DNA from: Escherichia coli | Lineage (GTDB): Bacteria; Pseudomonadota; Gammaproteobacteria; Enterobacterales; Enterobacteriaceae | NCBI RefSeq assembly: GCF_003018235.1 | Contig: NZ_CP027437.1 | Length of the DNA stretch: 64,000 bases | Reading direction: 5' to 3' (one strand) | In this document: positions 1 to 64,000 of the stretch, piece after piece | Layout of the letters: every line of letters begins with the position of its first letter | Numbering within the stretch: position 1 is the stretch's first letter | Made by a program: the position numbers and the translations under genes | The notes under the pieces: model-generated | Told to the model about the DNA's origin: nothing | Seen by the model: the letters and a program-made list of their open reading frames with translations, nothing else | The model's database searches: none

Positions 1-164
1 GTGCCGAAAAATATCTATTAACCGCCCCGTTTTGTTTTATACATGTCCGGACTACGGACAGATTTTAGTATTGTTGTGAAATTATTCTGCTTTATATTTA
101 CCCTCAGAGATGGCAACTGAAGCTCTTCCACATGGGGCTTCTTAATCTGTGATAAGGGTAAAAA

Positions 165-1718
165 ATGCAAATGATTACCTCGCGACAAAACAGATTATTA
201 CGATTCCTTTTACCACGAAGGGAATATACGACTATTGTTACGATTGCCGGCTATTTAAATGTTTCGGAAAAAACCATTCAACGTGATTTACGTTTACTTG
301 AGCAATGGCTGGAACAATGGCGAATAACCGTTGAGAAGCGTGCTGGCGCAGGTGTGATGTTAGACTCGAAGAATATTACTGATTTGCTGCATCTTGATCA
401 TTTGTTGGGAGCAGAATGTGAAGAGATTGATGGTGTAATGAATAATGCCAGGCGCGTTAAAATAGCGTCGCAGTTATTAAGTGAAACACCGAATGAAACG
501 TCGATCAGTAAATTGTCAGAGCGCTATTTTATCAGTGGAGCCTCTATTGTTAATGACCTGAGAGTGATTGAGTCCTGGCTTGCGCCGTTGGGGTTATCAT
601 TGATCCGCAGCCCAAGTGGTACGCATATTGAAGGTAGTGAAGGGCAAGTCCGACAGGCAATGGCATTACTGATTAACGGCATTATTAACCATAATGAGCC
701 GCAAGGTGTCGTGTATTCACGTCTGGATCCCGGAAGTTATAAAGCATTAGTCCATTATTTTGGAGAAGAAGAGGTGTTATTTGTCCAGTCATTGTTACTG
801 GATATGGAAAATGAATTAAGTTGGTCTTTGGGAGAGCCTTATTACGTTAACATTTTTACTCACATCCTTATTATGATGTATCGCAACACGCACGGGAATG
901 CGTTATCCAGAGAAGAAGATCAAACCAGGCAATATGATGAAAATATCTTTAATGTTGCCAGTCAGATGATTCATAAGATAGAACAACGAATTGCACATAC
1001 ATTGCCCGATGATGAAGTCTGGTTTATTTATCAATATATCATTTCATCAGGTGTGGCGATTGATGGACAAAAAGATGTTAGCATTATTTCACATATGCAG
1101 GCCAGCAATGAAGCGCGTCTGATTACCTGGCGTTTAATTACGGTATTCAGTGACATCGTGGACTGCGATTTTAGTGAAGACAGCGCATTATATGATGGCT
1201 TATTGGTGCATATTAAGCCGCTGATTAACCGACTAAATTATCGCATTCATATCCGTAATCCATTGCTGGAAGATATTAAAGCAGAATTAGCGGATGTCTG
1301 GCGGTTGACGCAATATGTGGTGAATCAGGTATTTAAAACCTGGGGTGAGAATGCAGTGAGCGAGGATGAAGTGGGTTACCTGACCGTTCATTTTCAGGCT
1401 GCGATGGAGCGGCAAATTGCCCGTAAACGCGTATTACTGGTCTGTTCAACCGGAATCGGAACTTCGCATCTACTGAAAAGCCGTATTCTGCGAGCGTTTC
1501 CTGAATGGACGATTGTTGATGTTATTTCAGCAGCGAATTTATCACAGGTTTTGCCTGACAATATCGAACTGATTATTTCGACCATTAATTTGCCTACAGT
1601 CACTATGCCGGTCGCTTATGTTACCGCTTTTTTTAATGATGCCGATATTAAGCGGGTCACTGAAATGGTGATTACGGAAAAATTACATCATGCGACATCT
1701 CGGGTCGTTGAAATTTAA
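165..1718 (+). CDS. PTS-operon transcriptional activator (Mga-type HTH, PRD domains, EIIB-like CSTGIGTS motif); regulator of frz-like operon
   Basis: 517-aa ORF; N-terminal HTH-like region (EKTIQRDLRLLEQWL), C-terminal LLVCSTGIGTSHLL typical of PTS-regulatory-domain activators; first gene of PTS operon. Confidence 0.8.
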   Translation: MQMITSRQNRLLRFLLPRREYTTIVTIAGYLNVSEKTIQRDLRLLEQWLEQWRITVEKRAGAGVMLDSKNITDLLHLDHLLGAECEEIDGVMNNARRVKIASQLLSETPNETSISKLSERYFISGASIVNDLRVIESWLAPLGLSLIRSPSGTHIEGSEGQVRQAMALLINGIINHNEPQGVVYSRLDPGSYKALVHYFGEEEVLFVQSLLLDMENELSWSLGEPYYVNIFTHILIMMYRNTHGNALSREEDQTRQYDENIFNVASQMIHKIEQRIAHTLPDDEVWFIYQYIISSGVAIDGQKDVSIISHMQASNEARLITWRLITVFSDIVDCDFSEDSALYDGLLVHIKPLINRLNYRIHIRNPLLEDIKAELADVWRLTQYVVNQVFKTWGENAVSEDEVGYLTVHFQAAMERQIARKRVLLVCSTGIGTSHLLKSRILRAFPEWTIVDVISAANLSQVLPDNIELIISTINLPTVTMPVAYVTAFFNDADIKRVTEMVITEKLHHATSRVVEI

Positions 1719-1744
1719 TGTCAGAATTTTATGAGGTATGACGA

Positions 1745-2215
1745 ATGGACATAACAAAAATCCTGAATACGAATCGCGTTATTTTAGATATGCAAGCGAC
1801 GAATAAAGCGGAGGCGATTGAAGAATTAACTAATCTTCTCAAAAAAGATGGTGCGATCGATTGTCGGGAAACCTTTATTAAAGATGTCTGGCAGCGCGAA
1901 GCGGAAGGCTCGACTGGTTTTGAAAATCATATTGCGATCCCGCATGGTAAATCTTCTGCGGTAATTAATACCACGCTGGCGATCGGGCGAACCCGGCAGG
2001 ATATTCCCTGGGAAACGCTGGATGGCAGTAGCGTGCGCTGTATTATTTTATTTGCGGTACGTCTTGAAGATCAAAATACCACCCATATCCGTTTACTTTC
2101 CCAGGTCGCGGGTGCGCTGGCGGATGATGACATCATAGAACAATTGCTGGTTGAGACGAGTCCGCAAAAAATCATTGATCTCTTTAGTCAGTATGCACAA
2201 TCCGATGTCTGCTAA
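1745..2215 (+). CDS. PTS EIIA component, fructose/mannitol (type-2) family
   Basis: 156 aa; conserved HIAIPHGK phosphorylation-site His motif; operon context. Confidence 0.8.
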   Translation: MDITKILNTNRVILDMQATNKAEAIEELTNLLKKDGAIDCRETFIKDVWQREAEGSTGFENHIAIPHGKSSAVINTTLAIGRTRQDIPWETLDGSSVRCIILFAVRLEDQNTTHIRLLSQVAGALADDDIIEQLLVETSPQKIIDLFSQYAQSDVC

Positions 2216-2232
2216 ATAACAGGGAGTATGTC

Positions 2233-2547
2233 ATGAATATTGTCTGTGTTGCCGCCTGCACGGCGGGTATTGCTCACACCTATATTGCTCGTGAAAAGTT
2301 AATTAAAGGGGCAAAAGCACTGGGCCACACCATTAAAGTTGAAACCCAGGGAACCATTGGTACAGAAAACGAATTACAGGCGGCAGAGATCTCTGCTGCT
2401 GACGTCGTGATTCTTGCTGTGGATGTGAAAATAAAAGGAGAAGAACGTTTTACCAATAAACGCATTGTGCGAGTAAAGACAGAGATCGTCATTAAATCGC
2501 CCGTTCAATTTCTTGAAAAGGTCGAAAAATCACTGGGAAATAAATGA
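2233..2547 (+). CDS. PTS EIIB component, fructose-type
   Basis: 104 aa; N-terminal CVAACTAGIAHTYIA Cys motif typical of fructose-family EIIB. Confidence 0.8.
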   Translation: MNIVCVAACTAGIAHTYIAREKLIKGAKALGHTIKVETQGTIGTENELQAAEISAADVVILAVDVKIKGEERFTNKRIVRVKTEIVIKSPVQFLEKVEKSLGNK

Positions 2548-2571
2548 TCCTTATACTGGAGGGATCTTAAT

Positions 2572-3663
2572 ATGAAAGAAAATAAAATTCCGGTTTCACA
2601 GGAAATTAAAAAACATTTATTAACCGGCATCTCGTGGATGATACCCCTTATTGTGGCCGCCGGGATATGTATTGCGTTGGGGCAAGTTCTTGGCGGTACA
2701 GATGTTGGTGAAAAAACAGGAACAATCCCGTGGATGCTTAATCAGATTGGCGGCTGGGGAATGGGGCTGATTGTGCCGCTGATTAGCGCGGCAATTGCCT
2801 ATTCTATTGCTGATCGTCCCGGTTTTGCCCCGGGCCTGATTGTCGGCTTTCTCTGTGGGCAAATCCATACCGGATTTATTGGCGGTATGTTGGGTGGTTT
2901 CCTGGTGGGCTACACCATTTTGCTACTTAAACGCTATATCCGCCTGCCGCAGTCGATGCAAGGACTCATGCCAATCATGGTGTTACCGGTATTGAGCACC
3001 ATTATCGGTGGGCTGTTAATGATGACGCTGATTGGTAAACCCATCGCCTGGTTACAAGAAGCACTGACTCATTTGCTCGAGTCGATGCAGGGCGGATCGC
3101 GCTTCCTGATGGGGGCCATACTTGGCGCGATGGCAACCTTCGATTTCGGTGGTCCGGTCAACAAAACCATGTCGCTGTTTTCCGATGGCTTGCTGGTCAG
3201 TGGCGTCTACGGACCAGAAGCCGTGAAATTTGTCGGCTCAATCATCCCTCCGTTTGGCATCACACTTTCGTTCTTACTGACACGCCATAAATACACCCGT
3301 GCGGAGCGCGAGGCGCTGAAAGCCGCGTTTCCGATGGGGATCTGCATGATCACTGAAGGAGTCATTCCGATCGCCGCGCGTGACCTGCTGCGAGTAGTGG
3401 GATCTTGTGTGGTGGCATCGGCGGTCGCGGGCGGCTTAATCATGGTGTGGGGCGTGGAGAGTCCGGTTCCGCATGGCGGCATGTTTGTTGTGCCTCTGTT
3501 CACCCATCCTCTGCTGTTTTGCCTGGCGCTGGGTATAGGCACGGTGATTTGTGGCGTGATGCTTTCACTCTGGAAGAAACCGGTAACGGAACGCGACGAA
3601 GAGTTTGACGAACTGAGCGATCAAAAGCTGAAAGATGAAGAGATCACTTTCACCCTCGAATAA
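2572..3663 (+). CDS. PTS EIIC permease, fructose-like family
   Basis: 363 aa, highly hydrophobic multi-TM protein; GGAGG SD upstream; follows EIIA/EIIB. Confidence 0.8.
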   Translation: MKENKIPVSQEIKKHLLTGISWMIPLIVAAGICIALGQVLGGTDVGEKTGTIPWMLNQIGGWGMGLIVPLISAAIAYSIADRPGFAPGLIVGFLCGQIHTGFIGGMLGGFLVGYTILLLKRYIRLPQSMQGLMPIMVLPVLSTIIGGLLMMTLIGKPIAWLQEALTHLLESMQGGSRFLMGAILGAMATFDFGGPVNKTMSLFSDGLLVSGVYGPEAVKFVGSIIPPFGITLSFLLTRHKYTRAEREALKAAFPMGICMITEGVIPIAARDLLRVVGSCVVASAVAGGLIMVWGVESPVPHGGMFVVPLFTHPLLFCLALGIGTVICGVMLSLWKKPVTERDEEFDELSDQKLKDEEITFTLE

Positions 3664-3674
3664 CCGGAGGCCCT

Positions 3675-4526
3675 ATGTTTGCCGATATGAAAAGTATGGT
3701 GATGAAAGCCTGGCATGAACATTACGCCTTGCTGGCGATCAACTGTATGAATCTGGAAAGTGCTCACGCAGCTATCCGCGTGGCGGAGAAGAATCGCGCT
3801 CCGATCATTCTCAATCTCTATCAGGGGCATCTGGCGCATTTTCCTGCACCCGTCGCGGCGGCAGTGGTTAAAACGCTCGCGGAATCTGCCTCAGTACCGG
3901 TCGCTCTGGCGCTTGATCATGGCAAAAATCCGGACTGTATTCGTCAGGCGTTTCGTGCTGGTTTCAGCGGATTAATGATTGATGCTTCTGCTTTTCCCCT
4001 GGAGGAAAACGTGCGCCAGACCAGGGCGGTGGTGGAACTCGCCGCCAGCGCGCAGCTCTGCGTGGAAGGCGAACTGGGCCATCTGGCAGATGCGCCGCGT
4101 TACGACCAGGCCGCCAATGCAGACCTGATGACGCAACCCACTGATGTGGAACCGTTTATCGCGCAGACAGGCATTGATCTACTGGCCGTCTCGGTAGGCA
4201 CGGCGCACGGCATGTACGCGCCTGGTGTTGTACCTGCTATTGATTTTCAGCGTCTGGCGGAGATTTTCCACTGCTCGAGCGTGCCTCTGGCATTACATGG
4301 CGGTAGCGGTACGCCGTTCGATCAGCTCCAGCTCTGTACGACGCTGGGGGTAGCAAAAATCAACGTGGGGGCGGCCATTTTTGAACGGGGGAAATCCGCG
4401 CTCCTGCATACCCTCTGTCACGATATATCCATTGAACTGGTGGACGCGCTGAAAGCTATGGAACTGGCCTTCGAAGAAGCGATTACACCGTATTTACAGG
4501 CGAGCGGCTCTATAGGCAAAGCCTGA
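3675..4526 (+). CDS. Class II ketose-1,6-bisphosphate aldolase (GatY/KbaY/FbaA family), copy 1
   Basis: 283 aa; LDHG, GTAHG and LHGGSG metal-binding motifs. Confidence 0.8.
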   Translation: MFADMKSMVMKAWHEHYALLAINCMNLESAHAAIRVAEKNRAPIILNLYQGHLAHFPAPVAAAVVKTLAESASVPVALALDHGKNPDCIRQAFRAGFSGLMIDASAFPLEENVRQTRAVVELAASAQLCVEGELGHLADAPRYDQAANADLMTQPTDVEPFIAQTGIDLLAVSVGTAHGMYAPGVVPAIDFQRLAEIFHCSSVPLALHGGSGTPFDQLQLCTTLGVAKINVGAAIFERGKSALLHTLCHDISIELVDALKAMELAFEEAITPYLQASGSIGKA

Positions 4527-4606
4527 TTCATTTTCTGTCATGGCCTTTATGCCAGTGCAATAACGCACCGGCAGGGCGGACTACACGCTGAAACTGGAGA
4601 TTTAAC

Positions 4607-5467
4607 ATGTTAGTTTCGATGAAAGAATTACTGCAACCTACCCGCCAGCACGGCTTTGCCATTGGCGCATTTAATGTGGCGGATAACTGTTTCCTTCGCG
4701 CAGTCGTGGATGAAGCAGAAGCGACAAATACTCCGGCGATTATTGCCATCCATCCCAGCGAACATGATTTTGTGGGCGATGCCTTTTTCGCTCACGTTCG
4801 CGAAATTACCCAGCGTAGTCCGGTCCCGTTTGTACTGCACCTCGATCATGGTGCCTCTGTAGAGCATGTTTTGCGTGCGATTCGCTGCGGATTTACCTCA
4901 GTAATGATCGACGGTTCGCTGCTGCCGTATGAAGAAAACGTGGCGCTGACCGCAGAAGTGGTTCGCCTCGCTCACGCGGTTGGAGTGTCGGTTGAGGGTG
5001 AACTGGGAACCATCGGACAAACAGGAACGTCGGTAGAAGGTGGTGTTTCACAAGTGACCTACACAGATCCGGCGCAGGCCGCCGATTTTATTGCTCGTAC
5101 AGGTGCCGACACTCTGGCTGTGGCGATTGGTACAGCGCATGGCATCTATCCAAAAGGGATGCAGCCGAAGCTGCAAATGGACATTTTGCGCGACATTGCC
5201 GGACGTATTGATATTCCGCTGGTGCTACACGGTGGTTCGGCAAACCCGGACGCGGAGATTGCTGAATCAGTTACGCTCGGCGTCGGCAAAATCAATATCT
5301 CCAGCGATATGAAATACGCCTATTTCCAGAAAGTGCGTGAAATTCTCGCTAAAGAGAGCTGGTGGGACCCGAACGTCATCTATCCGGATGCGATTAACGC
5401 GGCGCGGGAAGTCATTCGCCACAAAATGAAACTGTTCGGTTCGCTCGGTAAAGCATCACTGTACTAA
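4607..5467 (+). CDS. Class II ketose-1,6-bisphosphate aldolase, copy 2
   Basis: 286 aa; HLDHG, IGTAHG, LVLHGGS motifs; paralog of preceding gene. Confidence 0.8.
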   Translation: MLVSMKELLQPTRQHGFAIGAFNVADNCFLRAVVDEAEATNTPAIIAIHPSEHDFVGDAFFAHVREITQRSPVPFVLHLDHGASVEHVLRAIRCGFTSVMIDGSLLPYEENVALTAEVVRLAHAVGVSVEGELGTIGQTGTSVEGGVSQVTYTDPAQAADFIARTGADTLAVAIGTAHGIYPKGMQPKLQMDILRDIAGRIDIPLVLHGGSANPDAEIAESVTLGVGKINISSDMKYAYFQKVREILAKESWWDPNVIYPDAINAAREVIRHKMKLFGSLGKASLY

Positions 5468-5474
5468 GCCAGAA

Positions 5475-5495
5475 GGGCGGGGTGACCCGCCTTTT
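5475..5495 (+). terminator. GC-rich hairpin (GGCGGG-GTGA-CCCGCC) followed by TTTT between aldolase-2 and ROK kinase; possible intra-operon attenuator/partial terminator
   Basis: Inverted repeat read directly from sequence, T-run downstream. Confidence 0.35.
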
Positions 5496-5514
5496 ACGCA
5501 ACAAGGAACGAGAT

Positions 5515-6447
5515 ATGCACTATCTGGGGTTGGATATTGGTGGGACCAAAATCGCCGCCGTCGTCATGGATGCGCATGGCTGGGAGATTCGCCGTTACCG
5601 CTGCCCGACGCAAAAGTCGACATATCAACAATTTGTCTCATGCGTTGTGGCGTTTATCGAGCAGATTAGGCGGGACGTTCAACGACCGATGCTGACAGGG
5701 ATCGCCTTACCCGGCAGTATCTCGCCACTCACTGGCCTGATTAAAAACGCGAATATTCAGGTGATTAACGGTCATGCGTTACAGGCTGATTTGCAGCAAT
5801 TGCTTGGGCAACCGGTGGTGATAGCCAATGATGGTAACTGTTTCGCGCTATCAGAAGCTTGCGACGGTGCCGGGCAAGATTATGACGTGGTATTTGGTAT
5901 TACGCTTGGTACGGGCTGCGGCGGTGGCATTGCCATCAAGCAACGACCGTTTATAGGGGCCTGGGGAAATGCTGCCGAATGCGGTCATATCACGTTGCCA
6001 AGCTATACGGAGCAGGAAGATGGTCCATCAGTCAGTTGCTATTGCGGCAAACACAACTGCGTGGAGTCGTTTGTTTCCGGCAGCGGTTTTAGTGAACGCT
6101 ATCAACAGATGACTGCTAACTTGCTCACTCCTGCGGCGATTGTCACCCTGGCACAACGTGGTGATGCTTGTGCCATGCAGCAGGTGGCACGTTTTCGCCA
6201 ACAGCTTGCCCGCACGCTGGCAACCATCGTTAACGTTGTTGACCCTGGCGTGATTGTGATTGGCGGCGGGCTTTCGAATGTGGAACTGCTTATCACCGAT
6301 CTGAACGCAGAAGTCGCTCCACTGGTTTTCACCGACCAATTCACCACCCCCATTGTAAAAGCGCAGCACGGCGACAGTAGCGGAATGCGTGGCGCTGCCT
6401 GGCTTGCTATGCGCAACGGAGAAGCCAATGAAACGTTCACAAATTAA
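5515..6447 (+). CDS. ROK-family sugar kinase
   Basis: Start trimmed to MHYLGLDIGGTKIA (AAGGAA SD upstream); ROK glycine-rich ATP motif and Cys-rich zinc motif (CYCGKHNC). Confidence 0.8.
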   Translation: MHYLGLDIGGTKIAAVVMDAHGWEIRRYRCPTQKSTYQQFVSCVVAFIEQIRRDVQRPMLTGIALPGSISPLTGLIKNANIQVINGHALQADLQQLLGQPVVIANDGNCFALSEACDGAGQDYDVVFGITLGTGCGGGIAIKQRPFIGAWGNAAECGHITLPSYTEQEDGPSVSCYCGKHNCVESFVSGSGFSERYQQMTANLLTPAAIVTLAQRGDACAMQQVARFRQQLARTLATIVNVVDPGVIVIGGGLSNVELLITDLNAEVAPLVFTDQFTTPIVKAQHGDSSGMRGAAWLAMRNGEANETFTN

Positions 6448-7108
6448 TTATGTTATTGATAAAGCACATGCCATTGCGCAGACCTTCCGCGTTTGTTTGC
6501 CAGAGTTCGCCTATTTTACGGTGGATGACTGGCTGCAGCGGGAACGGGATAACTGGCAAGAAGTGGTCGACTTACAGCTCGGTTGGGATATCACCGATTT
6601 TGGTCGTGGTGATTTCAACCAAACGGGACTAACACTGCTAACGATGCGCAACGGCGCGCTGGGGGCGGCGGCATATCCAAAACCGTATGCTGAGAAAATG
6701 TTGCAGATCCAACAAGATCAGCAGACTCCCTGGCATTTTCACACCCACAAAATGGAAGATATCCTCAATCGGGGCGGTGGAGACTTATGCATGCAGTTGG
6801 CCTGGGCCAACGAAGCCAATCTCTGTGATGATCAACGAGTCATTACCGTGAGTGTTGATGGTCAGCGGCGTACCATGAAACCTGGTGAAACGCTGGTGCT
6901 AAAGCCGGGGCAGGGCATTTGCCTGCCGCCGCGTCTGTATCATCGCTTCTGGGCGGAAAAAGCGTTTGTTCTCGGCTGGGAAATTTCGATGGTAAATGAT
7001 GACCAACACGATAACTATTTTCTTGAGCCGGGAGGACGTTTTCCGGCGATAGAAGAAGATGAACCGGTGAAATGGTTATTGTGCAGTGAGTATGGAATTT
7101 TGCGCTAA
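6428..7108 (+). CDS. Cupin-superfamily protein (D-lyxose/sugar isomerase-like)
   Basis: Start chosen at MKRSQINYV (overlaps ROK stop by 20 nt); HFHTHK cupin metal motif; last gene of frz-like operon. Confidence 0.7.
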   Translation: MKRSQINYVIDKAHAIAQTFRVCLPEFAYFTVDDWLQRERDNWQEVVDLQLGWDITDFGRGDFNQTGLTLLTMRNGALGAAAYPKPYAEKMLQIQQDQQTPWHFHTHKMEDILNRGGGDLCMQLAWANEANLCDDQRVITVSVDGQRRTMKPGETLVLKPGQGICLPPRLYHRFWAEKAFVLGWEISMVNDDQHDNYFLEPGGRFPAIEEDEPVKWLLCSEYGILR

Positions 7109-7117
7109 TAACGGGGA

Positions 7118-7143
7118 ACGCTAGCGCTGATATCCGCTAGCGT
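7118..7143. terminator. Bidirectional hairpin terminator between convergent frz-like operon and yicH
   Basis: Perfect 9-bp inverted repeat ACGCTAGCG / CGCTAGCGT with 8-nt loop, followed by T-rich tract. Confidence 0.45.
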
Positions 7144-7151
7144 CCTTATTT

Positions 7152-8861
7152 TTACTGCACCGGCTCCGTCGACGTAACTTCACCACTGGAAACTACGCCC
7201 GCATTCATGGTTTGAGTCACTTGCTGCTTTGCGGCATTCACGGCATGCAATTGCCCGCTAACCGTAGGTTTCAGCGGGACATTGGCCTGAATATCGCCAC
7301 TGGCAGTAAGCTGAATATTGCCGTCGCCAGTCAACGGTAATTCAGGCCATCCCCACTGTTGCAAAATATTCACCGGCACACCGCGTCCATTCAGGCTGAT
7401 ATGGGTCTGACGTTGTGGCGTTTGTGAAACACTGGCGGTGGCTTCCAGAATGCCTTTTTCAGTAAATGCACTCAGTTCGCTGATATTCACCGTGCTGCTG
7501 TTGGCGGTCAGCGCCAGCGATGGGCGACGAACATCAACACGATTGAATGTCGCGGCGGCGGCATTCAGATTCGCCGAACCACTCCAGACGCCCCATTTAT
7601 GATCGGTAACCAGCGTCAGGTTGGTACCGTAACCATCGAGCGCGGTGAGCTGCCACGGGAAGTCAGGGTCGATATCAATGATCAGATTGCGGCTGGCGCT
7701 AAATCTCTTCAGTTGCAGGCTGTTTAACCAACCGGGTGTCGTTTCCATCCACAACTGTTGCCAGTTTTTTGGCAAGGTATATTCCAGTCCGGCAATTGCC
7801 GCATCATCAAGGAGCAACGTTTTCCCGTTGCGCAGCCAGTTCCCGGACGTTCTGACCATGCCCCCTTCCCAGCGGCTGGTGAACTGGCGCAGCGCTACGC
7901 CCTGCGGGGAAAATTCCGCGTTTATAATCGGGTCAAATAAATGCAGCGAACCATAAATGAACTCGCTGGCGTTCATCGACAGTTTGCCTTCCTGTGTCTG
8001 CCAGTCATCTTTACTGAAGGTCATGTTGCGCAAGCTGAGATCGAGGTCGGTCACCGCCCAGTCCGGACCTTGCAGGCGAGCGTCGATGACTTCCAGGCGA
8101 CCGATCTGCAACGACGGGACAGAGCGTAATGGCGCAAAGAAGTCAGTTAGCGATTTTTCGCTTTGTAGACGGATATCCGCCAGCCGCAGATTTTCCACTT
8201 GCCAGCTGCCGTCGGCGTTACGCTGCGCGTTTCCGGTTAATGTCCCGCGGGCGATGTCGGCACCCAGGTTAGTCAGCGTAACGCGATCGTTATCAATACT
8301 GCCTTCAATCAGTACATTGGTGGCAGGAACATCATTGAGAGAAAGCGATCCGGCACTAAACTGAATCTGCGCCTTCGTACCCAGCACTTTACCGGCTTCT
8401 GGTGACCACGGAACCACGCCACCATTTACCCGCTGCGCGCTCAGTTTCCATTCGCTATTCGGGCTATTAAACGCCATATCACGCAGTTGCAGACGATCGG
8501 CTTTGAACGGTAGCGGCGCGGTCTGGTCGGTGAGATTCAGCGTCCCGTTTTCCAGCAGGATGGTATCGACATGGCGTGGTTCGGTCAGTTGCCGACTGCT
8601 TAGCGCAATGTCGACACTTTTTGCCACCAGGGTCGCGGGCTGGCCATCACGGCCGAACGTGACGTTCTCCAGCACGATATGAGATGGCGCGGAAAAACGG
8701 TGATCCATCGCCCCGAAGGCCAGATGATAGTCGCTATTCTCGGAAACCCATGCGCTGATATGTTCTGCTCCCCAGCGGGTTTGCAGAAGAAAATAGAGGC
8801 CAGCGATCACCACTAACAGAGCGATGAAAATGTAGAGAAGCAGCTTCCCAATAAATTTCAT
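7152..8861 (-). CDS. yicH: AsmA-family outer-membrane biogenesis protein YicH
   Basis: 569 aa after trimming to MKFIGKLLLYI; N-terminal TM segment; synteny next to xanP. Confidence 0.85.
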   Translation of the reverse strand: MKFIGKLLLYIFIALLVVIAGLYFLLQTRWGAEHISAWVSENSDYHLAFGAMDHRFSAPSHIVLENVTFGRDGQPATLVAKSVDIALSSRQLTEPRHVDTILLENGTLNLTDQTAPLPFKADRLQLRDMAFNSPNSEWKLSAQRVNGGVVPWSPEAGKVLGTKAQIQFSAGSLSLNDVPATNVLIEGSIDNDRVTLTNLGADIARGTLTGNAQRNADGSWQVENLRLADIRLQSEKSLTDFFAPLRSVPSLQIGRLEVIDARLQGPDWAVTDLDLSLRNMTFSKDDWQTQEGKLSMNASEFIYGSLHLFDPIINAEFSPQGVALRQFTSRWEGGMVRTSGNWLRNGKTLLLDDAAIAGLEYTLPKNWQQLWMETTPGWLNSLQLKRFSASRNLIIDIDPDFPWQLTALDGYGTNLTLVTDHKWGVWSGSANLNAAAATFNRVDVRRPSLALTANSSTVNISELSAFTEKGILEATASVSQTPQRQTHISLNGRGVPVNILQQWGWPELPLTGDGNIQLTASGDIQANVPLKPTVSGQLHAVNAAKQQVTQTMNAGVVSSGEVTSTEPVQ

Positions 8862-8949
8862 GGTCTTCCATCCCGTGAAATGCACATAAGGGAGTTATGC
8901 ACGATTTACGCGCAATCCTCAAGGCGGGAATGGTGAAAGAGGTGAGACT

Positions 8950-8974
8950 GCGGCGGTAATTATCTTACCGCCGC
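8950..8974. repeat. Perfect 10-bp inverted repeat (GCGGCGGTAA / TTACCGCCGC) downstream of xanP; REP-like or terminator stem
   Basis: Read from sequence; no clean U-tract on xanP strand. Confidence 0.35.
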
Positions 8975-8981
8975 CAGTGAA

Positions 8982-10373
8982 TTACTGTTTTTCTGGTGGG
9001 AAAATCAGATTCAGCACGATGGCAGTAATACCGCCTGCGGCGATCCCGGAGGAGAGCAGGTTTTTCAGCCACTCAGGGGCAAACTGCAAAATCAGCGGCT
9101 GCTGAGACACGCCCAAACCGACCGCCAGCGACAGCGCGATAATCAGAATCGCCCGACGGTTCAGCGGCTCACGAGAAACAATGCGCACACCGGAGGCGGC
9201 GATGGTGCCAAACATTACAAGCGTTGCGCCGCCCAGAACCGGTTCAGGAATGTGTTGTACAAAACCGCTCACTGCCGGGAACAGACCCAGCACGATCAAC
9301 ATCAGCGCGACGACAAAACCGACATAGCGGCTGGCAACACCGGTTAACTGGATCACTCCGTTGTTCTGCCCGAAGCAGGAGTTCGGGAAGGTGTTAAATA
9401 CCGCCGAAACAAACGAGTTCAGGCCGTTTGCCAGCACGCCGCCTTTCAGGCGTTTCATGTACAGCGGACCGGACACTGGCTGTTCGGAAACGTCAGAGGT
9501 CGCCGTGATATCGCCAATGGTTTCCAGCGAAGTGATCATAAAGACCAGCATCAGCGGCAGCAGCAGACTCCATTCAATGCCAAGGCCGTAATAGAGCGGC
9601 GTTGGTACCATAATCAGTTCTTGCGTCATCGGTTCGTTGCTTTCTGGCAACATGCCCATAAACCACGCCAGCGCATATCCGGCCGCCATCGCAATCACCA
9701 GTGAGGCCACGCGTAAGTAAGGGTTACGTTGACGGTTAAGCAGGATAATTAAGGCTAAAACCACGCCTGCCAGCAGCAGATTTTTCGGTGCGCCGAAGGT
9801 GTTATCGCTCATGGCTGCGTAACCGCCGCCAATGGAGGTCAGCCCCACCTGAATTAGCGACAGGCCGATAATCATCACCACAACGCCAGAAACCAGCGGC
9901 GTAATAATGCGGCGCGCCAGATGCAGAACGCGGGAGATCACCATCTCGGTGCAACTTGCCAGCATCAACGTGCCAAACAAAGCCGCCATCATGGTAGGAA
10001 CATCAGCACCACCGGTTTTCAGCGCGGTACCGCCCATAATCAGCGGGGCAACAAAGTTGAAGCTGGTGCCCTGAATAGACAACAGCCCGGAGCCAACCGG
10101 ACCCCAGGCCTTAATTTGAATAATCGATGCCACACCGGAGGCAAACAGCGACATACTAATAATGTGTTGCGTGTCTTGTGCCGGTAAACCCAGCGCCTGG
10201 CAGATTAATAGCGCTGGCGTGATCACCGCAACGAACATCGCCAGCAAATGCTGACAGGCGGCAAACAGAGTTTGAGGAAGCGGCGGACGATCTTCAAGAC
10301 GGTAAATCAGTTCGCTGTTTTGAGTCTGCGCAACCGGTTGCGCATTTTCTGACTCGAGGGTGGAAACAGACAT
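8982..10373 (-). CDS. xanP: Xanthine permease (NCS2 family)
   Basis: 463 aa from [16 protein letters not shown]; matches remembered XanP/YicE sequence. Confidence 0.9.
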
Positions 10374-10651
10374 CGAAAACAATCCCGTGGTAGCAAAGCG
10401 GGCATTTTAGCTGACCGAAAGAGAAAAGCAAACGTTTGCCACATCCTCATCTAAATATTTAAATGAGATAAATGCACTTTTTTATATAACTTTTGGTATT
10501 TTTCTGCTTAAAATCCATGCCATTTGTTCATTAACAGCTGAGAATTTGACCCAGGAAAGCATAACTCGATACCCGTCATAGTTCATAAGTTGCCACTGCG
10601 CGATGAAGTATGACGAGTATGAAAGAGTGATGCGGATACAAAGGAGTAACT

Positions 10652-11857
10652 ATGTTTCATCTCGATACTTTAGCAACGCTTGTTGCCGCAACGCTGACGT
10701 TGCTGCTCGGGCGTAAGTTGGTCCATTCCGTCTCCTTTTTGAAGAAATACACCATACCGGAACCTGTTGCGGGTGGTTTGTTGGTGGCGTTAGCGCTACT
10801 GGTACTGAAAAAAAGCATGGGCTGGGAAGTCAACTTTGATATGTCCCTGCGCGATCCGTTAATGCTGGCATTCTTCGCCACCATTGGCCTGAACGCCAAC
10901 ATTGCCAGTTTGCGTGCCGGTGGGCGTGTGGTTGGCATCTTCTTGATTGTGGTTGTTGGTCTGTTGGTGATGCAAAATGCCATTGGCATTGGTATGGCTA
11001 GCCTGTTAGGGCTTGATCCGCTGATGGGGCTGTTGGCCGGTTCTATTACGCTTTCCGGCGGTCACGGTACGGGCGCTGCGTGGAGTAAATTGTTCATTGA
11101 ACGCTATGGCTTCACCAATGCGACGGAAGTGGCGATGGCCTGTGCGACGTTTGGTCTGGTGCTGGGCGGCTTGATTGGCGGTCCGGTAGCGCGCTATCTG
11201 GTGAAACACTCCACCACGCCGAACGGTATTCCGGATGACCAGGAAGTCCCGACGGCGTTCGAAAAGCCGGATGTGGGCCGCATGATCACCTCGCTGGTGC
11301 TGATTGAAACTATCGCGCTGATTGCTATCTGCCTGACGGTGGGGAAAATTGTTGCGCAACTTTTGGCTGGCACTGCTTTTGAACTGCCGACCTTCGTCTG
11401 TGTACTGTTTGTTGGCGTGATTCTGAGCAACGGTCTGTCAATGATGGGCTTTTACCGCGTCTTTGAGCGTGCGGTATCCGTGCTGGGTAACGTAAGCCTG
11501 TCGTTGTTCTTGGCGATGGCGCTGATGGGGCTGAAATTATGGGAGCTGGCTTCGCTGGCGCTGCCGATGCTGGCGATTCTGGTGGTACAGACCATCTTCA
11601 TGGCGCTGTATGCCATCTTCGTTACCTGGCGCATGATGGGCAAAAACTACGATGCGGCAGTGCTGGCTGCGGGTCACTGTGGTTTTGGCCTCGGTGCAAC
11701 GCCAACGGCAATCGCCAACATGCAGGCGATCACTGAACGTTTTGGCCCGTCGCACATGGCCTTCCTGGTCGTGCCGATGGTCGGTGCGTTCTTTATTGAT
11801 ATCGTTAACGCGCTGGTGATTAAGCTGTATTTGATGTTGCCGATTTTTGCCGGTTAA
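10652..11857 (+). CDS. gltS: Sodium/glutamate symporter
   Basis: 401 aa, polytopic membrane protein; matches GltS. Confidence 0.9.
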   Translation: MFHLDTLATLVAATLTLLLGRKLVHSVSFLKKYTIPEPVAGGLLVALALLVLKKSMGWEVNFDMSLRDPLMLAFFATIGLNANIASLRAGGRVVGIFLIVVVGLLVMQNAIGIGMASLLGLDPLMGLLAGSITLSGGHGTGAAWSKLFIERYGFTNATEVAMACATFGLVLGGLIGGPVARYLVKHSTTPNGIPDDQEVPTAFEKPDVGRMITSLVLIETIALIAICLTVGKIVAQLLAGTAFELPTFVCVLFVGVILSNGLSMMGFYRVFERAVSVLGNVSLSLFLAMALMGLKLWELASLALPMLAILVVQTIFMALYAIFVTWRMMGKNYDAAVLAAGHCGFGLGATPTAIANMQAITERFGPSHMAFLVVPMVGAFFIDIVNALVIKLYLMLPIFAG

Positions 11858-11859
11858 AA

Positions 11860-12726
11860 ATGAAAAAGCGTCGGAAGGAACCGGAAACGCTACGTGAACA
11901 CTGTCGCCATATTTTTGGTGACGAGCCGCCAGTGCTCTGTGTATGGGAAACGGAATTTGATTACGCAGATGCCGAACTCAAGGCGCTGGCGGCTAAAGAG
12001 TGGCAACAGATAGGCGAATGGGATTTGAGTGCTTACTATGTACTCAATCTCGTTTATAACGAACCGATGCAAATAGAGCTGTTTCGCTATCTGTTTCCGC
12101 TATGCCTGGCGCAATGGCATGAAACCGTTTTAGCTGGCGGTTATGGTGATCACTTCGAAGAATCCTTAATGAAGGCATTGCGTCGGCCCTATCTCTGGCA
12201 GGAGATGATGAATGCTTCCCAACGCCAGCAGGTACGGCAATTTTTACTGGAAACCGCGTTGCAGCGTATGGATAACGAGCGTGGTTTCAATAATGTTCTT
12301 TGCTGGCTGGCGGTGTTCAATACTCTGGGCGGGGCCGCGCCGTTAATTCATTCTCTCTGGTCACGCTGGTGGGCACTGGATACGCCGGGAAAAGCGGTGT
12401 GTGCTATTCAGTATGCCGCGCATCTAATTTATCCCATAGAAGCCAATCCGTTATGGTCGCAAGAATGGTTAGGCTGGGGGCATCCATTAGGTCATAAAGA
12501 TGGCTGGTCCTCTGAGAATCGCGCTTTTCTTCGCCAAATGTTAACACCTGAAATGATTGTGGCTGGCGTACAGGCAGCGGCTGAAATTCTGCGTGGTGAA
12601 CCGGAAGGCGCAATGGCGGCGCGAATTGCGCAGGATGCGTATGAGGCAATGGATATCATCACTATCCAGATTGAAGATTTACTGCGTGACTTGTCTTGCG
12701 ATGAGTCAGGTCATGCGTTGGAGTAA
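11860..12726 (+). CDS. Hypothetical protein, unknown function (Trp-rich, soluble)
   Basis: 288-aa ORF starting 3 nt after gltS stop; 3' end overlaps recG 3' end on opposite strand; no family recognised by eye; absent from K-12 at this position as far as I recall. Confidence 0.55.
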   Translation: MKKRRKEPETLREHCRHIFGDEPPVLCVWETEFDYADAELKALAAKEWQQIGEWDLSAYYVLNLVYNEPMQIELFRYLFPLCLAQWHETVLAGGYGDHFEESLMKALRRPYLWQEMMNASQRQQVRQFLLETALQRMDNERGFNNVLCWLAVFNTLGGAAPLIHSLWSRWWALDTPGKAVCAIQYAAHLIYPIEANPLWSQEWLGWGHPLGHKDGWSSENRAFLRQMLTPEMIVAGVQAAAEILRGEPEGAMAARIAQDAYEAMDIITIQIEDLLRDLSCDESGHALE

Positions 12727-14792
12727 CGTTCCGTTTCCGGCATCCAGCGTTCTATCAGGGCTTTTGCCTGTTGTGGGTAACGTTCGTGAATATGTCGCGC
12801 CAGGCGCTGAACTTCCGGGATCATCGCCTGATCGCGCAGTAAATCCGCCACTTTAAACTCAGCATTACCCGTCTGACGCGTACCTAACAGTTCACCCGGT
12901 CCGCGAATCTCTAAGTCTTTCTGTGCAATCACAAAACCGTCGTTGCTGTCGCGCAGTACCTGCAGGCGAATTTGCGCCGTTTTAGAGAGCGGTGTTTTGT
13001 AGAGCAACACGCAGTGAGAAGCCACCGCACCACGACCTACACGCCCGCGAAGCTGGTGCAACTGCGCCAGACCCAGACGCTCCGGGTTTTCGATAATCAT
13101 CAGGCTGGCGTTAGGCACATCAACGCCGACTTCAATAACGGTAGTGGCAACCAGCAGGTGTAACTCGCCTTGTTTAAATGATGCCATGACGGCCTGCTTC
13201 TCGGCTGGTTTCATCCGTCCGTGTACCAGACCAACATTCAACTCTGGTAGCGCCAGTTTCAACTCTTCCCAGGTAGCTTCCGCCGCCTGCGCTTCCAGTA
13301 ACTCTGACTCTTCAATGAGTGTGCACACCCAGTACGCCTGACGCCCTTCAGTCATACAGGCGTGGCGCACGCGGTCAATGATGTCGGTACGGCGAGTATC
13401 AGGAATAGCGACCGTAGTCACTGGCGTGCGGCCTGGCGGCAGTTCATCAATGACCGAGGTGTCGAGATCAGCATACGCAGTCATCGCCAGCGTGCGGGGG
13501 ATCGGCGTGGCGGTCATGATCAACTGATGAGGATGGAAGCCTTGCTGCTGGCCTTTCTCCCATAACGCCAGACGCTGATGCACGCCAAAACGATGCTGTT
13601 CGTCGATAATCACCAGCGCCAGGCCGTTAAACTGCACCTGTTCCTGGAAGATGGCGTGTGTTCCGACAATCATCTGCACCTGACCGCTGGCGATGGCTTC
13701 CTGCTGTGCCAGCCGCGCTTTACCTTTCTGCTTACCGGCGAGCCAGCCCACTTCGATACCGAGCGGTGCAAACCAGTTACGGAAGTTATTGGCGTGCTGT
13801 TCGGCGAGTAATTCGGTTGGTGCCATCAATGCCACCTGTTTGCCGTGGGCAATCGCACGCAGCGCGGCGAGGGCAGCGACCAGCGTTTTACCGGAACCTA
13901 CATCGCCCTGTACCAGGCGCATCATCGGCGCATCCAGCGCCATATCGCGCTCGATCTCCGCCACCACGCGTGCCTGTGCGCCCGTTGGCTTGAACGGTAA
14001 GGCTGCGAGGAGTTTATTTTTCAGCGCGTCATTGGCGCTAAGCGGCTGGGCATGGAAACGTTGTGCACCAGCGCGTAACGCCAACATGCTGAGGTTGTGC
14101 GCAAGCAGTTCTTCCAGAATCAGACGGCGTTGTGCTGGATGCTGCCCGGTTTCGAGATCGCTAAGCTGTAGCGTCGGCGGCGGGCGGTGCAAAGTGCGCA
14201 ACGCTTCCGGTAGCGTCATCATTCCTTGTGACAGTTCCGGCGGCAGGAGTTCTTCAATGGCGCAGGTGTCGAGCAGATCCAGCGCCTGGTCGGTTAATTT
14301 ACGCAGCGTGGCCTGCTTTACGCCTTCGGTTGTTGGATAAACCGGCGTAAGCGTTTCCTGCAACTCTGGCGTACTGAGATCGCCCTGCACGCGGTATTCC
14401 GGGTGGATCATCTCCGCGCCATATTTACCGCGCTTTACTTCTCCATAGGCCAGCACGCGGCGGCCCGTCGCCAGGCTATTTTTCATTGCCGCGTTGAAGT
14501 TGAAAAAGCGCATGGTGAGAATGCCGGAACCGTCGCTGATCTGGCAGGTCATCATCCGCCGACCGCCGAAGGAGATATTGCAGTTCAGCACTTCGCCTTC
14601 CACCGTGGCATAAACGCCCGGTAGTAGTTCTCCGATGGGGTAGAGATGGGTGCGATCTTCGTAGCGCAGGGGAAGGTGTAAGAGTAGATCCTGCACGGTA
14701 TGCAGGTTGATTTTCGCCAGCTTGTTACTGAGCGCTGCGCCAACGCCCGTTAGGGAACTGAGCGGGACAGCATCTAACAGGCGACCTTTCAT
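12711..14792 (-). CDS. recG: ATP-dependent DNA helicase RecG
   Basis: 693 aa from MKGRLLDAVPLSSLTGVG; helicase motifs GDVGSGKT, DEQHRFG. Confidence 0.95.
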   Translation of the reverse strand: MKGRLLDAVPLSSLTGVGAALSNKLAKINLHTVQDLLLHLPLRYEDRTHLYPIGELLPGVYATVEGEVLNCNISFGGRRMMTCQISDGSGILTMRFFNFNAAMKNSLATGRRVLAYGEVKRGKYGAEMIHPEYRVQGDLSTPELQETLTPVYPTTEGVKQATLRKLTDQALDLLDTCAIEELLPPELSQGMMTLPEALRTLHRPPPTLQLSDLETGQHPAQRRLILEELLAHNLSMLALRAGAQRFHAQPLSANDALKNKLLAALPFKPTGAQARVVAEIERDMALDAPMMRLVQGDVGSGKTLVAALAALRAIAHGKQVALMAPTELLAEQHANNFRNWFAPLGIEVGWLAGKQKGKARLAQQEAIASGQVQMIVGTHAIFQEQVQFNGLALVIIDEQHRFGVHQRLALWEKGQQQGFHPHQLIMTATPIPRTLAMTAYADLDTSVIDELPPGRTPVTTVAIPDTRRTDIIDRVRHACMTEGRQAYWVCTLIEESELLEAQAAEATWEELKLALPELNVGLVHGRMKPAEKQAVMASFKQGELHLLVATTVIEVGVDVPNASLMIIENPERLGLAQLHQLRGRVGRGAVASHCVLLYKTPLSKTAQIRLQVLRDSNDGFVIAQKDLEIRGPGELLGTRQTGNAEFKVADLLRDQAMIPEVQRLARHIHERYPQQAKALIERWMPETERYSNA

Positions 14793-14797
14793 GGCAC

Positions 14798-15487
14798 TTA
14801 TCCTGCAGCCTGCATGGTAGCCCACCAGTCGGCATCAGCTTCGATCTCGCCTTGCTGATTGACGTGGGGGTAAGGCAGGCCTTTGCGTTTTGCGACTTTC
14901 GCCAGCACCGGATAGCCGCCTTCAAACAACAGGCGTTGTTGCTCTGCTTCCGGCAACATGCTGTTTTCACGCAGGTACATGCCCGCATTTTGCCGCTGGC
15001 GCTGGGCTTCGTAAAGAATGAGGGCTGAGGCAACGGAAACATTCAGCGATTGCACCATGCCAATCATCGGAATGATGATGTCCCGATCCGCCAGGGCCAA
15101 CGCTTCCTGCGTGATGCCTGTTTTCTCCTGTCCCATCAAAATACAGGTCGGGCGAGTGTAATCAATTTCGCGGAAATCGACAGCGTTATCAGAAAGATGG
15201 GTTGCAAGAATCTGCATGCCCTGGCCTTTCAGATGAGCGACGGCATCGCCAATGGTGCGGTGCGTTTTCACCTGTACCCAGCTGTTACTACCCGCAGCTG
15301 CCGAAGCCATGGTGCGCATCCGGCTGCCAGGCCAGACGGCATGAACTTCATGTACACCAACGGCATCTGCGGTACGAATAATCGCAGAAACGTTATGAGG
15401 TTTATGGACCTGCTCCATGCAGACGGTCAGATCAGGCTGCCGCCTGGTGAGCATTTCGCAGATGCGTGCATAACGTGTTGGGTTCAT
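14798..15487 (-). CDS. trmH: tRNA (guanosine18-2'-O)-methyltransferase
   Basis: 229 aa SpoU-family methyltransferase; spoT operon synteny. Confidence 0.9.
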   Translation of the reverse strand: MNPTRYARICEMLTRRQPDLTVCMEQVHKPHNVSAIIRTADAVGVHEVHAVWPGSRMRTMASAAAGSNSWVQVKTHRTIGDAVAHLKGQGMQILATHLSDNAVDFREIDYTRPTCILMGQEKTGITQEALALADRDIIIPMIGMVQSLNVSVASALILYEAQRQRQNAGMYLRENSMLPEAEQQRLLFEGGYPVLAKVAKRKGLPYPHVNQQGEIEADADWWATMQAAG

Positions 15488-15493
15488 AAAACA

Positions 15494-17602
15494 TTAATTT
15501 CGGTTTCGGGTGACTTTAATCACGTCTGGCATCACGCGGATTTTGCGCATGATATTCGCCAGATGCACACGGTCACGAGCGGTCAGACGAATAAAGGCGC
15601 TGTAGACGCGACCATCTTTCTCTTCCGTATTCAAACTTTGAATATTCGAGGTGGTGGTGTTAATTGCCGCCGTCAGGTTTGCCAGCGCACCCTGATGATT
15701 GAACATCTCCACCTTGATTTCGGTGATGAACTCCTGCGCCGTCTCTTTATCCCATTCCACAGCCATAAACTTCTCTGGCTCTTTCTGGTAGCCACGGATG
15801 TTACGGCAGGATTCATGGTGGATCACCAGACCTTTACCGGGGCTGACGTGGGCGATAATCGGGTCGCCAGGAATAGGGCGGCAGCATTTCGCAAAGGTGA
15901 TCAGCACGCCATCGGCACCTTTAATGGGCAGATGTCCGTGACTTTGGGTTGCCGGTGGAATGGAGGCGTCCCCATGTTGCAGATTTTTCGCGACCACCAC
16001 GCTCATTGCGTTACCAAGGCCGATTTCAGCCAGCAGATCGTCAAGCGTTGCCAGCTTCATGCGGTCCAGCTCGCGCTGAATATTTTCCTGCGGGATTTCA
16101 TTGAGCTTGCGGCTGCCACCCAACGCATGGTTGAGCAGACGACGGCCCAGGCTTACAGAATCATCACGCTTGAGGTTTTTCAGCAATTGACGAATTTTGG
16201 CGCGCGCTTTCGAGCTAACGACAAAGTTCAGCCACGCGGCATTCGGGCGAGCGCCAGGTGCGGTAATAATTTCAACGGTTTGACCGCTGGTAAGCGGCTG
16301 CGACAGCGGGTAAGGCTGGCGGTCGACGCGTGCGCCCACGCAGGCATGACCGATATCGGTATGCACCGCATAAGCGAAGTCGACGGGCGTTGCACCGGCA
16401 GGCAGCTCTACAATGCGCCCTTCCGGTGTGAAAACGTAAATTTCATCCGGGAAGAGATCGGATTTAACGCTCTCGATAAATTCAAACGAGCTACCGGCAC
16501 TCTGTTGCAGCTCCAGCAGGCTTTGCATCCAGCGCTGGGCGCGGATTTGTGCGGTAGTACTGGTTTCGCCGTGCTCTTTATAAGCCCAGTGCGCGGCAAC
16601 ACCCATCTCTGCCATCTGATCCATATCTTCGGTACGGATCTGGACCTCAACCGGCACGCCGTGCGGGCCAATCATCGAGGTGTGCAAAGACTGATAGCCG
16701 TTCGCTTTTGGAATGGCGATGTAGTCTTTCACGCGACCCGGACGCGGCTTGTACAGGCTATGCATTTGCCCGAGCACGCGATAACAGGTGTCGGAATCAT
16801 TGACGATCACGCGGAAGGCGTAGATGTCCATGATTGAGTGAAAACGCTGCTCTTTGAGCACCATTTTGCAGTAGATCGAATAAAGATGCTTTTCGCGACC
16901 ACTGACGCGGCACGGTATTCCCGCTTCCTGCAAACGCCCTTCGATTTCAGAAAGAATCTTCTGGATCATCTCTTTACGGTTGCCGCGCGCGGCTTTCACC
17001 ACTTCTTTAATTACGCGATAACGGTTGGGATACAGCGCCTCAAAACCCAGCTCTTCGAGTTCGGTTTTAATGTGGTGGATACCTAAACGGTGCGCCAGCG
17101 GGCTGTAAATTTCGAGTGTTTCACGGGCGATGCGGCGACGTTTGTCCGGGCGAAGTGAGCCCAGCGTGCGCATGTTGTGGGTACGGTCGGCAAGTTTGAT
17201 GAGAATGACGCGGATATCCTGCACCATCGCCATAATCATCTTGCGAAAGTTTTCGGCCTGCGCCTCTTTCTTATCGCGGAACTTGAGCTTATCAAGTTTC
17301 GACACCCCCTCTACCAGCTCGGCGACGCTTTTACCAAAAAGCTGTTCCATGTCCTGGTAGGTGGCGGGAGTATCTTCAATCACGTCATGCAGCAGTGCCG
17401 CCATTAGCGTTTCATAGTCGAGTTTCATCTCGGCCAGAATGCAGGCAACCGCCACCGGGTGCGTGATATAGGGTTCACCGCTTGAACGTGTTTGCCCCTC
17501 GTGAGCATCACGTGCAACGAGATACGCCTGCCGCAGACGCTTGATTTGGTCTTCCGGCAGGTAGGTTTGAATCAGTTGATTCAGGCTTTCAAACAGATAC
17601 AA
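15494..17602 (-). CDS. spoT: Bifunctional (p)ppGpp synthase/hydrolase SpoT
   Basis: 702 aa; HD domain, RelA/SpoT, TGS and ACT regions recognisable. Confidence 0.95.
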   Translation of the reverse strand: MYLFESLNQLIQTYLPEDQIKRLRQAYLVARDAHEGQTRSSGEPYITHPVAVACILAEMKLDYETLMAALLHDVIEDTPATYQDMEQLFGKSVAELVEGVSKLDKLKFRDKKEAQAENFRKMIMAMVQDIRVILIKLADRTHNMRTLGSLRPDKRRRIARETLEIYSPLAHRLGIHHIKTELEELGFEALYPNRYRVIKEVVKAARGNRKEMIQKILSEIEGRLQEAGIPCRVSGREKHLYSIYCKMVLKEQRFHSIMDIYAFRVIVNDSDTCYRVLGQMHSLYKPRPGRVKDYIAIPKANGYQSLHTSMIGPHGVPVEVQIRTEDMDQMAEMGVAAHWAYKEHGETSTTAQIRAQRWMQSLLELQQSAGSSFEFIESVKSDLFPDEIYVFTPEGRIVELPAGATPVDFAYAVHTDIGHACVGARVDRQPYPLSQPLTSGQTVEIITAPGARPNAAWLNFVVSSKARAKIRQLLKNLKRDDSVSLGRRLLNHALGGSRKLNEIPQENIQRELDRMKLATLDDLLAEIGLGNAMSVVVAKNLQHGDASIPPATQSHGHLPIKGADGVLITFAKCCRPIPGDPIIAHVSPGKGLVIHHESCRNIRGYQKEPEKFMAVEWDKETAQEFITEIKVEMFNHQGALANLTAAINTTTSNIQSLNTEEKDGRVYSAFIRLTARDRVHLANIMRKIRVMPDVIKVTRNRN

Positions 17603-17620
17603 GGGCGACCCGCTTTGTGA

Positions 17621-17896
17621 TTAACGACGACCTTCAGCAATAGCGGTAACGGCTTGTAATTCAGCGGCTTCCTGCTCTTGCTGTTCCTGGCGTTCGCGAA
17701 CGTCGAGGATCTGGTTGTTGATCAGACCTTCTTCGATTTCGCGCAGCGCAATTACAGTGGTTTTATCGTTTTCTTCCGGTACCAGCGGATCCTTTCCGCC
17801 TACCTGCATCTGACGAGCGCGACGCGCGGCGACCAGTACCAGGTCAAAACGGTTACCAATTTTCTCTACAGCGTCCTGAACAGTTACGCGTGCCAT
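17621..17896 (-). CDS. rpoZ: RNA polymerase omega subunit
   Basis: 91 aa [29 protein letters not shown]. Confidence 0.95.
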
Positions 17897-17950
17897 ACTT
17901 AAAAAGCTCCACAGGTGAAGAAATGACTGGGCATGATACTGAAATCAGGT

Positions 17951-18738
<788 letters not shown>

Positions 18739-18739
18739 C

Positions 18740-21128
<2,389 letters not shown>

Positions 21129-21418
21129 GGTTCTCTCCCTAAAAATCTGTCTGGCAGGGTAGCGATTTGTGCGCATTGTCACGATTGAGATTTTTTAAGG
21201 TGAGAGGGAATTGATAATTTTTAGTTATGTGAAATCGTTGTTTTCTGTAGCGTAGATGCATTCTTCTGACTTCTTGTCTGAGAAAATGCATAAGAAAAAG
21301 TAGGTTAAAACTGAGAGGTGGAAAAGAAAGGTGCAATGTTAGCCATTGTGTTCACTGCACCTGGACCTTGGCTTACGCATCGGGTGTCTCAATCATCAAA
21401 AAGAGTTTTTAGTTTCGG

Positions 21419-22243
21419 CTATTTTTTCTCTGTAATTTTTACACTGTTTTCCAACTGCTTGATGCTGATCTGCGGGGTCGGCAACTCCTCAGGCATGGTT
21501 CCGCCAAGTTCCTGAATGGTTTGCCTCACCTTGCGACCCACGTCAAAGTGTGTGGTGTTAGCTTGCTGTTTTGAATTCACGCCATCCCGCTTGAGTTTTT
21601 CTTCTGTTTGGGTAGCTCGAAAGAGATTAGCCGCCAGTTCTGTTGAACCCATATGATCCAGGATCTTCTGACTCTTTTTCAGCCCCTTCCGCTGATGGAT
21701 GGCTTTCTGATCTAATCCACCATACAGCCCCCGGTAACCATGATTCTGAAATATGGCGAAATCGATAGCTGTCGCTACCCCAGCTTGCTGCGCTGCCTCA
21801 ACTAATTGTTTGTTATGTTCTTTCAACTCATTTCTCAGAAAAAGACGCTTTTCGTCTTCACGAAGTTGCCTGAAAGCTTCATCGTCAGCCAGCTCCTGTC
21901 GTCGGGTCTGGATAGCAAAATAAGTTTGCCCTGCCGCAATAACCGGTTTCGCAGGGTCGCCGTTTTGTACTACCAGGTAACAGGCATAGCGGGAGAGTAC
22001 GATGTCTTTTAATGCTCTTTTGGCATTTGAGCCAATTTTGACCATATCGAGGATCTCCTCGAAATGGTCATCAATTGTGTGACCACTATTCAGACAAGCT
22101 TCTTTGGCGCGCGTTAATACAGGTATAAAGTGACGATACTCTGAATAACCCAGTAGTTTCCCAAGTTGTCTTGCTGACCATTGTTCTGCTCCGTTTGCAT
22201 TAATCAGCTTTATCTCTTCAAAAGGTTGATGATGTTCGTTCAT
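21419..22243 (-). CDS. dinD: DNA-damage-inducible protein D
   Basis: 274 aa from MNEHHQPFEEIKL; LexA box upstream. Confidence 0.85.
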   Translation of the reverse strand: MNEHHQPFEEIKLINANGAEQWSARQLGKLLGYSEYRHFIPVLTRAKEACLNSGHTIDDHFEEILDMVKIGSNAKRALKDIVLSRYACYLVVQNGDPAKPVIAAGQTYFAIQTRRQELADDEAFRQLREDEKRLFLRNELKEHNKQLVEAAQQAGVATAIDFAIFQNHGYRGLYGGLDQKAIHQRKGLKKSQKILDHMGSTELAANLFRATQTEEKLKRDGVNSKQQANTTHFDVGRKVRQTIQELGGTMPEELPTPQISIKQLENSVKITEKK

Positions 22244-22288
22244 TGCCCACTCCATGTGATATCGATTGCAAGGAAAGTAAGTCTAAAA

Positions 22289-22304
22289 CTGTGTTTATAT
22301 ACAG
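22289..22304. promoter_or_regulatory. LexA (SOS) box CTGTGTTTATATACAG in dinD promoter
   Basis: CTG-N10-CAG palindrome with AT-rich core about 45 bp upstream of dinD start. Confidence 0.6.
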
Positions 22305-22463
22305 TTGTGAGTATCTCACGTTCTCACTGCGCTGGGCAAAAAAACATCGCAAAATCTGGAGCAGGCACGCAAAACAGAATTGAAGTTGCGGGGAAGAAAA
22401 ATGCCGCTCTGTTTGAGTGGGCGGCATTTGTGAAGGCTGAAAAGTAAGAATTGGCGTTACGAG

Positions 22464-23327
22464 TTATTCAATGTTCTGAATCTGCTCGCGCATCTGCTCA
22501 ATCAACACTTTCAGCTCAATCGCGGAGTTTGTCACTTCGGCATTGATAGACTTCGAAGCAAGAGTGTTCGACTCGCGGTTGAACTCCTGCATCATAAAGT
22601 CCAGACGACGGCCAACCGCTTCTTTTTTCTTCAGAATGTTGTAGGTCTCTTTGACATGCGCTTCGAGGCGGTCCAGTTCTTCGGCAACATCAATTCGTTG
22701 TGCCAGCAGAACCAACTCCTGCTCCAGGCGGTTGTTTTCCAGTTGCACTTGAGCATCTTCCAGCTTCGCGACCAGACGCTCACGCTGCCATTGCAGGATT
22801 TCCGGCATATGGGCGCGGACTTTGACTACTTCGGCGGTGACGCCTTCCAGACGCTGCTCGATCAATGCTTTCAGCGCCTGACCTTCGGTTTCGCGCGCGA
22901 CGATAAAGTCGTCCAGCGCACCATCCAGCGCCGCGAGAATTTCAGCGGCTATCGCGTCGAGATCCTGCTCCTGGGCTGCCATTACGCCCGGCCAGCGCAG
23001 AATATCAACCGGGTTGATTTCCCCTTCGTCACTCTGCATTTTTACCCAGTTCGCAGCAGTAACCAGCTGTTTAGCCAGTTTTTCGTTGAGGATCAGCTCA
23101 CCTTGCGCGCTGACATCTGGCTCATAGCGCAGGGTACATTCCACTTTACCGCGCGTCAGGCGAGAACGAATACGCTCGCGAACGACAGGTTCAAGGCTAC
23201 GGAACTGCTCCGGCAGACGAAAGTAAGTTTCCAGATAACGCTGGTTTACCGAGCGCATTTCCCAGGTTGCGCTCCCCCATTCACCCTTGATTTCACGCCG
23301 GGCGTAGGCGGTCATACTGCGGATCAT
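22464..23327 (-). CDS. yicC: YicC-family stress-induced protein (UPF0701)
   Basis: 287 aa; synteny between dinD and rph. Confidence 0.85.
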   Translation of the reverse strand: MIRSMTAYARREIKGEWGSATWEMRSVNQRYLETYFRLPEQFRSLEPVVRERIRSRLTRGKVECTLRYEPDVSAQGELILNEKLAKQLVTAANWVKMQSDEGEINPVDILRWPGVMAAQEQDLDAIAAEILAALDGALDDFIVARETEGQALKALIEQRLEGVTAEVVKVRAHMPEILQWQRERLVAKLEDAQVQLENNRLEQELVLLAQRIDVAEELDRLEAHVKETYNILKKKEAVGRRLDFMMQEFNRESNTLASKSINAEVTNSAIELKVLIEQMREQIQNIE

Positions 23328-23453
23328 AGACGTTCCTGTTTATAAAAGGAGAGGTGGAAGGATTATAGCCATCGATGCCTTGTCAGGATAGGAATAACCG
23401 CCGGAAGTCCGTATAATGCGCAGCCACATTTGTTTCAAGCCGGAGATTTCAAT

Positions 23454-24170
23454 ATGCGTCCAGCAGGCCGTAGCAATAATCAGGTGCGTCCCGTTACCCT
23501 GACTCGTAACTATACAAAACATGCAGAAGGCTCGGTGCTGGTCGAATTTGGCGATACCAAAGTGTTGTGTACCGCCTCTATTGAAGAAGGCGTGCCGCGC
23601 TTCCTGAAAGGTCAGGGCCAGGGCTGGATCACCGCAGAGTACGGCATGCTGCCACGCTCTACCCACACCCGTAACGCGCGTGAAGCGGCGAAAGGTAAGC
23701 AGGGTGGACGCACCATGGAAATCCAGCGTCTGATCGCCCGTGCTCTTCGCGCGGCAGTAGATTTGAAAGCGCTGGGTGAGTTCACCATTACGCTGGACTG
23801 CGACGTGCTTCAGGCTGATGGTGGCACTCGTACCGCGTCGATTACAGGTGCCTGCGTGGCGCTGGCAGATGCGCTACAGAAGCTGGTGGAAAACGGTAAG
23901 CTGAAAACCAATCCGATGAAAGGGATGGTAGCCGCGGTTTCTGTCGGGATTGTGAACGGCGAAGCGGTTTGCGATCTGGAATACGTTGAAGACTCTGCCG
24001 CAGAGACCGACATGAACGTAGTGATGACCGAAGACGGGCGCATCATTGAAGTGCAGGGGACGGCAGAAGGCGAACCGTTTACCCACGAAGAATTACTCAC
24101 CTTGTTGGCTCTGGCCCGAGGGGGAATCGAATCCATTGTAGCGACGCAGAAGGCGGCGCTGGCAAACTGA
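23454..24170 (+). CDS. rph: Ribonuclease PH (full-length)
   Basis: 238 aa from [16 protein letters not shown]; intact C-terminus (no K-12 rph-1 frameshift). Confidence 0.9.
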
Positions 24171-24177
24171 TTTTTAA

Positions 24178-24203
24178 GGCGACTGATGAGTCGCCTTTTT
24201 TTT
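24178..24203 (+). terminator. rph-pyrE intercistronic attenuator (rho-independent hairpin + T8)
   Basis: GGCGAC-TGATGA-GTCGCC followed by TTTTTTTT, 7 nt after rph stop. Confidence 0.7.
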
Positions 24204-24235
24204 GTCTGTAGAAAAGTAAGATGAGGAGCGAAGGC

Positions 24236-24877
24236 ATGAAACCATATCAGCGCCAGTTTATTGAATTTGCGCTTAGCAAGCAGGTGTTAAAGTTTGGCGA
24301 GTTTACGCTGAAATCCGGGCGCAAAAGCCCCTATTTCTTCAACGCCGGGCTGTTTAATACCGGGCGCGATCTGGCACTGTTAGGCCGTTTTTACGCTGAA
24401 GCATTGGTGGATTCCGGCATTGAGTTCGATCTGCTGTTTGGCCCTGCTTACAAAGGGATCCCGATTGCGACCACTACCGCCGTGGCGCTGGCGGAGCATC
24501 ATGACCTTGACCTGCCGTACTGCTTTAACCGCAAAGAGGCAAAAGACCACGGTGAAGGCGGCAATCTGGTTGGTAGCGCGTTACAAGGACGCGTAATGCT
24601 GGTAGATGATGTGATCACCGCCGGAACGGCGATCCGCGAGTCGATGGAAATTATTCAGGCCAATGGCGCGACGCTTGCTGGCGTATTGATTTCGCTCGAT
24701 CGTCAGGAACGGGGGCGCGGCGAGATTTCGGCAATTCAGGAAGTTGAGCGTGATTACAACTGCAAAGTGATCTCTATCATCACCCTGAAAGACCTGATTG
24801 CTTACCTGGAAGAGAAGCCGGAAATGGCGGAACATCTGGCGGCGGTTAAGGCCTATCGCGAAGAGTTCGGCGTTTAA
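24236..24877 (+). CDS. pyrE: Orotate phosphoribosyltransferase
   Basis: 213 aa from [13 protein letters not shown]. Confidence 0.95.
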
Positions 24878-24884
24878 AGAAACT

Positions 24885-24908
24885 CGCCGGATGAAAAGTC
24901 ATCCGGCG
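24885..24908. terminator. Bidirectional hairpin between convergent pyrE and slmA
   Basis: CGCCGGATGA / (T)CATCCGGCG inverted repeat. Confidence 0.5.
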
Positions 24909-24913
24909 TCATA

Positions 24914-25510
24914 TTACTGCAACTGTGCGGCAATTAGCGGCCAGCGGGCGTCAAAATCATCCGTCGGGCGGTATTTAAACTCGCTGCGGACAAAGCGTGA
25001 CAGCATACCTTCACAGAAGGCCAGGATCTGGCTTGCCAGCAGGGTTTCATCAGTGGTGTAACCTTCACCCTCACGCATTCTCTTTTCGCGCAATACCTGA
25101 CGCAACTGCGCTTCAATACGCTCGAACAGCTGGTTGATGCGCCCTTGCAGGCGATCCTGTTCAAACATTAGTGCATGACCAGTGAGGATGCGGGTCAGGC
25201 CAGGATTACGCTCACCAAAACCGAGAAGCAGCAACACAATCAGACGCAGGCGCGCTGTGGTGTCCTTCTCATCTTTCAGAATCAGATTGATGCGAGTAAT
25301 CAGGCTATCTTCGATAAACTCAATCAGGCTATCGAACATGCGGGTCTTACTGGGGAAGTGGCGATACAGTGCCGCTTCGGAAACGCCGACAGAGGCGGCC
25401 AGTTTTGCCGTCGTGATACGTTGGCTTCCATCGCTGGATTCCAGCATCAGCGCCAGAGACTGAAGTATTTCCTCGCGACGGTTCCTTTTCGCAGTTTGTT
25501 TTTCTGCCAT
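24914..25510 (-). CDS. slmA: Nucleoid occlusion factor SlmA (TetR family)
   Basis: 198 aa from [16 protein letters not shown]. Confidence 0.9.
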
Positions 25511-25616
25511 GTTACAAAATACCCCTGAAAATAAGCACTTGCCAGGCGGCACCCACGCTATGACCGCAAACGAAATGTTTGCGGCTATGTTATGACGTTA
25601 TTCGGATGCGTATGTG

Positions 25617-26075
25617 TTACTGACGACCAGAGTGACCAAAGCCGCCTTCACCGCGGTCGGTGGCGTCGAAATCTTCCACCAGATTAAATTCAGCCTGTAC
25701 TACCGGAACAAAAATCATCTGGGCGATGCGTTCGCCAGGTTGAATGGTGAAGCTGTCCTGACCACGGTTCCACACGGAAATCATCAACTGGCCCTGATAG
25801 TCGGAATCGATCAATCCTACCAGGTTACCAAGCACGATACCGTGCTTATGTCCCAATCCGGAGCGCGGCAGCATCATTGCCGCCAGTGAAGGATCGGCAA
25901 TATGAATCGCCAGCCCGGTCGGAACCAGCGTAGTGTCACCCGGAGCCAGTTCTACGGCGTCGTCGAGACAGGCACGCAGGTCAAGTCCGGCTGAGCCAGA
26001 GGTGGCATAAGTCGGGAGCGGAAATTCCTTCCCAACGCGCGGGTCCAGAATCTTAACGTCGATTTTTTTCATCAT
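25617..26075 (-). CDS. dut: dUTP diphosphatase
   Basis: 152 aa [15 protein letters not shown]. Confidence 0.95.
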
Positions 26076-27273
26076 AACGGGTCACGATCTCGTCGAGTAA
26101 TAATTGGCCAAGGAGCTCTTTGCGCTCAAGCGGTAAGACTTTATCTCCGTCCTGCCAGAAAAGGTGTAATGCGTTGTTGTCGCTGTTAAATCCTTGAGTT
26201 GGCTGGGAAACATCGTTCGCGCAGATCAGATCAAGGTTTTTACGGATACGTTTTTGCCGGGCGTATTCTTCCACATTATTTGTTTCGGCGGCAAATCCAA
26301 CGACGTAGGGTCGATGGTCTTTTAGTGCGGCAACGCCTGCGACGATATCGGGGTTTTTAACCATTTTTATTGTTAATTCATCACCCTGCGTGGCCTGCTT
26401 TTTGATTTTCTCTGGGGCCACGGTAGCTGCGCGATAATCCGCCACGGCGGCACAGCCGATAAAAATATTTTGCTGCTGTACAGAAGCATTCACGGCCGCT
26501 TCCATTTCCAGCGCGGTCATCACATCAACACGTTTAACAAACGGTGGCGTCGGTAGTGAAACCGGACCTGATACCAGCGTGACGTTCGCGCCACGACGGG
26601 CAGCGGCGGCGGCGATAGCAAAACCCATCTTGCCTGAGCTGTGATTAGAGATATAACGCACCGGATCGAGCGGTTCACGCGTCGGGCCGGCGGTAATCAT
26701 AATGTTCAGATGTTTCAGGTCGTTGACGGGCGAAAAATACGCTACCGCCATATCAACAATGGTTAACGGATCGAGCATTCGCCCAGGGCCGATATCACCA
26801 CAAGCCTGACTGCCACTGTCTGGCCCCCAGATGAGCAAACCACGGGAAGCAAGCACCTCTAAATTATGCTGCGTGGCAGCGGCACGGTACATCTGCTGGT
26901 TCATGGCGGGGAGCACGGCTACAGGCGCAGGTGTGGCCAGACAAATCGTCGATACCAGATCATTCGCCATTCCGGCAGCAACACGGGCAATCAAATCTGC
27001 CGTGGCAGGGGCGAGAATCACTAAATCAGCCCATTTACCCAGCTCAATATGGCCCATAGCGGCTTCGGCTGCCGGGTCCAGCAGACTGTCGGAAACGGGA
27101 TAACCAGAAACCGCCTGCAAGCTAAGTGGGGTGATAAAGGCTTTTGCCGCTTCGGTCATGGCTACGCGGACGTCGGCCCCGCGATCGCGCAAACGACGCA
27201 CCAGTTCAGGGGTTTTATAGGCAGCAATACCGCCGCTGACGCCGAGAACGATTTTTTTACCGGCCAGGCTCAT
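26053..27273 (-). CDS. coaBC: Bifunctional phosphopantothenoylcysteine decarboxylase / phosphopantothenate-cysteine ligase
   Basis: 406 aa from [20 protein letters not shown]; overlaps dut start. Confidence 0.9.
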
Positions 27274-27438
27274 GATGATTTTTCCTGTTGGGTGACACCA
27301 GAAGTTGGCGATTTTATCACAATACTTTTGTTGTCGTGCCTTCACCTGAGAATCACTTTGCGAGGCGCTTTCCAGGATTGAAAACTGGCCGTCGATTTAA
27401 CGGAACGGCTATGACAGGATGCGAGCACCACAAAGGAG

Positions 27439-28113
27439 GTGAAGGTGAAAAACAATGCACAGCTGTTGATGCCGCGCGAAAAAATGCTGAAGTTTGGTAT
27501 TAGCGCCTTAACGGATGTCGAGCTGCTGGCGCTATTTCTGCGTACCGGAACGCGCGGTAAAGATGTGTTAACCCTGGCAAAAGAGATGCTGGAGAGTTTC
27601 GGCTCTCTTTATGGCTTGTTAACTTCTGAATATGAACAATTTAGTGGCGTTCATGGAATTGGCGTGGCGAAATTTGCCCAGTTAAAGGGGATTGCCGAAC
27701 TGGCGCGGCGTTACTACAACGTGCGGATGCGTGAAGAAAGCCCGTTACTCAGCCCGGAGATGACGAGGGAATTTTTACAAAGTCAGCTCACGGGCGAGGA
27801 GCGGGAGATCTTTATGGTGATCTTTCTCGACTCCCAACACAGGGTTATAACGCATAGCCGTCTTTTTTCCGGCACGCTAAACCATGTTGAAGTCCATCCT
27901 CGGGAAATTGTCCGTGAAGCAATAAAAATAAATGCCTCGGCGCTGATCCTTGCACATAATCACCCTTCGGGTTGTGCTGAACCCAGTAAAGCGGATAAAC
28001 TCGTCACCGAACGGATAATAAAAAGTTGTCAGTTCATGGATTTACGCGTGCTCGACCATATCGTGATTGGGCGTGGAGAGTATGTTTCTTTTGCCGAACG
28101 CGGCTGGATTTAA
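27439..28113 (+). CDS. yicR: RadC-like JAB-domain protein (UPF0758)
   Basis: 224 aa; HNHPSG JAMM motif. Confidence 0.85.
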
Positions 28114-28308
28114 CCCGCTATGCGCGATCCTTCGGGATCTTTGTCTGTTCGGGACTTGAGCACATCGCTGAGTCAGCGTATACTACGCCACCTTTGAGAA
28201 TCTCGGGTTTGGCATTTGGGCCTGGCAATCGAGAGTTCACATAGAACTGCGATGACCGGGCTGTAAAGCCTGACGAGGCGCCAATACCCCATACGAAGCT
28301 CGAGCTAA

Positions 28309-28566
<258 letters not shown>

Positions 28567-28583
28567 GTACTTAGAGGAAATAA

Positions 28584-28754
<171 letters not shown>

Positions 28755-28778
28755 TTCTCGCTTTGATGTAACGAAAAA

Positions 28779-28800
28779 CCTCGCTCCGGCGGGGTTTTTT
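28779..28800 (+). terminator. Rho-independent terminator after rpmG
   Basis: 6-bp stem (one G-U) with UCCG tetraloop followed by T6. Confidence 0.6.
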
Positions 28801-28851
28801 GTTATCTGCCTGCCCCCATATTGATTGCATCTGTTCATTCCTGGAGATGCT

Positions 28852-29661
28852 ATGCCTGAATTACCCGAAGTTGAAACCAGCCGTCGCGGCATAGAACCGC
28901 ATCTCGTTGGTGCAACCATTCTTCATGCGGTGGTGCGCAACGGACGCTTGCGCTGGCCGGTTTCAGAAGAGATCTACCGTTTAAGCGACCAACCAGTGCT
29001 TAGCGTGCAGCGGCGGGCTAAATATCTGCTGCTGGAGCTGCCTGAGGGCTGGATTATCATTCATTTGGGGATGTCTGGCAGCCTGCGCATCCTTCCAGAA
29101 GAACTTCCCCCTGAAAAGCATGACCATGTTGATTTGGTGATGAGCAACGGTAAAGTGCTGCGCTACACCGATCCGCGCCGCTTTGGTGCCTGGCTGTGGA
29201 CCAAAGAGCTGGAAGGGCATAATGTGCTGGCCCATCTTGGACCGGAGCCGCTTAGCGACGATTTCAACGGTGAGTATCTGCATCAGAAGTGCGCGAAGAA
29301 AAAAACGGCGATTAAACCGTGGCTGATGGATAACAAGCTGGTGGTAGGGGTAGGGAATATCTATGCCAGCGAATCTCTGTTTGCGGCGGGGATCCATCCG
29401 GATCGGCTGGCGTCATCACTGTCGCTGGCAGAGTGTGAATTGTTAGCTCGGGTGATTAAAGCGGTGTTGCTGCGTTCGATTGAGCAGGGTGGTACAACGC
29501 TGAAAGATTTTCTGCAAAGTGATGGTAAACCGGGCTATTTCGCGCAGGAATTGCAGGTTTACGGGCGAAAAGGCGAGCCGTGTCGGGTGTGCGGTACGCC
29601 GATTGTGGCGACTAAACATGCGCAGCGGGCAACGTTTTATTGTCGGCAGTGCCAGAAGTAA
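28852..29661 (+). CDS. mutM: Formamidopyrimidine-DNA glycosylase
   Basis: 269 aa from [14 protein letters not shown]-terminal zinc finger CRVCGTP...CRQC. Confidence 0.9.
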
Positions 29662-29670
29662 TTGATGCGA

Positions 29671-29692
29671 GCCGGATGGCATACCATCCGGC
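29671..29692. repeat. REP-like palindrome / bidirectional terminator between mutM and coaD
   Basis: GCCGGATGG-CATA-CCATCCGGC perfect inverted repeat. Confidence 0.4.
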
Positions 29693-29699
29693 ATAAACG

Positions 29700-31464
<1,765 letters not shown>

Positions 31465-31788
31465 AGTAAATAGCTGACTTATGGATGTGCTGGGGATTCT
31501 ATGTATTTAGCTGTGGCTTTACCATTACTTTTCCCGTTTTTGACTTAAATAGCAATTTACCCGCCAATTCTTGCTGAACATCTATACTTTTTTTGTATTT
31601 TTATGCGATTCATTGATTTCTGCAGTACGTGCAGGAAGGAATCGCAGAGCAACAGTGAAAGAATATGGTTGCTAATGATTTTATTTGATTGATTTCTTTA
31701 TTGAAAATCAACAATGTGCTTAAAAATCATTCGGGTCGGATTGCCGCGAAAGAAGTGATACACTAGCGCGTCAATATCAGTGCGGTAT

Positions 31789-31827
31789 CAGTATTCAGGT
31801 AGCTGTTGAGCCTGGGGCGGTAGCGTG
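31789..31827 (+). promoter_or_regulatory. JUMPStart sequence with ops element (GGCGGTAGCGTG at 31816-31827) in waaQ operon leader; RfaH antitermination site
   Basis: Exact match to the ops consensus GGCGGTAGnnTG, about 50 nt upstream of waaQ. Confidence 0.7.
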
Positions 31828-31876
31828 CTTTTTCTGCTTCACCTTAATCGGATAATCTCAACAAAAAGAGTTACTT

Positions 31877-32935
31877 GTGGATAAGCCATTTCGAAGAATT
31901 TTGCTCATTAAGATGCGTTTTCATGGGGATATGTTATTAACTACTCCCGTCATTAGTTCGCTGAAAAAAAATTACCCTGACGCAAAAATCGATGTGCTGC
32001 TTTATCAGGACACCATCCCGATCCTGTCTGAAAATCCAGAGATTAACGCGCTCTACGGCATAAAAAATAAAAAAGCAAAAGCCTCAGAAAAAATCGCCAA
32101 CTTTTTTCATCTCATCAAGGTATTACGTGCCAATAAGTATGACCTTATCGTCAATCTTACCGATCAATGGATGGTTGCTATACTGGTTCGCTTATTAAAT
32201 GCCCGTGTGAAAATTTCCCAGGATTATCATCATCGGCAGTCTGCTTTTTGGCGTAAAAGTTTCACCCATTTGGTGCCGTTGCAGGGTGGAAATGTGGTGG
32301 AAAGTAACTTATCCGTGCTGACACCATTGGGACTTGATTCGTTGGTGAAGCAGACAACCATGAGTTACCCGCCTGCAAGCTGGAAACGTATGCGTCGCGA
32401 ACTTGATCACGCTGGTGTTGGACAAAATTATGTGGTTATCCAACCTACGGCGCGGCAAATCTTCAAATGCTGGGACAACGCCAAGTTTTCCGCTGTGATT
32501 GATGCCTTACATGCTCGTGGTTATGAAGTCGTTCTGACGTCCGGCCCAGATAAAGACGATCTGGCCTGCGTCAATGAAATTGCGCAGGGATGCCAGACGC
32601 CACCAGTAACGGCGCTGGCCGGAAAGGTGACCTTCCCGGAACTTGGTGCGTTAATCGATCATGCGCAGCTGTTTATTGGCGTTGATTCCGCACCGGCGCA
32701 TATTGCCGCAGCAGTTAATACGCCGCTGATATCGCTGTTTGGTGCGACAGACCATATTTTCTGGCGTCCCTGGTCAAATAACATGATTCAATTCTGGGCG
32801 GGAGATTACCGGGAAATGCCAACGCGCGATCAGCGTGACCGAAATGAGATGTATCTTTCGGTTATTCCGGCGGCAGATGTCATTGCTGCTGTCGATAAAT
32901 TACTGCCCTCCTCCACGACAGGTACGTCGTTATGA
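31877..32935 (+). CDS. waaQ: LPS heptosyltransferase III
   Basis: GT9 heptosyltransferase; start ambiguous (GTG 31877, TTG 31901 or ATG 31913). Confidence 0.85.
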   Translation: MDKPFRRILLIKMRFHGDMLLTTPVISSLKKNYPDAKIDVLLYQDTIPILSENPEINALYGIKNKKAKASEKIANFFHLIKVLRANKYDLIVNLTDQWMVAILVRLLNARVKISQDYHHRQSAFWRKSFTHLVPLQGGNVVESNLSVLTPLGLDSLVKQTTMSYPPASWKRMRRELDHAGVGQNYVVIQPTARQIFKCWDNAKFSAVIDALHARGYEVVLTSGPDKDDLACVNEIAQGCQTPPVTALAGKVTFPELGALIDHAQLFIGVDSAPAHIAAAVNTPLISLFGATDHIFWRPWSNNMIQFWAGDYREMPTRDQRDRNEMYLSVIPAADVIAAVDKLLPSSTTGTSL

Positions 32936-34056
32936 TCGTTGCTTTTTGTTTATATAAATATTTTCCCTTTGGCGGTTTGCAGCGCGATTTTATGCGTATT
33001 GCTCAGACAGTCGCCGCCCGAGGTCATCATGTTCGGGTTTATACCCAGTCGTGGGAAGGCGAATGCCCTGATGTATTTGAACTGATCAAAGTGCCGGTTA
33101 AATCGCATACCAATCACGGGCGCAATGCGGAGTATTTTGCCTGGGTGCAAAAACATTTACGCGAACATCCCGTCGATAAAGTCGTTGGATTCAACAAAAT
33201 GCCGGGGCTGGACGTTTATTATGCCGCTGATGTTTGTTATGCCGAGAAAGTAGCGCAGGAGAAAGGCTTTTTCTATCGCCTGACGTCACGTTATCGCCAT
33301 TATGCCGCCTTTGAGCGGGCAACCTTCGAACAGGGTAAGCCGACACAGCTGCTGATGCTGACAGATAAGCAAATCGCCGATTTCCAGAAACATTATCAGA
33401 CTGAAGCGGAGCGTTTTCATATTCTGCCACCGGGGATTTACCCTGATCGTAAATATAGCCAGCAGCCAGCCAATAGCCGTGAAATCTTCCGTAAGAAGAA
33501 TGGAATAACCGAACAGCAATATTTATTGTTGCAGGTCGGTTCAGACTTCACGCGTAAAGGTGTCGATCGTTCCATTGAAGCACTTGCTTCGTTACCGGAT
33601 TCGCTGCGCCACAACACATTGCTATATGTTGTTGGGCAGGATAAACCGCGAAAATTTGAGGCGCTGGCAGAAAAACGCGGCGTGCGCAGTAATGTTCACT
33701 TCTTCTCGGGGCGCAACGATGTCTCGGAATTAATGGCGGCGGCGGATTTATTACTGCATCCTGCCTACCAGGAAGCGGCGGGAATTGTGCTGCTGGAAGC
33801 GATTACTGCAGGATTACCGGTACTAACAACAGCCGTTTGTGGCTATGCGCCTTATATTGTCGAGGCCAATTGCGGCGAGGCTATTGCTGAGCCATTCCGC
33901 CAGGAAACATTGAATGAGATTTTACGCAAAGCGTTAACGCAATTTTCATTGCGCCAGGCCTGGGCGGAAAATGCGCGACATTATGCTGATACACAAGATT
34001 TATACAGTCTGCCAGAGAAAGCGGCGGACATCATAACGGGTGGTCTGGATGGTTGA
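32932..34056 (+). CDS. waaG: LPS glucosyltransferase I (GT4)
   Basis: 374 aa [20 protein letters not shown]. Confidence 0.95.
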
Positions 34057-34846
34057 ACTTAAAGAGCCGTTTGCCACGTTATGGCGCGGAAAAGATCCTT
34101 TTGAGGAAGTTAAAACTTTGCAGGGTGAGGTATTTCGTGAACTGGAAACTCGCCGTACTCTACGCTTTGAAATGGCGGGCAAAAGCTATTTTCTCAAATG
34201 GCATCGCGGCACGACCCTGAAAGAGATAATCAAAAATTTACTCTCATTGCGGATGCCAGTATTAGGCGCAGACCGCGAATGGAATGCGATTCATCGACTG
34301 CGGGATGTCGGCGTTGATACTATGTATGGGGTGGCATTCGGCGAAAAAGGCATTAATCCGCTCACCAGAACCTCGTTTATTATAACCGAAGATCTGACAC
34401 CAACCATCAGTCTGGAAGATTACTGTGCTGACTGGGCGACTAACCCACCAGATGTTCGCGTAAAGCGTATGCTTATTAAGCGTGTCGCGACGATGGTGCG
34501 CGATATGCATGCTGCGGGCATTAACCACCGTGACTGTTATATCTGTCATTTCCTGCTGCACTTGCCTTTTTCCGGTAAGGAAGAGGAGTTAAAAATTTCG
34601 GTAATTGACCTGCACCGGGCGCAGCTTCGCACGCGCGTTCCACGTCGTTGGCGCGATAAAGATCTTATAGGGCTTTATTTTTCTTCGATGAATATTGGCC
34701 TGACTCAGCGGGATATCTGGCGGTTTATGAAAGTGTATTTTGTCGCCCCGCTTAAAGACATTCTCAAGCAGGAACAAGGGCTGCTGTCGCAAGCAGAAGC
34801 AAAAGCCACAAAAATCAGGGAAAGAACGATTAGAAAATCGTTGTAA
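34049..34846 (+). CDS. waaP: LPS core heptose(I) kinase
   Basis: 265 aa from [20 protein letters not shown]. Confidence 0.9.
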
Positions 34847-34888
34847 CCCGTAACTTATTTTTGCCAAAATTTTGGATACAGAATAAAT

Positions 34889-35896
34889 ATGTCTCAACTC
34901 AATGATAGTGACATCATCCTTTTTGAGTATAACTTTCATTATCAAAATATAAGATCTAAAAATACTCTTGATATCGCATTTGGTATTGACAGAAATTTTC
35001 TTTTTGGATGTGGTGTAGCCATCGCATCTATTCTATTAAACAATAGCGAAATCTCTTGTGAATTTCATGTTTTCACAGATTATATCAGTGATAAAGACAA
35101 GTTATATTTTTCCGATTTAGCAAAACAATATAATTCAAGAATTAATATTTATGTAATCAATTGTGATAAACTGAAGTCATTACCAAGCACGAAAAACTGG
35201 ACTTACGCAACATATTTTCGATTTATAATTGCAGATTATTTCTATCATAAACATGAAAAAATACTATATCTTGATGCAGATATTGCTTGCAAGGGTAGTA
35301 TTAAAGAACTCTTAGATTATCAATTTTCTCCTAATGAAATTGCCGCAGTTGTAGCTGAAAGAGATGTTGAATGGTGGCAAAATCGAGCCTCGGTATTAAC
35401 TACACCACAGTTAGCTTCTGGATATTTCAATGCTGGTTTTTTACTGATAAATATTGATGAGTGGAATCTAAATAACATTTCGTCAAAAGCTATTGAAATG
35501 TTGCGTGATCCAGATTGGGTAAGTAAAATTACCCACCTTGATCAAGATGTACTGAATGTATTATTGAATGGTAAAGTGAAGTTTATTTCGGGGAAATATA
35601 ATACCCGATATAGTATTAACTACGAATTAAAAGACAAAGTTGATAATCCAGTCAATGATGACACCGTGTTTATACACTATGTGGGACCTACAAAACCCTG
35701 GCATGAGTGGGCTGATTATCCGGTGTCACGTAGTTTTTTGATCGCCAAGGCAGCTTCTCCGTGGAGTAAAGAAGATTTACTTAAACCTGTAAATAGCAAT
35801 CAGTATCGGTATTGTGCAAAACATAAATTTAAACAAAAGCATTATATGGCAGGCATTTTTAATTATTTAAAGTATTATAAAGAAAAATGTTTCTAA
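34889..35896 (+). CDS. waaI: LPS outer-core alpha-1,3-hexosyltransferase (GT8)
   Basis: 335 aa; GT8 motifs (YLDADI, HY.G..KPW); low GC; symbol assumes R3-type order. Confidence 0.65.
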   Translation: MSQLNDSDIILFEYNFHYQNIRSKNTLDIAFGIDRNFLFGCGVAIASILLNNSEISCEFHVFTDYISDKDKLYFSDLAKQYNSRINIYVINCDKLKSLPSTKNWTYATYFRFIIADYFYHKHEKILYLDADIACKGSIKELLDYQFSPNEIAAVVAERDVEWWQNRASVLTTPQLASGYFNAGFLLINIDEWNLNNISSKAIEMLRDPDWVSKITHLDQDVLNVLLNGKVKFISGKYNTRYSINYELKDKVDNPVNDDTVFIHYVGPTKPWHEWADYPVSRSFLIAKAASPWSKEDLLKPVNSNQYRYCAKHKFKQKHYMAGIFNYLKYYKEKCF

Positions 35897-35921
35897 AGAT
35901 TTAAGGTTAAAATAATTCATT

Positions 35922-36629
35922 ATGATATATAATAAAACGATAAACGGATTGAAAGTTTTCATAAAAGATAATGATCCCTTTTATGAGCAAGTTCTGAATG
36001 ACTTTTTAACTTGCAGGGTTAAAACATTAAAAGTTTTTCGTTCTATTGATGATACTAAAGTCATTCTTATTGACACTGCTCGTGGACCTCTTGTACTTAA
36101 AGTTTATGCGCCAAAGCATAAAATGATCGAACGTTTCTTAAAATCTTGCATAAAAAAAGATTATTATGAAAATTTAATTTATCAAACCGATCGGGTACGT
36201 GGTGAAGGCGTTCAATCAATTAATGACTATTTTTTGCTTGCTGAACGTAAAACATTAAATTTCGCGCATTATTATATTATGCTCATTGAGTATATTGAAG
36301 GTGTCGGGTTAAATGAGTATTTGGAAATTTCTGAAGATCTGAAGGATCAATTATCAGAATCGATAAAAGAGCTGCATCAGCATGGAATGGTGTCTGGCGA
36401 TCCTCATAAAGGAAATTTTATAGTATCCGAAAAAGGTTTAAGACTAATTGACCTTTCAGGTAAAAAAACAACCGCTGTTTTAAAAGCAAAAGATCGCATT
36501 GATCTTGAACGGCACTATAATATAAAAAATGAATTGAAAGACTTTGGCTATACATATCTTATATTCAAAAAGAAAATTAAAAAAGTAATCAGGGATGTAA
36601 AAGTCAAACTAGGATTGAAGAGCAAATAA
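35922..36629 (+). CDS. waaY: LPS core heptose(II) kinase
   Basis: 235 aa WaaY/Kdo-kinase-like protein between two GT8 genes. Confidence 0.75.
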   Translation: MIYNKTINGLKVFIKDNDPFYEQVLNDFLTCRVKTLKVFRSIDDTKVILIDTARGPLVLKVYAPKHKMIERFLKSCIKKDYYENLIYQTDRVRGEGVQSINDYFLLAERKTLNFAHYYIMLIEYIEGVGLNEYLEISEDLKDQLSESIKELHQHGMVSGDPHKGNFIVSEKGLRLIDLSGKKTTAVLKAKDRIDLERHYNIKNELKDFGYTYLIFKKKIKKVIRDVKVKLGLKSK

Positions 36630-36653
36630 TGATTATGATGAAGGGTAATTAAA

Positions 36654-37667
36654 TTGGATTTTAAACATCTTACTCAATTTAAAGATATAATTGAACTGGA
36701 CAAGCGCCCTGTTAAACTTGATGAACGGGAAACGTTTAATGTCTCATGGGGTATTGATGAGAACTACCAGGTAGGGGCTGCGATTTCAATTGCTTCAATT
36801 CTTGAAAATAATAAACAAAACAAATTTACCTTTCACATAATCGCTGATTACTTAGACAAAGAGTATATTGAATTATTATCACAATTAGCAACGAAGTATC
36901 AAACAGTAATTAAATTATATCATATTGATTCTGAGCCATTGAAGGCGCTACCTCAATCAAATATCTGGCCAGTATCTATTTATTATCGTTTGCTTTCATT
37001 TGATTATTTTTCTGCGCGATTGGATTCATTATTATATCTTGATGCTGATATCGTCTGTAAGGGTTCATTGAACGAGTTAATAGCATTAGAGTTTAAAGAT
37101 GAATATGGGGCTGTGGTAATTGATGTAGATGCTATGCAAAGTAAAAGCGCTGAGCGTTTATGTAATGAGGATTTTAACGGTAGCTATTTTAACTCTGGTG
37201 TAATGTATATTAATTTACGGGAATGGTTACAACAAAGACTAACGGAGAAATTCTTTGATCTATTATCAGATGAGTCAATTATCAAAAAATTAAAGTATCC
37301 GGATCAAGATATTTTAAACTTAATGTTTTTACATCATGCTAAAATATTACCGAGAAAATATAATTGTATTTATACTATAAAGTCAGAATTTGAAGAAAAA
37401 AATAGTGAATATTACACCCAGTTTATTAATGATGAAACTGTCTTCATACATTATACTGGTGTAACTAAGCCATGGCATGATTGGGCGGACTACGCATCTG
37501 CAGATTATTTCCGTAATATTTATAATATATCTCCATGGAGAAATATACCTTATAAAAAAGCTGTTAAAAAACATGAGTACAAAGAAAAATATAAACACTT
37601 GCTTTACCAGAAAAAATTTCTCGATGGTGTTTTTACAGCAATTAAATATAATGTTATGAAAGGTTAA
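36654..37667 (+). CDS. waaJ: LPS outer-core alpha-1,2-glycosyltransferase (GT8)
   Basis: 337 aa; GT8 motifs; paralog of preceding GT8. Confidence 0.65.
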   Translation: MDFKHLTQFKDIIELDKRPVKLDERETFNVSWGIDENYQVGAAISIASILENNKQNKFTFHIIADYLDKEYIELLSQLATKYQTVIKLYHIDSEPLKALPQSNIWPVSIYYRLLSFDYFSARLDSLLYLDADIVCKGSLNELIALEFKDEYGAVVIDVDAMQSKSAERLCNEDFNGSYFNSGVMYINLREWLQQRLTEKFFDLLSDESIIKKLKYPDQDILNLMFLHHAKILPRKYNCIYTIKSEFEEKNSEYYTQFINDETVFIHYTGVTKPWHDWADYASADYFRNIYNISPWRNIPYKKAVKKHEYKEKYKHLLYQKKFLDGVFTAIKYNVMKG

Positions 37668-37675
37668 TACTCGAG

Positions 37676-38818
37676 ATGGTTGATAAAATAATATTTACAG
37701 TCACTCCTATTTTTTCAATTCCTCCTCGCGGAGCGGCCGCTGTTGAAACGTGGATGTATCAGGTTGCTCAGCGTACCAATTTCCCAAATCGTATTGTTTG
37801 TATCAAGAATCCAGGATACTCAAATTACACCTTTGTTAATGATAATTGTAGTATTCATAGGGTTGGATTCAGTCGCATATATAAGCGGTTATTTCAAAAA
37901 TGGACAAGACTTGATCCTCTTCCATATTCACAGAGAATATTGAATATTGCCCATGATTTTCCTATAACGAAAGAAAGTGTTATTGTAGTTCATAATAGCA
38001 TGAAACTATACACTCAAATTCGTAAGCGAGCTCCTCAGGCAAGAGTGGTTATTCATATGCATAATGCATTTGAACCAAAATTGCTTGAGCAAAATGTTAA
38101 AATGATAGTGCCTAGTTTATACTTGAAAAAGTATTACCAATCTTATTTAGCAAATGCAGATATTGAGATTGTACCAAATGGAATTGATTTAGAAACCTAT
38201 CAATCTACTTTTCAGCCGATCACTAGAAGCGAACTTAATATCTCCCCTGAAGAGAAAATTATTTTTTATGCTGGGCGTATCGTCCCTGATAAAGGCATAT
38301 TACTGTTGATGCAATCATTCGAAAAATTGGCCGCTGCTCACAAAAATTTAAAATTAGTTGTGATTGGTGATTATACAGAAATGAGTAAAAGTGACAAAGG
38401 TGCATATCAACGCAATGTCAGGGAAATTGCAAAACGTTTGAAGGATCGTTGCATTATGTTAGGAAGCATACCGCCTGAAAATATGCATTGTTATTACCCA
38501 CTGGCGGATTTAGTCGTCATTCCTTCCCAGTTCCAGGAACCATTTTGCATGGTGGCAATTGAAGCTATGGGGGCTGGTAAGCCTGTTTTAGTGAGTACGC
38601 GTGGGGGGATGACGGAATTTGTCAAAGAAAATACTACGGGATTCCATTTAAAAGAACCTATGACTGCAGACTCCATAAGCAGCGATATTTTAAAAACGTT
38701 AGCGAATCCTGAATTAACAGCAGTTGCAAAGCAAGGTCAGGATTTTGTGTTTGATCACTACAGTTGGGATGGCGTAACTCAAAGATTTGAAGAGGTTATT
38801 CATAATTGGTTTGAATAA
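37676..38818 (+). CDS. waaD: LPS outer-core glycosyltransferase (GT4; WaaD/WaaK-like)
   Basis: 380 aa; GT4 C-terminal EX7E-type region; last gene before waaL; symbol tentative. Confidence 0.55.
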   Translation: MVDKIIFTVTPIFSIPPRGAAAVETWMYQVAQRTNFPNRIVCIKNPGYSNYTFVNDNCSIHRVGFSRIYKRLFQKWTRLDPLPYSQRILNIAHDFPITKESVIVVHNSMKLYTQIRKRAPQARVVIHMHNAFEPKLLEQNVKMIVPSLYLKKYYQSYLANADIEIVPNGIDLETYQSTFQPITRSELNISPEEKIIFYAGRIVPDKGILLLMQSFEKLAAAHKNLKLVVIGDYTEMSKSDKGAYQRNVREIAKRLKDRCIMLGSIPPENMHCYYPLADLVVIPSQFQEPFCMVAIEAMGAGKPVLVSTRGGMTEFVKENTTGFHLKEPMTADSISSDILKTLANPELTAVAKQGQDFVFDHYSWDGVTQRFEEVIHNWFE

Positions 38819-38825
38819 ATAAAAA

Positions 38826-38848
38826 GGCCGCATTATGCAGCCTTTTTA
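38826..38848. terminator. Bidirectional terminator between convergent waaD-like gene and waaL
   Basis: A5-GGCCGCA...TGCAGCC-T5 hairpin (one mismatch) flanked by A and T runs. Confidence 0.45.
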
Positions 38849-38852
38849 TTTT

Positions 38853-40061
38853 TTACTTGTTTTTCATCGCTAATAATAAGCCGGCGTAAACACCTAATAA
38901 ATTTGGTTCAATTTGTTCTACGTTTCCACGGATAACAAAATAACCTATAAAAGATAGTAAGATTATATAATATGCATTATATGGTGAGCGGTATTTATTC
39001 TGGACGCCATTTTTTATACACTCTTTCAATATTGCACAGTATAGCATCATAAGACTTACCAGCCCTAATAAACCAGTGCCAAACCAGATGAATAGCGCAA
39101 AATTATGTGGCCCTATTGATTGTCTAAAGGTCCATTCTGGATAATCAACGACACGTTTATTATAGACATCTTTATATGCAACGTTACCGTAACCATAACC
39201 AATAACAGGATTCTCTAATATTAGATCGAGTGCGCTGCCTTGAGTACCATTTGCATAGCGATAAGAACTATTAGTTTGTTGAAGTTTATACGTTAGCTTT
39301 GCGGTCATCTCCTTATGTGTGAAAATAACCGACAATGCAATGATGGAAACCATTACTCCTACTAATAGTAACTTCCATTGTTTAAACATCAGAATCCATA
39401 TTAATCCAATGACTAACACGGAAAGCCAGGCCCCTCTGGATAAAGTTCCTAATATCAGAAAAATAAAAATAAAGCTTAGAACCACAAAAGAAATGCGGTA
39501 TTTTGCTGATTTGATAAGCCAGAGATTTAACAATGCAGGGAATAAAAAGACCATCGAGTCAGAAATGCTACGGTGTCTATAATCTGCGAATGGCATTATC
39601 CCTTGTTGATAGTCCTTATAATAGGCAATCAATTCAGAAAAACAGCGTAAGCCCAACGCACTAATAAATGAGAAGAAAACGATTTTTTCGACATCTTCTC
39701 TTTTCTCGTCTCTCAATATGACTGGTATTGCTATTGTGCATAGTAAAGTATTCTCAATAATAGCTTTGAAAATTTCCTTCATGCTAGCCCCTGCATCAGG
39801 GGATTGAAGAAGTGACAGCAATGCAGCAATAGTTAATATGGCAACACTACCAAAAAGAAATGTTTTAAATAGTGAGAGATAATGTTTTGGCCGTTTGCAG
39901 AGATAGACGATTGTCGTTATTGTCATAAGAATAACGATAAGATGTTTATACCTTGTAATCCCACCCAAAAAATAGGTGGTAATGAATAAGAATACGAGAG
40001 CTCTGTTCCAGTACGCTATCCAGTTTTTTTTCTCGAGAGAGAAAAATAATGTTGAGGTCAT
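38853..40061 (-). CDS. waaL: O-antigen ligase
   Basis: 402 aa polytopic membrane protein in the conserved waaL position; start overlaps waaC stop (ATGA). Confidence 0.8.
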   Translation of the reverse strand: MTSTLFFSLEKKNWIAYWNRALVFLFITTYFLGGITRYKHLIVILMTITTIVYLCKRPKHYLSLFKTFLFGSVAILTIAALLSLLQSPDAGASMKEIFKAIIENTLLCTIAIPVILRDEKREDVEKIVFFSFISALGLRCFSELIAYYKDYQQGIMPFADYRHRSISDSMVFLFPALLNLWLIKSAKYRISFVVLSFIFIFLILGTLSRGAWLSVLVIGLIWILMFKQWKLLLVGVMVSIIALSVIFTHKEMTAKLTYKLQQTNSSYRYANGTQGSALDLILENPVIGYGYGNVAYKDVYNKRVVDYPEWTFRQSIGPHNFALFIWFGTGLLGLVSLMMLYCAILKECIKNGVQNKYRSPYNAYYIILLSFIGYFVIRGNVEQIEPNLLGVYAGLLLAMKNK

Positions 40062-41050
40062 CTTATCTCCGATGTCAACTTATTGGTTATTATTTCAAGA
40101 TTTAAATTTTGAAAAACGGTTTGAGCTGGCAAATCTGCAAGAGACATACTTGTAGAACGACACTCTACTTGATTCTTCCCATACCCACCAATTAATCCAG
40201 GATCGGTTGGTCCATAAACCGTGATATTGGGTCTATCCAGTGCCGCCGTTAAATGGCTTAACCCCGTATCCACCGACACTACAAATTTAGCCCCGGCCAG
40301 CACGCGGGCAACGCCTTCCAGACTCATCTTCGGCAATACTTCAACATAAGCAAATCCTTCCGCCAGTCGTTTCGCCCGTTCTTCCTCATGCGGCGCGCCC
40401 CACGGAAGTTTAATCCGTATTCCTGAATCAGCCAGTAAACCAATCAATTCTCGCCAGTGTTCTTCCGGCCAGTGTTTATCATCTCGGGTTGTTGCATGAA
40501 GAAATACGGCATATTCGCCAGCATCTGTAGGCAGGTTCGTCAGGAAATGCTGTGCGATAGCATAATCGCCCTGGGTTTGTGGTTTGCTATAGCCCAGACT
40601 TTTGGCAAACAGTTCGCGGGTGCGTTCTACGGCGTGCTGCTGTTTTGCAATATGATGCTTACGATTGTAAAACAGGCTGGCTAAAGGTTCGCGAGCGGTT
40701 TGCCAGTCCATTCCATGCTTTACGCCATGCGCCAGACGCGTCACCAGCGCCGCGCTTTTTACCAGCCCCTGAGCGTCGATAACTGCGTCATAGTTCTCTG
40801 CTTGTAGCGCTTCACGAAACGCTTTCCGTTCAGCTTTTATGGGGGCCGAGAACCAGGCTTTACGCCAGCGACGTATTGCCACAGGAATAACTCGCTCAAC
40901 AGCGGCGTGCCAGGAAGGAATTTGTGCGAACCCTTCTTCCACCACCCAGTCAAACTTAATCCCCGGGATTGCCTGCTGGGCATCAGTGAGTGCGGGCAAC
41001 GTATGGAGAACATCGCCCATCGACGATGTTTTAACGATCAAAACCCGCAT
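40058..41050 (-). CDS. waaC: LPS heptosyltransferase I
   Basis: 330 aa MRVLIVKTSSMGDVLHTLPALTDA; C-terminal ~30 aa appear to differ from the K-12 protein as remembered. Confidence 0.9.
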   Translation of the reverse strand: MRVLIVKTSSMGDVLHTLPALTDAQQAIPGIKFDWVVEEGFAQIPSWHAAVERVIPVAIRRWRKAWFSAPIKAERKAFREALQAENYDAVIDAQGLVKSAALVTRLAHGVKHGMDWQTAREPLASLFYNRKHHIAKQQHAVERTRELFAKSLGYSKPQTQGDYAIAQHFLTNLPTDAGEYAVFLHATTRDDKHWPEEHWRELIGLLADSGIRIKLPWGAPHEEERAKRLAEGFAYVEVLPKMSLEGVARVLAGAKFVVSVDTGLSHLTAALDRPNITVYGPTDPGLIGGYGKNQVECRSTSMSLADLPAQTVFQNLNLEIITNKLTSEIR

Positions 41051-41053
41051 CCG

Positions 41054-42100
41054 TCAGGCTTCCTCTTGTAACAATAGCGCGTTAAGTTCTTCCAGTACGC
41101 GCTGGGGAGTAATGTCGATCAAGCTCTGGTGATAACCCTCCGCAGCGTCACCTTTACGCACTTTGTGATAGCCGGTAATCAGGCGGATCACGCGTGCTTT
41201 ATGGGATAGCGGCGGTGTGAAGTCCGGGCTACTCGGACCATACAAGGCAACCAGCGGACGATTGAGCGCCGCCGCAACGTGCATCAGGCCAGAATCGTTA
41301 GTGACAATGGCTTTACAGGCTGTAATCAGGATAACCGCTTGATCAAGCTGTGTTTCCCCTGCCAGGTTCCGGCACCATGCCTGCTGCTCGGTATTTAAAG
41401 CGGCAAGAATCTCATTGCCCGCTTCATGATCTTTCGCCGAGCCAAACAGAACCACCTGATAACCTTCATCAATCAGCTGCTTTGCCAGCTCCGCATAGTG
41501 GTAGTGTGGCCAGCGTTTTGCCGGACCAAACTCCGCACCCGGGCAAAAGCCAATCATCGGACGTTCTGATGAAAGCGAAAATTGATTACAGGTATATGAT
41601 TTTTCACCTTCGCTCACCTGCAACTGCGGCCATAACAATGGCTGCGGCAGATCTTGTGCTGTACGCATAATGCCTTTGTCATAGGCCAGCGCGACATAGC
41701 GTTCCACCATTAGCGGCCAGGCTTCTTTATCGAGCACGCGTACATCGTTAAGTAAACCGTAGCGCATCTCGCCGCGCCAGCCGGTGCGATGAGGAATACC
41801 CGCGAAGAAAGGCACTAATGCGGATTTGAAGGAGTTGGGTAAGACGTAGGCGCGGTCGTAGCGCTTTTCACGCAGACTATGACCCAGTTTGCGGCGTTCG
41901 CCGATTTCCAGCGCTCCGTGACCGAGAGGCATAGGAATAGCTTCGTTAACTTCCGGCATCCGCGATAATAATGGACGGCACCATGCCGGTGCCATCACGT
42001 CGATTATCGCCTGGGGATAGCGCGCCTGGAGCGTGCGATAGAGACTTTGCGACATCATCATGTCGCCAACCCAAGACGGGCCGATCACCAGTATTTTCAT
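41054..42100 (-). CDS. waaF: LPS heptosyltransferase II
   Basis: 348 aa MKILVIGPSWVGDMMMSQSLYRTL. Confidence 0.9.
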   Translation of the reverse strand: MKILVIGPSWVGDMMMSQSLYRTLQARYPQAIIDVMAPAWCRPLLSRMPEVNEAIPMPLGHGALEIGERRKLGHSLREKRYDRAYVLPNSFKSALVPFFAGIPHRTGWRGEMRYGLLNDVRVLDKEAWPLMVERYVALAYDKGIMRTAQDLPQPLLWPQLQVSEGEKSYTCNQFSLSSERPMIGFCPGAEFGPAKRWPHYHYAELAKQLIDEGYQVVLFGSAKDHEAGNEILAALNTEQQAWCRNLAGETQLDQAVILITACKAIVTNDSGLMHVAAALNRPLVALYGPSSPDFTPPLSHKARVIRLITGYHKVRKGDAAEGYHQSLIDITPQRVLEELNALLLQEEA

Positions 42101-42109
42101 GCAGAGCTC

Positions 42110-43042
42110 TTATGCGTCGCGATTCAGCCAGGCCATGTATTCCGTTACACCTTCAGCAACGGTTTTGAACGGTTTATCGTAACCCGCCGCGCGCAGATTC
42201 GTCAGATCTGCCTGAGTGAACGCCTGGTAGCGGCCTTTCAGTTTATCCGGGAACGGAATGTATTCGATCTGGCCTTTCTTGTGATAAGCCAGCGTAGCAT
42301 CGGCTACCGCCTGGAAGGATTCCGCACGACCGGTGCCGAGGTTGAAGATGCCGGAAACGCCATTTTCCAGGAACCACAGGTTTACATCTGCCACGTCGCC
42401 TACGTAAACGAAGTCGCGTTTGAAGTTCTCGCTACCTTCAAACAGCTTCGGCGATTCACCGTTGTTAAGCTGAGTGTTGAGATGGAAAGCGACGCTCGCC
42501 ATGCTGCCTTTATGGCCTTCACGCGGTCCATAAACGTTGAAATAGCGGAAGCCAACAATCTGCGAGTTCGCTTCTGGCAGGATTTGACGAACATATTCAT
42601 CAAACAGGAATTTTGAGTAACCGTAGACGTTCAACGGTTTTTCGTACTCGCGGGATTCAATAAAGTCGGAGGTGCGACCGCCGTAAGTGGCCGCGGAAGA
42701 GGCATACAGGAACGGGATTTCGCGTTCCAGACAGTAGTGCAGCAGCTCTTTGGAGTATTGATAGTTGTTATCCATCATATACTTGCCATCCCACTCGGTG
42801 GTGGAAGAGCATGCGCCTTCGTGGAAAATCGCTTCGACATCACCGAACTCTTCGCCAGCCATAATCTGGATCAGGAAGTCTTCCTTATCCATATAGTCCG
42901 CGATATCCAGATCCACCAGGTTCACAAACTTGGTGCCGTCTTTCAGGTTGTCCACCACCAGAATATCGGTGATGCCTTTATCATTCAGGGCCTTAACGAT
43001 GTTGCTGCCGATAAAGCCCGCGCCGCCGGTAACGATGATCAT
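42110..43042 (-). CDS. hldD: ADP-L-glycero-D-manno-heptose 6-epimerase
   Basis: 310 aa [23 protein letters not shown] (Rossmann). Confidence 0.95.
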
Positions 43043-43345
43043 AACTGTAACCTTCGAATTATGGAGTCAGAGACAATCTCAGACACGAATGTCTGTAATC
43101 ATACCATCACATCCGAATCCCTTCAGCCCTTTACATAGAGGTGCAAGGATGCTAATTGCAACAAACTAGTTTGGGTTTTAGCTAGTCCTTCATGGCGGAT
43201 GTTGGTTTTGTATGTGAATAGTGCTTTAGTATCAATATTCCGATGTATGATAAATAACGGAAGCATTTGAATGGATAATATACAGTATACATTCTGTTAA
43301 TATTTATGATATAATTCTTTTTTTATATTAATGGTCTTATTAGTA

Positions 43346-44203
43346 ATGAAATCATCCACCACAATTATCACTGCATATTTTGACATTGGTAGAGGGGATT
43401 GGACTGCTAATAAAGGGTTCCGTGAAAAACTAGCTCGTTCAGTTGATGTTTATTTTAGTTACTTTGAGCGTCTGGCCGCACTTGAAAATGAGATGATTAT
43501 TTTCACTTCTCCCGATTTGAAACCAAGGGTTGAAGCGATTCGCAACGGAAAACCAACAACGGTTATCGTTATCGATATAAAAAAGAAATTTAGATATATC
43601 AGAAGTCGTATCGAAAAAATTCAAAAAGATGAGTCGTTTACAAATAGACTTGAGCCTCGACAATTAAAAAACCCAGAGTACTGGTCACCAGAGTATGTTT
43701 TGGTATGTAACCTTAAGGCCTATTTTGTAAATAAAGCTATCAACATGGGCTTAGTGAAAACTCCTCTTGTTGCGTGGATAGATTTTGGCTATTGCCGTAA
43801 GCCAAATGTAACTCGAGGATTGAAAATTTGGGATTTCCCATTTGATGAAAATAAGATGCATCTTTTCACTATAAAAAAAGGGCTTACTGTCACATCTCAA
43901 CAACAGGCTTTTGATTTCATGATTGGCAATCATGTATATATTATTGGTGGCGCAATTGTTGGTTCACAGCATAAATGGAAAGAATTCTATAAATTAGTTC
44001 TGGAAAGTCAAAAAATAACCCTAAACAATAACATTGTGGACGATGACCAGGGCATCTTTGTCATGTGCTATTACAAACGTTCCGATCTCTTCAACCTAAA
44101 CTATCTGGGGAGAGGAAAATGGTTCGATTTGTTTCGCTGCTTCAGGAGTAACACTTTAGGGGCAAAAATGCAGGCGCTGAGAATTTTCCTTTCAAGAAAA
44201 TAG
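43346..44203 (+). CDS. htrL: HtrL/YibB-family protein
   Basis: 285 aa from MKSSTTIITAYFDIGRGDW; low-GC gene. Confidence 0.8.
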   Translation: MKSSTTIITAYFDIGRGDWTANKGFREKLARSVDVYFSYFERLAALENEMIIFTSPDLKPRVEAIRNGKPTTVIVIDIKKKFRYIRSRIEKIQKDESFTNRLEPRQLKNPEYWSPEYVLVCNLKAYFVNKAINMGLVKTPLVAWIDFGYCRKPNVTRGLKIWDFPFDENKMHLFTIKKGLTVTSQQQAFDFMIGNHVYIIGGAIVGSQHKWKEFYKLVLESQKITLNNNIVDDDQGIFVMCYYKRSDLFNLNYLGRGKWFDLFRCFRSNTLGAKMQALRIFLSRK

Positions 44204-44250
44204 GTTTCCCTCCATTAGTGGGTAGCGTTTTGATACCAAATGAGATTGGA

Positions 44251-44277
44251 AAAATGATGCTCTGGCATCATTTTTTC
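44251..44277 (+). terminator. Rho-independent terminator after htrL
   Basis: AAAATGATGC-TCTG-GCATCATTTT hairpin followed by T-run. Confidence 0.5.
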
Positions 44278-44477
44278 TTTTTATATCAATGCAGTAAAAT
44301 CACTCATCATTATGCCCAGCCAAAACTGTACAGTTTTTCTACTATCTATAGGTGTTGAGAGACATCAAGATTCACGTTATTTATCCTGAATTTTGCAGAA
44401 GTGTTAACGCGTCATCTCGTCGCGACCTATAAGTTTGGGTAATATGTGCTGGAATTTGCCCTGTCTGGAGAATCGCA

Positions 44478-45674
44478 ATGCGTGGAGAATTTTATCAGCA
44501 GTTAACCAACGATCTGGAAACCGCACGGGCGGAAGGGTTGTTTAAAGAAGAGCGCATTATTACGTCTGCGCAGCAAGCAGATATCACTGTGGCTGATGGA
44601 AGCCACGTCATTAACTTTTGTGCCAATAACTATCTCGGACTGGCGAATCATCCGGATCTGATTGCGGCGGCAAAGGCGGGAATGGATTCTCACGGTTTCG
44701 GCATGGCTTCGGTGCGTTTTATTTGCGGCACTCAGGACAGCCATAAAGAGCTTGAACAAAAACTGGCGGCCTTCCTGGGGATGGAAGATGCGATTCTCTA
44801 CTCTTCCTGCTTTGATGCTAACGGTGGCCTGTTCGAAACGCTGTTAGGCGCGGAAGACGCCATTATCTCCGACGCACTGAACCACGCGTCTATTATTGAT
44901 GGTGTGCGTCTGTGCAAAGCTAAACGCTATCGTTATGCCAACAACGATATGCAGGAGCTGGAAGCACGTCTGAAAGAAGCGCGTGAAGCCGGTGCGCGTC
45001 ATGTGCTGATTGCCACCGATGGTGTGTTCTCGATGGACGGCGTGATTGCCAACCTGAAAGGTGTTTGCGATCTCGCAGATAAATATGATGCCCTGGTGAT
45101 GGTAGATGACTCACACGCGGTAGGTTTTGTCGGTGAAAACGGTCGTGGTTCCCATGAATACTGCGATGTGATGGGCCGGGTCGATATTATCACCGGCACG
45201 CTCGGTAAAGCGCTGGGCGGGGCTTCTGGTGGTTATACCGCGGCGCGCAAAGAAGTGGTTGAGTGGCTGCGCCAGCGTTCTCGTCCGTACCTGTTCTCCA
45301 ACTCGCTGGCACCGGCCATTGTTGCCGCTTCCATCAAAGTGCTGGAGATGGTTGAAGCGGGTAGCGAGCTGCGTGACCGTCTGTGGGCGAACGCGCGTCA
45401 GTTCCGTGAGCAAATGTCGGCGGCGGGCTTTACCCTGGCGGGAGCCGATCACGCCATTATTCCGGTCATGCTTGGCGATGCGGTAGTAGCGCAGAAATTT
45501 GCTCGTGAGCTGCAAAAAGAGGGGATTTACGTCACCGGTTTCTTCTATCCGGTCGTTCCGAAAGGTCAGGCGCGTATTCGTACCCAGATGTCTGCGGCGC
45601 ATACCCCTGAGCAAATTACGCGTGCAGTAGAAGCATTCACGCGTATTGGTAAACAACTGGGCGTTATCGCCTGA
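44478..45674 (+). CDS. kbl: 2-amino-3-ketobutyrate CoA ligase (glycine C-acetyltransferase)
   Basis: 398 aa; PLP-dependent enzyme. Confidence 0.95.
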
Positions 45675-45683
45675 GGATGTGAG

Positions 45684-46709
45684 ATGAAAGCGTTATCCAA
45701 ACTGAAAGCGGAAGAGGGCATCTGGATGACCGACGTTCCTGTACCGGAACTCGGGCATAACGATCTGCTGATTAAAATCCGTAAAACAGCCATCTGCGGG
45801 ACTGACGTTCACATCTATAACTGGGATGAGTGGTCGCAAAAAACCATCCCGGTACCGATGGTCGTGGGCCATGAATATGTCGGTGAAGTGGTAGGTATTG
45901 GTCAGGAAGTGAAAGGCTTCAAGATTGGCGATCGCGTTTCTGGCGAAGGCCATATCACCTGCGGTCACTGTCGCAACTGTCGTGGCGGTCGTACCCATCT
46001 GTGCCGCAACACGATCGGCGTCGGCGTTAACCGTCCGGGCTGCTTCGCCGAGTATCTGGTGATTCCGGCGTTCAACGCTTTCAAAATCCCCGACAATATC
46101 TCCGATGATCTGGCTTCCATTTTTGATCCCTTCGGTAACGCCGTGCATACCGCGCTGTCGTTCGATCTGGTGGGTGAAGATGTGCTGGTCTCTGGTGCAG
46201 GCCCGATTGGTATTATGGCGGCGGCGGTGGCGAAACACGTTGGTGCACGTAACGTGGTGATTACTGATGTTAACGAATACCGCCTTGAGTTGGCGCGTAA
46301 AATGGGTATCACCCGTGCGGTTAACGTCGCTAAAGAGAACCTCAATGATGTGATGGCAGAACTGGGCATGACCGAAGGCTTTGATGTCGGTCTGGAAATG
46401 TCCGGTGCGCCACCAGCGTTTCGTACCATGCTCGACACCATGAACCACGGCGGTCGTATTGCGATGCTGGGTATTCCACCGTCTGATATGTCTATCGACT
46501 GGACCAAAGTGATCTTTAAAGGCTTGTTCATTAAAGGTATTTACGGTCGTGAGATGTTTGAAACCTGGTACAAGATGGCGGCGCTGATTCAGTCTGGCCT
46601 CGATCTTTCGCCGATCATTACCCATCGTTTCTCTATCGATGATTTCCAGAAGGGCTTTGACGCCATGCGTTCGGGCCAGTCCGGGAAAGTTATCCTGAGC
46701 TGGGATTAA
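45684..46709 (+). CDS. tdh: L-threonine 3-dehydrogenase
   Basis: 341 aa zinc-ADH family ([18 protein letters not shown]). Confidence 0.95.
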
Positions 46710-46718
46710 CACAAACAA

Positions 46719-46742
46719 GGGCTGGTATTCCAGCCCTTTTTC
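46719..46742 (+). terminator. Rho-independent terminator after tdh
   Basis: GGGCTGG-TATT-CCAGCCC followed by TTTTT. Confidence 0.6.
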
Positions 46743-46947
46743 CTGAGGATAATCTGTTAAATATGTAAAATGCTGTCAGTAAAATAAAGAATGGGTAATT
46801 GCGCTGATCTCTTATATAGCTGTTCTCATTATCTCTCTACCCTGAAGTGACTCTCTCACCTGTAAAAATAATATCTCACAGGCTTAATAGTTTCTTAATA
46901 CAAAGCCTGTAAAACGTCAGGATAACTTCAGAGGTAGTCGGTAATTT

Positions 46948-47982
46948 ATGATGAACAGCACCAATAAACTTAGTGTTATTATTCCGTTATATAATGCGGG
47001 TGATGATTTCCGCACTTGTATGGAATCTTTAATTACGCAAACCTGGACTGCTCTGGAAATCATTATTATTAACGATGGTTCAACGGATAATTCTGTTGAA
47101 ATAGCAAAGCATTACGCAGAAAACTATCCGCACGTTCGTTTGTTGCATCAGGCGAATGCTGGCGCATCGGTAGCGCGTAATCGTGGGATCGAGGTGGCGA
47201 CGGGCAAATATGTCGCTTTTGTCGATGCTGACGATGAGGTCTATCCCACCATGTACGAAACGCTGATGACCATGGCGTTAGAGGACGACCTCGACGTGGC
47301 GCAGTGCAACGCTGACTGGTGTTTTCGTGAAACGGGAGAAACCTGGCAATCCATCCCCAGCGATCGCCTTCGCTCAACCGGCGTATTAACCGGCCCGGAC
47401 TGGCTGCGAATGGGGCTTTCTTCCCGCCGTTGGACTCATGTTGTCTGGATGGGCATTTATCGTCGCGATGTCATTGTTAAAAATAACATTAAATTTATTG
47501 CCGGATTACATCATCAGGATATTGTCTGGACAACAGAATTTATGTTTAACGCGCTACGTGCGCGATATACCGAGCAATCGTTATATAAATATTATCTGCA
47601 TAATACGTCAGTAAGTCGCTTGAATAGACAGGGAAATAAAAACCTTAATTATCAACGCCACTATATTAAGATTACCCGACTGCTAGAGAAATTAAATCGA
47701 AATTATGCCGACAAAATTACGATTTATCCGGAATTTCATCAGCAAATAACTTACGAAGCATTGCGTGTTTGCCATGCGGTGCGCAAAGAGCCGGATATTA
47801 TTACCCGCCAACGGATGATTGCCGAGATATTTACTTCTGGTATGTATAAGCGCCTGATTACCAATGTGCGCAGCGTGAAGGTGGGTTATCAGGCGTTACT
47901 GTGGTCTTTCCGCTTATGGCAATGGCGCGACAAAACGCGGTCGCACCATCGCATTACGCGTAGCGCCTTTAATTTACGCTAG
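46948..47982 (+). CDS. waaH: GT2-family glycosyltransferase WaaH (YibD)
   Basis: 344 aa; [11 protein letters not shown] and VDADDE GT2 motifs. Confidence 0.85.
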
Positions 47983-48928
47983 CGTTAAGCTTCGCCGCTT
48001 CAGGCTGTTTGCCCCAGCCTTGCCACTGATGCTGGAAGTAAACGATCAGCGTGCTCTGGCTGATGCTTTCGCTTAATACTTCAAAGAAGCGATTAGCATA
48101 AACAGGTTCTATCGGTTTCTTCGGTTTGCACAGCTTCACGCCACGGAACGGATTACGCGGTGTGTCAGGCACAGTGTTTTTCGGCGGTGTAGACGTATCA
48201 ACCTGCGGTTCATTCAGCAAGCTGCTGGCTTTCACCAGCGTAATGTCTGGCGGCAGGTTATAAACCATCTGTTGTAGCACGCGTACCGTTGAAGGGTGAG
48301 GATGCCCAATGGCAATGGTTGAACCGTTGCGACGCGCCAGATCAATTGCGCGATTGAACTGCACACGGATGTCCGCTTCATTTTGCGAATCGTCGAGGAA
48401 CACTTTCCGTTTGATCACCTTCACGCCAGTGCCTTGCGCTGCGCGCATCGCCTGGGTATTACCGATGGTTACGCTGTCGAGGAAGTAAAGATTGTAACGC
48501 TCCAGCGCCTGCATCACTTTCTGCATACCAAACAGGTTAGAGGTCATCTTGCTGCCCATGTGGTTGTTGATCCCCACGGCATAGGGCACGTTATTGACCG
48601 CACTACGAATAATGCGCTCAATTTCGTCGCTGCTCATCTCCGGGCGTAGCGTATTTTTCTCCAGCGGCTGTTTACTCAGTGGTGCCATCGGTAGATGAAT
48701 CAACACTTCGTGACCGCTGTTATGCGCTTTGGTCGCCATCTCTCTGGCGTGTGGTGAATCGGGTAATACAGCGACGGAGATAGCGGAAGGCATCGCCAGC
48801 ACCTGGTTTTCGTTGTGCGGGCGATACCCAAAATCATCAATGACGATGGCAAGTTTGCCAGCAATTACGGGGGAGGAGAGCGCCAACAGAGCGGCAAATG
48901 CAAGAACGTTACGACGAAATGGAAACAA
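47969..48928 (-). CDS. yibQ: Divergent polysaccharide deacetylase family protein YibQ
   Basis: 319 aa with signal peptide; synteny after envC. Confidence 0.85.
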
Positions 48929-48931
48929 AAC

Positions 48932-50191
48932 TTATCTTCCCAACCACGGCTGTGGATTGACCGCCTGACCCTGGCGGCGAATTTCGAAATAGAGTGAAGG
49001 CCGACCCTGACCGCCACTGCTGCCCACCAGTGCAATCGGCTGGCCCGCGCGAACCTGCGAACCAACGCTCACCAGTGCGCTCTGATTATAGCCGTAAAGA
49101 CTCATGTCGCCTTTACCATGCTCAACCACCACCACCAGACCGTAGCCTTGCAGCCAGTCAGCCAGAATCACCCGACCGTCGGCAATTGCTTTAACTTCAG
49201 TACCTTCAGAGGCACCGATAACCATTCCTTTCCAGCGTAATTCGCCCTGTAGCTGCTCGCCATAGCGATGCAGCGTCGGCCCGCGAACTGGCCAGAATGC
49301 CTGACCACGCGGCGCACCCAGGCCACCAGTTCGGGACATCAGCGATTTTTCGCTTTCGGTCGGTTTGTAGGTGGTGCCTTTGCGCGTCGCTTCTTTCTGG
49401 CGGTCGCGAACCGCCTGGGCCTCACGCGCTTCTCGTTCAGCACGCGCTTTCGCCGCGGCTTCCGCACGGGCAATGCTGTTACGCAGACGGGATTCGTTGG
49501 CGCGCAGCTCGCTCAACTGTTGCTGACCTTGCTGGATGGAAGACTCCAGCCCTGCCAGCGTCTTTTTACGCTCGTTCAGCGCCTGGGTCAGCTTCGCCTG
49601 TTGGGCGCGCTGCTCATACAACAGCGTTTGTTGCTCGCTCTGTTTCTCTTCCAGCTCGGCGCGTTGCATAGCGACTTCTTCACGCGTTTGTTTCAACTGA
49701 GCAATGGTTTCTTGTCGCGCCTGGTTGAGATAGCCGAAATAAGCCTGTAAACGCTGTCCACGCTGGCTTTCTTCACCGCTGAGAATCAGCTGAATACCGG
49801 TATGCTCGCCCTGACGGAATGCGGCATCCAGTTGTGCGGCGAGGCTGCGCTCCTGGGCGGCTTTTTGCTGCTCCAGTTTGGCAATCGACGCGTTCATCTC
49901 ATCAATCTGTTTATTCAGTTGATTGAGCGTGTTTTGCGTTTCGCGCAGTTTGCGAGTGGCTTCCGAGATCGCTTCTTCCTGCTTTTTCAATTGTGCGAGC
50001 AGGCTTGCGCGTTGTTGTTGCTTTTGGCGTACCGCGCGCTCTTTCGCGGCGATATCGGCCTGAATAGATTTGAGTTGGTCACGCTCATCCGCGTGGGCGG
50101 AAAAGGCGCACAACAATACGCCAGCGCTAAGAACGCTGGCGTAGATGATGGGCCTGATTGCAAACCTGCGCGGTTTCACGGCCCGTGTCAT
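48932..50191 (-). CDS. envC: Murein hydrolase activator EnvC
   Basis: 419 aa from MTRAVKPRRFAIRPIIYASV; coiled-coil plus C-terminal LytM/M23 domain. Confidence 0.9.
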   Translation of the reverse strand: MTRAVKPRRFAIRPIIYASVLSAGVLLCAFSAHADERDQLKSIQADIAAKERAVRQKQQQRASLLAQLKKQEEAISEATRKLRETQNTLNQLNKQIDEMNASIAKLEQQKAAQERSLAAQLDAAFRQGEHTGIQLILSGEESQRGQRLQAYFGYLNQARQETIAQLKQTREEVAMQRAELEEKQSEQQTLLYEQRAQQAKLTQALNERKKTLAGLESSIQQGQQQLSELRANESRLRNSIARAEAAAKARAEREAREAQAVRDRQKEATRKGTTYKPTESEKSLMSRTGGLGAPRGQAFWPVRGPTLHRYGEQLQGELRWKGMVIGASEGTEVKAIADGRVILADWLQGYGLVVVVEHGKGDMSLYGYNQSALVSVGSQVRAGQPIALVGSSGGQGRPSLYFEIRRQGQAVNPQPWLGR

Positions 50192-50224
50192 GGTATTAAT
50201 CGCCTTTCCCCTCATGGGGAGGGA

Positions 50225-51769
50225 TTATTCCACGATGAACAGCGGCTTACCAGTCATCTCTTGCGGGATTTCCATACCCATCAGCGACAACATGGTCGGC
50301 GCGATGTCAGAAAGTTTGCCGCCTTCAACCGCTTTCACGTTCTTATCACCAACGTAAATCAGCGGAACTGGCAGGTTGGTGTGTGCCGTGTGTGCCTGAC
50401 CCGTTGCCGGATCGCGCATCTGTTCAGCGTTACCGTGGTCAGCGGTGATCAGCAGTTGTCCACCCACGGACTCAACCGCTTTCGCGACTTCTTCCACGCA
50501 GTGATCCAGCGCTTCAACCGCTTTAACCGCCGCTTCCATCACCCCGGTGTGACCTACCATGTCGCCGTTCGGATAGTTACAGATAATGGTGTCGTATTTG
50601 CCGCTCTTGATTGCCGCAACCAGTTTTTCGGTCAGCTCTGCAGAGCTCATTTCCGGTTGCAGATCGTAGGTAGCCACTTTCGGTGAGTTGATCAGAATGC
50701 GATCTTCGCCTTTGAACGACTCTTCTACGCCACCGTTGAAGAAGAAAGTAACGTGGGCATATTTTTCGGTTTCGGAAATACGCAACTGAGTTTTGTCGTT
50801 TTTCGCCATCCACTCGCCGAAGGTGTTAACCAGGGACGCTGGTGGGTAAGCAACCGCAGTTTTGATGTCAGCGGCGTATTCGGTCAGCATCACGAAATCG
50901 ACGTTAACCACTTTCTTGCGCGCGAAGCCATCGAAATCAGCGTTCACGAATGCACGAGTGATTTCACGCGCGCGGTCAGCACGGAAGTTCATGAAAATCA
51001 GCGTATCGCCGTCTTCCATTGCCGCGTCTGGCTGACCTTCTGCACGAATAACGGTCGCTTTCACGAATTCGTCGTTTTCGTCGCGAGCATAAGCAGCCTG
51101 CAAACCAGCAACGGCGGTATCGGCCTGGAACTCACCCTGCGCCAGAGTCAGCAGGTCATAAGCTTTTTCAACGCGATCCCAGCGGTTATCGCGGTCCATG
51201 GCGTAGTAACGACCAATGATGGACGCTACGCGGCCTTTACCCAGCGCGGCAAATTTCTCTTCGAATTTTTTCAGCGAGGATTCAGCACTGCGCGGCGGAG
51301 TGTCGCGACCGTCAAGGAATGCGTGCAGGTAGATTTTTTCTGCGCCGCGTTCAGCGGCCAGTTCTACCATCGCCATGATGTGATCTTCGTGGCTGTGTAC
51401 GCCGCCTGCGGAGAGCAGACCCATAATGTGAACTGCTTTGCCTGCGTTTTTCGCTTTATCTACCGCGCCAGTCAGTACCGGGTTAGCGAAGAAAGCGCGA
51501 TCTTTGATTTCAACGTCCAGACGAGTCAGGTCCTGATACACGATGCGGCCGGCACCCAGGTTAACGTGACCTACTTCGGAGTTACCCATCTGACGGTCAG
51601 GCAGACCGACTTCCAGACCGGAAGCGTCGATCAGGGTATGCGGACGATTGGCCCACAGTGCATCCATTACCGGGGTTTTAGCACTAAAAATGGCGTTATC
51701 CTGCTGTTCTTCACGATAGCCATAGCCATCCAGAATCACCAGTACCATAGGTTTTTTAGAAACCGACAT
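50225..51769 (-). CDS. gpmM: 2,3-bisphosphoglycerate-independent phosphoglycerate mutase
   Basis: 514 aa from [18 protein letters not shown]. Confidence 0.9.
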
Positions 51770-52013
51770 TGCGACAACCTCATACTCAAGAGTCAAAATT
51801 TGCGTAATTTTACTACAGCTGAATCGATAAAATAGCCTCTGAAGATCAAAATATACGACCGCTCGCAGCAAGCCGATGCCAGATTTGCGCTTTTTTTTCG
51901 TCGCGCCCCGCAAAATTGCATTCCAGTTAACGCGCTGGCTGTATTTGCCGCACCGCGCAGGTATACTCCTTTCCTGGTTTTTTTAATCACTACGTCGGGA
52001 GTTGTTACCCCCC

Positions 52014-52445
52014 ATGCAAGAAATTATGCAATTTGTTGGCCGTCATCCCATACTGAGTATCGCCTGGATCGCGTTACTGGTGGCGGTTCTTGTGACTACG
52101 TTTAAGAGCCTGACCTCGAAAGTGAAGGTGATTACTCGTGGTGAAGCTACGCGTCTGATCAACAAAGAAGATGCTGTGGTTGTGGATTTACGTCAGCGTG
52201 ATGACTTCCGTAAAGGCCATATCGCAGGTTCTATCAACCTGTTGCCGAGCGAAATCAAAGCCAACAATGTTGGTGAGCTTGAGAAGCACAAAGACAAACC
52301 GGTTATCGTGGTAGACGGTTCTGGCATGCAGTGCCAGGAGCCTGCAAACGCGCTGACGAAAGCTGGTTTTGCGCAAGTATTCGTGCTGAAAGAGGGCGTT
52401 GCTGGCTGGGCTGGCGAAAACTTACCTCTGGTGCGCGGCAAATAA
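52014..52445 (+). CDS. yibN: Rhodanese-domain inner membrane protein YibN
   Basis: 143 aa from [22 protein letters not shown]. Confidence 0.85.
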
Positions 52446-52586
52446 TTTACCTGTCGTCTTTCATGATGCAGGCCGTTAGCTGCAATTAGGCCCCCAGCGA
52501 CTTATTGTTATAAGCTTCTGGGGATACTCCATTTTGCAGCCGCCCTGCAACAAGAAATTTCAGGGTAAAAAAACAGGAGCTAAGTT

Positions 52587-52838
52587 ATGGCCAATGTTGA
52601 AATCTATACCAAAGAAACCTGCCCGTATTGCCATCGTGCGAAAGCACTGCTGAGCAGCAAGGGCGTGAGTTTTCAGGAGTTGCCGATCGATGGCAACGCC
52701 GCTAAGCGTGAAGAGATGATCAAACGCAGCGGTCGCACCACGGTTCCCCAGATTTTTATTGACGCACAGCACATTGGCGGCTGTGATGACTTGTATGCAT
52801 TGGATGCACGTGGTGGACTGGATCCCCTGCTGAAATAA
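52587..52838 (+). CDS. grxC: Glutaredoxin 3
   Basis: 83 aa; CPYC active site. Confidence 0.95.
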
Positions 52839-52900
52839 CGTGTGAACGTTGGCATTACATTGTGCAGTATTTAAGGACAACACTTAAGGGTTTTCTACAC

Positions 52901-53368
52901 ATGTCAGAACAAAACAACACCGAAATGACTTTCCAGATCCAACGTATTTATACCAAGGATATTTCTTTCGAAGCGCCGAACGCGCCGCACGTTTTCCAGA
53001 AAGATTGGCAGCCAGAAGTTAAACTTGATCTGGATACGGCATCTTCTCAACTGGCAGATGACGTTTACGAAGTGGTACTGCGTGTTACCGTAACGGCCTC
53101 CCTGGGCGAAGAAACCGCGTTCCTGTGTGAAGTTCAGCAGGGCGGTATTTTCTCCATCGCGGGTATCGAAGGCACCCAGATGGCACATTGCCTGGGTGCA
53201 TACTGCCCGAACATTCTGTTCCCGTATGCTCGTGAGTGCATCACCAGCATGGTATCCCGCGGTACATTCCCGCAACTGAACCTTGCGCCGGTTAACTTCG
53301 ATGCGCTGTTCATGAACTATTTGCAGCAGCAGGCTGGCGAAGGTACTGAAGAACATCAGGATGCCTGA
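52901..53368 (+). CDS. secB: Protein-export chaperone SecB
   Basis: 155 aa from [20 protein letters not shown]. Confidence 0.95.
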
Positions 53369-54387
53369 TGAACCAACGTAATGCTTCAATGACTGTGATC
53401 GGTGCCGGCTCGTACGGCACCGCTCTTGCCATCACCCTGGCAAGAAATGGCCACGAGGTTGTCCTCTGGGGCCATGACCCTGAACATATCGCAACGCTTG
53501 AACGCGACCGCTGTAACGCCGCGTTTCTCCCCGATGTGCCTTTTCCCGATACGCTCCATCTTGAAAGCGATCTCGCCACTGCGCTGGCAGCCAGCCGTAA
53601 TATTCTCGTCGTCGTACCCAGCCATGTCTTTGGTGAAGTGCTGCGTCAGATTAAACCGCTGATGCGTCCTGATGCGCGTCTGGTGTGGGCGACCAAAGGG
53701 CTGGAAGCGGAAACCGGGCGTCTGTTGCAGGACGTGGCGCGTGAGGCGTTAGGCGATCAAATTCCGCTGGCGGTTATCTCTGGCCCAACGTTTGCGAAAG
53801 AACTGGCGGCAGGTCTACCAACGGCCATTTCGCTGGCCTCTACCGACCAGACCTTTGCCGATGATCTCCAGCAATTGTTGCACTGTGGCAAAAGTTTCCG
53901 CGTTTACAGCAACCCGGATTTCATCGGTGTGCAGCTTGGCGGCGCGGTGAAAAACGTCATTGCCATTGGCGCGGGGATGTCCGACGGTATCGGTTTTGGT
54001 GCGAATGCGCGTACGGCACTGATCACCCGTGGGCTGGCTGAGATGTCGCGTCTTGGCGCGGCGCTGGGTGCCGATCCTGCCACCTTTATGGGCATGGCGG
54101 GGCTGGGCGATCTGGTGCTTACCTGTACCGACAACCAGTCGCGTAACCGCCGTTTTGGCATGATGCTCGGTCAGGGCATGGATGTACAAAGCGCGCAGGA
54201 GAAGATTGGTCAGGTGGTGGAAGGCTACCGCAATACGAAAGAAGTCCGCGAACTGGCGCATCGCTTCGGCGTTGAAATGCCAATAACCGAGGAAATTTAT
54301 CAAGTATTATATTGCGGAAAAAACGCGCGCGAGGCAGCATTGACGTTATTAGGGCGTGCACGCAAGGACGAGCGCAGTAGCCACTAA
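53368..54387 (+). CDS. gpsA: Glycerol-3-phosphate dehydrogenase [NAD(P)+]
   Basis: 339 aa; [11 protein letters not shown]ossmann motif. Confidence 0.95.
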
Positions 54388-54466
54388 ACCCAGGGAACCT
54401 TTGTTACCGCTATGACCCGGCCCGCGCAGAACGGGCCGGTCATTATCTCATCGTGTGGAGTAAGCA

Positions 54467-55288
54467 ATGTCGTGTGAAGAACTGGAAATTGTCTGGAACA
54501 ATATTAAAGCCGAAGCCAGAACGCTGGCGGATTGTGAGCCAATGCTGGCCAGTTTTTACCACGCGACGCTACTCAAGCACGAAAACCTGGGCAGTGCACT
54601 GAGCTACATGCTGGCGAACAAGCTGTCATCGCCAATTATGCCTGCCATTGCTATCCGCGAAGTGGTGGAAGAGGCCTACGCCGCCGACCCGGAAATGATC
54701 GCTTCTGCGGCCTGTGATATTCAGGCAGTGCGTACCCGCGACCCGGCGGTGGATAAATACTCGACTCCATTGTTATATCTGAAAGGTTTTCATGCCTTGC
54801 AGGCCTATCGTATCGGTCACTGGCTGTGGAATCAGGGCCGCCGCGCACTGGCAATATTTCTGCAAAACCAGGTTTCTGTAACGTTCCAGGTTGATATTCA
54901 CCCGGCAGCAAAAATTGGCCGCGGTATCATGCTTGACCACGCCACGGGCATCGTTGTGGGTGAAACGGCGGTGATTGAAAACGACGTATCGATTCTGCAA
55001 TCTGTGACGCTTGGCGGTACGGGTAAATCTGGTGGCGACCGTCATCCGAAAATTCGTGAAGGTGTGATGATTGGCGCGGGCGCGAAAATCCTCGGCAATA
55101 TTGAAGTTGGGCGCGGCGCGAAGATTGGCGCAGGTTCCGTGGTGCTGCAACCGGTGCCGCCGCATACCACCGCCGCTGGCGTTCCGGCACGCATTGTCGG
55201 TAAGCCGGATAGCGATAAACCGTCAATGGATATGGATCAGCATTTCAACGGTATTAACCATACATTTGAGTATGGTGATGGGATCTGA
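54467..55288 (+). CDS. cysE: Serine O-acetyltransferase
   Basis: 273 aa; hexapeptide-repeat acyltransferase. Confidence 0.95.
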   Translation: MSCEELEIVWNNIKAEARTLADCEPMLASFYHATLLKHENLGSALSYMLANKLSSPIMPAIAIREVVEEAYAADPEMIASAACDIQAVRTRDPAVDKYSTPLLYLKGFHALQAYRIGHWLWNQGRRALAIFLQNQVSVTFQVDIHPAAKIGRGIMLDHATGIVVGETAVIENDVSILQSVTLGGTGKSGGDRHPKIREGVMIGAGAKILGNIEVGRGAKIGAGSVVLQPVPPHTTAAGVPARIVGKPDSDKPSMDMDQHFNGINHTFEYGDGI

Positions 55289-55302
55289 CGTCCTGTGATT
55301 GT

Positions 55303-55331
55303 GCCGGATGCGATGTAATCATCTATCCGGC
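55303..55331. repeat. REP-like palindrome between convergent cysE and trmL
   Basis: GCCGGAT ... ATCCGGC inverted repeat. Confidence 0.35.
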
Positions 55332-55340
55332 ATACAGTAA

Positions 55341-55814
55341 CTAATCTCTCAATACCGCTCCCGGATACCCCAGCTGCCGCCAGGCTTCATACACCACGAC
55401 CGACACCGCATTGGACAGGTTCATGCTGCGGCTGTCCGGCACCATTGGAATGCGAATTTTTTGTTCAGCGGGCAGGGCATCAAGAATGCTTGCTGGCAGG
55501 CCGCGCGTTTCCGGGCCGAACATCAGATAATCGCCATCCTGATAGCTTACGGCGCTGTGAGCAGGCGTACCTTTCGTGGTGAGGGCAAACAGGCGCTGGG
55601 GATTTTCTGCTTCGAGGAACGCGCGATAGTCATGATGACGCGTAACGGCGGTAAACTCGTGATAGTCCAGCCCCGCGCGGCGCAGGCGCTTATCGTCCCA
55701 GGCAAATCCCATTGGTTCGATGATATGCAGACGAAAGGCGGTATTAGCGCAAAGACGGATGATGTTGCCAGTATTTGGCGGAATTTCTGGTTCGTAAAGT
55801 ACGATGTTTAGCAT
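55341..55814 (-). CDS. trmL: tRNA (cytidine/uridine-2'-O-)-methyltransferase TrmL
   Basis: 157 aa SPOUT methyltransferase [21 protein letters not shown]. Confidence 0.9.
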
Positions 55815-55816
55815 AC

Positions 55817-55839
55817 TGCCCCCTTAGTGCGGGGGCAGA
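55817..55839 (-). promoter_or_regulatory. GC-rich hairpin overlapping the trmL Shine-Dalgarno region
   Basis: CTGCCCCC-TTAGTGC-GGGGGCAG perfect 8-bp stem ending 2 nt before trmL ATG. Confidence 0.35.
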
Positions 55840-55861
55840 ATAGCAGATATTAATCTAACCC

Positions 55862-57052
55862 TTAAGCTGCATTCCCTTTCGCCATCGGAGCCAGTGCCGC
55901 AGGCAACTCTTTACCCAGCCCCTGCACCAGCGAATCTTGCGTAATTTCGCTAATCGATTTCGCGCCAGTCAGCGTCATTGCCACTTTCATCTCTTTTTCG
56001 ATCAGATTCAGCAGGTTAGCTACACCCGCCTGGCCCGCTGTTGCCAGCGCATACAGGAAAGCACGACCCAGCAGTACGGTGTCGGCACCGAGCGCAATCA
56101 TACGCACGACATCAAGCCCGTTACGAATCCCGCTATCCGCCAGAATGGCGATATCACCTTTCACTGCATCTGCAATAGCGGGCAACGCACGAGCAGAAGA
56201 GAGTACGCCGTCCAGCTGGCGGCCACCGTGGTTAGAAACCACAATCCCATCAGCACCAAAACGTACTGCATCGCGCGCATCTTCCGGATCGAGGATCCCT
56301 TTGATCACCATCGGGCCATCCCAGAAATCGCGGATCCACTCAAGGTCTTTCCATGAGATGGATGGATCGAAGTTATTCCCCAACCAGCCGATGTAATCTT
56401 CCAGTCCGGTCGGTTTGCCGAGGTAAGCCGAGATATTACCTAAATCATGTGGACGACCGTTCAGGCCCACATCCCACGCCCATTGCGGATGCGTCACCGC
56501 CTGCAAGTAACGGCGCATTGCCGCATTTGGGCCGCTCATACCAGAATGCGCATCACGATAACGCGCGCCCGGTGTTGGCATATCCACGGTGAAAACCAGC
56601 GTCGAACAACCCGCTGCTTTTGCTCGCTCCAGCGCGTTACGCATAAAGCCGCGATCGCGCAGCACATAAAGCTGGAACCACATCGGACGTTTAATGGCTG
56701 GAGCGACTTCTTCAATCGGGCAAACGGAAACCGTCGAGAGAGTAAACGGAATGCCATGCGCATCCGCCGCTTTGGCAGCCTGAACTTCGCCACGACGCGC
56801 ATACATGCCACACAAACCCACCGGAGCCAGCGCCACCGGCATCGACAATTTCTCATTAAACAGCGTCGTTTCCAGGCTTAAGTCAGACATGTTTTTCAGA
56901 ATACGCTGGCGCAGCGCCACTTCTGACAAATCTTCCACGTTGCGGCGCAGCGTGTATTCAGAATATGCACCCCCATCCATATAGTGGAACAGGAACGGCG
57001 GCAGAATGCGTTGTGCTGCGGCGCGATAATCGCTGGCTGCGGAAATAATCAT
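55862..57052 (-). CDS. lldD: L-lactate dehydrogenase (FMN-dependent)
   Basis: 396 aa. Confidence 0.95.
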
Positions 57053-57825
57053 GCGTTTTTCTCCCTCGAATGCTCATTATGGTCACCAGGCAGGCGGGTA
57101 ATGCGTGCATGGCGAGCTTGATCTTCATCGAATCGTTTCATGGTGGTGTGAACAAAGCTAAGGTGCGCCATCATTGCTTTACGCGCCCCGTCAGCATCAC
57201 CGGCAAAAATGGCGTCAATGACTGCCTGATGTTGTTCGGTCAGCTGTGAAAAAACCGGGGGTACCAGATACATTCGCTGGCGGCTATGCTTCACAGAGGA
57301 TTGCAGGACATCGAAGAAACCGCGCATGGTTTGCAGCAGCACGATGTTATGTGAGGCTTCGGCAATCGCCAGATGAAAACGAACGTCCGCTTGTGAGGCG
57401 AGATCCGGGTCTTCACTTAGCGTTGCTTCAAAGCAAAGCTGAATTTTCTCTTTTTCGCCTGGTGTGGCGCGCATTGCCGCATGCCACGCGGTGCTGGCTT
57501 CAATGGCGTAGCGGGCTTCCAGAATATCGAAACTGTAATCCGGATCATCGGCCATCAGCGTTTTCAGCGGCTGGACGATGTTTTGCTCCGACCATGTGTC
57601 ATGACGCCAGCGAATAAACGTCCCGCCGCCGCGTCGACTAAGCAGCACGCCTTCGCTCACCAGTTTTGCCAGCGCCTCGCGCAGTGAATTACGTGATACG
57701 CCGAGTTGCATCGCCAGTTGACGTTCAGCGGGCAACTTCATGCCCGCCTCCAGGTTTTTTTCATCAATCAGCGCCCGCACACGATCGGCAACCTCGTCTG
57801 ACAGGCGTCTGGGTAAAACAATCAT
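57049..57825 (-). CDS. lldR: GntR-family L-lactate operon regulator
   Basis: 258 aa from [20 protein letters not shown]. Confidence 0.9.
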
Positions 57826-59480
57826 TAAGGAATCATCCACGTTAAGACATAAGCCTGAAGCGTGGTGATCACGCCCACCATACAGGTGAAGATCAGGCTG
57901 TGTTTGACGGTAAAGCGGAACAGATCTGACTCTTTGCCTACCAGGCCTACCGCCGCACAGGCGATAGCGATAGATTGCGGAGAGATCATCTTACCGGTGA
58001 CACCACCGGTGGTGTTGGCGGCAACCAACAACAGGTCAGAAACGCCAATTTGTTGTGCTGCAGTGGCTTGCAGGGCGGCGAACAGGGCGTTAGATGAGGT
58101 ATCCGATCCGGTCAGGAAGACACCAAGCCAGCCGAGGAACGGCGAGAAGAAGGTGAATGCATGGCCGGTGTGCGCCAGTGCCAGCGCCAGCGTTGATGAT
58201 AGTCCGGAATAGTTCGAGATAAAGGCGAACGCCAGCACCATACCGATGGAGTAGATAGGCAGAGCCAGTTCTTTCAGCGTGCTGCCGAAGGTGCTGATAG
58301 CGTCAGATGGTTTCATCTTCAGCCAGACAATCGAGAGCAGGGCAGCAAAAAGAATGGCGGTACCGGTGGCAGAGAACCAGTCGAACTTAAACACGGCGGC
58401 ATACGCTGTCGCTTCACTGACCACTGGCGGCATACGGGCAACCAGTTTATCGAGGTACGGCACCGGAATATTGATCACCCATTCATACAGCGCACCACCC
58501 GAAGCGAACAGGGCTTTAAACGGTGGAATACTCCACAGCGTTACGGTGGCGGTCAGGAACAGGAACGGTGTCCAGGCGCGAAGCACCTGACCTGCGGTGT
58601 AACCGGTGTGAGCCAGCGTCATATCAACCTGTGACGCCCCCAAGTCACCGAAGCGGAATACGCGCACTGGTTGCCAGCGTTTGAGGAACAGCGTCAGGCA
58701 GAGCAGTGATACCAGCGAAGAGATAATGTCTGGCAGTTCCGGCCCAATGAAGTTAGAGCTGAGGTATTGAGCAATGGCAAACGAACCACCTGCAACCACG
58801 ACCGCAGGCCACGTTTCTTTGATTCCGCGCCAACCGTCCATAATCGCCATGATCCAGAACAGCACGATAATGGTCATAAACGGCAGCTGACGCCCCACCA
58901 TCTGACCAATCTCAAAGCTGTCGATGCCTGTTACCTGCCCGGCGACCAGAATCGGAATGCCCATCGCGCCAAATGCCACTGGCGCGGTGTTAACAATCAG
59001 GCACAGTCCGGCGGCGTAGAGTGGTTTAAAGCCCAGACCGACCAGCAATGCGGCGGTAATTGCTACCGGAGCGCCAAAGCCTGCGGCTCCTTCAAGGAAA
59101 GCGCCGAAACAGAAACCGACGATCAGCATTTGCAGGCGCTGGTCAGGGGTTATCGAAAGAATAGACGAGCGGATGATGTCAAACTGCCCGGTTTTCACCG
59201 AGATCTTATAGACGAACACTGCCGCAATAATGATCCACGCGATGGGCCACAAACCGTAGAAGAAGCCATAAATCACCGAGGCCAGCGCGTTAGCGACCGG
59301 CATTTTATAGAACAGCAAAGCCACGGCAAGGGCGATTGCCACCGTCCATGAGGCGGCGACATAACCTTTGAGTTTGAGCTTAATCAGCGCAAAGAAGAAA
59401 AACAGGATGGGAAGCGATGCTATCAGGCTGGAAAGCCAGATATTCCCGGCGGGATCGTAGTTTTGTTGCCAGAGATTCAT
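57825..59480 (-). CDS. lldP: L-lactate permease
   Basis: 551 aa from [15 protein letters not shown]; 1-nt overlap with lldR start (TAATG). Confidence 0.9.
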
Positions 59481-59716
59481 TGCAGGTCTCCTGCAGTCCA
59501 CGCACATCGTGTAATGAGTCTGATGCTCATCTCCTTGTCACACGTTGTGTAAAAGTGGTACTGCCAATTGTGTTGTGTAGGGATAATGACAATGAATGGT
59601 TAACTAAATGTTATGCATTGGCAACATTGATGTGAGTTTTAATTGGAGATCTGTGAACCAGAGGTCAGATAAGCGAAGAATTGGTAGGGCCAATCTTGGT
59701 GGAGGGAGATGTCTGG

Positions 59717-59751
59717 TAAAGAAAAGGGCAATCCTCATCAGAGAATTGCCC
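59717..59751 (-). terminator. Terminator of adhesin gene
   Basis: On minus strand: AAGGGCAAT-loop-ATTGCCCTT followed by UUUUCUUU. Confidence 0.5.
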
Positions 59752-59776
59752 TTAGTCACACTAAGTTAATGGATCA

Positions 59777-64000: not shown

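Follow-up and report, generated by a model that had tools for sequence, protein, structure and literature searches.

A waa locus with the R3 outer-core gene order in an Escherichia coli-group strain

Results

We analysed a 64,000-nucleotide stretch of Escherichia coli DNA (the window), focusing on the part of its chromosomal waa (rfa) locus that runs from 34889, the ATG of waaI, to 40061, where the start codon of the minus-strand gene waaL begins. Behind the heptose I kinase gene waaP (34049/34040-34846, +; NF011703, 480.8 bits) lie, on the same strand, waaI (alias waaO; 34889-35896), encoding a GT8 protein of 335 amino acids; waaY (35922-36629), encoding a putative heptose II kinase of 235 amino acids; waaJ (36654-37667), encoding a second GT8 protein, of 337 amino acids; and waaD (37676-38818), encoding a GT4 protein of 380 amino acids. 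Facing them on the minus strand is waaL (38853-40061), which encodes an R3-type O-antigen ligase of 402 amino acids. All four genes between waaP and waaL are intact, and their order (GT8, WaaY kinase, GT8, GT4) is the one proposed in an earlier note on this DNA, whose coordinates the open reading frames matched exactly. With successive gaps from waaP to waaL of 42, 25, 24, 8 and 34 nt, there is no room for a further gene.

Family models agreed with this map, as the curated cut-offs for RfaP, WaaO/I, RfaY, the WaaD/WaaK subfamily, RfaL and RfaC were all exceeded, with concordant Pfam domains. WaaI and WaaJ both carry the GT8 domains (PF01501, 248.8 and 214 bits; PF08437, 75.4 and 48.5 bits, respectively); WaaI also matched NF011718 (617 bits, cut-off 461), and waaJ starts with TTG downstream of an AAGGG ribosome-binding site. 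WaaY matched NF007684 (388.5 bits, cut-off 248) and the whole of PF06176 (positions 1-229 of 229, 310 bits), in keeping with a putative heptose(II) kinase. WaaD (PF00534) matched NF012028, named 'LPS N-acetylglucosaminyltransferase', over its full length (767 bits, cut-off 618), which places it in the WaaD/WaaK subfamily of GT4, and WaaL has both a Wzy_C domain (PF04932, 75.9 bits) and a match to the RfaL equivalog model above its cut-off (NF012031, 690 bits, cut-off 277), making it a member of the O-antigen ligases.

Upstream, the long operon begins with waaQ (heptosyltransferase III; 31877-32935, +) and continues with waaG (32932-34056, +), predicted to add glucose I of the outer core. WaaQ is an R1/R3/R4-class allele (amino-acid identity 100% with the O157 and R1 loci and 73% with K-12/R2), and WaaG is 98.9-99.2% identical to its counterparts in the R1/R3/R4 loci and 88-90% identical to those of K-12/R2. 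The 5' leader of the operon holds a JUMPstart RNA element with ops GGCGGTAGCGTG (31789-31827, +; ops at 31816-31827), which matched the full Rfam model RF01707 (55.2 bits, gathering score 35) and ends 50 nt upstream of waaQ; the operon is predicted to depend on RfaH.

On the other strand, waaL is the last gene of an hldD-waaF-waaC-waaL operon that converges on waaD. The preceding gene, waaC (heptosyltransferase I; 40058-41050, -), overlaps it in the sequence ATGA, which holds the waaC stop and the waaL start. Where the two operons meet, we found a bidirectional hairpin terminator (38817-38851) flanked by A and T runs, with folding energies of -16 kcal/mol on the plus strand and -20.2 kcal/mol on the minus strand (z -4.7 and -7.0). 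This hairpin was missed by a consensus terminator scan because of a 1x1 mismatch in its stem, yet was clear on folding.

The whole 5.2-kb segment aligned over its full length, at 98.5% DNA identity and with identical gene order, to that of E. coli O157:H7, a strain with an R3 core (PMC13293308, PMC9927288, bioRxiv 10.1101/536201); across 15.2 kb of the O157:H7 chromosome the identity was 98.4%. At the protein level, identity to O157 was 99.1% for WaaI, 98.7% for WaaY, 98.5% for WaaJ, 99.5% for WaaD and 98.5% for WaaL. More broadly, genes, order, orientation, lengths and junctions are those of the E. coli R3 locus as known from the prototype F653, O157:H7 and Shigella flexneri 2a, that is, waaQ-G-P-I-Y-J-D convergent with a waaL that follows waaC. 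When core-typing primers (taken from PMC13293308) were applied in silico, both R3 primers matched with 0 mismatches, R3-R at 36738-36760 inside waaJ and R3-F at 37739-37758 inside waaD, and gave a waaJ-waaD product of the expected size, 1021 bp (36738-37758), as in O157:H7. At finer scale the two alleles do differ: the deletion primers used for S. flexneri 2457T (PMC3184986) are exact in the O157 allele but mismatched at three of the six sites in the window, and the T-run of the terminator differs by one T at 38842. These primer mismatches lend no support to S. flexneri as the source of the DNA.

Comparison with the R1, R4 and K-12 loci delimited the R3-specific part of the region to a low-GC block at 34847-40169. 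Homology with R1 and R4 stops exactly at 34846, the waaP stop codon, and the right breakpoint falls at 40167-40170; the type-specific block thus reaches ~110 nt (~36 codons) into the 3' end of waaC, past the end given in the earlier note, and the C-terminal tail of WaaC (residues ~295-330) is R3-specific. The block has 33.3% GC, far below same-size windows elsewhere in the 64 kb (mean 52.2%, sd 2.0, minimum 46.2%; z ~ -9.6) and below its flanks (48-52%), and GC3 is 25-34% in the segment compared with 46-63% in flanking genes.

The earlier note had read this AT-richness, which a scan by GC window confirmed, as a sign of horizontal replacement. The central GC is, however, 33-35% in all five E. 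coli core types, as already noted for core-type central regions in PMC8715443, and ~40% in related loci of Citrobacter and Enterobacter, so that low GC does not set R3 apart and alone is no proof of recent import, and instead points to a long-standing feature common to outer-core genes. Replacement itself finds its support elsewhere, in the sharp homology breakpoints and in mosaic allele sharing, both of which support homologous recombination as the probable route of exchange. A recent import into this strain from a low-GC donor, as opposed to a long-resident species allele, would fit the drop from 52% to 33% GC, the abrupt edges and the complete identity of waaI and waaY to those of strain Z1323HEC0462, whose flanks differ by 1-2%. 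Yet the cassette has diverged from the O157 allele about as much (1.1-1.6%) as the flanks have (0.5-3.3%), there is no IS, phage or integrase remnant, and the mosaic pattern suggests recombination within the species; we therefore regard a recent import as improbable, and the long-resident allele as the better reading.

Among 5426 complete E. coli genomes the segment was found in 1363, but the allele in the window is a rare one: only five of these R3 carriers have it at an identity of at least 99%, and it is ~1.5% diverged from the allele of the other 1358. Its flanks (21-25 kb) match the best complete E. coli genome at 98.5-98.7%, and two draft assemblies reach 100% identity, GCA_024600115.1 across 7.2 kb and GCA_012128275.1 across 5.6 kb. 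The five genes differ from their O157 alleles at 72 nucleotides but in only ~19 amino acids, which indicates that these intact genes are under purifying selection. The idea that yibB goes with core types R3 and K-12 was considered and rejected, since the counts (yibB in 1958 genomes, R3 in 1363, the K-12 type in 1033) follow no simple rule.

Could the ~19 substitutions shift acceptor or donor specificity, so that an R3-like gene order makes a different, variant or hybrid core? The rarity of the allele would suit this reading, as would the six substitutions in WaaL and five in WaaJ relative to O157 and the PGAP label for WaaJ in the closest genome, which reads only 'glycosyltransferase'. Against it stand full-length identities of 98.5-99.5% in coding sequence free of indels, differences that are mostly synonymous, typing primers that match exactly, and an identical WaaL that recurs, in constant gene order, on many contigs of public assemblies. 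We consider such a variant core very improbable, more so than a recent import.

To place the locus among the described core types, we compared it with reference loci for the gene orders of K-12, R1, R2 and R4. In R1 and R4 (waaQGPOTYW, then waaV or waaX, then waaL), waaA-waaQGP and waaC-waaF-hldD are nearly identical to those of the window (98-99% DNA identity), and the breakpoints are shared. Unlike the window, both types carry three GT8 genes together with one of GT2 or GT25, and their waaL closes the waaQ operon on the plus strand, encoding a protein with no detectable similarity to R3 WaaL. For the distal genes, the nearest other E. coli type is the R2/Salmonella type (waaQGPSBORYZK / waaL), in which waaL is likewise convergent and follows waaC, and whose WaaK and WaaL are 57% and 51.5% identical to WaaD and WaaL of the window. 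The R2 locus differs in having a waaS-like gene, waaB and waaZ, in the position of waaY behind the second GT8 gene, and in its waaQGP, which is of another allele class (73-88% amino-acid identity).

Overall, WaaI, WaaY, WaaJ, WaaD and WaaL are 35-58% identical to their K-12, R1, R2 and R4 counterparts (WaaY, 52-58%; WaaJ to WaaR/WaaT, 40-44%), so the best matches are not the R1/R4 or K-12 genes. K-12, R1 and R4 WaaL gave no match to the ligase, and tblastn of these three, of K-12 WaaS, WaaB, WaaZ and WaaU and of R4 WaaX against the 64 kb found nothing at E<=1e-3; the sole match of R1 WaaV was waaH (32% identity). The absence of waaB, waaS and waaZ that the earlier note had claimed is thus upheld, the intergenic gaps also being too small for them, and waaU, waaK, waaT, waaW, waaV and waaX are equally absent by tblastn of the whole window, which gave either no match or paralogous GT8, GT4 or GT2 similarity only. 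The type-specific genes and ligases of K-12, R1, R2 and R4 (waaU; waaV; waaK with waaZ; waaX) are missing along with the typing amplicons, and the R1, R2, R4 and K-12 typing primers have no site in the window at up to three mismatches. That the locus belongs to one of these types or to the Salmonella type, for which only membership in common families (GT8, WaaY) and the WaaD-WaaK resemblance speak, can be dismissed, given such low identities, the missing genes, the failing primers and a different gene number and order. We conclude that the strain, a member of the E. coli group, almost certainly has the R3 core genotype, as the earlier note had held; no feature of the sequence speaks against it.

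Closer relatives of the cassette lie outside E. coli. In Citrobacter freundii M-21 and Enterobacter sp. Ag1, the layout is shared (hldD-waaF-waaC-waaL convergent with waaQ-G-P-GT8-GT8-GT4), and WaaI, WaaJ, WaaD and WaaL are 64-76% identical to those of the window, nearer than those of other E. coli core types. They also resemble the window in the tail of WaaC, in having yibB next to the locus and in a lowered GC, though at 40% rather than 33%; the main difference is waaY, which stands between the two GT8 genes in E. coli R3 and is lacking there in both strains. There is, in our judgement, an even chance that the R3 cassette is no orphan of Escherichia and Shigella but shares ancestry with this syntenic waaI-waaJ-waaD/waaL cassette, and would then be the E. 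coli form of an older, Enterobacteriaceae-wide cassette instead of an import from an unknown source. Searching the literature for a connection of Citrobacter with R3 gave no relevant result.

Discussion

The R3 oligosaccharide has a Glc-Gal-Glc backbone with a terminal Glc and with GlcNAc on the Gal. From its gene content we infer that this strain probably makes an R3 structure, with enzyme activities assigned by analogy with what has been reported for O157:H7, F653 and S. flexneri. A promoter upstream of the JUMPstart/ops leader would drive the long operon waaQ-G-P-I-Y-J-D, with the leader loading the anti-terminator RfaH, and transcription would end at the bidirectional hairpin. WaaG would place glucose I onto the heptose region, WaaI would then add an alpha-1,3-galactose, WaaJ an alpha-1,2-glucose (the residue to which O antigen would be ligated) and WaaD a further alpha-1,2-glucose capping the one added by WaaJ, with heptose I phosphorylated by WaaP and heptose II by WaaY. 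The R3-specific ligase WaaL, produced from the convergent hldD-waaF-waaC-waaL operon and probably coupled translationally to waaC, would transfer undecaprenyl-linked O antigen onto the finished core.

These functions follow PMC9927288, PMC3899070 and PMC3184986, and Kaniuk et al. 2004 (J Biol Chem 279:31237) as represented in papers that cite it. WaaI/WaaO is described as an alpha-1,3-galactosyltransferase that uses Glc I as acceptor and supplies the Gal at position HexII (PMC9927288, PMC3184986). For the donor sugar of WaaD, literature and databases disagree: PMC3899070 and PMC9927288 describe an alpha-1,2-glucosyltransferase that adds the terminal glucose to HexIII, whereas PMC3184986 and the NCBIfam name make it a GlcNAc transferase. 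Its place within the WaaK subfamily of GlcNAc transferases makes it a formal candidate for the enzyme of outer-core GlcNAc addition. According to bioRxiv 10.1101/536201, as it relays Kaniuk 2004, the full R3 structure of O157:H7 also requires plasmid-borne wabB, which adds GlcNAc to HepIII, and a further transferase for the GlcNAc of the outer core.

At the level of the species, the 5.3-kb block (34847-40169) is one of five alternative cassettes that occupy this site in E. coli, and such cassettes are probably swapped as units from lineage to lineage, through homologous recombination between the conserved sequences on either side. The R3 locus, its gene set and all main findings are already published, and the initial R3 call was correct; the finding is an ordinary one that helps to type the strain of origin and brings no new biology. 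The range of O antigens open to ligation depends on the core type, as does recognition by phages and antibodies (e.g., core-directed monoclonals), and core type tracks pathotype, R3 being predominant in EHEC and LEE-positive strains (PMC8715443, PMC13293308). The R3 set builds the lipopolysaccharide outer core in O157:H7 and is carried by roughly one in four E. coli with a genome sequence, and the R3-like cassettes of Citrobacter and Enterobacter may have a modest bearing on where the core cassettes of E. coli came from.

An R3 gene set between waaP and waaL

The window contains the entire E. coli-type waa (rfa) region, with coaD first in gene order. waaA (30187-31464, minus strand) is separated by an AT-rich leader of 412 nt from the plus-strand genes waaQ (31877-32935), waaG (32932-34056) and waaP (34049-34846; curated model RfaP, 480.8 bits). 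These are followed on the plus strand by waaI (34889-35896; GT8 and GT8 C-terminal domains, and 617 bits against a cut-off of 461 for the LPS 3-alpha-galactosyltransferase model), waaY (35922-36629; RfaY model, 388.5 bits, with Pfam WaaY matched over its full length), waaJ (36654-37667; a second GT8 protein, starting at a TTG codon preceded by AAGGG) and waaD (37676-38818; GT4, WaaD/WaaK subfamily, 767 bits against a cut-off of 618). On the minus strand, convergent with them, lie waaL (38853-40061; RfaL model, 690 bits), waaC (40058-41050; RfaC model), which overlaps waaL by ATGA, waaF (41054-42100) and hldD (42110-43042). Since the intergenic gaps measure only 8-42 nt, waaP and waaL are separated by exactly four genes, and the open reading frames, curated models and Pfam bear out the order read earlier from sequence alone, namely GT8, WaaY-like kinase, GT8, GT4. 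The ends of the segment, 34889 and 40061, were likewise placed exactly, at the ATG of the first GT8 gene and the start codon of waaL.

Next, we compared this gene set with the known core types. The 5173-base segment was matched at full length in 1363 of the 5426 complete E. coli genomes, always as a single chromosomal copy, and was 98.5% identical to many O157:H7 strains, whose annotation agrees in both gene content and gene order. For the other core types, the remaining genomes were split into classes with a waaY probe in sensitive mode, and one locus was fetched per class. The K-12 locus reads waaQGPSB-O-J-Y-Z-U | L; R2 is the same except that a WaaK-type GT4 gene replaces waaU. R1 reads waaQGP-O-T-Y-W-GT2-L on a single strand throughout, and in R4 a GT25 gene replaces the GT2 gene. 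By BLASTP, the window's proteins were far closer to O157 than to the best non-R3 locus: 99.1% versus 58% identity for WaaI, 98.7% versus 58% for WaaY, 98.5% versus 44% for WaaJ, 99.5% versus 57% (R2 WaaK) for WaaD and 98.5% versus 51.5% (R2 only) for WaaL, which had no match among the K-12, R1 and R4 ligases. Thus, none of the five had its best hit among R1/R4 or K-12 genes.

The R3 primer pair published for both in-silico and in-vitro typing (PMC13293308) matched without mismatch at 36738-36760 and 37739-37758, predicting the published product of 1021 bp, while the R1, R2, R4 and K-12 typing primers had no site in the window at up to 3 mismatches. Similarly, tblastn of the whole window detected no WaaS, WaaB, WaaZ, WaaU or WaaX, in agreement with the earlier note, which had listed waaB, waaS and waaZ as absent. 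The identities, the primers and the missing genes of other types all support assignment of the segment to a textbook R3 waa locus. Its gene order and function, its distribution, its low G+C and the way in which it is inferred to be exchanged have all been described before; mildly new are only the precise breakpoints in the window, how rare the allele is, and the occurrence of R3-like cassettes in Citrobacter and Enterobacter.

Base composition and boundaries of the type-specific block

The alignment to R1/R4 was 98.9-99.1% identical up to 34846, the final base of the waaP stop codon, and resumed at 40167-40170, 110 nt within the 3' end of waaC, defining a type-specific block at 34847-40169. 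The block thus takes in the final ~36 codons of waaC, and the WaaC C-terminal tail differs in each core type. Upstream, waaQGP falls into two allele classes, R1/R3/R4 and K-12/R2, with 73-90% amino-acid identity to the latter.

The GC content of the block is 33.3%, against a mean of 52.2% (sd 2.0, minimum 46.2) for equal-size windows elsewhere in the 64 kb (z ~ -9.6), and GC3 is 25-34% in its five genes compared with 46-63% in waaC, waaF, hldD and kbl. The AT-richness noticed earlier, and read there as consistent with horizontal replacement, is therefore real. Central regions of the K-12, R1, R2, R4 and O157 R3 loci all have 33-35% GC, so low GC cannot in itself indicate a recent replacement; moreover, both the low G+C and an inferred transfer via homologous recombination are already published (PMC8715443). 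What does favor exchange is the sharpness of the breakpoints together with a mosaic of identity. Comparing 29889-45061 with the closest complete genome, strain Z1323HEC0462, we counted 0-2 mismatches in each gene from waaI through waaD. Identity was 100% for waaI, waaY and the yibB island and 99.4-99.9% for waaJ, waaD and waaL, but only 98.1-98.8% for the interspersed high-GC genes waaA, waaG, waaC, waaF and hldD. Core genes and AT-rich accessory pieces have thus had different histories, and such a mosaic is what would result if the cassette or its flanks underwent homologous recombination. Relative to O157, the five cassette genes carry 72 nucleotide differences, of which only about 19 amino-acid changes result, as would fit functional genes under purifying selection.

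Leader, terminator and proposed working of the operon

A JUMPstart RNA element (Rfam RF01707, 55.2 bits against 35) lies at 31789-31827 (+), 50 nt 5' of waaQ, and contains the ops sequence GGCGGTAGCGTG, marking the waaQ operon as putatively RfaH-dependent. The ops core octamer GGCGGTAG occurs seven times in the window (4299, 20916, 24474, 26742, 31816, 42304 and 57947) against 1.36 expected from shuffles, none of which reached seven; only the copy at 31816 has JUMPstart context, and the excess probably reflects oligonucleotide or codon bias. Between the convergent waaD and waaL lies a strong bidirectional hairpin terminator (38817-38851) with A and T runs on either side, which a simple terminator scan passed over because of one stem mismatch and which folding revealed (-16 kcal/mol and z -4.7 on the plus strand, -20.2 kcal/mol and z -7.0 on the minus strand). 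Over 15 kb, the window and O157:H7 are set apart by a single indel, located in the T-run of this terminator at 38842.

As is established for JUMPstart/ops operons, RfaH recruited at ops would take RNA polymerase through the long AT-rich waaQ operon. Going by the literature, WaaG would then add Glc I and WaaL would ligate O antigen, and the family names of WaaP and WaaY suggest that they phosphorylate HepI and HepII. WaaI would add the HexII galactose, WaaJ the HexIII glucose and WaaD a glucose substituent on HexIII (PMC9927288, PMC3899070, PMC3184986). The full O157 R3 core also has a HepIII GlcNAc, added by plasmid-encoded WabB, and its outer-core galactose bears a GlcNAc for which the responsible enzyme is reported as unknown (bioRxiv 10.1101/536201, with reference to Kaniuk et al. 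2004).

The annotation of WaaD conflicts with part of the literature on its donor sugar. PGAP and NCBIfam name the protein 'lipopolysaccharide N-acetylglucosaminyltransferase' because it shares a subfamily with R2/Salmonella WaaK (57% identity), and it is drawn as a GlcNAc transferase in PMC3184986; it is reported as an alpha-1,2-glucosyltransferase in PMC3899070 and PMC9927288.

Other variable features of the window

A second low-GC island (43091-44373, 36% GC) contains yibB/htrL (43331-44203, +; Pfam HtrL_YibB). This island is a presence/absence polymorphism found in 1958 of the 5426 complete E. coli genomes; loci of K-12, O157, Citrobacter and Enterobacter have the gene, and those representing R1, R2 and R4 show a clean absence, with no simple mapping onto core type. 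Just past tdh, within a mildly low-GC stretch, lies waaH (yibD; 46948-47982, +), a GT2 UDP-glucuronate:LPS(HepIII) glycosyltransferase, whose role in R3 strains is reported as unclear because HepIII carries GlcNAc there (bioRxiv 10.1101/536201).

At the start of the window, where GC is about 40%, a sugar-utilisation cluster (~165-7110, +) encodes a BglG-family antiterminator, PTS fructose-type IIA/IIB/IIC, two aldolases, a ROK protein and a lyxose/mannose-type isomerase. Its content is variable, the first 25 kb being covered to at least 80% in only 1602 of 5426 genomes. At the other end, a large gene for a YadA-like trimeric autotransporter adhesin (~59900-64000, -) continues past the window; its matches split into several pieces, in up to 11 places per genome, and it is thus repetitive and variable.

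Rarity of the allele and relatives outside E. coli

Across the flanking 21-25 kb, none of the 5426 complete E. coli genomes exceeded 98.5-98.7% identity, and no more than 5 of the 1363 R3 carriers had a cassette at least 99% identical. The strain's lineage is therefore scarce among finished genomes and its cassette a minority R3 allele. Two draft assemblies, GCA_024600115.1 and GCA_012128275.1, were 100% identical over 5.6-7.2 kb. The allele implied by published primers for S. flexneri 2457T is not that of the window.

A scan of one genome per species with WaaL, working by exact peptide words and thus reaching close relatives only, matched three loci: a cryptic Escherichia sp. (95% identity), Citrobacter freundii M-21 (66%) and Enterobacter sp. 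Ag1 (65%). The latter two (7009-15584 of locus L010 and 7010-15592 of locus L011, respectively) share the window's layout, with hldD-waaF-waaC-waaL convergent with waaQ-G-P-GT8-GT8-GT4, but they lack the waaY that stands between the two GT8 genes of the window. Their cassettes have about 40% GC and are nearer to R3 than any other E. coli core type is (71-76% identity for WaaI, WaaJ and WaaD and 64-66% for WaaL), and the C. freundii WaaC tail resembles that of R3. These cassettes qualify the published view that homologues of the central region are absent outside Escherichia and Shigella (PMC8715443). As a lead from minimal sampling rather than a result, they suggest that R3 may represent, in E. 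coli, an older cassette which Enterobacteriaceae have in common.

Follow-up and report, generated by a model that had tools for sequence, protein, structure and literature searches.

The last 112 nt of waaC in the E. coli strain analysed here very probably belong to the low-GC core-type cassette of the waa (LPS core) locus, the core types being exchanged by homologous recombination in conserved flanks. A single waaC body is common to all E. coli, and the tail of each core type is linked to its own downstream DNA; from this arrangement we infer that core types have been exchanged between strains by homologous recombination, a process read from patterns rather than from a directly seen transfer event. 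The junction is a minor feature of a much-studied locus. All coordinates refer to the window, i.e. the whole stretch of 64,000 nt that was analysed.

The waaC gene and its product

40058..41050, minus strand: waaC (rfaC) coding sequence from the ORF listing, 330 codons and a stop, specifying the R3-type heptosyltransferase I
38853..40061, minus strand: waaL, R3-type O-antigen ligase of 402 aa (Pfam Wzy_C, PF04932)
41054..43042, minus strand: waaF and gmhD (rfaD), conserved genes that precede waaC in its operon, putative homologous flank for cassette exchange

The waaC product of the window ends in ...GKNQVECRSTSMSLADLPAQTVFQNLNLEIITNKLTSEIR (ORF 40058..41050, minus strand) and its gene is identical in length to the 993-nt rfaC of the RefSeq O157:H7 annotation, whereas K-12 (JM109) RfaC has 319 aa and ends in ...GKNQMVCRAPRENLINLNSQAVLEKLSSL; the size difference reported in the first-pass annotation, 330 against about 319 aa, is therefore correct. 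The protein scored 634.5 bits on the NCBIfam RfaC equivalog NF008204 (cut-off 437), on which K-12 WaaC obtained a slightly lower 631.5 bits, and 431.8 bits on TIGR02193 (cut-off 185.3), and the GT9 domain PF01075 matched its residues 76-315 (E = 1.9e-81). Asp13, named as the catalytic base of heptosyltransferase I (PMC5713226), is present in the window protein and was invariant in the alignment of 40 enterobacterial WaaC sequences. Given that residues 1-294 are 100% identical to the K-12 protein, the window WaaC would be expected to transfer heptose from ADP-heptose to Kdo2-lipid A. The gmhD-waaF-waaC operon order (42110-43042, 41054-42100 and 40058-41050, all on the minus strand) is the same as in the K-12 and O157:H7 annotations.

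Homology within waaC ends at codon 294

40170..41050, minus strand: conserved waaC body, nt 1-881 (residues 1-294), common to E. coli as a species and with core-genome GC (52%)
40058..40169, minus strand: R3-specific waaC tail, nt 882-993 (residues 295-330 plus stop), 112 nt of low GC (34%), probably part of the exchangeable cassette

Along nt 1-881 waaC has 98.4% DNA identity to K-12, and beyond nt 881 this value drops to about 50%, the R3 tail having 28% protein identity to its K-12 counterpart; the body has a GC content of 52.2%, the tail one of 33.9%. The transition is sharp, as 30-nt bins compared with K-12 gave 46.7% identity at 40140-40169, 96.7% at 40170-40199 and 100% in the next nine, to 40469. 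Maximum chi-square scans against K-12, R1, R2 and R4 placed the break after nt 881 (window 40170|40169, third base of codon 294) with chi2 values of 158-427; in the K-12 comparison 14 of 881 nt mismatched to the left of the break and 42 of 76 nt to its right (chi2 = 366), and a related binomial estimate put the chance of 39 or more mismatches in 79 nt, given the mismatch rate of the body, at P about 2e-48. The same scan set the breaks among K-12, R1, R2 and R4 themselves after nt 896-900. The body diverged from the representatives of these four types by 1.6-4.2% at the DNA level, the tail by 44-62% (ungapped mismatch). Of 5426 complete E. coli genomes searched by megablast, 5423 had waaC, the match ending at query nt 881 or 884 in non-R3 genomes and covering nt 1-993 only in R3 genomes. 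These data agree with the proposal of the first-pass annotation that the WaaC C-terminus is divergent and that the junction between conserved and type-specific sequence lies inside the waaC 3' end, yet with two adjustments: the divergent span, set at 40058-40180, is real but 11 nt shorter (40058-40169), and the canonical N-terminal part comprises 294 rather than 290 aa. The alignment with the WaaC proteins of the different core types likewise revealed no shared C-terminus, all five types having different tails.

At the protein level, mean column identity among the 40 enterobacterial sequences was 0.92 for residues 1-294 versus 0.535 for residues 295-330, WaaC being invariant through N293-Q294 across enterobacteria. 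Identity to the window protein flips within the gene: in the body it is 100% for K-12 and 86% for Atlantibacter hermannii, whereas in the tail it is 28% for K-12, 46% for R2 and 70% for A. hermannii. Homology stops at nt 881, but a crossover need not have taken place there; crossovers probably occur at any point of the conserved flank. Between two R3 genomes, those of the window and O157, 17 mismatches are found in nt 1-567 and 2 in nt 568-990, a clustering expected if a flank of variable length travels with the cassette. Over nt 1-879 the differences from the window amount to 14 for K-12, 17 for R1, 19 for O157 (R3), 21 for R4 and 37 for R2, which suggests that the genealogy of the body is independent of core type among the six representatives compared.

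As a counterpoint, the break is also where the invariant part of the protein ends in all genera examined, and a GC drop at about codon 294 recurs in Atlantibacter, Citrobacter and two further enterobacterial loci; selective constraint, rather than any property of recombination, may therefore be the main determinant of where the break lies. Chi sites (14 in the window, none within 31512-46409) were considered and dropped as an explanation for the junction, the flanking ones not being oriented or positioned to account for the break.

Anatomy of the R3 tail and the waaL junction

40091..40168, minus strand: WaaC residues 295-320, family-collinear part of the tail, predicted last beta-strand and C-terminal helix
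40061..40090, minus strand: WaaC residues 321-330 (ITNKLTSEIR), true C-terminal extension across the waaL initiation region, past the profile match
40076..40078, minus strand: TTG (Leu325), aligned with the TAG stop of A. hermannii waaC
40067..40070, minus strand: GGAG, waaL Shine-Dalgarno, 5 nt upstream of the waaL ATG and within waaC codons 327-328
40058..40061, minus strand: ATGA overlap between the waaC stop (TGA) and the waaL start (ATG), from ORF coordinates; the same overlap is annotated in O157:H7

The tail had been described at first as divergent or extended. It is divergent with respect to the other E. coli core types, and an extension is found in residues 321-330; otherwise, the R3 tail reads as the canonical, homologous WaaC C-terminus for the family. 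Residues 1-320 of the window protein aligned onto positions 1-320 of the 322 in the NF008204 profile, and a C297...L304...V pattern is common to WaaC tails across genera. An AF2 model placed a strand at residues 294-297 and a helix from residue 309, with pLDDT values of 83 and 76 for residues 301-320 and 41 for residues 321-330; this model was built on a shallow 40-sequence alignment and is poor as a whole (mean pLDDT 61.5), and it was used for the local structure and confidence of the tail alone. The tail is predicted, in part from what is generally known of GT-B enzymes, to form the last beta-strand and the C-terminal helix of the GT9/GT-B fold.

The true extension of R3 WaaC consists of residues 321-330 only; the collinear stretch holds the stop codon and spacer in A. 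hermannii and the intergenic spacer in R2. In the DNA alignment of the junction R3 has AAG TTG ACA versus AAG TAG ATA in A. hermannii. The 330-aa length can thus be attributed to R3-like tails being longer (325 aa in A. hermannii) together with the TTG at the position of the A. hermannii TAG, by which translation continues through the waaL Shine-Dalgarno to the TGA overlapping the waaL ATG. The GGAG motif is kept at the same place in R2, A. hermannii and a further enterobacterial locus (L011). The ATGA overlap probably couples waaL translation to that of waaC. A promoter/terminator scan of 38700-41200 detected no minus-strand promoter-like site for waaL and no excess of sites over shuffled sequence.

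Linkage of waaC tails to core-type cassettes

31512..40169, no strand assigned: block diverging from K-12, in which waaQGP retain 62-82% DNA identity and the outer-core genes match little or not at all in DNA

As read from its genes, the window carries an R3-type waa locus: the ORFs 3' of waaL (37676-38818, 36654-37667, 35922-36629 and 34889-35896) agree with the O157:H7 annotation, and the R3 downstream set includes a 380-aa GT4 N-acetylglucosaminyltransferase, GT8 transferases and waaY. The diverging block was delimited by blastn and binned identity between the window and the K-12 locus (L008), and positions 40170-45137 on its conserved side have 97.9% DNA identity to K-12. Each of the five core types (K-12, R1, R2, R3 and R4) has its own WaaC tail, in proteins of 318-330 aa. 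With at least 80% coverage of a tail-plus-downstream query as the counting threshold, these haplotypes were found in 1031 (K-12), 1831 (R1), 500 (R2), 1362 (R3) and 692 (R4) genomes, together 5416 of the 5423 complete genomes with waaC. Tail and downstream cassette are therefore almost perfectly linked, and the R3 tail, though genuine, is commonplace: about one in four sequenced E. coli carries it. The R3 tail and the first part of waaL showed at least 95% identity in 1362 genomes; across the tail and the initial 298 nt of waaL, DNA identity to O157:H7 EDL933, O55:H7 and O104:H4 was 99.3%. A natural chimeric tail, R1 in nt 882-929 and R3 thereafter, occurs in the O157:H7 TR01 assembly (NZ_CP033605.1), which suggests that exchange inside the tail can occur.

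The waaL allele serves as a marker for in silico core typing; waaDFC and waaA have core GC and flank a low-GC centre acquired by homologous recombination, and core types are unevenly spread over phylogroups (PMC8715443). Our search of literature full text found no statement on an intragenic waaC junction, the original papers on the R1-R4 loci lying outside that search. These loci were reportedly first sequenced by the Whitfield laboratory in 1998-2000.

Probable origin of the mosaic waaC gene

The exchange of core-type cassettes would take two crossovers, one at any point of the conserved gmhD-waaF-waaC body and one in the waaA-waaQ intergenic region or beyond it. Recombination would keep the waaC body homogeneous species-wide up to the end of homology, which coincides with the point where strong constraint on the enzyme ceases (N293-Q294). 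The constraint on the tail is sparse (C297, L304 and a hydrophobic repeat), so that ancient cassette lineages could have diverged freely.

An improbable alternative is functional specialisation, in which each C-terminal helix has co-evolved with type-specific partners, for example WaaL or outer-core transferases within a membrane-associated complex, and selection holds the tail together with its cassette. The nearly perfect linkage in 5416 of 5423 genomes fits this idea, as do the good conservation of tails within type (1132 of 1363 R3 genomes at least 99% identical) and the finding of one chimera among 5426 genomes. Nonetheless, the physical proximity of the tail to the cassette (0-70 nt) accounts for this association without selection, Kdo2-lipid A is, by established pathway knowledge, the WaaC acceptor in all core types, the tail is the least conserved part of WaaC in all genera and the TR01 chimera occurs in an assembled O157:H7 genome. 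Even harder to sustain, and in our judgement very improbable, is that the tails diverged in place by relaxed constraint without horizontal exchange, the uniform body being due to vertical descent combined with a very fast tail. The WaaC tail is indeed weakly constrained in all enterobacteria and other genera show the same conservation and GC boundary, but E. coli tails share 28-46% protein and about 50-58% DNA identity with each other, whereas that of R3 shares 70% and 74.5% with another genus, the bodies differing only by 1.6-4.2% despite this divergence; moreover, body genealogy is not followed by core type in the six representatives, and core types are unevenly distributed over phylogroups (PMC8715443). 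Finally, an artefact or lesion (frameshift, sequencing error or decaying gene), for which nothing but the length difference from K-12 (330 versus 319 aa) would speak, has a negligible likelihood, the frameshift or pseudogene reading being refuted by the occurrence of the same tail in 1362 complete genomes, where it is annotated as intact RfaC, by the in-frame RfaC profile alignment to position 320 of 322, by in-frame homologues of the R3 tail in other genera and by DNA identity of about 50% to the other tails, where a frameshift would have left near-identity in the shifted frame.

Wider significance

Besides the exchange of cassettes among E. coli strains by homologous recombination, it is tempting to speculate that the codon-294 boundary is an old edge of the outer-core cassette across the Enterobacteriaceae, with the E. 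coli core types as pre-genus alleles maintained by balancing selection and shuffled by recombination in waaC, a tentative proposal towards which we remain slightly sceptical. A GC drop at about the same codon is seen in all loci examined (E. coli K-12, R1 and R3, Atlantibacter, C. braakii and two further enterobacterial loci), and WaaC conservation collapses at about codon 294 in E. coli R1-R4/K-12 and 35 other enterobacterial sequences. If this were true, the E. coli R3 cassette would belong, together with its tail, to a trans-generic family of such cassettes sharing 65-75% protein identity, in contrast to the published claim that the variable region has no homologue outside Escherichia and Shigella. 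The clear relatives of the R3 cassette in Atlantibacter and Citrobacter bear on the origin of the E. coli core types.

For annotation purposes, WaaC length and C-terminus vary by core type, and the divergent R3 end is neither an error nor a new enzyme. The right-hand edge of the exchangeable waa cassette is fixed at window 40169/40170, a position useful for core-typing primers, recombination analyses and engineered core-type swaps. The existence in one species of five natural C-terminal versions of HepI, a candidate antibiotic target, suggests that its last helix tolerates substitution.

Comparison with known systems

The closest known counterpart is the RfaC of O157:H7 and other strains with an R3 core (WP_001264548.1), like the window protein in its 330-aa length, tail and ATGA overlap with rfaL, and the O157:H7 locus has the same downstream N-acetylglucosaminyltransferase and alpha-1,2-glucosyltransferase genes. 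Residue 292 is K in the window and E in O157:H7, and there are 19 nt differences in the body, mostly in nt 1-567; the two share a core type but differ in strain background. The crystallised E. coli heptosyltransferase I (PDB 2GT1, 2H1F/2H1H and 6DFE) has 326 aa and an R1-type tail; its chains are nearly identical to window residues 1-294, and the GT9/GT-B fold and catalytic Asp13 are common to both. The 319-aa K-12 WaaC differs from residue 295 to its end (28% identity) and lacks the 10-residue extension.

Outside E. coli, the loci of A. hermannii (L009/L010), C. braakii (L013) and L011 have the gene order of the window, waaC-waaL-380-aa GT4-GT8-waaY-GT8-waaP, with waaY only in L011, and their proteins share 65-69% (WaaL), 73-74% (GT4) and 67-75% (GT8) identity with those of the window. 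The WaaC tails of A. hermannii and L011 are of the VECRS...L.DL.A.TVF type, that of C. braakii being more distant (42%), and GC drops at the tail in all three, as in the window. Unlike the comparisons within E. coli, their waaC bodies (86-87% protein identity, and about 76% at the DNA level for A. hermannii and L011) show no intragenic step, the whole gene having diverged; DNA identity between the window and A. hermannii is 75.7% in the body, 74.5% in the tail and 65.3% in waaL. In A. hermannii and C. braakii the waaC stop precedes waaL by 14 nt; in L011 the two genes overlap by 10 nt. A 43-aa tail alone as protein query retrieved from a 90%-identity clustered database six E. coli/Shigella fragments and nothing else, because full-length R3 WaaC is clustered there under representatives with other tails; related tails were recovered by searching with full-length WaaC. 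Two of the 90%-cluster representatives (P0027 and P0123), with 96.6% identity in the body and 32% in the tail, resembled a second within-species mosaic, a candidate rejected at the DNA level by comparing L012 (P0123) with C. braakii L013 (P0101, with a tail nearly identical to that of P0027): their waaC bodies differ by 15.8% and thus belong to different species.

Other surface-polysaccharide loci, such as the O-antigen cluster that E. coli carries between galF and gnd, hold a low-GC cassette exchanged by homologous recombination, and their flanks carry hitch-hiking polymorphism. The waa cassette is likewise a low-GC variable cassette between conserved recombining flanks (PMC8715443). Unlike in those loci, however, its edge lies inside a coding sequence, so that an enzyme of an essential pathway is a mosaic with five alternative C-termini.

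The waaC gene and the break near its 3' end

The genes at the inner-core side of this R3-type waa locus are arranged as follows:
40058..41050, minus strand: waaC/rfaC, an ORF of 330 aa
41054..42100, minus strand: waaF, upstream of waaC
42110..43042, minus strand: gmhD, upstream of waaC
38853..40061, minus strand: waaL, 402 aa, its start overlapping the waaC stop in ATGA

The encoded protein is WaaC/RfaC: it reaches 634.5 bits with the NCBIfam equivalog NF008204 (cut-off 437), matches Pfam GT9 over residues 76-315, and has the catalytic Asp13. Its residues 1-315 also align with the crystal-structure chains of E. coli heptosyltransferase I (2GT1, 2H1F and 6DFE), the sequences being nearly identical as far as Q294. 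The R3 allele is already present in the RefSeq annotation (WP_001264548.1, O157:H7). The first-pass annotation had described a divergent or extended C-terminus, and the residues it quoted are indeed the end of the 330-aa ORF. RfaC of K-12 (JM109), of 319 aa, ends in ...GKNQMVCRAPRENLINLNSQAVLEKLSSL and the window protein in ...GKNQVECRSTSMSLADLPAQTVFQNLNLEIITNKLTSEIR; the tail is thus unlike that of K-12 and the protein longer, as had been noticed.

Megablast with the window gene retrieved waaC from 5423 of 5426 complete E. coli genomes. The match stops at query nt 881 (window 40170) in most of them and at 884 in some, extending over the full nt 1-993 only in genomes such as O157:H7 and O111. 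In 30-nt bins, identity to K-12 is 46.7% at 40140-40169 vs 96.7% at 40170-40199, and 100% in nine further bins, to 40469. GC falls from ~52% to ~35% across the junction stretch, the overall values being 52.2% for the body (residues 1-294) and 33.9% for the tail (residues 295-330). A maximum chi-square scan set the break after nt 881 against K-12, R1, R2 and R4 (chi2 = 158-427), with 14/881 mismatches to K-12 to its left and 42/76 to its right. The suspected junction in the waaC 3' end is located by the chi-square break and by the fall of both identity and GC at the same place.

The window is 97-100% identical to K-12 from 26112 to ~31511 (through waaA) and again over 40170-45137, whereas between ~31511 and 40170 identity is down to 62-82% in waaQGP and the outer-core genes can scarcely be aligned. 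The right edge of this divergent block, inside waaC, is far sharper than its graded left side. On that left side (31512-34900) divergence begins in the waaA-waaQ intergenic region, DNA identity being graded over waaQ, waaG and waaP, with a further drop near the waaP 3' end (~34740).

Five core types, five tails

One representative was fetched per core type, the type being recognised from the genes downstream of waaC.

WaaC in representatives of the five E. coli core types (type, strain: downstream genes; WaaC length)
K-12, JM109: waaL, waaU; 319 aa
R3, O157:H7: rfaL, N-acetylglucosaminyltransferase; 330 aa
R1, ATCC 8739: convergent ligase, GT2; 323 aa
R2, O78 and D4: rfaL, N-acetylglucosaminyltransferase; 318 aa
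R4, MMC-J-0078: convergent ligase, GT25; 319 aa

Aligned with K-12 and R1-R4, the WaaC C-terminus proved not to be conserved across core types. The stretch ...GGYGKNQ is common to all five and the sequences differ beyond it: R3 diverges from the third base of codon 294, and K-12, R1, R2 and R4 have xVCRAP in common, separating from one another after nt 896-900. Queries of 409-410 nt from nt 882, comprising the tail and downstream DNA and counted at >=80% coverage, assigned 1362 genomes to R3, 1031 to K-12, 1831 to R1, 500 to R2 and 692 to R4. Since these haplotypes together cover 5416 of the 5423 waaC-bearing genomes, tail and downstream cassette are almost perfectly linked, and E. coli is described by five tail-cassette haplotypes.

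The waaC body is uncoupled from core type, its differences from the window over nt 1-879 numbering 14 in K-12, 17 in R1, 19 in O157 (R3), 21 in R4 and 37 in R2. Of the 19 waaC positions at which the window departs from O157:H7, also R3, 17 fall in nt 1-567 (window 40484-41050) and only 2 in nt 568-990. A cassette carrying along a conserved flank of variable length would produce such clustering; the data suggest, with modest support (chi2 = 8), that ~300 nt of flank travelled with it. Because the R3-R3 differences are clustered, we take nt 881 to mark where homology ends, the crossovers themselves having occurred at various points along the flank. In O157:H7 TR01 (NZ_CP033605.1, locus 620-1612) nt 1-863 are identical to K-12 and the WaaC tail, ...GKNQMVCRAPGNELSQLTAKTVFQNLNLEIITNKLTSEIR, is chimeric, R1 over nt 882-929 and R3 thereafter. 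This junction is unique (1/5426 genomes) and may reflect an infrequent crossover inside the tail or, alternatively, an error of assembly.

The R3 tail and its extension

The R3 tail is a normal WaaC C-terminus and not foreign sequence. It aligns to the RfaC family model through position 320/322, the window scoring slightly above K-12 (634.5 vs 631.5 bits), and its pattern VECRS...L.DLPA.TVF is often seen in the 120 WaaC cluster representatives of other enterobacteria, R3-like tails being found in Leclercia (LECRSANKMLANLPASTVFDQLTSKF), Citrobacter (VECRSASRNLTDLPASAVFELLVSNL) and Atlantibacter hermannii (VECRSVSKDLADLSASTVFEQLNVEIINTHK). In a 40-sequence WaaC alignment residues ~279 to Q294 are all invariant or nearly so, only C297 and L304 are near-invariant beyond, and column identity averages 0.92 over residues 1-294 vs 0.535 over 295-330. 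The C-terminal helix of GT-B enzymes conventionally packs back onto the N-terminal domain. The AF2 prediction is of low overall quality (mean pLDDT 61.5); it places a strand at residues 294-297 and starts a helix at 309, and its pLDDT, 83 and 76 over residues 301-320, drops to 41 over 321-330.

The family profile does not extend to residues 321-330 (ITNKLTSEIR). When the junctions are aligned, A. hermannii waaC ends in ...AAG TAG, its stop 14 nt upstream of the waaL ATG, and R3 reads AAG TTG ACA TCG GAG ATA AGA TGA, the stop being lost through a one-base difference at 40076-40078 (TTG vs TAG). The R3 frame continues through two further features:
40067-40070, minus strand: waaL Shine-Dalgarno GGAG, traversed by the waaC frame
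40058-40061, minus strand: TGA of waaC overlapping the waaL ATG, where the frame ends

The R2 gene stops earlier still than that of A. hermannii and is followed by a 38-nt spacer; in another enterobacterial locus, L011, the waaC frame overlaps waaL by 10 nt. The stop position therefore drifts within this family, which argues for an unconstrained extreme C-terminus. The ATGA overlap suggests that waaL translation is coupled to waaC.

Other features of the window

On the operon's far side, htrL/yibB (43331-44203, plus strand) adjoins gmhD in the window, K-12 and O157:H7 and is missing there from the R1, R2 and R4 representatives (L003-L006), where the neighbour is kbl, a second presence/absence polymorphism. 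Both R2 genomes have a longer annotated rfaD (981 vs 933 nt). A 1350-aa ORF (59777-63829, minus strand) contains about four 234-nt tandem repeats (62171-63334, 94% matches), each with the Chi octamer GCTGGTGG (62393, 62627, 62861, 63095, 63302), and may be a candidate repetitive surface adhesin.

Relatives of the R3 cassette and comparison with the known locus

Over WaaC residues 1-294 identity to the window is 100% in K-12, 99.3% in R2 and 86% in A. hermannii; over residues 295-330 it is 28%, 46% and 70%, respectively. In A. hermannii (L009/L010) the genes run in the order waaC, waaL, 380-aa GT4, GT8, GT8, waaP, waaG, waaQ, with protein identities to the window of 69% (WaaL), 74% (GT4) and 75% and 71% (GT8), WaaL of E. 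coli R2 and K-12 reaching 52% and 25%. Similar R3-like cassettes occur in Citrobacter braakii (L013) and in L011 (Logan ERR11010859), where waaY is part of it. All three share the outer-core gene order of the window (WaaL 65-69%, GT4 73-74%, GT8 67-75% identity), and no other E. coli core type comes as close to it. The DNA comparison with A. hermannii runs without a step (body 75.7%, tail 74.5%, waaL 65.3%), so the R3 tail is further from the other E. coli tails than from that of A. hermannii. A divergent R3 tail on a species-uniform waaC body is the mark of an old cassette allele attached to a homogenised body.

In the window, L009, L011, L013 and a further enterobacterial locus (L012), the waaC body has a computed GC of 52-59% and the tail one of 33-43%, and the K-12 and R1 loci (L001, L003) show the same fall at the junction in 60-nt bins. 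Given this drop in other loci, the composition boundary at codon ~294 is not peculiar to E. coli R3.

Our literature search, which left the original locus papers of 1998-2000 outside, found no publication placing the junction inside waaC. The first-pass observation was real and its interpretation correct, but the intragenic junction is one detail of a locus that is already well characterised. The additions are modest: the exact junction with its statistics, a tail shown to be homologous and family-typical, an explanation of the 10-residue extension and, in Atlantibacter and Citrobacter, cassettes related to that of R3 at the protein level. E. hermannii is not typable with the DNA-based tool of a 2025 typing paper (PMC13293308). 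Leclercq et al. 2021 (PMC8715443) described waaDFC and waaA at core-genome GC, with a low-GC variable centre acquired via homologous recombination. They also reported this central region to be without homologue outside Escherichia and Shigella, a statement with which the R3-like cassettes of A. hermannii, C. braakii and L011 contrast.

Follow-up and report, generated by a model that had tools for sequence, protein, structure and literature searches.

The window analysed here, a 64-kb stretch of Escherichia coli DNA, carries the htrL (yibB) gene in a cassette that borders the LPS-core (waa) locus and lies between the promoters of hldD and kbl. The left neighbour, outside the cassette, is hldD (also rfaD, gmhD or htrM; 42110-43042, minus strand), which encodes ADP-glyceromanno-heptose 6-epimerase according to its open reading frame and the RefSeq annotation of near-identical genomes. 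The hldD leader (43043-43091, minus strand) is common to all alleles, as judged from alignments and from a BLAST break at 43091; it is nearly invariant across seven genera and contains AGTCAGAGACAATCTCAGAC at 43065-43084. Beyond it, a 44-bp flank (43091-43134) is alignable, and homologous, between alleles that carry htrL and alleles that lack it, referred to below as filled and empty. Sequence conservation points to a putative hldD promoter in this flank (43098-43126, minus strand), with CTGAAG at 43126-43121, a 17-nt spacer and a TGnTATGAT motif whose -10 hexamer occupies 43103-43098. The ATCATA and TTCAGCC segments of this element are invariant in 14 of 14 sequences. A promoter so placed would be predicted to start hldD transcription near 43091, within a small inverted repeat considered below, and the cassette would then begin ~45 bp upstream of that start.

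The cassette, mapped by its junctions to 43135-44373 (plus strand), measures 1239 bp, has 35.7% GC and exists in filled alleles only. Scanning revealed a sigma-70 promoter for htrL at 43286-43315 (plus strand), TATACA-18-TATAAT with a TG extended -10 and 10/12 matches. An identical promoter is listed by Shimada 2014, and in our alignment TGATATAAT and TACA are kept in four genera. The same source predicts an upstream hldD promoter, TTAATA-17-CATAAA, whose hexamers we located at 43303-43331 on the minus strand; as this lies within the cassette, filled alleles alone possess it. The htrL coding sequence (43346-44203, plus strand) specifies 285 amino acids from the RefSeq start, as supported by the reading frame, annotation, Pfam and NCBIfam; a further ATG upstream, at 43331, belongs to the same open frame. 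The gene is followed by an intrinsic terminator found by scanning (44248-44287, plus strand), with a 13-bp stem, a 4-nt loop and a T-run. The region upstream of kbl (44374-44477, plus strand), with a putative -10 element TAATAT at 44440-44445, is found by alignment and BLAST in every genus, whether the allele is filled or empty, and leads into the kbl coding sequence (44478-45674, plus strand), the right neighbour identified by its reading frame and annotation. On the other side of hldD, annotation places an R3-type outer-core block at 34889-40170, comprising waaO/I, waaY, waaJ, waaD and waaL together with the final ~110 bp of waaC. An Rfam scan of 42800-44700 (E <= 10) returned only sub-threshold eukaryotic snoRNA and lncRNA noise.

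An earlier note on this DNA had described htrL as AT-rich relative to its neighbours, and this is confirmed: htrL has 36.9% GC, as against 51.2% for hldD, 54.0% for kbl and 50.1% for the window as a whole, and the GC profile falls near ~43100 and is back up by ~44450. Codon usage deviates likewise. The GC3 of htrL, 0.357, stands at z = -4.07 relative to 23 core-composition genes of the same window (mean 0.564, sd 0.051), and a chi-square comparison of synonymous codons with those genes gives p = 4e-35; the identical comparison for rfaD, kbl, tdh and rfaF gives p = 0.02-0.17. The lack of a significant difference, which the note had named as counting against its reading, is therefore not what we see. 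The claim that both flanks are strongly AT-rich holds for their cassette-derived parts (29.9% GC on the left, 35.9% on the right), but the whole spacers, at 34.0% GC between hldD and htrL (33.7% if measured to the RefSeq htrL start) and 38.7% between htrL and kbl, fall only 0.7-1.3 sd under the mean of the window's 11 other intergenic regions (44.8%, sd 8.3%). It is the cassette-derived parts that make the spacers AT-rich, and the short spacer of strains lacking htrL has an ordinary 43.7% GC. Deviant composition and codon usage, one hallmark of genomic islands, are thus found in htrL.

A second hallmark, variable presence with a mapped empty site, is found as well. Of 5424 complete E. coli genomes, 1957 (36%) carry the cassette and have a 1.44-kb hldD-kbl spacer; the remainder have a 213-bp spacer in which ~18 bp replace the cassette. 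At this frequency the segment is accessory, and its composition gives it a foreign look. Signs of mobility, a third hallmark, were not found: the cassette shows no integrase or transposase reading frame, no tRNA gene and no convincing target duplication, a possible ATTYAC duplication being unconvincing. A search for repeats at the cassette ends gave only weak AT-rich matches at chance level, for example 16/19 at 43315/44273, away from the junctions.

Both allelic forms extend beyond E. coli. A 22-mer scan of species-representative genomes yielded 12 loci, none from Salmonella or Klebsiella, so that the taxonomic sample is small and confined to close relatives. The filled slot was seen in Citrobacter amalonaticus, Cedecea davisae, Atlantibacter hermannii, Citrobacter sp. 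R56, C. freundii M-21 and two metagenomic genomes, and a partial metagenomic contig (L029) has htrL upstream of kbl. An empty site whose length and sequence are conserved is present in E. albertii, two Citrobacter, Intestinirhabdus and Yokenella. The 44-bp flank sorts by allele class rather than by species: identity is 0.61-0.64 between filled and empty alleles of E. coli itself, 0.84-0.91 between filled alleles of E. coli and those of other genera, and 0.82-0.98 between the empty alleles of E. coli and those of E. albertii, Citrobacter MGH106 and Intestinirhabdus. As the empty site is as conserved across genera as the filled one, insertion and deletion are both compatible with these data.

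Divergence of the gene itself argues for great age. Between genera, synonymous sites of htrL are saturated (pS 0.70-0.82, versus 0.49-0.66 for rfaD and kbl), dN/dS is 0.046-0.050, rising to 0.17 within E. coli, and GC remains at 37-40% in every genus amid surroundings of 50-56%. Taken together, these values indicate that the cassette is old, functional and was never ameliorated. They weigh heavily against the idea that htrL is a young islet, recently acquired from a low-GC donor and still un-ameliorated. Such an origin would suit the low GC, the deviant codons and the patchy presence in E. coli, as well as the occurrence of HtrL relatives, ~50% identical, in low-GC Acinetobacter, Providencia and Moellerella and of distant paralogues that stand alone at other, unrelated positions in the genomes of Salmonella, C. 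freundii and one E. coli (in one case beside IS1). However, at least five other lineages have the gene in this very slot between hldD and kbl, with 71-80% nucleotide identity and saturated synonymous sites; the cassette lacks integrase, IS, tRNA and flanking repeats; and the equally low GC of htrL across genera implies long residence without amelioration. The same-slot, saturated orthologues and the missing mobility signatures largely refute a recent arrival, which we regard as very improbable. For the description of the segment in the earlier note as old and horizontally acquired, this means that the foreign look and the age stand, while recent entry into E. coli is contradicted.

Genomic SELEX with K-12 W3110, an in vitro assay covering K-12 only, placed an H-NS site in the yibB-hldD spacer, overlapping sites for the RpoD holoenzyme (PMC3946193). 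If this binding also holds in the cell, H-NS would keep the strong htrL promoter low. One report labels yibB 'RfaH-regulated' (PMC8303582). An ops/JUMPstart search near htrL gave no support for this label: the ops element GGCGGTAGnnTG has no copy there within one mismatch, and its sole perfect copy in the window lies at 31816-31827, upstream of waaQ.

The H-NS site upstream of htrL could be taken to mean that the gene is a functionless, silenced relic on its way to being lost. It is, after all, missing from 64% of E. coli genomes, an absence that has no known consequence, and in a virulence screen the knockout of yibB did not make E. coli any more lethal to silkworms than the wild type (PMC9278758). 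Yet a relic would not be expected to display a dN/dS of ~0.05 when genera are compared and of 0.17 among E. coli strains, a 285-codon frame intact in all lineages examined, a conserved promoter and terminator and, among 1363 R3 genomes, not a single loss. In addition, htrL expression rises 2.9-fold in EHEC after ciprofloxacin (PMC11125564). Purifying selection and the conserved, near-consensus promoter indicate that htrL is used rather than being inert foreign DNA, and we find the relic interpretation scarcely credible.

A less easily dismissed alternative has htrL ancestral in the waa neighbourhood, with one old deletion having produced an empty allele that then spread by recombination, and with selection keeping GC low, for instance because H-NS controls the gene, because its expression is held down or because AT-rich codons are favoured, as they are in other genes for LPS and O antigen. 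This would fit the deep divergence of the filled allele across several genera, the purifying selection and conserved promoter of htrL, the failure of its GC to drift towards the host value over that time, and the one junction common to all empty alleles, as expected of a single deletion. Several observations sit poorly with it. The empty allele is equally widespread, and its central ~18 bp derive from neither cassette end. In Citrobacter R56, the empty-allele sequence CACCGATAAGCCATGTGGAT is intact to the right of the cassette, which resembles insertion into an intact site. Moreover, the pS of htrL exceeds that of its flanks, and, with the reservation that synonymous sites are saturated, the gene and its surroundings appear to disagree on relationships: E. 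coli htrL is nearer to that of Cedecea (identity 0.781) than to that of C. amalonaticus (0.758), whereas the flanks show the opposite order (0.75-0.83 for Cedecea, 0.81-0.88 for C. amalonaticus). On balance, an ancestral gene with a single deletion seems to us rather unlikely. Whichever event came first, the htrL segment is an old maintained polymorphism, neither a recent island nor decaying DNA, and its filled and empty forms are two ancient alleles, both present in E. coli and in other genera of the Enterobacteriaceae.

The inverted repeat mentioned above, CAGACA-CGAA-TGTCTG, had also been noticed before; it exists, at 43080-43095, nine bases to the right of the position first quoted (43071-43086), and its right arm falls in the allele-specific part of the region. 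One could envision a role in hldD control, either as the operator of a dimeric regulator or as a 5' hairpin with a UUCG loop that stabilises the mRNA. Its 6-bp palindrome is perfect, its loop measures 4 nt and the whole lies 38-53 nt before the ATG of hldD; C. amalonaticus, Atlantibacter and the filled alleles of E. coli all keep it, and the hldD operon is heat-regulated (PMC8745692). Against this, 6-bp repeats occur at a chance level of about 2 per kb. The window holds 154 perfect 6-bp stems with loops of 3-8 nt, or 2.4 per kb, as compared with 108 +/- 10 after block shuffling, and a 288-bp spacer is therefore expected to contain one by chance. The repeat is disrupted in 8 of 14 alleles, none with a compensatory change: it is broken in Cedecea, Yokenella, Citrobacter MGH106 and NCU1, Intestinirhabdus and E. 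albertii, and in every E. coli empty allele, that is, in 64% of strains. The leader is no more stable than shuffled sequences (z = +0.48), its minimum-energy fold omits the stem, no Rfam match covers the region, and the hldD start deduced above would sit inside the repeat. A regulatory role is accordingly most improbable; the repeat is incidental and at chance level.

The product of htrL is a full-length member of the HtrL_YibB family, scoring above all curated cut-offs. Residues 8-273 match positions 1-267 of the 267 in Pfam PF09612 (E = 7e-127; 423 bits, cut-off 24.1), and the protein also matches the NCBIfam equivalog NF008462, 'protein YibB' (548 bits, cut-off 342), and TIGR02192 (435 bits, cut-off 265). 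The gene is orthologous to K-12 yibB, being 98.8% identical in nucleotide sequence and lying in the same hldD-kbl gene order. Pfam describes the family as of 'unknown function'; other members are likewise found in LPS or LOS loci, such as that of Acinetobacter baumannii OCL5 (PMC4172580). The predicted model of HtrL (pLDDT 89.5) suggests a Rossmann-like alpha/beta/alpha fold of the GT-A kind, with its closest fold kin among the retaining GT-A glycosyltransferases of CAZy families GT6 (ABO GTA/GTB, BoGT6a) and GT8 (LgtC, WaaO/WaaJ-like enzymes, glycogenin). A sequence search of the PDB gave nothing under E = 0.17, and kinship with GT8 at the sequence level was discarded after hhalign of the HtrL profile against the WaaJ of the window returned a probability of 0.6%. 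No canonical DXD could be placed among the invariant acidic residues D13, E111, D146 and D232-D233. Of these, D146 follows strand 141-145 as D-F-G, not DXD, and D232-D233, with the nearly invariant D234, lies in VDDDQG ahead of helix 235-244. In the literature searched we found no biochemical or LPS-structural report of sugar transfer by HtrL.

A hint as to what HtrL might do comes from the type of LPS core with which it occurs. All R3-core genomes carry htrL (1363/1363), as compared with 451 of 1033 with a K-12-type core (44%), 140 of 1834 with an R1 core (8%) and ~3 of the remaining 1194; when the R3 query was aligned, non-R3 genomes aligned to it from base 1318 onwards only, at window position 40170. 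The R3 outer-core block is 3 kb from the cassette, and in E. coli the two are always together. R3-type gene sets accompany htrL outside E. coli too, in Cedecea, Atlantibacter, C. freundii M-21 and a metagenome-assembled genome, and R3-type outer-core sets therefore occur outside Escherichia and Shigella, against the statement of a recent survey. Core type alone does not decide the presence of htrL, given an R1-type strain with the gene and a 44/56 split among K-12-type genomes; htrL is also found beside other non-R3 cores. For the K-12-type, R1-type and other non-R3 cores that coexist with htrL, we know of no matching sugar. The pairing with R3 could be a matter of plain physical linkage over 3 kb, compounded by oversampling of clones such as O157:H7. 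That htrL is a catalogued K-12 gene, that low GC is usual around the waa locus and that H-NS binds upstream was already known. The linkage of htrL to core type is previously unreported, and the two core-typing studies that we checked neither used nor mentioned the gene.

O157:H7 and the majority of EHEC have the R3 core. This core bears a GlcNAc branch on Gal I (PMC5221442), the transferase for which was called unknown in 2019 in a bioRxiv report that cites Kaniuk 2004 (10.1101/536201). The perfect association with R3 makes this branch the most specific candidate for a product of HtrL. It is tempting to speculate, if only tentatively and with the odds against it, that HtrL is the missing UDP-GlcNAc:(galactosyl)LPS GlcNAc transferase and that the cassette extends the R3 waa set. 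Were this so, the cassette would have been co-inherited with the R3 waa set across genera, and beside K-12 and some R1 cores htrL would either be quieted by H-NS or add an overlooked, sub-stoichiometric decoration.

Taken as a whole, the locus is probably best explained as a self-contained accessory unit, present as an ancient filled allele opposite an empty one, with a suggested role in LPS-core decoration. The unit consists of a near-consensus sigma-70 promoter, the 285-codon gene and an intrinsic terminator, placed exactly between the divergent hldD and kbl promoters, and HtrL would be a cytoplasmic glycosyltransferase of GT-A fold, giving the core a strain-specific decoration that is not essential. 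A precisely bounded filled/empty polymorphism older than the genera that share htrL offers a compact case of LPS-related diversity without mobile elements. Furthermore, the link to R3 and the glycosyltransferase-like fold provide a testable candidate for the enzyme of the R3 GlcNAc branch, a question that dates back to 2004. Since phages, antibodies and vaccines target the R3 core in EHEC and Shigella, a complete gene-to-structure map of it has practical value.

These properties invite comparison with several known systems. As the type member of the HtrL/YibB family (the 'WlaTC/HtrL family glycosyltransferase' of NCBI), htrL differs from it in nothing. Xenogeneic silencing by H-NS comes to mind, since htrL is AT-rich and its strong, 'constitutive' promoter overlaps an H-NS SELEX site; htrL is, however, not recently foreign and is under strong purifying selection. 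The low-GC outer-core types of the waa locus are polymorphisms of the same sort. They too are AT-rich (GC3 0.25-0.36 here), fall into discrete allele classes with conserved flanks and no mobility genes, and have related alleles in other genera; their exchange is thought to proceed by homologous recombination (PMC8715443). In contrast to them, htrL stands alone as one gene under a promoter and terminator of its own, it is located beyond hldD-waaFC and belongs to none of the three waa operons, and it varies by presence or absence instead of by alternative gene sets. Finally, WabB, the GlcNAc transferase that modifies HepIII of the R3 core, is encoded outside the waa operons (10.1101/536201). WabB is specified by plasmids or from elsewhere on the chromosome and has demonstrated activity, whereas HtrL adjoins waa and is a candidate for such activity; all the same, WabB sets a precedent for decoration of the R3 core by a transferase encoded outside the waaQ operon.

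A megablast search with positions 42900-44600 matched 5424 of 5426 complete E. coli genomes, and the middle of the query, the htrL cassette, was found in only 1957 of those 5424; in the remaining genomes 213 bp separate hldD from kbl. Compared with a strain carrying this empty allele, identity ends at 43091 and restarts at 44374. In multi-genus alignments, strongly diverged homology runs on to CTTCAGCC(A/C)TTTAC at 43134. Because alignable homology persists as far as this point and resumes at 44374, the DNA specific to the filled allele is placed at 43135-44373 (1239 bp, 35.7% GC); the empty allele has about 18 poorly conserved bases in its place. The cassette carries all parts of a transcription unit: a promoter conserved across four genera (43286-43315; TATACA-18-TATAAT with a TG extension), the 285-codon htrL gene and a terminator with a 13-bp stem (44248-44277). 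Shimada et al. 2014 (PMC3946193) list the same promoter for yibB as "constitutive". Filled and empty alleles have in common the hldD leader, the kbl upstream region (44374-44477) and a conserved minus-strand -35/-10 pair, CTGAAG-17-TGnTATGAT, which is a putative hldD promoter. A 19-nt direct repeat (43315-43333 and 44273-44291; TTCTTTTTTTATATTAATG and TTTTCTTTTTATATCAATG, identical at 16 of 19 positions) flanks the htrL coding sequence together with its terminator; its positions differ from the cassette junctions, and in such AT-rich DNA the match has probably arisen by chance.

The earlier note had described htrL and both its flanks as strongly AT-rich relative to hldD and kbl. This holds for the gene (36.9% GC against 51.2% for hldD and 54.0% for kbl, in a window averaging 50.1%) and for the spacers (34.0% on the left, 38.7% on the right). 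As whole spacers, though, the two are unremarkable among intergenic DNA (44.8 +/- 8.3% in the other spacers); their cassette-derived parts have 29.9% (left) and 35.9% GC (right). Codon usage sets htrL clearly apart from 23 window genes of ordinary composition: its GC3 is 0.357 against 0.564 +/- 0.051 (z = -4.07), and it uses synonymous codons differently from them (p = 4e-35), while the identical test applied to rfaD, kbl, tdh and rfaF gave p = 0.02-0.17. Only the R3 outer-core genes (GC3 0.25-0.34) are more AT-rich in the window. GC also dips to 34-36% at 46700-47150 and 47450-47750, within the tdh-waaH spacer and waaH itself; the composition of waaH (45% GC overall, GC3 0.48) is therefore mosaic. 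The suggestion that htrL is silenced by H-NS has in vitro support from published K-12 SELEX data: in strain W3110 the yibB/hldD spacer was classified as type A, with RpoD-holoenzyme peaks overlapping H-NS sites, and divergent promoters were predicted within it (Shimada et al. 2014, PMC3946193). The hldD promoter predicted there (43331-43303, minus strand; TTAATA-17-CATAAA) lies inside the cassette and is thus limited to filled strains. Strong purifying selection and the conserved promoter nevertheless show that htrL is in use. In EHEC, htrL mRNA was up 2.9-fold after ciprofloxacin (PMC11125564).

The small inverted repeat reported upstream of hldD, CAGACA-CGAA-TGTCTG, does exist, at 43080-43095 rather than at 43071-43086. 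The window contains 154 perfect 6-bp stems with loops of 3-8 nt, or about 2.4 per kb. The right arm of the repeat is allele-specific sequence. In every E. coli empty allele, and also in Cedecea, Yokenella, Citrobacter MGH106 and NCU1, Intestinirhabdus and E. albertii, the two arms no longer pair and no compensatory change restores them. Compared with its shuffles, the 101-nt leader shows no extra folding stability (z = +0.48), its minimum-energy structure leaves the stem unused, and Rfam gave no match to leader or repeat. The repeat overlaps the putative hldD start, and we treat it as incidental. The hldD 5' leader from the repeat to the ATG (43043-43091, 49 nt) is near-invariant in 14 sequences from 7 genera, in contrast to hldD synonymous sites, which differ at 49-66%. 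Its core, at 43065-43084, is an invariant 20-mer, AGTCAGAGACAATCTCAGAC, which as RNA could fold into an 8-bp hairpin containing one mismatch.

The window covers the waa (rfa) region in the orientation opposite to K-12, in the order waaA, waaQ-G-P-O-Y-J-D, waaL-waaC-waaF-hldD (minus strand) and htrL-kbl-tdh-waaH (plus strand); the segment analysed was all DNA between the start codons of hldD and kbl. Judging by the gene set, waaO, waaY, waaJ, waaD and a 402-aa WaaL, we take the core to be of the R3 type. In the core-typing paper, waaJ and waaD are the R3 markers. The sole perfect ops element of the window (GGCGGTAGCGTG, 31816-31827) lies 50 bp upstream of waaQ, the position expected for the RfaH-dependent waaQ operon. 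The R3-specific block extends past waaL; since non-R3 genomes match only from 40170, the last ~37 codons of waaC (40058-40170), a gene of 330 aa here with a 4-nt overlap with waaL, are specific to the core type.

When the E. coli genomes were typed by waaL, using contiguous waaL-to-htrL queries and waaL-only queries, htrL was present in all 1363 with an R3 core (100%), in 451 of 1033 with a K-12-type core (44%) and in 140 of 1834 with an R1 core (7.6%); by difference, about 3 of the remaining ~1194 (R2, R4 and others) carry it. This linkage is absent from two core-typing papers (one of them PMC8715443). It may reflect proximity and the oversampling of clones such as O157:H7. Beyond E. coli, htrL has a complete R3-type gene set beside it in Cedecea, Atlantibacter and a metagenome-assembled genome (MAG), with WaaO/I, WaaJ, WaaD and WaaL sharing 68-77% identity with the window proteins, and in C. 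freundii M-21 htrL occurs together with R3-like WaaL and WaaD; the cores at two other filled loci are different. These sets, in Cedecea davisae, Atlantibacter hermannii, the MAG and "C. freundii" M-21 (compared loci L026, 2223-6727; L027, 2197-6732; L030, 1468-6705; and, for M-21, L022, 1-1663), show 66-77% amino acid identity overall and are likewise low in GC. They contradict the statement that the variable waa region is without homologue beyond Escherichia and Shigella (PMC8715443).

HtrL is a full-length member of the HtrL_YibB family (Pfam E = 7e-127; NCBIfam equivalog, 548 bits), which Pfam labels "unknown function" and some members of which NCBI calls "WlaTC/HtrL family glycosyltransferase". 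No solved structure is detectable from its sequence; an AlphaFold model (40 homologues) is confident (pLDDT 89.5, pTM 0.89). The modelled chain opens directly with the first beta-strand, leaving neither signal peptide nor membrane segment, which would fit a cytoplasmic enzyme acting on lipid A-core. D13, E111, D146 and D232-D233 are invariant acidic residues; no classical DXD is assignable. As profile comparison revealed no similarity to GT8, it is from fold and genomic context that we infer a glycosyltransferase. In the R3 outer core, Gal I bears a GlcNAc branch (PMC5221442); a 2019 preprint, with reference to Kaniuk et al. 2004, attributes its addition to "an unknown protein" (10.1101/536201). 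HtrL is an obvious candidate for this transferase because it has a GT6/GT8-like fold, lies 3 kb from the R3 block and is never separated from it. Against this stands the presence of htrL with K-12 and R1 cores as well, and we consider the assignment rather unlikely; no later literature for or against it was found. The gene, its family, the low GC of the region and H-NS occupancy are already known; what we add are the exact cassette boundaries, an allele pair common to several genera and an unproven but cleanly testable candidate for an orphan step of R3 core synthesis.

In Citrobacter amalonaticus, Cedecea davisae, Atlantibacter hermannii and Citrobacter sp. R56 the slot between hldD and kbl likewise holds an htrL orthologue (77-83% amino acid identity), as it does in "C. 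freundii" M-21 (80%). Two metagenomic genomes also carry orthologues (82% and 67%), and another (80%) is found upstream of kbl on a metagenomic contig that stops short of hldD. The empty site, 213-216 bp of mostly the same sequence, is found in E. albertii, two other Citrobacter, Intestinirhabdus alba and Yokenella. The htrL-kbl spacer is highly variable in length: 274 bp in E. coli, 288-414 bp in some Citrobacter and Cedecea, 667 bp in Atlantibacter (locus L008, 4859-5525) and ~1.5 kb in M-21 and a metagenomic contig (L029, 1174-2719); the extra M-21 DNA (43% GC, without a convincing ORF) has only its kbl-proximal 114 bp in common with Atlantibacter. E. coli hldD-kbl DNA also appears on two contigs (L018, L019) of a "Bacillota bacterium" MAG in GTDB, OH_SDB_141, one with the empty allele and the other with the cassette (99% amino acid identity); this MAG is evidently contaminated by at least two E. 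coli strains.

Between genera, htrL retains 71-80% DNA identity at a constant 37-40% GC, against 75-88% identity and 50-56% GC for the flanking genes; synonymous differences are saturated (pS 0.70-0.82 for htrL, 0.49-0.66 for rfaD and kbl), and the htrL dN/dS is 0.046-0.050 between genera and 0.17 between the window and K-12. On the hldD side, the 44 bp next to the cassette cluster by allele class, not by species: the E. coli filled allele is 0.61-0.64 identical to the E. coli empty allele and 0.84-0.91 to the filled alleles of other genera, and the E. coli empty allele is 0.82-0.98 identical to those of E. albertii, Citrobacter MGH106 and Intestinirhabdus. E. coli htrL is slightly nearer to that of Cedecea than to that of C. 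amalonaticus, while the flanks show the opposite, and the kbl-proximal sequence of M-21 matches Atlantibacter. To the right of the cassette in Citrobacter R56 the sequence of the empty allele is unbroken, an arrangement that would favor insertion, rather than deletion, as the first event. At the cassette we found neither an integrase, IS or tRNA nor a credible target duplication. Distant HtrL paralogues (52-61% identity) occur as solitary genes in Salmonella, C. freundii and one E. coli (loci L004, 5001-5975; L006, 5001-5858; L009, 4001-4858; L010, 4001-4855), near icd-rluE-nudJ, dinI or yccA, the E. coli copy lying beside an IS1 transposase; from their scatter over unrelated chromosomal loci, the family is mobile on a longer time scale. 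Filled and empty sites are thus described as an old two-allele polymorphism, either maintained or repeatedly exchanged via the conserved flanks, and the outer-core types of the waa locus are thought to behave likewise (PMC8715443).

Follow-up and report, generated by a model that had tools for sequence, protein, structure and literature searches.

A promoter-containing hairpin that masks the Shine–Dalgarno sequence of trmL may insulate this gene from upstream transcription in Enterobacterales

Introduction

In two tRNA-Leu species, TrmL (YibK) makes the 2′-O-methyl modification at the wobble position, and a link between TrmL and RpoS translation has been reported (PMC5485728). Among the papers that we searched, none describes how the level of TrmL is set. 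We analysed a 64,000-nt stretch of Escherichia coli DNA (contig NZ_CP027437.1 of assembly GCF_003018235.1; hereafter the window), in which trmL stands a short distance downstream of lldD and its likely ribosome-binding site (RBS) is folded into a hairpin just before the start codon. A reading made from the letters alone (the sequence-only reading) had proposed that this hairpin could make translation of trmL dependent on read-through or coupling from lldD, or on RNA processing. Hence the question raised by this locus is on which transcripts ribosomes can reach the trmL start, and what role the hairpin plays in that choice.

Results

According to the ORF list, the window carries secB, gpsA and cysE on the plus strand and lldP, lldR, lldD and trmL/yibK on the minus strand, with lldD as the co-directional gene directly upstream of trmL. 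The trmL product matches the NCBIfam TrmL equivalog over residues 1–157 of 157 (357 bits). The interval 55815–55861 is the whole 47-nt lldD–trmL spacer, and the hairpin itself takes up only 55816–55838. The genes and hairpin elements are as follows.

55862–57052, minus strand: lldD, L-lactate dehydrogenase (ORF list; NCBIfam LldD match, 824 bits)
55864–55862, minus strand: UAA stop codon of lldD (sequence)
55831–55838, minus strand: hairpin 5′ arm CUGCCCCC, found solely on RNA begun upstream (folding; covariation)
55824–55830, minus strand: loop GCACUAA, 7 nt (sequence)
55819–55825, minus strand: Shine–Dalgarno (SD) sequence AAGGGGG, five G's within the 3′ arm (sequence)
55816–55823, minus strand: hairpin 3′ arm GGGGGCAG (folding)
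55341–55814, minus strand: trmL (yibK) coding sequence, 157 aa, AUG at 55814–55812 (ORF list)
55294–55322, no strand assigned: REP-like palindrome with the sequence GCCGGATGCGATGTAATCATCTATCCGGC, flanked by the convergent stop codons of trmL and cysE (sequence)

On the minus-strand RNA, the UAA of lldD is followed by GGGUUAGAUUAAUAUCUGCUAUU, CUGCCCCC, GCACUAA, GGGGGCAG, a single U (55815) and the AUG (55814–55812). The stem comprises eight perfect pairs, seven G-C and one U-A, and terminates 1 nt before the AUG, where the sequence-only reading had counted 2 nt. The perfect 8-bp GC-rich stem which that reading reported was confirmed by sequence, folding and conservation, and the SD is where it was placed, with the G-run of AAGGGGG inside the 3′ arm. 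Folding of the junction, proposed there as a check, returned the hairpin in both MFE and centroid structures in 76-nt and 201-nt contexts, and the hairpin region alone has a predicted folding energy of −17.8 kcal/mol. Perfect 8-bp GC-rich hairpins with loops of 3–9 nt gave 14 matches (about 10 loci) in the 64-kb window and 1.4 ± 1.5 in dinucleotide shuffles of it; thus, such a hairpin in a given 47-nt spacer is unexpected by chance. With Rfam covariance models, no family was found over the hairpin at E ≤ 10 and none over the K-12 spacer. The element is also not a REP/BIME or dispersed repeat: in 5417 of 5426 complete E. coli genomes its 56-nt core occupies a single place, and it does not resemble the REP at 55294–55322 in sequence.

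The length of the lldD–trmL spacer is polymorphic in E. coli, being 47 nt in the window strain and in JKHS006 and 72, 153, 185 or 197 nt elsewhere. K-12 has the 197-nt form, and insertions of GC-rich palindromic repeats account for the added length. In all E. coli spacer forms examined, the proximal string TCTGCTAT(C/T)CTGCCCCCGCACTAAGGGGGCAGTATG is constant. Because the core stays constant while spacer length varies, the hairpin belongs to the 5′ side of trmL and not to the 3′ end of lldD. Ribosome coupling from lldD is unlikely on grounds of distance, since the lldD stop codon is 23 nt before the stem in the window and the same hairpin follows spacers of 72–197 nt in other E. coli strains.

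Some further features of these spacers were recorded. In the long forms (loci L081–L086), the repeats CCCTCTCCCTCAGGGAGAGGG ... GGGTGAGGGG build an imperfect hairpin of about 130 nt (z = −4.4), and they resemble Box C-type repeats. Enterobacter asburiae, Pseudocitrobacter, Kluyvera and Pluralibacter have similar repeats at this position, and the window has no copy. The C-terminus of lldD and its stop codon also differ between spacer forms (GCAGCTTAA versus GCGGCATAG).

Loci around TrmL relatives were collected from 80 species, and hairpin analyses were performed on 53 Enterobacterales. The upstream gene is lldD in Escherichia, several Enterobacter and Kosakonia, and an MFS aromatic-acid transporter gene in Citrobacter and Lelliottia. 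It is cpxA (equivalog, 794 bits) in Erwinia, Pantoea, Serratia, Hafnia, Edwardsiella, Rahnella, Budvicia, Cedecea and others, and the cpxA–trmL spacers are only 35–100 nt long. Nearly all loci have an upstream gene co-directional with trmL. Outside the Escherichia/Citrobacter group, cpxA precedes trmL in most Enterobacterales (L012, L016, L019 and L025–L054), and cpxRA–trmL therefore looks like the ancestral order. The cpxA/trmL junction appears to be a recurrent insertion site, occupied by lldPRD, the MFS transporter gene, ada (Yersinia) or relB/yafQ (Photorhabdus). In Morganellaceae, O-antigen clusters have been described at this junction (PMC8649690).

A hairpin lies between the −10 element described below and the AUG in all 53 species, with predicted energies from about −9 to −24.5 kcal/mol. 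Among the fetched loci, the module was absent in Pasteurellaceae, Xenorhabdus, Moellerella and Rheinheimera. In the Pasteurellaceae loci (L056–L058, L061, L066 and L072), trmL starts 8–9 nt after the stop codon of a co-directional 193-aa ORF, an operon-type arrangement with neither hairpin nor −10 motif and in contrast to the module of Enterobacterales. Hairpin strength may follow the orientation of the upstream gene. In Yersinia artesiana and Y. thracica, where ada lies on the opposite strand between cpxA and trmL, the hairpin is the weakest of all (−9.4 kcal/mol) and the predicted cost of opening the RBS differs by 2.3 kcal/mol between read-through RNA and RNA from trmL's own start, whereas in Y. 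nurmii, where cpxA immediately precedes trmL, a 7-bp stem is retained and the difference is 9.2. This is suggestive, but the cases are few and the relation is contradicted by Photorhabdus, in which a strong hairpin is kept despite opposite-strand relB/yafQ directly upstream.

Adjoining the hairpin and overlapping its 5′ arm is a conserved extended −10 promoter, TGcTATTCT, with the following parts.

55844–55845, minus strand: TG of the extended −10, positions −15/−14 (T55845 G55844), at least 90% conserved in the 53-species alignment
55837–55842, minus strand: −10 hexamer TATTCT (species alignment; in Salmonella an identical hexamer precedes the TSS by 7 nt)
55831–55836, minus strand: GC-rich discriminator GCCCCC, forming the 5′ arm's core and serving as anti-SD (sequence; Salmonella promoter string ...TATTCTGCCCCCG(+1))

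The final two bases of the −10 element (C55838 and U55837) are the opening two bases of the hairpin 5′ arm. T−12, A−11 and T−7 are invariant in 53 of 53 Enterobacterales species and form the sole invariant upstream columns, and positions −10 to −8 vary, giving TATTCT, TATCCT, TATGCT, TATAAT (Hafnia), TATACT (Edwardsiella) and TAATCT (Photorhabdus). Judged from the alignment, conservation of this kind marks a sigma-70 extended −10 element by its information pattern, and not an RNA motif. Discriminators in other species read GCGCCCC or GCGGCCC. The −35 of trmL is poor (TTAAGG, 3/6), and a generic sigma-70 −35/−10 scan called no promoter on the trmL strand, as is to be expected where an extended −10 is combined with a −35 of this kind. 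As for variation within the species, the window has the −10 TATTCT as in Salmonella, and the strains that were examined directly, K-12 included, have TATCCT; at least 99% identity to the 56-nt core was found in only 29 of 5417 E. coli records.

The transcription start site (TSS) has been mapped in Salmonella. In the dRNA-seq data of Ramachandran et al. 2014 (PMC3963941, Table S7 row 717), yibK of strain SL1344 has a primary TSS at 3910889 and a CDS at 3910906, and the promoter string from −50 to +1 is CTGAACGCCTGGCGCGTGAGAGCCCGGTAAATTTCTGCTATTCTGCCCCCG, ending ...TTTCTGCTATTCTGCCCCCG. The metagenomic contig L087 carries exactly this Salmonella promoter string and continues with CATTTAAGGGGGCATCATG, giving a leader of 17 nt. 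The Salmonella +1 is the G directly after CTGCCCCC, that is, the opening base of the loop, 7 nt past TATTCT. For K-12, the ChIP-chip data of Cho et al. 2014 contain an RNA polymerase region, RNAP_1741, at 3778902–3779252 and a sigma-70 region, SigD_1475, at 3779239–3779438; the trmL ATG falls at 3779238 if U00096.2 numbering is assumed, and the resolution of ChIP-chip is hundreds of bp. Genomic SELEX placed RNAP holoenzyme peaks in the lldD>yibK spacer. From the identical sequence and the ChIP-chip region, we infer that the +1 of E. coli trmL is G55830, with a leader of 16 nt. Neither trmL nor yibK is listed in the supplements searched for Kim 2012, Mendoza-Vargas 2009, Ramachandran 2012 and Yan 2018, and Shimada 2014 does not mention the lldD–trmL locus.

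These data bear on the dependence of trmL on its neighbour. If trmL had no effective promoter of its own, its SD would always be masked and translation would need coupling from lldD or processing; such an arrangement agrees with the masking of the SD on any RNA that has both arms and with the blank generic scan. Against it, in addition to the distances given above, stand the primary Salmonella TSS at the opening loop base of an identical sequence, the conservation of TGnTAnnnT, the RNAP and sigma-70 ChIP regions at the site in K-12, and an upstream gene other than lldD in most genera, so that we regard it as very improbable. Thus, the part of the sequence-only reading concerning an SD-masking hairpin stood, and the proposed dependence on lldD read-through, coupling or processing did not, in view of the conserved promoter and the Salmonella TSS within the hairpin. 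That reading had also named a trmL promoter mapped downstream of the stem as evidence that would speak against it, and the Salmonella start comes close to this, being located downstream of the 5′ arm only.

A second concern is whether the two arms pair by design. The C-rich discriminator faces the G-rich SD, and there are independent compositional reasons for both arms, which would allow an incidental complementarity without any selected hairpin function. In a plain MAFFT alignment, the 3′ arms were out of register; hence, a −10-anchored, helix-registered alignment was built, and an alignment-free swap test was added. In the swap test, the native mean was −16.0 kcal/mol as compared with −13.45 ± 0.31 kcal/mol when the 3′ halves were permuted, and 0 of 2000 permutations reached the native value; this test needs no alignment, and the relatedness of the species inflates its significance. 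Chimeras that join a 5′ half to the 3′ half of another species still reach −13.4 kcal/mol, and the complementarity of the arms is therefore partly compositional. The alignment used for pair counts (53 sequences) was fitted on predicted helices and is biased toward structure; in it, 70% of cells were pairing versus 61% after shuffling (0/500), and the covariation score was 0.224 versus 0.114 shuffled (0/500), with slid registers at or below 0.12, about half the score or less.

Compensatory changes were also seen outside the core of C-run and G-run. One stem pair is G-C in 25 sequences and C-G in 19; at the adjacent pair, C-G occurs in 35 and G-C in 8. The arms are clade-specific (CUGCCCCC/GGGGGCAG, GCGCCCCC/GGGGGCGC, GCGGCCCUUG/UGAGGGCCGC, GCGUCCCUCU/AGGGGGACGC and GGCUCUCG/CGGGAGCC), with pairings such as GUCCC/GGGAC and GGCUCUC/GGGAGCC, and Pantoea sp. 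IMH has a 12-bp stem. With these changes, and with native pairing better than in every permutation, an incidental origin seems improbable to us.

Moreover, in 40 of 53 species the sense strand folds more stably than its complement and G-U pairs are frequent, which speaks for a structure in sense RNA rather than for an antisense transcript or a DNA palindrome. As the inverted repeat reaches from about −8 to +16 around the start, a classic position for a repressor, it could be read as a DNA operator for a dimeric repressor over the trmL start. However, its arms change between clades and yet stay complementary, their spacing varies from 3 to 10 nt, and both the common G-U (G-T) pairs and the strand bias just given are against it, leaving an operator hardly credible. 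Covariation and sense-strand stability together indicate that the predicted hairpin is a selected RNA structure. The loop is variable: loop length (3–10 nt across species) and sequence change freely, which excludes a conserved loop motif. A mimic of the tRNA-Leu anticodon loop, through which TrmL might regulate itself, was considered for the 7-nt loop of E. coli and was rejected for the same free variation.

The position of the start within the hairpin has a direct structural consequence. Since the 5′ arm lies upstream of trmL's own start, the hairpin can form only on read-through RNA; with transcription from the own promoter predicted to begin at the opening loop nucleotide, that mRNA would have no 5′ arm, and its SD would be free. 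In the window, the predicted cost of opening the RBS (−13 to +3) is 13.6–14.4 kcal/mol on read-through RNA and about 4–6 kcal/mol on RNA from G55830, so that the two differ by 8–10 kcal/mol. Over the 53 species, the mean predicted costs are 15.8 for read-through and 6.7 for the own start, a mean difference of 9.1 kcal/mol. In addition, a minus-strand scan of the window found no terminator-like site between lldD and trmL.

Discussion

We propose that trmL is translationally insulated from upstream operons by a promoter-inside-hairpin module. TGcTATTCT-GCCCCC-G would act as a sigma-70 extended −10 promoter, with transcription starting at G55830, the opening nucleotide of the loop. The resulting mRNA would have a 16-nt leader, GCACUAAGGGGGCAGU, without the 5′ arm, and with the SD AAGGGGG accessible TrmL would be made. 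Read-through RNA from the upstream gene, the existence of which is assumed here, would carry CUGCCCCC, pair it with GGGGGCAG and bury the SD. According to the folding model, read-through transcripts would thus be translationally silent for trmL, and TrmL output would be set by its own promoter only, independent of lactate, envelope stress or the upstream operon. On the evidence of sequence, predicted folds, species comparison and a single orthologous TSS map, we hold this insulation to be somewhat more probable than an even chance. The module accompanies trmL behind lldD, cpxA and the MFS transporter gene alike, which supports insulation. On the other side, the C-rich discriminator and the G-rich SD are each under constraints of their own, and in many species outside Enterobacteriaceae a C stands 7 nt after the −10, making their start sites uncertain.

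A further function may concern the upstream operon. The main job of the hairpin could be to form the 3′ end of that operon, as a weak or non-canonical terminator or as an exonuclease barrier that would protect lldPRD or cpxRA mRNA after Rho termination or processing, and the masking of the SD would then be a by-product. Where spacers are 35–47 nt, this is the sole hairpin between the upstream stop codon and trmL, and in 6 of 53 species (Serratia grimesii, S. plymuthica, some Pantoea and Tatumella) at least five U's occur in the 8 nt after the stem. The opening 78 nt of trmL mRNA (55737–55814, minus strand) contain 24 C and 11 G, a C/G ratio of 2.18 compared with a mean of 0.8 in lldD; this ratio is compatible with Rho loading, and by its composition the C-rich, G-poor start of trmL resembles a Rho utilisation region. 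However, 47 of 53 species have no U-tract, the window included. A canonical intrinsic terminator was rejected for the window, where the tail reads UAUGCUAA, with 3 U of 8, and the minus-strand scan called no terminator. A pure 3′-end element would need neither inclusion of the SD nor contact with the −10 in every lineage, and K-12-type strains keep the hairpin unchanged despite the large extra palindrome upstream. As the main role, a 3′-end function therefore appears unlikely to us, though less so than the alternatives weighed above, and it is plausible that it coexists with insulation as a companion function. In the insulation model, such a companion would arise as a likely corollary: untranslated C-rich trmL RNA would invite Rho termination, and the hairpin would cap the 3′ end of the upstream mRNA.

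Mechanisms of this class are known from mobile elements. In IS10 and IS50, transcripts entering from outside fold so as to mask the RBS, and the own promoter starts inside the structure, yielding RNA that has no 5′ arm and is translated. This fold-back inhibition of IS10/Tn10 and IS50/Tn5 was reportedly worked out by Davis, Simons and Kleckner in 1985, Krebs and Reznikoff in 1986 and Schulz and Reznikoff in 1991. The arrangement at trmL is alike in having an upstream arm complementary to the RBS and an own start inside the structure, and by analogy a similar translational effect might be expected. Unlike the transposase genes, trmL encodes a conserved housekeeping tRNA methyltransferase, its 5′ arm doubles as the end of the −10 element and the GC-rich discriminator, and no antisense RNA partner is evident.

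A related design is found in phage T4. Early read-through RNA of the e (lysozyme), soc, 49 and I-TevI genes masks the RBS, and a promoter within the hairpin yields short transcripts with a free RBS. These cases are said to go back to McPheeters et al. in 1986, Macdonald et al. in 1984, Barth et al. in 1988 and Gott et al. in 1988. The trmL locus shares with them an RBS hairpin on long transcripts and a promoter within the hairpin region. In T4, however, the arrangement serves temporal early/late control with a late sigma factor, whereas at trmL both transcript classes would depend on the host sigma-70 and the purpose would be insulation from neighbours.

Other systems share elements with trmL. 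The 5′-UTR stem-loop of IS200 tnpA buries a near-perfect SD, AAGGGGG(U), and blocks 30S binding (Ellis et al. 2015, PMC4513863). That SD (AAGGGGGU) is nearly the same as the SD of trmL and both are buried in a stem, but the IS200 stem is part of the gene's own mRNA and gives constitutive repression, whereas the mapped start of trmL is inside the hairpin. Standing right behind a gene, the GC-rich 8-bp stem and its short loop are also like an intrinsic terminator, from which the trmL hairpin differs by having no U-tract.

The insulation model leaves the own promoter as the point where TrmL level would be regulated. Promoters of the rrnB P1 type have a GC-rich discriminator and are subject to stringent and growth-rate control. 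The trmL promoter is similar in that a −10 element is followed by GC(G/C)CCCC, with a poor or absent −35 and an extended −10; the likeness can be seen by comparing Hafnia trmL, TATAATGCGCCCCC, with rrnB P1, TATAATGCGCCACC. Hence, the GC-rich discriminator suggests, as far as sequence can, that the trmL promoter is under growth-rate or stringent control. The Salmonella yibK TSS is among the early-stationary TSSs that are absent in late stationary phase (PMC3963941, Table S7). Its presence in early but not in late stationary phase fits such control and is only a hint of it.

Taken further, trmL may be a portable, self-insulating cassette, in which the extended −10, the discriminator/anti-SD and the SD are joined in one 40-nt module, kept by compensatory evolution across Enterobacterales because the cpxA/trmL junction recurrently takes foreign operons, toxin–antitoxin modules among them. 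We regard this extension as a real possibility that falls somewhat short of an even chance. If it is true, trmL would be, to our knowledge, the first case of an IS10/T4-type read-through block at a housekeeping gene, and the module might also provide a Rho-dependent end for the operon upstream. Our full-text literature searches found no description of the promoter arrangement of trmL/yibK or of a hairpin at the lldD–trmL or cpxA–trmL junction. The class of mechanism is known, and its use at a conserved housekeeping gene appears undescribed.

If the insulation model holds, a core gene would keep a fixed, growth-linked level despite inducible operons and an insertion hot spot upstream, and RNA-seq read-through counts over trmL would not report its protein output. 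Similar insulators could then be searched for by a simple signature, a −10 element in contact with the 5′ arm of a hairpin that includes the SD.

Two observations concern the trmL gene body and its 3′ side. On the plus strand, a terminator-like match lies antisense within trmL at 55765–55781 (TTGCCAGTATTTGGCGG then AATTTCTGGT) and is kept in K-12; it is a consensus match only, of a kind no commoner than in shuffles. At the other end of the gene, trmL transcripts probably end at the REP-like palindrome at 55294–55322, a region that gives a weak naRNA4/REP-type Rfam match at 55297–55332 (23.8 bits, below threshold).
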